From Chiloscyllium plagiosum (Eukaryota): a stretch of 41,702 nucleotides of DNA. The position numbers and the translations under genes were made by a program. Position 1 is the first letter of the stretch; each line of letters opens with the position of its first letter. The stretch is taken from the NCBI RefSeq assembly GCF_004010195.1, contig NC_057753.1:8867484-8909185 (forward strand). Direction: 5' to 3'. Under the pieces are notes generated by a model. It ran no database searches, was not told the DNA's origin, and saw only the letters and a program-made list of their open reading frames with translations. Below, one piece after another: positions 1 to 41,702 of the stretch.

Positions 1-84
1 GAGCGGACGTTCTCATCTTTCTGCAACTTGCGGAAGCATCAGCGGGCGTACCAGTGCTCCCAACAATCTGATTCTCTTGGTTAA
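1..84 (+). CDS. 3' end of a C2H2 zinc-finger gene (truncated by the window edge; functional status unknown)
   Basis: Frame 1 reads ERTFSSFCNLRKHQRAYQCSQQSDSLG*. This matches the last finger and tail of the copy ending at 26621 ([27 protein letters not shown]) and the copy ending at 40960. Confidence 0.8.
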   Translation, partial: ERTFSSFCNLRKHQRAYQCSQQSDSLG

Positions 85-994
85 ACTGCTGTGGGTCTTC
101 CCAGGACTCAGCCCTGTGTATTCTGACAGTATGTGTGTACAGTGGGAGATTCAGTGGACTTTTTTGTTTTATGCCCTTGGCCCGCCCTGCCCCGCCACCA
201 ACTTTGCTTCCATTGCTGCTTGTTGAGCCCAGGAGCTGTTCTCTCTAGATTCTACTGTCCAGTTAAAGAATTGTTGGCTCTTTCAGGGAATGAGTCCCAG
301 CCTGTAAGAAATAGCTGAATACTTTGGGGTGTCTATTCACATTCAGCAGTGACTTTTAAATTAGATTTACAGATTCATGTCTGTGAAAAACTCATAGTCC
401 AAGGATTGCACAAAGGCTTGGCAATACATTGTTGGAAACTGTTTGTTTGAATTGGTAAGTTTAAAAAAAATTCTTTCTTAATTTGCCGCCTAAGTTTCTG
501 TCTCTGAATGGTGGGGGACTTGATCAAAGGCTTTAAATCATTGCTATTAATTAGATAATCTTCTTTAACTTTGCCCTAGCAAAGTTGCCATATTAATAAT
601 TGTTGGTTTTTGTTTAAATTATAATGTTGTTGTGCAAGATCTGTTCTTCATCAAGTCTGGTTAGGAACAGTTGAGAAATTGAGGGACAGTGCATGTTTTA
701 ATTTCACTGTGTTGTGAATCTGGTGACAGTAACACTCATTTGTATTGGGTTGCTTACACTTAGTTGTAATGTCTTTCACCCCAACTATTCAGTATGGTAC
801 TGAGTTCCACAGTCTCACCACACTCTGAGGTTTTTCATGAAATCCTTAGTACAGAATTGGAAGGGAAAGTGTTGACGAGGGCAGAATATAGGGTGTTAAC
901 TGCAAAAAGCCAGGAAGACATTCGACAAAGTAAAACCATGACAATGTAGGGGCAAATACGGAATTTTGACAGCAACGAAGAGGCCACACGTCAG

Positions 995-1046
995 TCATAG
1001 TCATAGTCATAGAAATGTACAGCATGGAAACAGACCCTTCGGTCCA
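995..1046 (-). mobile_element. Ultra-short CR1-type LINE 3' tail insertion
   Basis: The reverse complement reads GGACCGAAGGGTCTGTTTCCATGCTGTACATTTCTATGACTATGACTATGA, like the LINE tails at about 19550-19592 and 24920-24961. It is absent from the paralogous site near 28235. Confidence 0.75.
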
Positions 1047-1234
1047 AATGGTCGCTATATAAAGAAAAAGTACTCTGCAGATATTGGGTATTGTCATTAG
1101 GCAAGTTTCGAGATGCTGTAGTTGGTTGAATATCATAAGGTAAGATAGATGAAATAACTAAAACCACTAATGTAATTGGATGTCGGTAACCATAAAGCAA
1201 GTGCATACTGCTGATTGATAGAAGTCATTTGCGT

Positions 1235-1510
1235 GCATGTCGGCCATTCAACCCATCGAGTCAACATTGACTGACTGTCCCACCCAGACCCAGTTCGTTA
1301 CCCTATCCCTGTAACCCTGCAACTCCCATGGTCAGTCTACCCTCACCTGCACATCTTTTAGACAGTGTGAGGAGGCCAGAAAACCAAAGGAAACCCACGC
1401 AGACACAAGGGGAGAATGTGCAAACTCCACACAGACAGTCGGCCCTAGGGTGGGATCAAACCCAGGTCACTGATGCCGTGAGGCAACAGTGCTAACCACC
1501 GTGCCACCAC
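1235..1510 (-). mobile_element. tRNA-derived V-SINE (HE1-like)
   Basis: The reverse complement has a tRNA-like head (GGCACGGTGGTTAGCACTGTTGCCTCAC...) and a V-domain (TGTGTGGAGTTTGCACATTCTCCCC...TCTGCGTGGGTTTCCT). Confidence 0.8.
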
Positions 1511-2189
1511 CACATGCTGCTCTCTACAGAAGTGAATTTCAAAGACTCGGGAACACTTGAGAGAAAAACAAAACTCTCCTATCTTAAATGAGAGGCCAGT
1601 CTCTGGCTAGAAATGAGTGGACATTACATTTATATTGTTAAGTTTTCTCCAGATGTCATACAGCTCCATCACACCATCTGTTTCTTCTAAACTCAAACTG
1701 ATACAACCCAGCCTGACATCCCCTTGTCCCTGATTATAAGTTGAGTAAATCAGTGACCCTCGACCTCACTGGCATGACACAGGATGCCCTCAATCCAAGT
1801 TGACCTTCACTCTCTAAACTCTTGACCCCACGCCACCATGTGGTCAGCCACAACTCAGCGCTGAACGAGAGCAGAAGAACTGACCAGACAGCAGGATCGT
1901 GGACATAGCATTCCCAGAGAATATTATTCACGTGAGAATGTTGTTCAGCTCACATTCGGATCATTGCAGCGACTATATCTCCGGTCATTTAAATGTGTTT
2001 GATCCCAATAAAAGTCCAGTTTTGTTGTACATTGTGTGTGTTTTATCTGTGTTTCGTTACATGATTTTCTGTTTCTGTAATTCTCATTAGGATGTGTGGA
2101 TTCAGTACCAGATTATAATCTCAGTTCTGAATTCCCCTTGAGGATTGGTGTAGAATGTACAAAGTGTCAATCAGAATGGAAAAAGCTCT

Positions 2190-2410
2190 CCTGTTTATTT
2201 AACCCACTGCTGTCATTGTCCTGGGACTGTATGAATGGGGAAGTTTAGAGGGCGTTTTACTCTGTATCTAATCCAATGCTGTCTCTGTCTTGGCAGCGTT
2301 TGTTGGGGACAGTGAGGTAGCTTCCCTTTCAATTTAAGAGTAGAGGAAGCTTTATTCTGATTGTAATCCCATGCTGTCCTTTTCCTGGGAGTTTTAGATG
2401 GCATCTGTAA
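2190..2410 (+). repeat. Degenerate ~67 bp minisatellite, about 3 units
   Basis: Recurring unit of the form TCTGTATCTAAxCCxxTGCTGTCxxTGTCCTGGGAxTGTxTGxTGGGGA...AGAGG. Paralog at about 29340-29560. Confidence 0.55.
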
Positions 2411-3009
2411 GTACAATGAATGCAGACTTGACTGTGGGAGTGGAGGGTACTTCTACCTGAGCACACCCATCTTTGAGATTGCTGTGCTGATCAAGACAAT
2501 CTCAGACACTTCATTCACGTTTCCAACCAACCACAGGGTGGTTAAGGGTGGATAAAAATGCTGGCATTGCCAGCGGTGCCCATACCCCATGCATGAATAA
2601 ATACTTTCTGTTTAAATATTACGTTCACGTTCCAAACCCTCTAATGTATGATTCCTTACATGGAAAATTCCTATCTGTTTGGAATATCATTTTAAAACAT
2701 AGGAATGTGTCAACCATGTAGAAATATAACAAGAGCAACAAATGGAGAATTTAACAGGTAATGAGCAGGACCAGAATGCTGAGTCAGTCTGACCTCCATG
2801 GCTGAGAGAGTTCACCCAGATGTTGAAGTTACACCAGTGCCTTTTACTCTTGCAGCTTCCCCACAAATTTGTCCCTGATGTAAGATCATTCAATGACCCG
2901 AAGAACTAACTGCTTTTATCTCCATAGCTGCTGCCAGACTTGCTGAGTAATTCCAGCACTTCTGCTTTATCCCTTTATGGGATTTGAGCTTCCCTACGTC
3001 AGTGTAATG

Positions 3010-3245
3010 AAGAACTGCAATGCTGGAGAGCTGAAACACAAAAATGCACCAATTGCTGGATAAACTCAATAGGACTGGCAGCACATGTGGAGAGAGAAGC
3101 AGAGTTGTTACCCTTTCAAGTGCTGTGACACTTCTTCACAACTGTTCTGGACTCAGGCCAGGATATTGACTTTGTTTCTTTCTCTCTCTCTCACTTTCCA
3201 CCAGTGTTGCCAGACTGGCTGAGTTTCTCCAGCAATTTCAGTTGT
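3010..3245. mobile_element. Palindromic element built from two inverted PLE-terminus-like arms
   Basis: The left arm TTGCTGGATAAACTCAATAGGACTGGCAGCAC is the reverse complement of the right arm GTGTTGCCAGACTGGCTGAGTTTCTCCAGCAA. Confidence 0.6.
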
Positions 3246-3269
3246 GACACTTTCATAAGGTTGATGTTT

Positions 3270-3590
3270 GTTATCCATCCCTAATTGCAAGGTGTGTTGC
3301 TTGTGCCAATTCAGAGGGCAGTTTAAGAGTCAACCACATTGCTGTGGGTCTGGAGTCACATGTAAGCCAGACCAGGTAAGGATGGCAGTTTCCCTCCTGA
3401 AAGGAAATTGGTGAACATGGGTTTTTATGACAATTAATGTCAGTACCATCGATACCATACTGAGACTTACTTTGTGTTCCCCATTTATGAATTGAATTAT
3501 TTACAAATCACCTCACCTCTTGCTGTGGTGGGATTTGAACTCATGTTCCCTGGATTACCCATTTTGTGACATTACGACTACATTGTTGTT
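3270..3590 (-). mobile_element. Interspersed SINE-like repeat (family also at about 4960-5190 +, 6470-7040 -, and their paralogs)
   Basis: The motifs AAGAGTCAACCACATTGxxGTxGGTCTGGAGTCACA and GGGATTTGAA recur across several copies. Confidence 0.55.
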
Positions 3591-4179
3591 TCCCATTCTT
3601 TGTTATTTTGTGTTTTGCTGTTTATGTCTTTGTCCTCTGATGTTTGGGAAATTGAACCTGTTTGAAAGTTTGCCCTAAACCTGCCCCTTTGACCAAGTTT
3701 TTGGTCACCTGTCCTAATCTGTGCTCCGGTCTTGTGATTTTTAAAGGAATTATCATTATGTTCACGTGAAGCACTCTGAGATAGTTTACTATACAGGTGT
3801 TATTTGAATGCAGTTTGTATCCCTATCTTACTCAGGAACTAGGAGAAGACAGAAATGAGGTTGATTTCTTTTCTCACTGAGGGTTGTGTGTCTTCCTCAA
3901 AAGGCAGTGGGTTCAGAATATTTTAGGCAGAGGTAGGTAGGTTCTTGATAACCAAATGGACGGAAGATTGTCGGGGATATGCTTATTGGGAGCAGACACA
4001 TTGTAGCGATTACAGTGTTTCTTGTGTTAATTTTGTTGCTTCTTACTCAATGTTGCTGAGAATCTTCTAAATAAAAACCAAAACACTTCTATTATTATCG
4101 CACCAATGGAAGTGTTGGTTTGGATGTAACATTGTTGAATTAGCCATTCCCATCTTTTCCAGAATTCTGTGTTTAAAGC

Positions 4180-4570
4180 CCTCGAGTCTGGTTTCTATCC
4201 CTGAAACAGTTCTTATCAAGGTCATGTTTGACACCCTTTCTAACGGTGACAGGGATAAACATTCCGTCGTCGACCTGTGGACAGCCTTGATCAGGGTTAA
4301 TGACAGTACTGACCCTCTCCAGCATCACTCTATCCTCTGGGAGGGTCTCCTTTTAGCGTCTTCCGTTCTGATTTGTTTAACCGTAGCTGCTGGTGTTGGC
4401 ATCTATACTGATGATATCCAACTGTGCCTGAACACCACTTCACTCCCGACTCCTCTGTCATTCATAATTTACCAATAATTTCATCTGAATGCCTGCCCAA
4501 TTTCCAGCATTGGATAACCATAAACATTCCCTTTGCTAAATATTGTGAAGGGTGAAGCCATTGTTTTAGT
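4180..4570 (+). mobile_element. Degenerate L2-clade LINE reverse transcriptase fragment
   Basis: Remnants of SGF...ETxLIKV and YTDDIQLCL (YADD-type catalytic motif). Further L2-like pieces at about 3680-3820 and 4895-4950. Paralog at about 31265-31640. Confidence 0.6.
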
Positions 4571-5234
4571 CCCCAAGTTCGACCTGAGCCCCCGCCCCTC
4601 CCCCATCCCAGTAACTCTGTTGACAGCCTTCATGTCACATTAAAACTAGGATCGATAGATTCGTGATCAGTCAGGGGATGAACAGTTACAGGAAAAGGGC
4701 AGTAACGTGGACGTGGGGAATGTCAGATCAGTCACAATCCTATTGAATGGAGAAGCAGGCTCAAGGGGTTGAATGACATTTTCCTGTTCCTATTTCTTAT
4801 GGTTCCCGAGCCCTTACCTCTGATACAGGACACTGACTTCTGTATGTGCCATTACTGAGAGTGCTGATGTTCCCTTGTGTAATATCAACAACTTAGCAGC
4901 TGCTGAAACCTCTTGGTCCTTTGTTACCTCTAAACATAATATGCCAATGTGTTCTGTGGAGGCGATGGCAGACTTTATAGTCAGCAGACTATTCACCCAG
5001 GTAATGTTCTGGGGACCTGGGTTCAGATGGTGGAATCTGAATTCAATATAAATCTGGAATTAAGATTCTAATGATGAAACCGTTGTGGTTTGTTGTAAAG
5101 ACGTATCTGGTTTCCTGCTGTCCGAATCTGATCTGATCTACATGTGATTTCAGATCCACTGCCAGCTGGTTGAATCTTCACTGCCCTTTCAGCCAATTCT
5201 TAAAGCTCACCTTTTTTAACTATAATGTTGCCAG

Positions 5235-6320
5235 AATGATTTATAGACGGCATAGGCTGGGACGTTTTTTCACTGGAATGTAGAAGGTTGCGAGTGAAGG
5301 TGATGGAGGTTTATGAAGTCATGAGGGACAAACGTAAGGTGAATAACGTTTTTTTTTTCCGAAGGATAGGGGAGTTCAAAATTTGGGAGTATATTTTTAA
5401 GATGAGAGGGAGAAGATTTAAAAAGGACGGAGGTGAGGGGCACCTTTTTTTCATATTGAAGGTGGTTCGTGTGTAGAATGAACTGTCAGAGGAAGTGGTG
5501 GATGCAGGTAATGTTACAATGTTTAAAATTATTTGGATAAGTACATATGAGCCAAACACAGGCAGATGGGTCTAATCTTTCCCCAGATATTCAAGGACAG
5601 CCAGTCAGAGGGGGGCAGCGCCACGCCTATCGTTATTGTGTGGCATGTGTGACAGCTGCAACAAGACGTCCCAACTCCTGTGCTCAATGCTCTGACCAAT
5701 GAAAGCAAGCATGCCAAAAGCCTTCTTCACCACCCGTCTACCCAGGACTCTATTTTCTAGGAGCTAATAACCCGCATATGAAACAGATTTGGTGCTTGTT
5801 GGTAGACGTTAATATTTGGCGCATATCTCTCCTCTAATTTGGTATTTTATACTGAATGCCATCATTGATGAAGTCCAATGTGCCAAATCCTGAACTTCAA
5901 AATCCCTCTGTTCAACTACACTCAAGATCTTACCATTCACCATGTACATCCCACTTTGTTTTGACTATACAAAATGTAAGACCTCATACTTAGCTATATT
6001 AAACTCCATTTACCAATAATTTTAAACTTATGCAATCTAGTTCTGGACTCTCCCACCCCCAGGTAAAAGACCTTTCCTATTTACCCCATCCATGCCCTCA
6101 TGATTTTATAAACATCTATAAAGTCACCCCTCACACTTCAAAACTTCCGGGAAAATTACCCCAGTCGATTCAGCCTCTTCCTGTACCTCAAAACCTCCAA
6201 TCCTGGCAGCATCCTTGTAAATGTTTTCTGAACCCTTTCAAGTTTCACAACCTCCTTCCTGTAGCAGAGAGCCCAGAATTGCATGCAGTATTCCAACAGT
6301 GGTGTAATCAATGTCCTCTC
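5235..6320. mobile_element. Patchwork of CR1 LINE RT/3' fragments in both orientations
   Basis: The plus strand at 5240-5580 gives LGxFSLECRRLR...VVRVxNELSEEVVDAG. Minus-strand pieces at 5655-5760 and 5880-6320 give VVKKAFGMLAFIGQSIEHRSWDVLLQL. Confidence 0.75.
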
Positions 6321-6580
6321 TGAAGAGGACTTTCAAAAATATAACTACAAGCAAATCAGGTTAGTTGGGCATGACTTTCCCATAGCAGTTTGTTTTGGTT
6401 GTCCTTCATCAATCTATGTTTTTGTTTCAGTTATGAGAAAATATTTTGTTGGATGTGATGATTGCGAGCACATCCAACATTTGCTCATTGTACCTCATGG
6501 CCATTCGACAGAGTAATTGTGACTATATGCTAGAAGGCAGTTGAGAGTCAACCACATTGTAGTAGGTCTGGAGTCACAAG

Positions 6581-6641
6581 GTGTGTGTGTGTATGTGTGT
6601 GTGTGTGTGTACGCGCGTGCGCACGTGCATACATGCATACA
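6581..6641. repeat. (GT)n microsatellite extended into a perfect purine-pyrimidine alternation
   Basis: A GT run is followed by ACGCGCGTGCGCACGTGCATACATGCATACA, giving 61 nt of unbroken alternation. Paralog at 33672-33728. Confidence 0.9.
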
Positions 6642-7139
6642 GGGTTCATGAATGGTCGATTTCCTGCCCTAAAAAGGACAGTTTCAGGAGAAACACAACA
6701 GTTCTGGTAGCATCTATGAAGAGACAACAGTGTTTCTGCTTTGAGTCCAGTGGTCCTTCAAAACTTGGCTGGATTCAAAACATTAACTGGTTTCTCTCCA
6801 CAGATGCTGCCAGACCTGCTGCGTTTCCCCAGCAATTTTGCCTTTTGTTGCTGATCTCCAACATCTGCAATTCATTATTTTAGTGAATAACTGTTTCCTG
6901 ATTGCCAGGACTGAGAGAAACTTTCACTTCCAGATCTTTTTATTAGTTGAACATAAATTCTACCAGTAGCCATGATGGGATTTGAAATTGTGTTCTCAGA
7001 AAACCGAGATCTCTAGGTTGCACAACCATCACCACTAGATCCCAATCTTCCCTTCAAAGGCAACTTTCTCCTGACTATTGTCCTATATTCATTCATGGGA
7101 TGTCGCAAGTTGTCTCCCGCTGTTGTTCTGGTTAACATC

Positions 7140-7980
7140 AACTTCACTTTCCCGCTATTTCCCCATAATCCTCAATTCCCTTTCTGATTTAAAAACAAAT
7201 CTTAGTTTTGAATGCACTTAACAATCCATCTCAACAGCTGTCCTAAAAATGCAATCCCTTATGTGCAGGTTATTCCCTTTGGTTCTAAACTCACCCAAAA
7301 GGGTAAACTTTCCCACATCTAGCCTGTCACCGCTCCTCAGAATCTTGTTTGTGACAATAAGATAACCTCGAAATATTCTAACTTCTATTAACCACAGGCA
7401 CATCCTATTCATTTCTCCTCATAAGACATTATTTCCATCCCTCATATCATCCTGGTCAACCTTCTCTGGATTGCCTCCAATGCCAGTATATCTTTCCGGA
7501 GCTAAAAGGCCCACAACTGTTCCCAGTGTTCAGTTATGGCCTAATTGGTGTCTTAATTCCCTATTACTCACTGAACTTGGATGAAGTGTTCATGGATGCG
7601 AGCTTGCAAATCATCCTATTCAGCAGCGTTCTTCATTTAACATTCAGCACTTTTCCTCCTGGCAAAGTGCACAATCTCATTTTCCCACATTCTTGTCCAT
7701 CGGCCAAGGTTTTGCTCATTTGCTTAACCTGTCGATATCCCTCTCCATGTCATCTTCACCACCTGCATTCCAATCAACTGTCTCTACTGCAGTCTTGGCA
7801 ATAATACACTCATTTCACATATCCAAGTAATTCATATCCATATTGTAAATAATTTTGGCCCCAGCACTGATCCCTGTGGCACATTGCTAGTTACAATTTG
7901 CGATCCTGAACATGCCCCTTACCCCTACTGCATCATTGGTTAGCCAATCATCTATCCATACGATTAGAGTGTCACCAATA
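7140..7980 (-). mobile_element. CR1 LINE RT fragments
   Basis: The minus strand gives RxRGxLIVTNKILR...DRLDVGKF...GEFRTKGNNL and the VPQGSVLGP motif (7855-7885). Paralog at about 34230-35100. Confidence 0.7.
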
Positions 7981-8865
7981 TCATGTGCATATCTTTGGCT
8001 CTGCAAGCAAGTCTTCCCAAACCGTCCTTGAAAAGGTGATGGTGAGCTGCCTCTTAAATTGATTCACAAATATGATGTGGTCCATAATAAAGGTTCAGGA
8101 GCGAGTTCCAGGATTTTGATCAATAAAATCGAAGCAATGCGGATATGTCACAGTTGGAATGTTGTGTTCACACTTATCTCCTCTTGCTGGTTGAAGTGAT
8201 GGAGTGGAAGTTGCTTTTGAAGAGCTGCCACTCATATAATCAAGCCAGACAGATCGATTGTGGCCAGAGACTATGCCATTTTGACTTCTCATCAATCTAC
8301 ATTCTTTCCATCCAAGTTTTAGTCAGATCAAACTGCCACGCAATGCTGTTATGGCCTCAGTAAACTATAATAACGTGAAGATCGCTGTGATAATTTTCTA
8401 CATCCGACTGAAATATAAACACAGATCATTGTTTCCAGTTTTGGTGGAACAAAAGACATCGTATTGGTGGATGATTACAGTTCGTGCATACACAGCTAGC
8501 CATCGATAAATATTAATCCTGTTCACTTCAATGGTCAAATTTTAATTCAGAAACCAAGTGCACTCGGTTGCTTGTAACATAGATAACATGACAAAATGGC
8601 TCATAGGAGGAGAAATGGGATATTGAGGAAGAGTGAAATGTTTGCTTTTGGTCACCTCCACAATTGTTAGAAAAACAGGTTGAAAGGATTCTTAAAAGGT
8701 GGCTGAAGTAATGATGTGGCATAACACTTCAGACAGCGCAAAGTGGAAGACGACTTTCTAGTGGAAGAAAAAGACATTTCTTATTTCTGAAAGAACTGGG
8801 AAACAGACGAGGGGTTGAAATCTGACTTGGGGGCTATTTCCTATTTGTTGAGGAAGTTGCTTTAT

Positions 8866-9400
8866 CACAGTCTAGGTTTCGAGCATAAGCTCTTCATCAG
8901 AAATAAAGGGTTGCCCAAGTGGGCTGAGAGATAAATGGGAAGGAAGAGGGACTGGAGGGAAGGCAGCTGGGAGTGCAATAGGTAGATGGAGGTAGGGATT
9001 GATGGTGATAGATCAGAGATGAGGGTGGAGCAAATAGGGGAGAAGCAAGGTGGACAGGTATGACAGGTCAAGAGGTTGGTGTCGAATTGGAAGGTTGGAT
9101 CTGGGACAAGGTGGGGGAGAGGAAATGAGGAAACTGATGAAATCTACATTGATCCCTTGTAATTGGAGGGTCCCAAGGCAGAAGATGAGGTGTTTTTCCT
9201 CCAAGCGTCGGGTAGCAAGAGTTTGGCAGTGGAGGAGGCCCAGGACTTGCATGTCCTTGGTGGAATGGGAGGGGGAGTTTAAGTGTCCAGCATACGCGGA
9301 CGGTGGCTTAGTTTCAGTGACGCAGAGCTGTTCGGTGAACGTTCTGCTGGTTGGCGTCCAGTTTCCCGAATTTGGATGAGACCATATTGCGAGCAATGGA
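8866..9400 (-). mobile_element. Penelope-like element 3' end (GIY-YIG C-terminus plus terminal repeat with hammerhead motif)
   Basis: Translates HLNSPSHSTKDMQVLGLLHCQTLATRRLEEKHLIFCLGTLQLQGINVDF, followed by a pyrimidine-rich UTR and CTGATGA-AGAGC-TTAT-GCTC-GAAAC at 8873-8900. Confidence 0.85.
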
Positions 9401-9416
9401 CATAATCTTATAAATA

Positions 9417-9675
9417 GATTGCGTAAATCTTAGCCTGCCGGAGTTATTTTTCTAACTAAATTAAAGGAAAACTTTAATTAAATTGGGTGACTGCATGAAA
9501 CGGTTTGATGGTCAGATTTGAATCATCACTCCCAAATGAGACAATGGATTGCGTAAATCTTAGCCTGCCGGAGTTATTTTTCTAACTAAATTAAAGAAAA
9601 CTTTAATTAAATTGGGTGACTGCATGAAACGGTTTGATGGTCAGATTTGAATCATCACTCCCAAATGAGACAATG
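9417..9675 (+). repeat. Near-perfect tandem duplication of ~130 bp
   Basis: 9417-9546 and 9547-9675 differ by about one indel. There is a single copy at the paralogous site near 36536-36665. Confidence 0.9.
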
Positions 9676-10754
9676 CCATGAATATCAGTGAACTGCTCTT
9701 TTTGTTAAAAACCACAAGTTCTTGATTTCTTTTCACAACTTACTGGTATTTGCACCTGCACATTCAATGTCAAACTCTGACATCAGAAATGAAATTACAG
9801 CTTTAATTTTGACTTACAATATTCGAACAAACAAATTAATGGCACACATTGAATACCAAGTCTGATTAATATGAAATTAAATTTGACCAAAAAATATATA
9901 AAATCAAGATGGGAGATAAGAAATGGGGGAAGGGCATAAGGCAAGAAATGCAGCATCATAGAAGGTGCTCCTCCATGGAGTGTATTTTACCAACTGCCAC
10001 TGCTAAATATAAACACTCTGAGATAATCCTCCGGTTTTAATGTAAACCATCGCCCTTTCCAGTAGGTACCATTTAAATTAATTAATAGATGCAACTCTTG
10101 AGCAAATCCAGCCTCCAGCCTTAGCCCCCGCTTCTTGGAGCTCGGACCTTCCTCCAGCTCCGGGGAATTGCAGCTACTGCCACTCCTCCACTGAAGAAGC
10201 TTTGGGAAGCAGATGTGAAGGCAAGATACAGAACAGAGCACCTTTAAAAATGAAAGCAGCTTACAGAGACATTGAGCAATAGCATCACATGGTTTTGACT
10301 CATCAACCTCTGGGTTATGTGACCTGCACATTCACGCAGAACTACTCTGCTTCTGGGCACCCAGCAGCTGGATTGTGGATCAGTTTAAAGTAGGTCCTAT
10401 ATCTCTGATTACATTGGTACACAAGGCAGTGAAGAAAGGTTTCAGTACACTGGCCTTCATCAATTTGGGAACTGAGTATAGATGTTGGCAAGTTATGTTG
10501 TAGTTATACAGGACGTTGATAAGGTTGCACCTGGAATATTGTGATCAGTTTTAGTCCCCTTGGTGTTCTGACTTCTGACTTCTTCAACTTTGCGTTTGTA
10601 TTGAACTTAATGGGATACTTTGTCCAACTCAGCATGTTTAAACAATATCTCTCAGAGGGATTCATTTGAAACTTTTCAGGAGGTGTGTTCAACAAGATTG
10701 AACTATTCGAAGTTACTTGGACTCTATTTTAAACTTACATCAGGACCAGTAGTC

Positions 10755-11130
10755 AGAGACACGTACACCATGGAAACAAACCCTTCGGTCCAACTTTTCC
10801 ATGCTGACCTGATATCTTAAATTAATCTAGTCCCATTTGACAGCACCGGACCCATATATTCTGGCAGCTCATTTCATATATGTACCACCCACTGCATGAA
10901 GAAGTTGTCCCTTTAATATATTTCGCCTCTTACTCTACATCTATGCCCCCTAGTTCTGGACTCCCACACCCCAAGGAAAGGACCTTGTCTATTACCCTGT
11001 CCATGATTTTGTAACCGCTATTAGATCACTCCTCTGCCTCCGATGCTCCAGTGAAAACTGCTGCATCCTATTCAGCCTCTCCCTGTCGCTCAAACCCTCC
11101 AACCCTCAGCAACATTCCCGTAAATCGTTT
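10755..11130 (-). mobile_element. CR1 LINE 3' end
   Basis: The reverse complement ends GGACCGAAGGGTTTGTTTCCATGGTGTAC and contains FSLEHRRQRSDL-type RT C-terminal residues. Paralog at about 37735-38130. Confidence 0.75.
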
Positions 11131-11249
11131 CTCATGGAGAAGTTAACGTTTCAGTTCTGAAGAAGGGTTAATGCCCAAAACGCTGACTACTCCACATCCT
11201 GGTGCTGCCTGGCTTGCTGTATTCTCCCAACCTCCTGCTTGCGACTTCG

Positions 11250-11566
11250 GGTTGCAATATGTAGTGGCTCAGTGGTTACCACTGCAGCCTCACAGCGCCA
11301 GGGACCCAGGTTTGTTTTCAGCCTTGGGTGGCTGTCTGTGAGGAGTTTGCACTTTCTCCCAATGTCTGCGTGGGTTTTCTCTGGGTGGTTCTGTTTTCTT
11401 CCATAAACCAAAGATGTGCAGGTCATCTGGATGGGCCTTGCTTAATTGCCCATAGAGTTAGGTACATTAATCAAAGGGAAATGGATCTGGAAGGTTTAGT
11501 CTTTGGAGGGTCGGTGTGGTATTGTTGGGACGAAAGGCCTGTTTCCACACTGTAGCTAATCTCATC
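11250..11566 (+). mobile_element. tRNA-derived V-SINE (HE1-like)
   Basis: A-box-like GTGGCTCAGTGG, V-domain GAGTTTGCACTTTCTCCC...TCTGCGTGGGTT, and LINE-like tail CTGTTTCCACACTGTAGCTAATCT. Confidence 0.8.
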
Positions 11567-11849
11567 TGCACTACTTTTGTCACTAACGAATGGCAGAGTA
11601 GACTCAACAGGCCGAATGGCCTAACTTCTGCTCCGATGGTCTTGCGGTCTTAGGTTTCTCTGGATCATTTCATTGGCAATGCGCAGTCCCGGGCTCAATG
11701 AGCAGCAGTGTGCACTGAAAGCAAAACTCATAGGATCGTAGAACTCCTACAATGTGGAAACAGGTCCGTCAGCCCAACACATCTGCACTGATCTTCTGAA
11801 GAGTAACCCACTCAGATCCATTTTCCAACCCTCCATAATGGCAGGAGGT

Positions 11850-12515
<666 letters not shown>

Positions 12516-12635
12516 TCCTTTCAAATTTCGCAATACCTTTCTGATAGGAGGGAGACCAGAATTGCACACAATATTCCCAAAGTGATCTAACCAATGTCCT
12601 GTACAGCCACAACATAACTTCCCAACTCCAATAAT
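12516..12635 (-). mobile_element. CR1 LINE RT fragment
   Basis: Translates SWEVMLWLYRTLVRSLWEYCVQFWSPSYQKGIAKFER. Confidence 0.85.
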
Positions 12636-12639
12636 CAGT

Positions 12640-13408
12640 CAGAGGATTGCGAAAGCTTTCAGAACCCACAAAAAACAAACAGGAAAGAATGGAGGGGCAA
12701 ACCGAAATTTTGAGAGTCAGCTTGGAAGCATCACTGAGAAATCGGCGGACTGGGTTTATTGGGTACCCGTTCTCCTTAAATACACTATATACGTATTTCT
12801 CTTCTGCTCTTCGTAGTTTCTCTGTGCTGCAGTGTGTAGTGGCTCATTGAAATAATGTCCTGATGCAGCTTCGTTTGTGGATGTTGGGAGTAAATCCTTC
12901 TGTGGTTAAGCACTTGGTTTGCGTGTGTTGTTTTTCTGTAGACGCCAGTTTGAAGTTCACCCTTGACTGTTCGCTCTACTGTGACATCTAAGAATGGCAC
13001 TTTGTTGTTGTTCTCCTCCTCTTCAAATCAGGAGCCACCCTCAGGCCATATTCTCACTACTTGGAATACCAATATACAGACTAGTCAAAGGCCTCCACTG
13101 AAGACTAAAACACCAAGTCGAAGATTCACGCCACTCCATTTACTCCATCCAAGAATTCCTGAATACCAAAGACACTAAGTTAGAAGAGGATGGAATAATG
13201 ATGTCCTTTGACATAACAGCCCTGTTCACATCCACTAACATCAACGTGGCCAAAGAAAACTGAAGACACTACTCGAAGAACCAAAGACACAAACACAGCA
13301 TCAACTTCATCAGCAAAGATAGCACTATCCAGCTCGTGGAACTGTGCATTACCACCCACTTCATATTCAGTAACAAGCCCGACAAACAAATCAACGAAAT
13401 ACCCTATC
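12640..13408. mobile_element. Penelope-like RT fragments, back-to-back (minus about 12640-13022, plus about 13025-13408)
   Basis: Minus: PFLDVTVERTVKGELQTGVYRKTTHANQVLN. Plus: EEDGIMMSFDITALFTS...LVELCITTHFIFSNKPDKQINEIP. Confidence 0.85.
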
Positions 13409-13908
13409 NNNNNNNNNNNNNNNNNNNNNNNNNNNNNNNNNNNNNNNNNNNNNNNNNNNNNNNNNNNNNNNNNNNNNNNNNNNNNNNNNNNNNNNNNNNN
13501 NNNNNNNNNNNNNNNNNNNNNNNNNNNNNNNNNNNNNNNNNNNNNNNNNNNNNNNNNNNNNNNNNNNNNNNNNNNNNNNNNNNNNNNNNNNNNNNNNNNN
13601 NNNNNNNNNNNNNNNNNNNNNNNNNNNNNNNNNNNNNNNNNNNNNNNNNNNNNNNNNNNNNNNNNNNNNNNNNNNNNNNNNNNNNNNNNNNNNNNNNNNN
13701 NNNNNNNNNNNNNNNNNNNNNNNNNNNNNNNNNNNNNNNNNNNNNNNNNNNNNNNNNNNNNNNNNNNNNNNNNNNNNNNNNNNNNNNNNNNNNNNNNNNN
13801 NNNNNNNNNNNNNNNNNNNNNNNNNNNNNNNNNNNNNNNNNNNNNNNNNNNNNNNNNNNNNNNNNNNNNNNNNNNNNNNNNNNNNNNNNNNNNNNNNNNN
13901 NNNNNNNN
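13409..13908. other. Assembly gap (500 N)
   Basis: Exact run of 500 N, so the true size is unknown. Confidence 1.
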
Positions 13909-13939
13909 TGTCCTCTACAGCCACAACATAACTTACTAA

Positions 13940-15060
13940 CTCCAATAGTCAGTTAGATGATTGTGAAAGCTTACAAAACCCACAAAAATCAAGCAGGAAA
14001 GAATGGAGGGACAAACCGAAGTTTTGAGAGCCAGCTTGGAAGCATCACTGAGAAATCGGCGGACTGGGTTTATTAGGTACCCCTTCTCCTTAAATACACT
14101 ATATACGTATTTCTCTTGTGCTCTTCGTAGTTTCTCTGTGCTGCAGTGTGTAGTGGCTCGTTGAAATAATATCCTGATGCAGCTTCGTTTGTGGGTGTTG
14201 GGATGATTGCTTCTGTGTTTAAGTATTTGGTTTGTGTGTGTTGTTTTCCGGTCGATGATCATTTGAAGTTCCCCATTGACTGTTCGCTCTACTGTGACAT
14301 CTAAGAATGGCAGTTTATTGTTGTTCTCCTCCTTTTCAAACCAGGAGCCCCCCTCAGGCCCATAGTCTCACGACTTGCAACACCAATATACAGACTAGTC
14401 AAAAGCCCCTACTCTAGACTAAAACACCAAGTCGAACATTCACTCCACTCCATTTACTCCATCCAAGAATTCCTGAACACCAAAGACACTAAGATAGAAG
14501 AGGATGGAATAATGATGTCCTTTGACACAACAGCCCTGTTCACTTTCATTAACATCAACGTGGCCAAAGAAAACTGAAGACACTACTCGAAGAACCAAAG
14601 TCACAAACACAGCACCAACTTCATCAGCAAAGATAACACTGTCAAGCTCGTGGAACTGTGCCTTACCACCCATTTCATATTCAGTAACAAGCCCTACAAA
14701 CAAATCAACGAAATACCCATGAAACACTTCTGTCATCAAAAAATGAAACAAATTAGAAGAAACCTACAACACCATCAACAATATCCTTACTGGCATAAAA
14801 TTCACAAAAGAGGAGAACAACACCAAAGTGCCATTTCTCGATGTCACAGCAGAGCGAACAGTCAAGGGTAAATTCAAAAGAGCCTCTCCAGGAAAAAAAC
14901 CACACGCAAACCAAATACTTGGCTACAGAAGTAATCATCCCTACACATACAAACAAATCTGAATGAGGACACTATTTCAACTAGCACTGCAGCACTCAGT
15001 GACTCCGAATACCAATAAATAACGTACAGCGCATTTAAGGAGAATGGGTAGCCAAAATAC
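13940..15060. mobile_element. Penelope-like RT fragments, back-to-back (minus about 13945-14335, plus about 14338-15060)
   Basis: Minus: RKTTHTNQILKHRSNHPNTHKRSCIRILFQRATTHCST...FKEKGY. Plus: LVELCLTTHFIFSNKPYKQINEIPM...PFLDVTAERT...FKENG. Paralogous to 12640-13408. Confidence 0.85.
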
Positions 15061-15066
15061 GCACTG

Positions 15067-15070
15067 AAAA
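15067..15070 (-). terminator. Pol III TTTT terminator after tRNA-Glu
   Basis: The minus strand reads ...CAGGGAA ATAA TTTT directly after the tRNA. Confidence 0.6.
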
Positions 15071-15074
15071 TTAT

Positions 15075-15146
15075 TTCCCTGACCGGGAATCGAACCCGGG
15101 CCGCAGGGGTGAAAGCACCGAATCCTAACCACTAGACCACCAGGGG
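15075..15146 (-). tRNA. tRNA-Glu (TTC), full length, slightly degenerate
   Basis: CCCCTGGTGGTCTAGTGGTTAGGATTCGGTGCTTTCACCCCTGCGGCCCGGGTTCGATTCCCGGTCAGGGAA. A and B boxes are intact. There is a C-A mismatch at the first acceptor pair and a T-C mismatch in the anticodon stem. Confidence 0.9.
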
Positions 15147-15183
15147 CATATTGGTGCAGCTTGCCAGCTCTAATGAAAATTGC

Positions 15184-15215
15184 TTCCCTGCCCGGAAATC
15201 GAACCCAGGCCACGG
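15184..15215 (-). pseudogene. 3' half of a second tRNA-Glu
   Basis: CCGTGGCCTGGGTTCGATTTCCGGGCAGGGAA followed by GCAATTTT. The 5' half is replaced by PLE sequence. Confidence 0.75.
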
Positions 15216-15578
15216 TCGTTCGAAGGCTTCCACCAATGTCATTTCTTGTATCCATTTCTCCCGAAGGGGTATCCTCTACAATGGGGAGATTGGAGACTCC
15301 TCACAGAGTCAAGTCACAGCGCTTGAGCGAACATCTCCAGGACACCCGCAACAATCAACGCCATCGCCCTATGGCCCAACATTTCTACCCCCCCCCCCCC
15401 CACTCTGCCGGGGACATGCAGGTCCTGGGCCTCCTCCATCGCCGCTCCGTCCCCACCCGATGCCTGGAGGAAGAACACGCCAACTTCCGCCTCGGATACA
15501 TTCAACCCCCAGGACATCAATGCGGACTTCTCAAGTGTCCACATTTCCCCTCCCTCCACCTTACCTCAGTTCCAACCT

Positions 15579-15668
15579 GAAAATGTGTTGCTGGAAAAGC
15601 GCAGCACGTCAGGCAGCATCCAAGGAACAGGAGAATCGACGTTTCGGGCATAAGCCCTTCTTCAGGAA
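15579..15668 (-). mobile_element. 90 bp PLE-terminus mini-insertion with 13 bp TSD
   Basis: Flanked by TCAGTTCCAACCT (15566-15578) and TCAATTCCAACCT (15669-15681). It is an inverted copy of about 15856-15945. Confidence 0.75.
15638..15665 (-). ncRNA. Minimal type I hammerhead ribozyme motif
   Basis: CTGAAGA-A-GGGC-TTAT-GCCC-GAAAC-GTC: intact core, 4 bp stem II, GUC triplet. Confidence 0.7.
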
Positions 15669-15859
15669 TCAATTCCAACCTTCCAGGTCCTCATGGCTTA
15701 TCCTACCTGCCAATCTCCCTTCCCACCTATCCGCTCCACCCTCCTCTCTGACCTGTCACCTCCGTCCCCACCCCCATTCACCTATTGTACTCTTTGCATC
15801 CTTCCGCCCAGCAGCCCCCAATTTATCTCGCCACCCCTGGAAGCGTGCTGCCTCTATTC

Positions 15860-15887
15860 CTGATGAAGGGCTTTTGCCCGAAACGTC
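15860..15887 (+). ncRNA. Minimal type I hammerhead ribozyme motif
   Basis: CTGATGA-A-GGGC-TTTT-GCCC-GAAAC-GTC within a PLE terminal repeat. Confidence 0.7.
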
Positions 15888-15990
15888 GATTTTCCTGCTC
15901 CTCGGAAGCTGTCTCACCTGCTGTGCTTTTCCAGCACCACTCTGATCTAAACTCTGGTTTCCAGCATCTGCTGTCCTCACTTTTGCCGAT

Positions 15991-16220
15991 CCAATAAACC
16001 TAGTGTACCGATTTCACATCAACAAACTGATACAAGCAAACACAACGTCTGCAGAAACCCTAGCCACATTACTTTACATTAAAGACATCTGTGAAATGAT
16101 GTCCAGACAACTCAACCCTCTCAGCATTAAACAGCGGCTAATGAATCTAAAATACCCTATACAAACAACCAGCAAACGAATGCTATTTATAAAATACCAT
16201 ACAAGGAAATATATACATGA
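15991..16220 (+). mobile_element. Penelope-like RT-endonuclease linker fragment (continuation of the piece ending at 15060)
   Basis: Translates ETLATLLYIKDICEMMSRQLNPLSI-KQRLMNLKYPI, then an IYKIP-like start of the GIY-YIG domain. Confidence 0.75.
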
Positions 16221-16482
16221 ACTCTGCCGCTCTGTTCTCTGTGGCAAGAAATGCTGGGATGAGATAAGGAAGATTTTTTCAGCCAAAACGAATCAGCACT
16301 GACGGGACAGCCATTTAAAATCAACGCTGTCAGGCCAGGATGGAAGACCCGAAGGGATGAACACTATTCTTATTTCCGGAAGATTTACAAAGCTGAGACT
16401 GGGTTTTGGTGTTTGTTCCCTTTCCACTCCCAGAAGCCGCAGTGGTTGGGGCGGTGAGTTGGGGAAAGTGAAATGTGCCCGC

Positions 16483-16560
16483 GAGACAGTGAAAAGAGTC
16501 TTGTTCCTGCAGATCAGGAATTCAAACCGTATGCCGGCTTCAGGACAATGAGAAAGATTA
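16483..16560 (-). repeat. Left arm of an inverted repeat with 17945-18019
   Basis: The reverse complement of 16483-16526 matches 17976-18019 at 38/44 nt, with a weaker extension containing TTTCTCATTG. Confidence 0.8.
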
Positions 16561-16599
16561 ATTGGGGTGTGTGAAGAAGCTGTGAGCTGCATTTCAAAC

Positions 16600-16720
16600 A
16601 GGTAGGTGGAGTCAGATGCGTCATCCATTGCGTGCCTGGCAATGTGCGCACCTGACGCCGCCATGATGCAGAGTTCTGACGTTAACACGGACATGCGCAG
16701 CAATAGGAACATTCACAAGA
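16600..16720. promoter_or_regulatory. Possible CpG-containing promoter-like segment
   Basis: Locally retained CpGs, with GCCGCCATG (YY1-like), CATGCGCA and TGTGCGCA (NRF1-like half sites) and two TGACG. Motif evidence only. Confidence 0.3.
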
Positions 16721-17061
16721 GGAACTGCCAAAGATAATCACCGTCACTGCTTCCCTTCCATAGTACCAACTTTGTGAAGCTGTATCTTTCACTGGCAAAT
16801 AAAACACATTAATCCTCAGGTGCCTGCTTCATTTCGATCAGGACTTCACGCCCCTCACTGTTCTAGTCTCATTTCCAAACTCCTGGCTCACAGCCTCAAA
16901 AGCAGCTCTGTGGGTATCTGCTTGTTTCACACTGACAGGCAGTGGGTTGCAGATTCCCGACCAGTCCCAATGTGATTGAAATATTTCAACCCCTCCACTG
17001 ATTTGTATCTTTAAAAAAACGGTGGAGCAATCTCCCTTTCCTTTTGACGACAGTTCTCAAC

Positions 17062-17143
17062 TGTAGTCGGCAGGGTTCACACCTGCGTGGGGAAACCTCA
17101 ATGGATTTCATGTCCATCGCTTTCACCACTCGGCCCACCAGAA
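17062..17143 (-). pseudogene. tRNA-Ser (TGA) pseudogene
   Basis: ...GGCCGAGTGGTGAAAGCGATGGACATGAAATCCATTGAGGTTTCCCCACGCAGGTGTGAACCCTGCCGACTACA has the long variable arm of tRNA-Ser. The T-loop (GTTCGA to GTGTGA) and the 5' acceptor strand are damaged. Confidence 0.85.
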
Positions 17144-17619
17144 CCACACTGACAGCTTCATTTCCCAGGTCTCTCTGCCTGTGGAGCTGAGAAAGAGTGA
17201 ATCATTGAAGAGTTTGTTTGAATCCAATCACTTCACAGGTTTCGAAAGGGTGAAATATCTGTGAATGGCGAGTCTGGGTGTTTCATCCCGAAATGGATGT
17301 TCAGTTAGAAACAAAAACAGAAATTGCAGGAGCACTCAGCAGGTCAGGCATCATCTGTGGAAAGAGAATCAGAGACAATATTTCAGAACTCTTTTTTTTT
17401 GCCTCATCCTGGTACAGCCAAACCTGCTGAGTTTCTTCAAAATTTTCTCTTTCTGTCTAGGACTCTCAGCATCCGCAGTCCGAAATTCAATCAATCCTGA
17501 AACTCCTTTGGGCTTCCTCAGAGGAGAAGACGTCCGTTTGGGAAACATTTTCCTGACACCATTAAAAACGCGCACCTTCGCAGCCAAGAAAGCGGGAGGA
17601 GAGAGAACAACAAACACCC

Positions 17620-17693
17620 AGTCTCTGGGTGGTCTCGAAGCACTAATGTCTCTGTTAACAGCCGAACGCGCTGACCAATTGCGCCACAGAGAC
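17620..17693 (-). pseudogene. tRNA-Asn (GTT), degenerate and probably a pseudogene
   Basis: GTCTCTGTGGCGCAATTGGTCAGCGCGTTCGGCTGTTAACAGAGACATTAGTGCTTCGAGACCACCCAGAGACT has mismatches in the anticodon and T stems, and no adjacent T-run terminator. Confidence 0.85.
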
Positions 17694-17944
17694 TGGTCAC
17701 GGCACTGTACGCACAGTCTCTTTGAAGAAGCTACTATTCAATTCATAATTCAACCTGCCCCGCCCAGAATTACCATGTCTTCTATCAGTTTTACTTTTCC
17801 ATAATAAAGCCTTGGACATTCATTGTGGAGACATGGGGACAGTCTGATCCCACCATCTGTAGGCACATCCATGTCACGAGGAACTAGCTCTCCTACACCG
17901 GGGCCATCGCCCTCCGAGCCTTTCAGTGTTTTGCCTCTTACCAA

Positions 17945-18019
17945 AATTTCTCATTGGCCCCGATCCGAGAAGGGATTTGAATTCCTGATGTGCAGGAACG
18001 AGAAATTTTTCAATGTCTC
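17945..18019 (+). repeat. Right arm of an inverted repeat with 16483-16560
   Basis: TTTGAATTCCTGATGTGCAGGAACGAGAAATTTTTCAATGTCTC. Confidence 0.8.
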
Positions 18020-18754
18020 AGTTCAGTTCATGTCCGGAGAATAACAGAGACAATCTCCCGGCCTCTTAAACAAGGGGACGGTGTCTGGACTGTCTCTGCT
18101 CAGTCGGACAGTTCATCCTTCATTCTCCTCTAATTCCATTTCCCAAAGAGTTTCTAAAGGTTCACAAAGCTGGAGACTGGGATTTCTGTTTTACTTCCTG
18201 AACATTTTTCCACCTGCTAACTGACAATATTTTGGCAAAACCTCTTCCCCATTGTAACACTTGCATCATTTCAAAGGATGAGGAATTTCCATTTTGTGGA
18301 GACATTCCCAAATTTGGGAATGTTCTCTTTGGAGCAAGAGGCTATCGGCAATGATGGGAGAAGACGTGGTGTGAAAGGGCAGGTTAATGATCAGAAGAGC
18401 CTCTTGCCACTGACTTGGGTCAGTTAACAGGGGACAAGGATTGAAGTTCGTTAATGGAAAGCAGCATTTGTGTAGAACAAACACAGCGAATACTGCAGAA
18501 AGCCAACGGGTCGAGTAGCATCTGTGGAAAGGTAAACAGGGCCGACGTTTTGAGTGTGCAACAGTTTTTGTTCAGAACTCAGTGTTTTGTCTCTTCCCGA
18601 AGTTGGTCCAGGTCTGTGTGTCAGTTGGCAAACACATGGCAAGTGCAGTGCCGCAATGTGAAGTTATAGCTTTTGCTGTTTAAAAAAAAGCAGTGCATTG
18701 TTTAAATGGTGATATATTGGAATGTGGAGGAAGTGAGGACTAGAGGTGAAAGTC

Positions 18755-18846
18755 GAAAAATGTGGCACTGGAAAAGCACAACAGGTCAGGCAGCATCTGA
18801 GGAGCAGGACAGTGAACGTTTCGGGCACAAGCCCTTCATCAGGAAT
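18755..18846 (-). mobile_element. ~90 bp PLE-terminus mini-element with hammerhead motif (18815-18842)
   Basis: CTGATGA-A-GGGC-TTGT-GCCC-GAAAC-GTT. It has about the same extent as the 15579-15668 insertion. Confidence 0.7.
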
Positions 18847-19079
18847 GATGTATGGATGTACAAAGGGGTCTCAGAGTCCCTCCAGACCAGTCAATGCCAG
18901 TTGTCGGGCAGATGCAGCAGGCAATGAGCAAGGCAAGTGGTATATTACGAAGAAGAATTGAGTTCAGAAGTGGGGTCATTGAACATATTTAAGGCTAAGT
19001 TCATCCGAGTTTTGAACAACAAAGAAGTGGATGGTTATGGGGGGAGGTAAGAAAATGGTTTGAAGACCAGTACAGGTCT

Positions 19080-19592
19080 GTCACAGAGTCTTACAGCACT
19101 GAACAGACCCTTCATCCAACTAGTCCATGTAAACTCGTCCCACCTACCAGTGTTTGGACCATAACCCTTTGAAACTTTCGTATTCATGTACTTACTCAAA
19201 TATCTTTTAAACGTTGTAACTGTACATGTATAAAGTAATGTGGGGCATGGATATGATAAATAGACAAAGTCTTTTCCCTGGGGTGGGTAGTCCAGAATGA
19301 GAGGGCATGGGTTTAGCGTTAGAGGGGAAAGATACAAAACAGATCTAAGGGGCAACCTTTTCACGCAGAGGATGGTGCGTTTATTGAATGAACTGCCAGA
19401 GGAAGTGGTGAAGTCTAGTACGATTACAACATTTAAAAGGCATTTGGTTAGGTATATGAATAGGAAGGGTTTGGAGGGATATGGGGCCGTGTGCTGTCAG
19501 GTGGGACTAGATTGGGTTGGGATAGTTGGTCGGCATGGACAAGTTGGACCAAACAGATTGTTTCTGTGCTGTACATCTCTATGACTCTATGA
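19080..19592. mobile_element. Two CR1 3' ends joined back-to-back (minus about 19080-19225, plus about 19226-19592)
   Basis: Plus: RGHGFSVRGERYKTDLRGNLFTQRMVRLLNELPEEVV, ending in (CTCTATGA)2. The minus piece carries TVTTFKRYLSKYMN and the same 3' UTR. Confidence 0.8.
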
Positions 19593-19624
19593 CTTCCTCT
19601 GGACATTCATTCTGCACTCAGACC

Positions 19625-20225
19625 ACTCTCTTAAAAAACAATCCTTGTTCTGTCTTTATAAAATATTTCTCTACTCCCCTCAAAATATTTGCTCCCTGAT
19701 CCTGAAACCCCCAGCTGAGGGAAAGGACACCAGTTGTTCACCTCATCCGTATCCCTCATGATTTTATAATCCTCTATAAGGTCACCTCTCAATCTCCTAT
19801 GTTCCAGTGAGAAACGTTCCAGCCTATCCACCCTAGATGTAGGTATATTCATATCCAGTTATTTAGTGTTCAATGCTGGTGCAGGCTGGAAAGATCAAGT
19901 GGTCTACTCCTGCTCCCAATTTATCCTGGCTGTTACGTTTCTCAGCCCTATTCTCCCATTTTCTCCCCGCAACTCTCAACCCTTAATACTCTATCTCAGT
20001 GTTAAGCATACTCAGTGACCTGGCCTCCACAGCTTTCTGTGACAATGAATTACATAGATTCACCACTCTCTGACTAAAGAAGTTTTTTCCTAATCTCCAT
20101 TCTCCCTTTATGCTGAGGCCATGCCCATGGATATTAGTCTCTCCTCCCAATGAAAATATCTTTACACTGTCCGCTCTGTCCAGGCCGTTCAATATTATGT
20201 ACGTTTCAGTTCGATCCCCCTTGCA
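19625..20225 (-). mobile_element. CR1 LINE RT C-terminal fragments
   Basis: Translates DRLERFSLEHRRLRGDLIEDYKIMR and NFFSQRVVNLCNSLSQKAVEARSL. Confidence 0.8.
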
Positions 20226-20374
20226 TGTGGGCCTGTTAATCAGCATGAACCAGACCCTTCAGGATGAGGACAGCCGGGATTCGGTTCAACAAAGTGAGAA
20301 TGGAGGGAGAGTGTGTGGGATGGAGATTTTTCAGCTTTTAGGGAATAAGAGAGGAAAGAAAGTTTGATATAAAT

Positions 20375-21192
20375 TATACTTGATCGGATGAGACGATGGG
20401 CCAAGAAGTGGCAGATGGAGTTTAATTTAGACAAATATGAGCTGTTGCATTTTGATGAGGCAATCAGGGCAGGACATATGTGGTTAATGGTAAATTCCTG
20501 GGGAATGTTGCTGAACAAAGAAACCTTGGGAAGCAGGTTCATAGTTCCTTGAAAGTGGAGTTGCAAAAAGATAGGATAGCAAAGAAGGCGTTTGGTACGC
20601 TTTCCTTTATTGGTCAGAACACTGACTCTAGGAGTTGGGAGGTAATGTTGTGGCTGCACAGGACATTGGAAAGGCCACTTTTGGAATACCGCACTCAGTT
20701 CTGGTTACCCTGCTGTCGGAAAGGTGTTGTGAAACTTGAAAGAGTTCGGAAAAGATTTAGGAGGTTGTTGCCAGAGTTAGAGGGTTTGAGCTACAGGGAG
20801 AGACTGAATAGACTGGGGCTGTATTTCCTGGAGCGTCTGTGACCATTCGAAGTTTATAAGGGGCATGTAAAGGTGAATAACGGAGATCCTTTCCTCAGGA
20901 TATGGGAGTCCGAAAGTAGAGAGTATAAGTTTGTGGTGAGGGGGGAGGATTTAAAGGGACCTGAGGGGCAGCATTTTCATGCAGAGGGTGATGTGTGTAT
21001 GGAACGAGCTGCCAGAGAAAATGGTGGAGGCTGGTACAATTACAATATTTAAAGGCATCTGGATGGGTATATGAATAGGAAGGGTTCAGAGGGTTATGGG
21101 CCAAATGCTGGCAAGTAGGACGAGACTAATTTTGGATATCTGGTTGGCACGGACGGGTTGGACGAAGGGTCTGTTTCCGTGCTGCATGACTC
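20375..21192 (+). mobile_element. 5'-truncated CR1 LINE (RT C-terminus plus 3' UTR)
   Basis: Translates WAKKWQMEFNLDK...KKAFGTLSFIGQNTDSRSWEVMLWLHRTLERPLLEYRTQFW...LSYRERLNRLGL, with tail GGGTCTGTTTCCGTGCTGCATGACTC. Confidence 0.9.
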
Positions 21193-22525
21193 GAATGATC
21201 TTTGGTGAAAGCTGAAGTGTCGTTGTGAAGAGTGGACTTTCAGAAGCAGCTTTCAGAGATGTTTTGCCCTTGCGAGGACAAGAAATCTTCCATTTGTGAG
21301 ATAGCAGCTGGGTGAGTGAGCACATCCAGGATTTTGTTAGAAAGTGGAAATTCATTGCACTGTGGGGATGAAGTGTTTTAAGTTTTACCAGTAAATACAG
21401 TATGCTGAGCGGGGAGCATAGGGAAGGGTTAGGTAGGTTTTTGTTTTAAACTGCACATTTCTGTCAGGCTCCAGCATTGTATTTCCTTTGCTGTCGATCA
21501 GAAGGTGCAGTAAATCAGTAACTGGTATCGTTAGAAGCCTTACGATTTTCAGGACTGCAAGTATTGCATTGTTTCACCAGCATTGTAAAGGTCACTGGCA
21601 GCAGCAGTAGGTGTGGGCTGTATTCACTAGAAATGATTAAGCATTTAGATAACACACAAAAAAGAGGGCTAGTTGGAACTTGTCTTTCGATTTGTGGAAG
21701 ATGGGACATTCTGGGTGCTGCGATCGGGAGCAAACATAGCTGCAGTATATCATTGAATCCCTACAGTGTGGAAGCAGGCCATTCAGGCCATCAAGTCCAC
21801 ACTGAGCCCTCCAAAAACATACTACCCAGACACACCTCCCAACCACTCCACCATCACCACCCCATCAGGTCTTTTCTGCTGGTGGGTGAGAGTGGGCTGC
21901 AAGATTAGAGGGAAGTAGAATTCGGACAGAGATGAGGAGGAGTTGCTTTTCCCAGAGGGCGGTGCATCTATGGAATTCTGTGCTCAAGGAAGCAGTAGAG
22001 GCAGCTTCATTACGACACTGTTGGATGAGTTTTTGCGTGGTAGGGGAATTAAGTGTAGTTGGGATAATGCAATTAAGGGGAGCTGAGATGATTGATAGAT
22101 CAGCCATGATTTTAATGAATGGTGGAGTAGGATCGATGGGCCAAATGGCCTACTCCTTCCATTACTTTGAAATTATAACCCTGCGTTTCCCATGGCTAAC
22201 ACTCCTAACCTGCACATCCCTGGACACTGGGCAATTTAGCATGGCCAATCCAAATCAAGGCCAGTGAGCAATGTAGTGATGTGGAAACCAAACACCAGCA
22301 CACTGTACTTACTGGTAAAACTTAAAACACTTCATCTCCACAGTGCAATGAATTTCCACTTTCTAACAAAATCCTGGATGCACTCAATCACCCAGGTGCT
22401 ATCTCACAAATGGAAGATTTCTGCTCCTCGTAAGGGCAAAACATCTTTGTAAGTTGCTTCTGAAAGTTCACTCTTCACAACGTTTTCACCAAAGATCATT
22501 CGAGTCATGCAGCACGGAAACAGAC
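21169..22525. repeat. Inverted duplication with ~235 bp arms (21169-21407 and 22296-22525) and ~890 bp spacer
   Basis: The arms translate almost identically on opposite strands (MNFHFLTKSWM...SHKWKIS.PRKGKTSL). Confidence 0.9.
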
Positions 22526-22589
22526 AAGGGACAAGGAGAACAAATGTACTAGCAATCAAAACTGGATTCTAACCATCACAAAAAAACTA

Positions 22590-22800
22590 AAAGCTCAGTA
22601 TGTCAATGTGTGCTACATTGTAACAAAAGCGAATTAATTGACTGCACATGTTGAAGAGAATAATTATGATCTGAGACTCCTTACAGAGATATGGCTTCAG
22701 AATGTCAAGGATTGGATCCGGAACATCGAGGAGATACGTGGCATTCAAGTCGAGTGGAAAACTCAGTAAAGGTAGAGGGTTGGCACTGCTAATCAAAGCA
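22590..22800 (+). mobile_element. Degenerate LINE AP-endonuclease N-terminal fragment
   Basis: KAN*LTAHVEENNYDL...TEIWLQ and GRGLALLIK resemble the ITETWL and GGGVALLI motifs. Confidence 0.55.
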
Positions 22801-23134
22801 CTGATAACATGGTAGTCTGGTGTCAGCTCGGATTTCAGGTCCTGATTTCTCTGACCTCTGATCTCCCTGTTCCCACAGAGCTAGATGTTGTTTGTCCTCA
22901 GCTCTGCTTGATTTGTGCTGAAGCTTTGACCCCCTTTTACACCTTCTGGAGCAATAAAATATTCTGACCCTCCTGGAAATGACACCTTAGCTATACCCCT
23001 CCTGATTTTAAAAATCTCATAAAGTTATCTCTCAACTTGCTAGGCTCCGTTGGAAAAATGTCCCAGCTTCTTCTTAACTCAAACCCTCCATTCCAGCAAC
23101 ATGCTGGTAAAGTAGGGAATAGGAAATGTATTCT

Positions 23135-23302
23135 GGATCAGTGGTGCTGGAAGAGCACAGCAATTCAGGCAGCATCCGAGGACAGGCAAAATCGACATTT
23201 CGGGCAAAAGCCCTTCATCAGGAATAAAGGCAGAGAGCCTGAAGCGTGGAGAGATAAGCGACGTTTCGGGCAAAAGCCCTTCATCAGGAATAAAGGCAGA
23301 GA
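23135..23302 (-). mobile_element. PLE terminus with tandemly duplicated hammerhead motifs (23194-23221 and 23260-23287)
   Basis: Two copies of CTGATGA-A-GGGC-TTTT-GCCC-GAAAY-GTC, 66 nt apart. Confidence 0.75.
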
Positions 23303-24169
23303 AATGTATCAAATCGCATAAATGTACTGTCTGAAACAATCTGGCTGTGTTCTTGCCTGAGATATTGAGAGTCCCTGGTGTAAGTAATTACGAATGCAAT
23401 AATTTTGGTCACAGAATTGAACAATCATTTTGCAACAAAGCGATCTCCTCTAATAAGGAGGTAGTGGCCTTTCCTATGGTAAGTGTACAGTTTGTAGATC
23501 AGGGAGATGAAGTTCCCCACACTTGGGAAGGGCAAAAAATGACTGTGATAAATAAGACAAAGAACTGTGGATGCTGGAAATCTGGAACAAAAACTGAGAA
23601 CACTGGAAAAAACTCAGCAGGACTGGAAGCATATGTGGAGAGAAAGCAGAGTTAAAGTTTCGAGTACAACAACTCCTCTTCAGGATTCTGAAATAATTTG
23701 TGACAACCCCTTAAGTCATCTGCCCAACTTTAAGACCATAATACACAGCAGCAGGATGAGGCCATTTGGCCCATCGAGTCTGCTCCACCAGTCGATCATG
23801 GCTGATATGTTTCTCCATCCCATTCTGCTGCCTTCTCCTCACAACCCTTGACCCCTTCCTAATCAAGAACCTATCTCTGTCTTAAATGCCCTCAATGACT
23901 TGGCATCCTCAACCCTTCTCCCTAGTGGAAACATCATCTCCACATCCACACTATCCGGTCATAGAGTAGCACAGCGCTGCCTGACCCACTGTGATCTTCA
24001 GCATTTGTTGTTTTCAGGAAGGATTCCAGAATCTACAACAATGCACTTCTAAATTTTGTACCCAGTTGGTTAGCTCTCCCTGGGTCCCGTGAGATTTAAA
24101 CCTTACTCAACAATCCACTGTGTGGTACAATTAACAAAGTTCCCAGTCCCCACCTCTTTCTGCAGACGA

Positions 24170-24495
24170 ATGTAGCACGATGATTCAGTGGTTTGCACTG
24201 CTGCCTTACCGCACCAAGGATCCGCGTTCGATCCCAGCCTTGGGGCGACTATCTGTGTGGAGTTTGCACATTCTCTCTGCCGTGTCTGCGTGGGTTTCCT
24301 CCGGGTGCTCTGGTTTCCTCCCAAAACCTAACGATGTGCAGTTTCATCTGAAGTGGCCATACTAGATGGGCCCACAGTGTGCAATAAATGTCGAGTTATG
24401 GGATAGGGGAATGTGTCTGCATGGTTCACACATTGGATGGTCAGTGTGGACTTGTTGGGCTGAATGGCGTGCTTCCACATTGTAGGAATTCTACG
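24170..24495 (+). mobile_element. tRNA-derived V-SINE (HE1-like)
   Basis: B-box GTTCGATCCC and V-domain TGTGTGGAGTTTGCACATTCTC...TCTGCGTGGGTTTCCTCCGGGTGCTCTGGTTTCCTCCC. Confidence 0.85.
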
Positions 24496-24589
24496 TGGCA
24501 TTCCCCCAACTCCAGAGTCTCAGAACACTTGGCTTTTCCCATGGACAGTGTTGGGGAGGGAAACAATGTTTTACATGGGAGGAAGGTTC

Positions 24590-24962
24590 AGTGAGTGAGC
24601 TGTTTTCCCCGGTATACCAGAGGCTGAAGGGGTGACCTTACAGACTTTTATAGAGTCGTGAGAGACATGGATAGGGTAAATAGACAAGGTCATTTCCCTG
24701 GGATGGGAGAAGTCCAGAACAGGAGGGTAATATGTTTGGGGTGAGGGAGGCAAGTGGAAGGAATGATCTGCCGGAGGAAGTAGTGGATGTATGTCCAATT
24801 ATAACATTTAAAAGGCATCTGGATGGGTGTATGAATAGGAAGAGTTCAGAGGGATATGTGTCAAGTGCTGGTAAATGAGACGAGATTAAGTTAAGCTATC
24901 TGGTCTGCACGGATGAGTTGGACAGAAGGATCTGTTTTTGTGCTGTGTATCTCTATGACTCT
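24590..24962 (+). mobile_element. CR1 LINE 3' end
   Basis: Reads RLKG.DL..., then TFKRHLDGCMNRK, with tail GTGCTGTGTATCTCTATGACTCT. Confidence 0.8.
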
Positions 24963-25259
24963 GGCTTGCCCGCAATGCTTGCCATGCCTGTATGTTCGAT
25001 TTCTGTCTGGTGTCTGTGCCAATGCCTTGATATCTCATTTCCCCCATCTCCCCACTTCCACCTCCCCAGATGTTAACCATTCCGTGTCTGGTTTTTTTCT
25101 AAAGGAGCTGCATTGAAGGTTCATCCTGAATTGACACTTTTCTTTGCTTCCCAAAATCAGACTTACTCACTCCTAGATGTCGTGAAAGATACTAACTTTC
25201 AGGTGGAGGTATCCAAAATTCAGAGGTGTCTGTCTTGATGTTTTCACTTTTCGGTCTCT

Positions 25260-25448
25260 GTAAGATCCTGAATCAGTACCATCGGGAGAATTAGTTTGAG
25301 CGGAGTGAGAATAGAGGGGTGAGAGGGGGTGGGATGGTGCTTTCAATTTTGTGGGAAAAGAAAAGAATGTTCTGCGGAAAGTAAAATTGCTTGTTTGGAA
25401 TTTCTAACCTCGACTGACAGTGATGATTTTTGTAATCTCTTTTTACAG
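25260..25448 (+). other. Putative 5' UTR intron of the downstream ZNF gene
   Basis: Donor GTAAGA at 25260 and polypyrimidine acceptor TCTCTTTTTACAG ending at 25448. An upstream candidate exon spans 25177-25259 after CTCCTAG. Confidence 0.35.
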
Positions 25449-25466
25449 ATTATTTGAAGATCTGAA

Positions 25467-27180
25467 GATGGAAGTTTCAAAATCAATAGCTTTGCCTGAA
25501 ACATTGACTTTGCTGCTCCTCAGATGCTGCCTGATCTGCTGTGATTTTCCAGCATTGCACTTTGACTCTGACTCTCCAGTATTTGCAGTCCTCAATTTCA
25601 CGTCAATGTCTGACAGTCACTGAATCCATCGGGACTATAACAATTTTTGACTATGATTCTGTGAGAAGGAACCAAGCTTTTTGGTTCCTGTTTCAGTGCG
25701 TTTTCAGTATCAGTGAGACTGGAAGAGAGACACTACTGTAGCGAATCTAATCTCATCTAATCTAATCTACTGTTGCAGCACTCTGACTGTGGAGCCAGAA
25801 AATGTTATACAGACTAGGAAGAGCAATTCACGGCAGAGAGGTCCTGTACACGCGTTTGTGTGCAGGTGAAGCTTTGTTCATGGAGAAACTCAAGGAATCC
25901 CGTCCCGTGGAGAAACTATGGAAGTGTGGCGACTGTGGGAATAGCTTTCGTTTCCCATCTGACCTGGAGCCTCATTGGCGTAGTCACACCGGGGAGAGGC
26001 CATTCTCCTGCTCTGAGTGCGGAAAGGGCGTCAGCAATTCCTCCCGCATACTGAGGCACCAGGGGGTCTACACGGGGGAGAGGCCCTTCAGATGTCCCAA
26101 CTGCGCGAAGGCCTTCAGCCGTTCCTACTTTCTGCAGAGGCACCAGCGGGTCACACAGGCTAGAGGCCATTCGCCTGCCCCGAATACAGGAATTCCTTCA
26201 GCTATTCCTCCGTCCTGCTGACCCACCGCCTGGTCCACATATTGGAGAAGCCCTTCAGCTGCTCCAAGTTCGGGAAGGCCTTCAACGATACCTCTGCCCT
26301 GCTGAGGCACCAGCGGGTCCACACCGGGGAGAGGCCGTTCTCCTGCCTCAAGTGCAGGAAAGGCTTTACCCAGGCATCCCACCTTCGGGTCCACTCGGGA
26401 GAGAGGCCCTTCCCCGCCCAGAGTGCAGGAAGGCCTTCAGCAATTTCTCCCACCTGATGAAGCAAAGGCGGGGCCATACCGGGGAGAGGCAGTTCACCTG
26501 CCCCGAGTGCAGGCGGATGTTCTCATCATTCTGCCCCTTGCAGAAGCACCAGCGGGCACACCAGTGCTCCCAACAATCTGATTCTGCTGGTGATACTGCT
26601 GTGGGTCACTGCCAGTATTGAACACCTGCCCATTCTGACAGTGCTTATAGTGGGAGAGTCGGTCGGATTTTTTTGCTTTATGCCGTCGTGTTCCCCACCC
26701 CCGCAACTTTGCTTCCAGTGGGCGCTCCTCCTCGTTGAGCCCAGGAGCTGTTCACTCTAGTTATTTTCTGTCCAGTTAAAGAATTATTGGCTTTCTCTGG
26801 GAACAAGTCCCAGTCTGAAAGAAATAGCTGAAAACTTCAGGGTGTCCATTCGCATTCAGCAGTGACTTTGAAATTAAATTTACGGTTATGTGCCTGTGAA
26901 CAACTCATCATCGAAGGATTGCCCAACTGCTTGGCAATCCATTGTTGGAAACTGTTTGCTTGAATTGATAATTTTAAAACTTCTCTTCCTTAATTTACAC
27001 CCTAAGTTTCTGTCAATAAGATTGTGGAGGAGTTGATCAAAAGGCATAAATCATTGCTATTAACTGGATTATCTTGTTTAACTTTGCCCTCGTAAATTTG
27101 CGGTATTCATAATTGTTTGTTTTTGTTTAAATTATAATTCTGGTGTGCAAGATCTGTTCATTAAGTGTGGTCCTCTTGAT
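25467..27180 (+). repeat. Duplicated ZNF module, paralogous to about 39674-41510
   Basis: Collinear from GATGGAAGTT through the ZNF exon and 3' flank. Confidence 0.9.
25880..26621 (+). pseudogene. C2H2 zinc-finger pseudogene, 8 fingers
   Basis: Starts MEKLKESRPVEKLWKCGDCG and has TGERPF linkers. There are frameshifts near 26150 and 26415, a TAG at 26161-26163 in the finger frame, and Cys/His losses (C to Y, C to F, H to Y, H to Q). Confidence 0.9.
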
Positions 27181-27760
27181 GAAACTGCTGTGGGTCACTC
27201 CCAGGACTGACCCCCTGTGCATTCTGACAGTGTGTGTGCAGTGGGAGAGCCAGTGGGCATTTTTGTTTTATGCCCTTGCCCCGCCCTGCCCCGACGCCAA
27301 CTTTGCTTCCATTGGGCGTTGCTGCTTGTTGAGCCCAGGAGCTGTCCTCTCTAGATTCTACTGTACAGTTAAAGAATTGTTGGCTCTTTCTGGGAATGAG
27401 TCCCAATCTGTAAGAAATGGCTGAATACTTTGGGGTGTCTATTCACATTCAGCAGTGACTTTTAAATTAGATTTACAGTTACGTGTCTGCGAAAAACGCA
27501 TAGTCCAAGAATTGCACAAAGGCTTGGCAATCCATTGTTGGAAACTGCTTGTTTGAATTGGCAAGTTTAAAAAAAATATTTCTTAATTTGCCACTTAAAT
27601 TTCTGTCTCTGAGATGGTGGGGACTTGATTAAAGGGTTTAAATCATTGCTATAAATTAGATGATCTTGTTTAACTTTACCCCAGAAAAGTTGCCGTATTT
27701 ATAATTTGTTGGTTTTTGTTTAAATTATAATGTTGATGTGCAAGATCTGTTCTTCATCAA
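26595..27760 (+). repeat. Diverged tandem duplication (~585 bp) of the ZNF tail/3' flank
   Basis: ACTGCTGTGGGTCACT...TGTGCAAGATCTGTTC occurs at about 26595-27160 and again at about 27184-27755. The same arrangement is seen at about 40934 and 41514. Confidence 0.85.
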
Positions 27761-30700
27761 GTCTGGTTAGGAACAGTTGAGAAATTGAGGGACATTGCAT
27801 GTTTTAATTTCACTGTGTTGTGAATCTGATAGCAGTAACACTCATTTGTATTGGGTTGCTTACCCTTATTTGTAATGTCTTTCACCCCAACTATTCACTA
27901 TGGTCGTGAGTTCCACAGTCGGGGAACTTGAGGATTGGTGTAGAACGTACTAAGTGTCAGTCATAATGGAAGAAGCTCGACTGTTTATTTAACCCTTTGC
28001 TGGCATTGTCCTTGGACTGTATGAATGGGGACGTGTAGAAGGAGTTTTACTCTGTATCTCACCACACTCTTAGAGTTTTCATGAAATCCTTAGTACACAA
28101 TTGTAAGGGAAAATGTTGACGAGGGCAGAATATAGAGTCTTAAGTGCAAAAGCCAGGAAGACATTCGACAAAGTAAGACCATGACAATGTAGGGACAAAT
28201 AAGGAACTTTGACAGCAATGAAGAGGTCACAGGTCAGAGTTCAAGATAATGGTCGTGACAAAAAGAAAAAGTGCTCTGCAGATATTGGATATTGTAATTA
28301 AGCAAGTTTCTAGATGCTGTAGTTGGTTGAATACGATAACGTAAGAGATGAAATAACCAAAACCACTCATGTAATTTGATGTCGGTAACCATAAAGCAAG
28401 TGTATGCTATTGACTAATATAGGTCAATAGCATGCAAGTAGGCCATTCAGGCCATCGAGTCAACATTGACTGACCGTCCCACCAAGACCCAGTTCGTTAC
28501 CCTATCTCTGTAACCCTGCATCTCCCATGGTAAATCTACCCTCACCTGCACATCCTTTGGATTGTGGGAGGAGGCCAGAGCACCAGAGGAAACCCACACA
28601 GACACAAGGGGAGAATGTGCAAACTCCACACAGACAGTCGGCCCGAGGGTGGGATCAAACCCAGGTCACTGATGCCACCACCACATGCTGCTCTCTAAAG
28701 AAGTGAATTTCAAAGACTCGGGAACACTTGAGAGAAAAACAAAGCTCTCGTATCTTAAATGAGAGGCTAGTCTCTGGCTAGAAATGAATGGATATTACAT
28801 TTACATTAAGTCCTCTCCAGATGTTATACAGCTTCATCAGATCATCTGTTTCTTCTAAACTCAAACTGATACAAGCCCAGCCTGACATCCCCTTGTCCCT
28901 GATTATAAGTTGAGTAAATCAGCGACCTCACTGGCATGACACAGGATGCCCTCAATCCAAGTTGACCTTAATTGTCTAACCTCTTGACCCCCACGCCACC
29001 ATGTGGTCAGCCGCAACTCAGCCCTGAACGAGAGCAGAGGAACTGAATAGACAGCAGTGAGGTGGACATTGCATTCCCAGAGAATATCGTTCAAGTGAGA
29101 AAGTTGTTCAGCTCACATTCGGATCATTGCAGGGACAATGTCTCCTGTCATTTTAATATCTTAGATCCCAATAACAGTCTAGTTTTGTTGTACATTTTGC
29201 GTGTTTTACCTGATTTTCTGTTGCTGTCATTCCCATTAGGGTGTGTGAATTCAGTACCGGATAATAGTCTCAGTTCTGAATTATCCTTGAGGATTGGTGT
29301 AGAACGTACTAAGTGTCAGTCATAATGGAAGAAGCTCTACTGTTTATTTAACCCTTTGCTGGCATTGTCCTTGGACTGTATGAATGGGGAAGTGTAGAGT
29401 GAGTTTTACTCTGTATCGAACCCAATGCTCTCTCTGTCTTGTCAGTGTTTGTTGGGGACAGTGTTGAGGTAGCTTCATTTTCAATTTAAGAGTAGAGGAA
29501 GCTTTATTCTGATTGTAATCCCATGCTGTCCTTTTCCTGCGAGTGTGAGATGGCATCTGTAATTGAAGTGAATGCAGACTTGCTGTGGGAGTGGAGGGTA
29601 CTTCTACCTGAGCACACCCATCTTTGAGATTGCTGTGCTAATCAAGACAATCTCAGACACCTTCATTCACTTTTCCAACCAACCACAGGGTGGTTCAGGC
29701 TGGATAAAAATGCTGGCATTGCCAGCGATGCCCACACCCCATGCATGAAAAAATACTTTTTGTTTAAAAGTTACATTCACGTTCCAAACCCTCTAATGTA
29801 TGATTACTTACATGGAAAATTCCTGTGTGTTTGGAATATCATTTTAAAACAGACGAATGTGTCAACCATGTAGAAATATAACAAGAACAACAAATGGAGA
29901 AGTTAACAGGTAATGAGCAGGACCAGAATGCTGAGTCAGTCTGACCTCCGTGGCTGAGAGAGTTCTCCCAGATGTTGAAGTTACACTAATGCCTTTTACT
30001 CTTGCAGCTTCCCCAAAAGTTTGTCCCTGATGTAAGATCATTCAACGACCCGAAGAACTAACTATTTTTATCTCCATAGCTGCTGCCAGACTTGCTGAGT
30101 AATTCCATCCCTTCTGCTTTATTCTTTTATCGGATTTGAGCTTCCCTCAGTCAGTGTAATGAAGAACTGCAATGCTGGAGATCTGAAACACAAAAATGCA
30201 CCAATTGCTGGAGAAACTCAACAGGACTGGAAACACAAGTGGAAAGAGAAGCAGAGTTAGCATCACAACTGTTCTGGACGCAGGCCAGGACATTGACTCC
30301 GTTTCTTTCTCTCTCTCTCTCTCTCTCCACCGGTGTTGCCAGACTGGCTGAGTTTCCCCAGCAATTTTTGTTCTGACACTTTCACAAGGTTGATGTTTGT
30401 TATCCATCCCTAAGTGCAAGGTGTCTTGCGTATGCCAATTCAGAGGGCAATTTAAGAGTCAACCACATTGCTGTGGGTCTGGAGTCACATGTAAGCCAGA
30501 CCAGGTAAGGATGGCAGTTTCCCTCCTGAAAGGACATTGGTAAACATGGGTTTTTATGACAATTGACGTCAGTGCCATCGATACCATACTGAGACTAACT
30601 TTGTGTTCCCCATTTATGATTTGAATTATTCACATCTCACCTCTTGCTGTGGTGGGATTTGAACTCATGTTCCCTGGATTACTCATCCTGTGACATTACA

Positions 30701-33700
30701 ACTGTTTACGTCTTTGTCCTCTGATGTTTGGGAAATTGAACCTGTTTGAAAGGCTGCCCTAAACCTGCCCTTTTGACCAAGGTTTTGGTCACCTGTAATA
30801 ATCTGCGCTCTGCTCTTGTGATTTTTAAAGGAATTATCATTATGTTCACGTGAAGCACTCTGAGATAGTTTACTCTTCAGGTGTCATTTGAATGCAGCTT
30901 GTATCCCTATCTTAATCAGGAACTAGGAGAAGTCAGAAATGAGGATGATTTCTTTTCTCGCTGAGAGTTGTGTGTCTTCCTCAAAAGGCAGTGGATTCAG
31001 AATTTTTTAGGCAGAGGTAGATAGGTTCTTGATAACCAAATGGATGAAAGATTGTCTGGAATGTGCCTATTGGGAGCAGGCACATTGTATCAATTGCAGT
31101 ATTTCTTGTGTTAATTTTGTTGCTTCTTACTCAGTGTTGCTGAGAATCTTCTAAATAAAAACCAAAACACTTCTATTATTATCGCACCAATGGAAGTGTT
31201 GGTTTGGATGTAACATTGTTGAATTAGCCATTCCCATCTTTTTCAGAATTCTGTGTTTAAAGGCCTAGAGTCAGGTTTCCGCCCCTGAAACAGTTCTTAT
31301 CAAGATCATGTTTGACACCCTTTGTAACGGTGACAGGGATAAACATTCCCTCGTCGACCTGCGGACAGCCTTGATCAAAGTTAATGACAGTACTGACCCT
31401 CTCCAGCATCACTCTATCCTTGGGAGGGTCTGTTTTTAGCGTCGTCCGTTCTGATTTGTTTAACCGTAGCTGCTGGTGTTGGCATCTATACTGATATCCA
31501 ACTGTGCCTGAACACCACTTCTCTCCCGACTCCTCTGTCATTCATAATTTACCAATAATTTCTTCTGAATGTCTGCCCGATTTCCAGCATTGGATAACCA
31601 TAAACATTCCTTTTGTTAAATATTGTGAAGTGTGAAGCCATTGTTTTAGTCCCCAAGTTCGACCTGAGCATCCCCCTCCCCATCCCAGTAACTCTGTTGA
31701 CAGCCTTCATGTCACATTAAAACTAGGATCTGTAGATCTGTGATCAGTCAGGGGATGAACAGTTACAGGAAAAGAGCAGGAAAGTGGATGTGGGGAATGT
31801 CAAATCAGCCACAATCCTACTGAATGGAGGAGCAAGCTCAAGGGGTTGAATGGCATTTTCCTGTTCCTATTTCTTATGGTTCCCGAGCCCTTACCTCTGA
31901 TACAGGACACTGACTTCCGTATGTGCCATTACTGAGAGTGCTGATGTTCCCTTGTGTAATATCAACAACTGAGAGCTGCTGAAACCTCTTGGTCCTTTGT
32001 TACCTCTAAACATAATATGCCAATGTGTTCTGTGGAGGCGATGGCCGACTTTATAGTCACCAGACTATTCACCCAGGTAATGTTCTGGGGACTTTGGTTC
32101 AAAACCTGCCACGGCAGATGGTGGCATCTGAATTCAATATAAATCTGGAATTAAGAGTCTAATGATGAAACCGTTGTGGTTTGTTGTAAAACCGTATCTG
32201 GTTTCCTGCTGTCCGAACCTGATTTGATCTACATGTGATTTCAGATCCACTGTCAGCTGGTTGAATCTTCACTGCCCTTTCAGGCAATTCTTAAAGCTCA
32301 CCTTTTTTTAACTATGATGTTGCCAGAATGATTTATAGACGGCATAGGCTGGGACTTTTTTTCACTGGAGTGTAGAAGGTTGAGGGTGGAGGTTATGGAG
32401 GTTTATGAAGTAATGAGGGACAAAGATAAGTTGAATAACCTTTGTCTTTTCCCGAAGGGTAGAGCAGTTCAAAATTTGGGAGTATATTTTTTAAGATGAG
32501 AGGGTGAAGATTTAAAAAGGACGGGGCGGGGGGGGGCAACATTTTTTACATTGAAGGTGGTTCGTCTGTGGAATGAACTGTCAGAGGAAGTGGTGGATGC
32601 AGATAATGTTACAATGTTTAAAATTGTTTGGATAAGTACATATGAGCCAAACACAGGCAGGTGGGTCTAATCTTCCCCCAGATAGTCAAAGGGACAGCCC
32701 GTCAGAGGGGGGCAGCGTCACGCCAATCGTTGTTGTGTGGCATGTGTGACAGCTGCAACAAGACGTCCCAACTCCTGTGCTCAATGCTCTGACCAATGAA
32801 AGTAAGCATGCCAAAAGCCTTCTTCACCACCCTGCCGACCCACGATTCCATTTTCGGGGAGCTAATAACCCGCAACCCAAGATCTCTTGGTTCAAAATAC
32901 TGCATATGAAACAGATTTGTTGCTTGTCGGTAGACGTTAATATTTGGTGCATATCTCTCCTCTAATTTGGTATCTTATACTGAATGCCATCACTGATGAA
33001 GTCCAGTGTGCCAAAACCTGAACTTCAAAATCCCTCTGTTCAACTACACTCAAGATCCTACCATTCACAATGTAAATCCTACCTTGGTTTGACTATACAA
33101 AATGTAAGACCTCATAATTAGCTATTTTCAACTCCATTTGCCAATAATTTTAAACTTATGCAAGCTAGTTCAGGACTCTCCCACCCCAGGTAAAAGACCT
33201 TTCCTATTTTCCCTATCCAGGCCCTCATGATTTTATAAACATCTATAAAGTCACCCCTCACCCTTCAAAACTAGCTCAAACTCTCCAACCCTGGCAGCAT
33301 CCTTATAAATGTTTTCTGAACCCTTTCAAGTTTCACAACCTCCTTCCTGTAGCAGAGCCCAGAATTGCATGCAGTATTCCAATAGTGGTGTAATCAATGT
33401 CCTCTCTGAAGAGGATTTTAAAAAATATAACTGCAAGCAAATCAGGTTAGTTGGGCATGACTTTCCCATAGCAGTTTGTTTTGGCTGTCCCTCATTAATC
33501 TATGGGTTTTTTTTCAGTTATAAGAAAATATTTTGTTGGATGTGATGATTGCGAGCACATCCAACATTTGCTCATTGTACCTCATGGCCCTTGGACACAG
33601 TAATTGTGACTACACGCTAGAAGGCAGTTCAGAGTCAACCACATGATAGTAGGTCTGAAGTCACAAAGTGAGTATGTGTGTGTGTGTGTGTGTGTGCACG

Positions 33701-36700
33701 CGCGTGCGCACGTGCATACATGCATGCAGGGTTCATGCATGGTAGATTTTCTGCCTTAAAAACGGCAGTTTCTGGAGAAACACAACAGTTCTGCTAGCAG
33801 CTATGAAGAGACAACAGTGTTACTGCTTTGAGTCCAGTGGTCCTTCAAAACCTGGTTGGATCCAAAACATTAACTGGTTTCTCTCCACAGATGCTGCCAG
33901 ACATGCTGCGTTTCCCCAGCAATTTTGCCTTTTGTTGCTGATCTCCAACATCTGCAATTCATTATTTTAGTGAATAACTGTTTCATGGTTGCCAGGACCG
34001 AGAGAAACTTTCACTTCCAGATCTTTTTATTAGTTGAACATAAATTCCACCAGCAGCCATGATGGGATTTGAAATTGTGTTCTCAGAAAACCTAGATCTC
34101 GAGGTTGCTCAACCATCATCGCTGGATCCCAATCTTCCCGTCAAAGGTAATTTTCTCCTGACTATTGTCCTTTATTCATTCATGGGATGTCGCACTTTGT
34201 CTCCCACTATTGTTCTGGTTAAAATCAACTTCACTTTCCCGCTGTTTCCCCATAATCCTCAATTCCCTTTCTGATTTCAAAACAAATCTTAGTTTTGAAT
34301 GCACTTAAAAATTCAGTCTCAACAGCTGTCCTAAACATGCAATTCCTTATTTGTAGGTTATTCCCTTTAGTTCTAAACTCACCCACAAGGGTAAACTTTC
34401 CCACATCTCGCCTGTCACGTCTCCTCAGAATCTTGTTTGTGACAATAAGGTTACCTCGAAATCTTCTAACTTCTATTAACCACAGGCACAATCTATTCAT
34501 TTCTCCTCATAAGACATTATTTCCATCCCTGACATCATCCTGGTCAACCTTCTCTGGACTGCCTCCAATGCCAGTATATCTTTCCTGAGCTAAAAGGCCC
34601 ACAACTGTTCCCAGTGTTCAGTTATGGCCTAATTGGTGTCTTAATTACCTATTACTCACTGAACTTGGATGAAGTGTTCATGGATGCGAGCTTGCAAAGC
34701 ATCCTAATCAGCAGCTTTCTCCATTTAACATTCAGCAATCCTAATCAGCAGCTTTCTCCATTTAACATTCAGCACATTTCCTGCTGGCAAAGTGCACAAC
34801 CCCATTTTCCCACATTCAATTCCATCGGCCAAGGTTTTGCTCATTTGCTTAACCTGTCGATATCCCTCTCCATGTCATCCTCACCACCTGCATTCCAATC
34901 AACTGTCTCGACTGCAGTCTTGGCAATAGTACATTCACTTCATGTTTCCAAGTAATTCATATCCATATTGTAAATAATTTTGGCCCCAGCACTGATCCCT
35001 GTGGCACATTGCTAGTTACAAGTTGCGATCCTGAACATGCCCCTTACCCCTACTGCATCATTGGTTAGCCAATCATCCATCCATACGATTAGAGTGTCTC
35101 CAATATCATGTGAATATCATTGGCTCTGCCAGCAAGTCTTCCCAAACCGTCCTTGAAAAGGTGAGGGTGAGCTGCCTCATGAATTGATTCACAAATATGA
35201 TGTGGTCTATAATAAAGGTTCAGGAGCGAGTTCCAGGATTTTGATCAATAACATTGAAGCAATGCGGATATGTCACAGTTGGAATGTTGTGTTCACACTT
35301 ATCTCCTCTTGCTGGTTGAAGTGATGGAGTGGAAGTTGCTCTTGAAGAGCCGCCATTCATATACTCAAGCCAGACAGATCGATTGTGGCCAGAGATTCTG
35401 CCATTTTGACTTCTCATCAATCTACATTCTTTCCATCTAAGTTTTAGTCACATCAAAGTGCCACGCAATGCTGTTATGGCCTCAGTAAACTATAATAACG
35501 TGAAGATCGCTGTGATGATTTTCTACATCCGACTGCAATATAAACACAGATCATTGTTTCCAGTTTTTGTGGAACAAAAGACATCGTATTGGTTGATAAT
35601 TACAGTTAGTGCAAACACAGCTAGCCATCTAGAAATATTAATCCTGTTCACTTCAATGGCCAAATTTCAATTCAGAAACCAAGTGCTGCTTGTAACATAG
35701 ACAACATGACAAAATGGCTCATAGGAGGCGAAATGGGGCATTGAAGAGGAGTGAAATGTTTGCTTTTGCTCACCTCCACAATTGTTAGAAAAACAGGTTG
35801 TAAGGATTCTTAAAAGGTGGCTGAAGTAATGGTGTGGCATAACACTTCAGACAGCGGAAAGTGGAAGACCACTTTCTAGTGGAAGAAAAAGACATATCTT
35901 ATTTCTGAAAGAACTGGGAAACAGACGAGGGGATGAAATCTGACTTGGGAGCTATTTTCTATTTGTTGAGGAAGTTGCTTTATCACAGTCTAGGTTTCGA
36001 GCATAAGCTCTTCATCAGGATTAAAGGGTTGCCCAAGGGGGCTGAGAGATAAATGGGAAGGAAGTGGGGCTGGAGGGAAGGCAGCTGGGAATGCAAGAGA
36101 TAAATGGAGGTAGGGATTGATGGTGATAGATAAGAGATGAGGTTGGAGCAAATAGGTGAGAAGCAAGGTGGACAGGTATGACAGGTCAAGAGGTTGGTGT
36201 CGAATTGGTAGGTTGGATTTGGGACAAGGTGGGGGAGAGGAAATGAGGAAACTGATGAAATCTACATTGATCCGTTGTAGTTGGAGAGTCCCAAGGCAGA
36301 AGATGATGTGTTTTTCCTGCAAGCGTCGGGTTGCAAGAGGTTGGCAGTGGAGGAGGCCCTGGACTTGCATGTCCTTGGTGGAATGGGAGGGGGAGATAAA
36401 GTGTTCAGCACAGGCGGTCGGTCGCTTAGTTTCAGTGACCCAGAGCTGTTCGGTGAAACGTTCTGCTAGTTGGCGTCCAGTTTCCCGAATGTGGTTGAGA
36501 CCATATTGCGAGAAATGGACATAATCTTATAAATAGATTGCATAAATCTTAGCCTGCTGGAGTTATTTCCTTTAACTAAATTAAAGAAAACTTTAATTAA
36601 ATTGGGTGACTGCATAAAACGGTTTGATGGTCAGATTTGAAGCATCACTCCCAAATGAGACAATGCCATGAATATCAGTGAACTCTTTTTGTTAAAAACC

Positions 36701-38244
36701 ACAAGTTCTTGATTTATTTTCACAACTTACTGGTATTTACACCTGCACAAACTCTGACATCAGAAATGAAATTACAGCTTTAATTTTGACTTACAATATT
36801 CGAACAAACAAATTAATAGCACACAGTGAATACCAAAATTGATGAGTATGAAATTAAATTTGACCACAAAAAATTTTAAAATCAAGATGGGAGATAAGAA
36901 ATGGGGGATGGGCATAAGGCAAGAAATGCAGCATCATAGAAGGTGCTCCTCCAGGGAGCGTATTTTACCAACTACCGCTGCTAAATATAAACACTCTGAG
37001 ATGATCTTCCGGTTTTGATGTAAACCATAGCCCTATACAGTAGGTACCATTTAAATGAATTAATAGATGCAAGTCTTGAGCAAATCCAGCCTCCAGCCGG
37101 ACCCCCCGCCGCTTCTTGGAGCTCGGACCTTCCTCCAACTCCGGGAAATTGCTGCTACTGCCACTCCTCCACTGAAGAAGCTTTGGGAAGCAGATGTAAA
37201 GGCAAGATACAGAACAGAGCACCTTTGCAAATGAAAGCACTTTACAGAGACATTGAGCAATAGCATCACCTGGTTTTGACCCATCGGCCTCTGGGTTATG
37301 TGACCAGCACATTCACGCAGCACTACTCTGCTTCTGGCCACCCAGCAGCTGGATTGTGCATCAGTTTAAAGTAGGTCCTATATCTCTGATTACATCGGTA
37401 CACAAGGCAGTGAAGAAAGGTTTCAGCACACTGGCCTTCATCAATTAGAGAATTGAGTATAGATGTTGGCAAGTTATGTTGTAGTTATACAGGACGTTGA
37501 TGAGGCTGCACTTGGAATATTGTGATCAGTTTTGGTCCCCTTGGTGTTCTGACTTCTGACTTCTTCGAACCCTGGGTTTGTGTTGAACTTGATGGGATAC
37601 TTTGTACAACTCAGCATGTTTAAACAGTATCTTTCAGAGGGATTCATTTGAAACTTTTGAGGAGGTGTGCTCAACAAGATTGAACTATTCAAAGTTACTT
37701 GGACTCTATTTTAAAATTACACCAGTACCAGTAGTCAGAGACACGTACAGCATGGAAACAAACCCTTCGGTCCAACTTTTCCATGCTGACTTGATATCCT
37801 AAATTAATCTAGTCCCATTTGATAGCACCCGACCCATATTTTCTGGCAGCTCATTTCATATATGTACCATCCTCTGCATGAAGAAGTTGTCCCTTTAAAA
37901 TATTTCGCCTCTAACTATACACCTATGCCCTCTAGTTCTGGACTCCCACACCCCAAGGAAAGGACCTTGTCTATTACCCTGTCCATGCCCCTCATGATTT
38001 TGTAACGTCTATTAGATCACTCCTCTGCCTCCGATGCTCCAGTGAAAACAGCTCCATCCTATTGAGCCTCTCCCTGTAGCTCAAACCCTCCAATCCTCAG
38101 CAACATTCCCGTAAATCGTTTCTCATGGACAAGTCAACGTTTCAGTTCTGAAGAAGGGTTAATACCCAAAATGCTGACTACTCCACATCCTGGTGCTGCC
38201 TGGCTTGCTGTATTCTCCCAACCTCCTGCTTGCCTACTTCGGGT
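27180..38244 (+). repeat. Segmental duplication unit, copy B (same TE content as copy A)
   Basis: Collinear with 84-11250 up to the second gap. Includes a V-SINE at about 28435-28680 (-), L2 and CR1 relics, and a PLE at about 35985-36520 (-). Confidence 0.95.
35985..36520 (-). mobile_element. Penelope-like element 3' end with hammerhead motif (35991-36018)
   Basis: Translates MQVQGLLHCQPLATRRLQEKHIIFCLGTLQLQRINVDF. Paralog of 8866-9400. Confidence 0.85.
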
Positions 38245-38744
38245 NNNNNNNNNNNNNNNNNNNNNNNNNNNNNNNNNNNNNNNNNNNNNNNNNNNNNNNN
38301 NNNNNNNNNNNNNNNNNNNNNNNNNNNNNNNNNNNNNNNNNNNNNNNNNNNNNNNNNNNNNNNNNNNNNNNNNNNNNNNNNNNNNNNNNNNNNNNNNNNN
38401 NNNNNNNNNNNNNNNNNNNNNNNNNNNNNNNNNNNNNNNNNNNNNNNNNNNNNNNNNNNNNNNNNNNNNNNNNNNNNNNNNNNNNNNNNNNNNNNNNNNN
38501 NNNNNNNNNNNNNNNNNNNNNNNNNNNNNNNNNNNNNNNNNNNNNNNNNNNNNNNNNNNNNNNNNNNNNNNNNNNNNNNNNNNNNNNNNNNNNNNNNNNN
38601 NNNNNNNNNNNNNNNNNNNNNNNNNNNNNNNNNNNNNNNNNNNNNNNNNNNNNNNNNNNNNNNNNNNNNNNNNNNNNNNNNNNNNNNNNNNNNNNNNNNN
38701 NNNNNNNNNNNNNNNNNNNNNNNNNNNNNNNNNNNNNNNNNNNN
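38245..38744. other. Assembly gap (500 N)
   Basis: Exact run of 500 N. Confidence 1.
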
Positions 38745-40049
38745 TCACGGTCAATGAATGGTCATAGTATCATAGCTACACCAATAATAACCCTTGCTCT
38801 GCCTAGATTCATTTGTCACAGTTCACAATATCAGAAAGAGAACAGGTCGTCAACAATGTGAGCAGTCAGCATTTGCAGCTCTCACAAACAGACAGTTTAT
38901 CTTCCGATACAATGGGCCATGAGGAATCAGAGAGGCTGGTAAGTGTCTGATACTAACCTCATTGGTGGAAGTGTACAGGTAGCCACAGCCCACAGAGCAT
39001 GCCCTGTGTCAGATGGAAGCACAGGCAACAAGCTGTTGTGACTAGGTACCCACTCTGACTTGCGTGCTGGGAATTGTTTCCATCTAGTTTCTATCTGGCG
39101 AATGGGAGAATAGGAGCCTAAGTATCAATGAGATGAGATTAGGCACTAATGGCATGAAAATAGACTTCCCATTATTCAGTCATGAGATTATCATTTAAAA
39201 TTTTGTTACAGATTACTTTTCAAAGTAGAGAATTACATTTTTCTGATCTTGCTGCATTTTCCGAATTAACTCACCAATATCTATATTGTTCAGGAACTGG
39301 AAAACTCTGCCCTGTAAAACTCTATCTCACAAAGAGAGGAAAGGAATATTAACAGTCCAACTTGCATTCTCTCTTTGATTATTGTTAATATACTGTCCTT
39401 TGCAGATGGTTTCAACCCAAGGTAGTAATAGGCAATCTTTCATTCCTCAATATGCATGGTCAGCAGGCAAATGTGAGCACAGCAAGAACTTCAAATTTCT
39501 TGATACCTTAGTGAGTTGTTTTTTTTAAAACAGTAATTGCAAGGCAGCCAGCTTTTTAAGCTCTGTGTGAGTTGCTTGGACTTGTTACACAATCATTACA
39601 GCCAATTTACGACAATGGTATGCTTTCTAAAGCCATTGTTGGTATTTGAAATTCTCCGGCATTAAAGGCAATTGATGGAAGTTATCAATAGCTGAAGGGC
39701 TTTGCCTGAAACATTGACTCGACTGCTCCTCAGATGCTGCCTGATCTGCTGTGATTTTCCAGCATTGCACTCTGACCTTTCAGCATTTGCAGTCCTCAAT
39801 TTCACGTCAATGTCTGACAGTCACTGAATCCATCGGGACTGTAACAATTTTCGACCATGATTCTGTGAGAAGGAACTAAGCTTTTTGGTTCCTGTTTCAG
39901 TACGTTTTCAGCATCAGTGAGACTGGAAGAGAGACACTACTGTTGCAGCACTCTGATTGTGGAGCCAGAAAATGTTATACTGACTGGGAGGTGTAATTCA
40001 CGGCAGAGAAGTGCTGTACACATGTTTGTGTGCAGGTGAAGCTTCGGTC

Positions 40050-40960
40050 ATGGAGAAACCTAAGGAATCCCGTCCCGTGGAGAAACCGTGGAAGTGTGGC
40101 GACTGTGGGAAAAGCTTCCGTTTCCCATCTGACCTGGAGACTCATGGGCGCAGTCACACCGGGGAGAGACTGTTCTCCTGCTCTAAGTGCGGAAAGGGCT
40201 TCAGCAATTCCACCCGCCTGATGAGCCATCAGCGGGTCCACATTAGAGAGAGGTCCTTCAGCTGCCCAGAGTGCGGGAAGACCTTCAGCAATTCCTCTGT
40301 CCTGCAGAGGTACCAGCGGGTCCACACGGGCGATAGGCCTTTCCCCTGCCCCGAGTGCGGAAACGGCTCAGCAATTCCTCCCGCCTGCTGAGGCACCCGG
40401 GGGTCCACACGGGGGAGAGGCCCTTCAGATGTCCCAAGTGCGGGATGACCTTTAGCAGTTGCTACTTTCTGCAGAGGCACCAGCGGGTCCACACAGGCGA
40501 GAGGCCATTCTCCTGCCCCGAATGCAGGAAGGCCTTCAGCTATTCCTCCGTCCTGTTGACCCACCGCCGGGTCCACATAATGGAAAAACCCTTCAGCTGC
40601 TCCAATTGCGGGAAGGCCTTCAACGATACCTCTGTCCTGCTGATGCACCAGCGGGTCCACACCGGGAAGAGCCCGTTCTCCTGCCTCAAGTGCGAGAAGG
40701 GCTTTACCCAGGCATCCCACCTTCGGTCCATACGGGGGAGAGGCCCTTCCCCTGCCCAGAGTGCGGGAAGGCCTTCAGCAATTTCTCCCACCTGCTGAGG
40801 CACAGCCGGAGGCCATACCGGGGAGAGACCGTTCACCTGCTCCGAGTGCAGGCGGAGGTTCTCGTCATTCTGCACCTTGCAGAAGCACCAGCAGGCACAC
40901 CAGTTCTCCCAACAATCTGATTCTGCTGGTGAAACTGCTGTGGGTCACTGCCAGGACTGA
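40050..40960 (+). pseudogene. C2H2 zinc-finger probable pseudogene, 10 fingers
   Basis: Starts MEKPKESRPVEKPWKCGDCGKSF. Fingers continue across frames, with shifts near 40367, 40726 and 40810. Tail [16 protein letters not shown]. Confidence 0.9.
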
Positions 40961-41509
40961 ACCCCTGCCCAGTGCTTATCGTGGGAGAGTCGGTCGGATT
41001 TTTTTGTTTTATGCCGTCGTGCTCCCCCACCCCCGTAACTTTGCTTCCAGTGGGCACTGCTGCTCGTTGAGACCAGGAGCGGTTTTCTCTAGTGTCTTCT
41101 GTCCAGTTAAAGAATTATTGGCTCTGTCTGGGAACGAGCTCCAGTCTGTAAGAAATAGCTGAATACTTCAGTGTGTTCATTCACATTCAGCAGTGACTTT
41201 GAAATTAAATTTACGGTTATGTGCCTGTGAACAACTCATATTCGAAGGATTGCCCAACGGCTTGGCAATCCATTGTTGGAAACTGATTGGTGAATTGATA
41301 ATTTTTAAACTTCTCTTCCTTAATTTACCCCTTAAGTTTGTGTCTATGGGATGGTGGAGGACTTGATCATAAGGCTTAAATCATTGCTATTAACTGGATT
41401 ATCTTGTTTAACTTTGCCCTCGTAAATTTGCGGTATTCATAATTATTTGTTCTTGTTTAAATTATAATTCTGGTGATCAAGATCTGTTCATTAAGTGTGG
41501 TTCTCTTGA

Positions 41510-41702
41510 TGAAACTGCTGTGGGTCACTCCCAGGACTGAGCCCCTGTGCATTCTGACAGATGTGTGTGCAGTGGGAGAGTCAGTGGGCTTTTTTGTTTT
41601 ATGCCCTTGCCCCACCCTGCCCGCCGCCAACTTTGCCTCCATTGGGCGTTGCTGCTTGTTGAGCCCAGGAGCTGTTCTCTCTAGATTCTATTGTCCAGTT
41701 AA
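41510..41702 (+). repeat. Start of a third copy of the duplicated unit
   Basis: Matches 27180-27372 and 84-265. Confidence 0.9.

Follow-up and report, generated by a model that had tools for sequence, protein, structure and literature searches.

The window analysed here is a stretch of 41,702 nucleotides on contig C44 of the Chiloscyllium plagiosum genome, for which an assembly of 3.56 Gb was searched. It holds two N gaps and lies in an amplified region, positions 74-11252 and 27173-38244 being the copies of a duplication with a 27-kb spacing and 90-93% identity; the tandem arrays within these duplications are presumably of the C2H2 type. Segments 12595-13404 and 13909-14718, which flank an N gap and are 91.5% identical, represent either a true duplication or scaffolded paralogs. 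The feature of interest is a cassette (15063-15987) that consists of a full tRNA-Glu gene and a tRNA-Glu 3' half, both antisense, and a 5'-truncated Penelope-like element (PLE), and that interrupts another PLE, of the Poseidon type. On the plus strand, the order of the insert is target, antisense trailer, gene and leader, antisense trailer and half gene, sense PLE tail, target.

The outer, Penelope/Poseidon-type element is represented by a broken left piece of the reverse transcriptase (RT) region (14338-15062, plus strand) and by a right piece (15988-16207, plus strand) that continues it. The first-pass annotation had assumed that these pieces are parts of one element, and alignment to dispersed copies of the family (the left piece being collinear with L025, L030, L036 and L028) bears this out: the pieces are contiguous and do not come from different subfamilies. 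Specifically, the match of the left piece (to 15055) extends to locus position 1522 in L028, and that of the right piece (from 15991) begins at locus position 1519 in L025 and L030; across the 20 outer-family copies that were fetched, the right piece takes up where the left one stops, apart from a short overlap. The family yields 823 pattern matches in the genome. Pfam gave no match for the window's own broken PLE fragments; in the family copy L028, it reports RVT_1 with an E-value of 1.1e-4, under the cutoff, and another copy, L022, encodes RT and GIY-YIG domains without the CX2-5CxxC linker, which is the hallmark of the Penelope/Poseidon type.

The cassette is bounded by a target-site duplication. 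The right copy (15988-16001, plus strand), defined by comparison of right junctions, reads TACCCAATAAACCC at most of the 23 such junctions and is identical at 13 of 14 positions to the left copy in the less-derived paralogs L018, L043, L053 and L127, where the latter reads TAGCCAATAAACCC. In the window itself, the left copy (15049-15062, plus strand) has decayed, with 8 of the 14 positions still identical; it falls within the hypervariable 3' flank of the tRNA. The direct repeat matching at 7 of 9 positions that had been noted here is thus present as described, but it is the decayed part of a longer duplication, which we estimate at 12-14 bp because copies of the inner PLE family commonly end at 15987, often followed by TA. 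Given a 14-nt duplication, the left junction lies 4 nt past the T4 run rather than about 6 nt past the Pol III terminator, as originally thought. A single duplication encloses the tRNA pair and the inner PLE together.

Both tRNA units, first described as a full tRNA-Glu and a 3' half on the minus strand, each with a TTTT run, were recovered, the full gene by ARAGORN and Rfam, the half from the sequence and in paralogs. The full gene (15075-15146, minus strand; 44.9 bits in Rfam) has the anticodon TTC (CTC in the basal clade) and is followed by a 12-nt 3' trailer with the T4 run (15063-15074, minus strand). Its leader (15147-15171, minus strand), in which positions -16 to -3 are hypervariable across copies, is 25 nt long and thus exceeds the leaders of 2-5 nt that are cited in PMC6130373. 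Upstream follow the 12-nt, TTTT-containing trailer of the half (15172-15183, minus strand) and the 3' half itself (15184 to approximately 15224, minus strand), which extends roughly from the anticodon arm to the acceptor stem, its 5' boundary being approximate; the spacer between the full and half genes is 37 nt. In older copies the two trailers are identical, and each ends 4 nt past the T4 run, not within it. Simple tandem duplication is not expected to place the truncated unit upstream of the full one, because the partial copy would then lie downstream, as is the case in L020. The window's full gene differs from the gene in L099 by 4 changes outside the anticodon. Its pairing is non-standard at the acceptor end and within the anticodon stem, and this particular copy is probably impaired. 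The T4 run of the half (15176-15181) lies some 30 nt 5' of the full gene, close to the TBP-binding place, and is more TATA-like in one young subfamily; that it might aid transcription is speculation.

The inner PLE (approximately 15225-15987, plus strand) is collinear with dispersed copies at 75-84% identity, in agreement with its initial assignment to a second family as a 5'-truncated GIY-YIG element; the truncation falls in the GIY-YIG region, and the 3' end, with the pLTR, is intact. This family is abundant, with 2905 overlapping pattern matches. According to PMC8557442, Neptune/Nematis PLEs possess a C-terminal GIY-YIG domain with CCHH and an upstream CX2-5CxxC motif. The family copy L089 carries C-X4-C-xx-C ahead of a GIY-YIG-like core, through which the inner element is classified as an EN+ PLE of the Neptune/Nematis type; Pfam detects GIY-YIG in a family copy with an E-value of 0.0034, under the cutoff. 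Many dispersed copies end at 15987 (seen as loose ends in 4 of 4 sequencing runs), and this position adjoins the right-hand target-site repeat. No separate duplication belongs to the inner PLE: the bases that precede its 5' end are not repeated after the 3' end. Rfam found no hammerhead match; near 15860-15885, the pLTR contains what we take to be hammerhead-like core boxes with a 4-bp stem II (z 0.2). An inverted pLTR piece at 15580-15669 (minus strand), up to 95-97% identical to dispersed copies, is missing from every paralog that spans the spot; hence there is a single ancestral pLTR, at the 3' end of the inner PLE, and the second one is a later, young insert found only in the window. The window copy also lacks 12 PLE bases beside the junction with the half tRNA that older copies have. 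In one polyA RNA run (n=1), coverage is essentially confined to the generic pLTR and has no bearing on tRNA expression.

The junction between the tRNA half and the inner PLE recurs throughout the genome. All 40 scored candidates (out of 721) matched, 39 of them elsewhere, at 77-88% identity, so the cassette exists in at least 40 copies, a multiplicity that had escaped the first-pass annotation. That annotation saw here a possible route for spreading tRNA genes complete with their terminators. Comparison of the flanks contradicts repeated retrotransposition: all 40 places share at least one flank and the insertion point with the window. Thus, rather than a mobile family, the cassette is one old insertion that was amplified as part of a ZNF/tRNA segmental unit, and it spread by segmental duplication after a single founding event. 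A mobile composite, SINE-like or otherwise non-autonomous, might have been suspected from the copy number and from the combination of an internal Pol III promoter with a PLE 3' end; however, independent sites with duplications of their own are absent among the 40 scored places, and the promoter points away from the PLE, which leaves this possibility with hardly any credibility.

The core of the amplified unit (11839-17800) comprises, in an order repeated on C44 and on small contigs, a ZNF array, an inverted PLE piece, the cassette, a tRNA-Ser-like relic and a tRNA-Asn gene. Between 8.80 and 9.44 Mb of C44 (6% N), 10 units carry the tRNA pair, an eleventh has just the half and a twelfth just the right junction, and most of the units are ordered in this manner; the small-contig copies may include allelic duplicates. 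DNA runs of three organisms, possibly not including the window's species, cover the unit-specific right flank, and two contigs from these runs cross the right junction but extend just 17 and 12 letters into the PLE, below the bar of 31 letters. Cassette copies account for 27 of the 42 distinct places that match a tRNA-Glu 5' pattern (an exact-match search and, accordingly, incomplete).

Phylogenetic analysis of 33 units, with four paired dispersed copies as the root and without poorly covered or doubly fetched units, gives a star-like tree whose tips lie 0.04-0.06 from its base. Within it, L127, the half-only unit, is nested with 100% support, so the combination of half and full genes is ancestral; L127 as the ancestral state was therefore rejected, and this unit is likely to be a collapse between the two 3' halves. 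Other rearrangements of the cassette include a 3' half duplicated downstream (L020), D-arm repeats (L046) and a cassette in tandem (L057). Among the 41 aligned units, the anticodon is TTC in 24, CTC in 16 and GTC in one (L059, a Glu body with the anticodon of Asp); the basal clade has CTC, and the anticodon changed from CTC to TTC, and once to GTC, as the copies drifted. Separately, ARAGORN assigns copies of the unit's Asn gene at 8.94-9.26 Mb of C44 to Lys(TTT), His(GTG) and Asn(ATT).

How did the founding cassette arise? We consider it fairly probable that it was produced in one insertion, by twin priming combined with a template jump, and was then copied, with its flanks, at least 40 times. 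Under this scenario, the PLE endonuclease would have cut the target with a stagger of 12-14 nt, and reverse transcription would have started from the 3' end of the PLE RNA, at the right junction. For the other target end, the template would have been an unprocessed tRNA-Glu transcript, with priming at its 3' end, 4 nt past the T4 run, such that the trailer, the gene and the leader were copied; the enzyme then would have jumped to the 3' end of a second RNA of the same kind and stopped in the anticodon arm, after which the two cDNAs were presumably joined. Twin priming is expected to yield an antisense piece starting at the RNA 3' end, and end-to-end jumping a second unit with a common start that is cut short. 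The subsequent amplification of the block as part of the ZNF/tRNA unit is shown by the shared flanks and the star-like tree. Having an internal promoter and having brought its terminator with it, the full gene was probably transcribed by Pol III in its new location, as two DNA records suggest; the copies then drifted. The original proposal that a PLE insertion co-mobilised tRNA sequence, by second-strand priming or template switching, accordingly stands as the best-supported reading, given the single enclosing duplication, the natural 3' end of the PLE, the antisense tRNA that starts just past its terminator and the contiguity of the outer PLE, and the refuting conditions set out with it did not overturn it. 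The search for an empty site in this genome, suggested along with that proposal, returned only the filled junction of L018, which is why we infer the single-event timing from the structure of the insert.

The alternative of two insertions can be envisaged in either order: the PLE, with its duplication, was already in place when a stand-alone pre-tRNA concatemer landed at the PLE 5' end, possibly with a loss of PLE bases, or the concatemer preceded the PLE, which then entered at the concatemer's 5' edge. Stand-alone tRNA-Glu copies are common in the genome, and a locus on another chromosome (contig C34, 28.27 Mb; L068, L095:8427-8708) provides a case of a concatemer that landed antisense at the edge of an older retroelement. 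This concatemer is head-to-tail, with two 5'-truncated tRNA-Glu units upstream of one full unit, the same order as in the cassette; the units are 98-100% alike, and each ends at a common point followed by a short A run. The full unit has a 3-nt leader and a trailer that runs about 57 nt into outer-PLE sequence found only in cassette copies; it matches the subfamily of L044, L051 and L057, and its own T4 run is broken. Judging from these features, it is most simply explained as a young retrocopy of a read-through transcript from a cassette gene, in which case at least one cassette copy would have been transcribed in the germ line. The concatemer adjoins, in the antisense orientation, the 5' edge of a LINE piece that we assume to be CR1-like; an N gap at this place hides any duplication around it. 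The LINE piece is at best 87% identical to 39 other scored copies, to be compared with 98-100% among the tRNA units, so co-insertion with the LINE was rejected, the LINE being the older element. Since the concatemer is far younger than the adjoining LINE, such an appearance can arise without co-insertion. The C34 locus therefore appears to support the formation of concatemers but cautions that adjacency does not amount to co-insertion, and for this reason, the single-event reading of the cassette rests on the enclosing duplication. Two insertions nevertheless remain the unlikely account: the second event would have had to stop only a few bases from the boundary of a duplication already present, without leaving one of its own, and the rooted tree contains no unit that has the PLE but not the tRNA half.

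Another alternative, which we regard as distinctly improbable, invokes a donor that has since been lost and from which the cassette was derived by 5' transduction or DNA-templated copying; in this case, a PLE residing in the upstream gene of a tight tRNA-Glu pair gave rise to a read-through RNA that carried both the pair and the PLE to the present site. With a donor of this kind, the 25-nt leader would be genomic spacer, as would the 4 nt that follow each T4 run, and PLEs can carry host DNA, as reported in PMC3846280. However, the search for a PLE 3' end joined to the missing 5' half yielded no matches, and neither did that for an intact tRNA-Glu pair with a spacer of 20-50 nt; furthermore, truncation 4 nt past the terminator would be a matter of chance, and the cargo does not lie between pLTRs. 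Searches of the incomplete assembly with exact-match patterns likewise failed to find, outside the unit, a source gene with the leader or the trailer of the cassette, all 6 places recovered with the trailer pattern being of the cassette type. None of the 16 dispersed tRNA-Glu copies is within 700 nt of a PLE probe match, and searches for independent chimeras of PLE and tRNA returned two places, both with a SINE plus a pLTR and without a detected duplication; a further search returned none.

Among these 16 dispersed copies, 6 (L062, L063, L066, L067, L167 and L170) have a short trailer joined in the same sense to the 5' end of a SINE, presumably HE1-like, with all the trailers being different; from their sequences, these joins are likely to be template-switch chimeras between pre-tRNA and SINE. 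Near-intact tRNA-Glu genes located outside the unit (L099, L100, L070, L071 and L166) have longer T runs, and none has the flanks of the cassette; L100 contains a convergent pair of them 283 nt apart.

The first of our lines of evidence on the activity of the cassette genes after the amplification comes from the distribution of substitutions around them. Using a tree derived from the PLE columns of 41 units, we found 10.6 changes per site at -16 to -3 and 3.9 at +2 to +25, compared with 1.2 and 1.7 in PLE DNA on the same tree; the rate at -16 to -3 is thus six to nine times higher, the pattern holds with or without CpG sites, and the highest value among 476 neutral 14-nt windows is 3.1. In terms of diversity in the same 41 units, the values are 0.57 at -16 to -7, 0.33 in the trailer region and 0.10-0.12 in PLE DNA. 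The tRNA-Asn gene of the unit shows the same upstream peak (0.585 in 16 copies), and the decayed tRNA-Ser-like gene shows none (0.044 in 26 copies), with flanks at about 0.1. According to PMC6130373, variability around active tRNA genes peaks 10-15 nt upstream, with a lesser peak downstream. The hypermutable inner flanks resemble this signature of active tRNA genes, so that the cassette copies likely are, or have been, transcribed. The gene body is not clearly conserved (0.053 versus 0.064 differences per site; 1.8 changes per site versus 1.2-1.7 in PLE DNA); a raised mutation rate could mask selection on it. At most one change separates 7 of the 41 copies from the L099 gene, and 20 of the 41 keep a T4 run within 15 nt. 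A second hypervariable patch, with 4.9 changes per site, occupies 15212-15221 within the half tRNA, 66-75 nt 5' of the full gene, and could reflect another Pol III start or nuclease exposure.

It is likely, then, that a jumping gene seeded a new family of tRNA genes. The more inclusive scenario, in which a PLE RT used both target ends as primers and, by switching from one pre-tRNA to another, assembled a functional Pol III gene in a single step, and in which segmental duplication then turned this gene into the majority of the genome's tRNA-Glu loci of its type, with repeated anticodon switches and further retrocopies, amounts to a family founded by an error of a retroelement; we advance it tentatively, with the doubts slightly outweighing the confidence. 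How PLEs make their inverted 5' ends is described in PMC8557442 as still undefined. A foreign RNA copied antisense at that 5' place, inside the duplication, would be direct fossil evidence for second priming at the other target end and for template jumping. Moreover, a tRNA gene apparently can be born with its promoter and terminator intact, the reported chimeras of tRNA and LINE-1 being mostly fragments; and with the 41 aligned paralogs, nature has supplied an experiment on mutagenesis by Pol III transcription and on the switching of anticodons. These implications are tempered by the published LINE-1 counterpart of the mechanism, the single founding event and the decay of many copies. In the literature searched, from which most subscription journals are excluded, there is no PLE/tRNA chimera and no retro-born tRNA gene family in sharks; PMC8869645, considered for comparison, concerns Dada transposons and does not apply.

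The closest known counterparts are the 21 tRNA/LINE-1 chimeras of Law and Burns (Cell Genomics 2026; PMC13174262), which are described as mostly antisense halves (nt 1-37) with duplications of 9-19 bp, and for which twin priming was proposed. The arrangement is alike, with the tRNA antisense at the 5' end of a retroelement and both within one target-site duplication. Unlike these chimeras, the partner here is a GIY-YIG PLE, so that the cassette would work alike without being a member of that group; what was carried along is a complete gene, including leader, trailer and T4 run, together with a 3' half, as against mostly half-length pieces in the LINE-1 chimeras (Table S3 of the same article may hold full-length cases); and the product has been amplified and looks transcribed. 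Penelope elements of Adineta vaga, as described in PMC3846280, carry copies of host protein-coding genes between pLTRs, with a duplication of 8-10 bp. There as here, the PLE machinery appears to add host-gene copies inside the duplication; inverted 5' pieces are typical of PLE insertions (PMC3846280, PMC8557442), and in contrast to the Adineta case, the cargo here replaces that usual inverted piece, is a Pol III transcript and is not framed by pLTRs. The head-to-tail cDNA that R2 makes from successive RNA templates, each from the RNA 3' end, is a further likeness, shown for R2 and proposed for the PLE enzyme here. Finally, the peak of variability upstream of the gene and the smaller one downstream are shared with the active tRNA genes of PMC6130373; unlike in that work, the pattern is seen here across paralogs of a single genome, and conservation as strong as in active human tRNA genes is not observed in the gene bodies.
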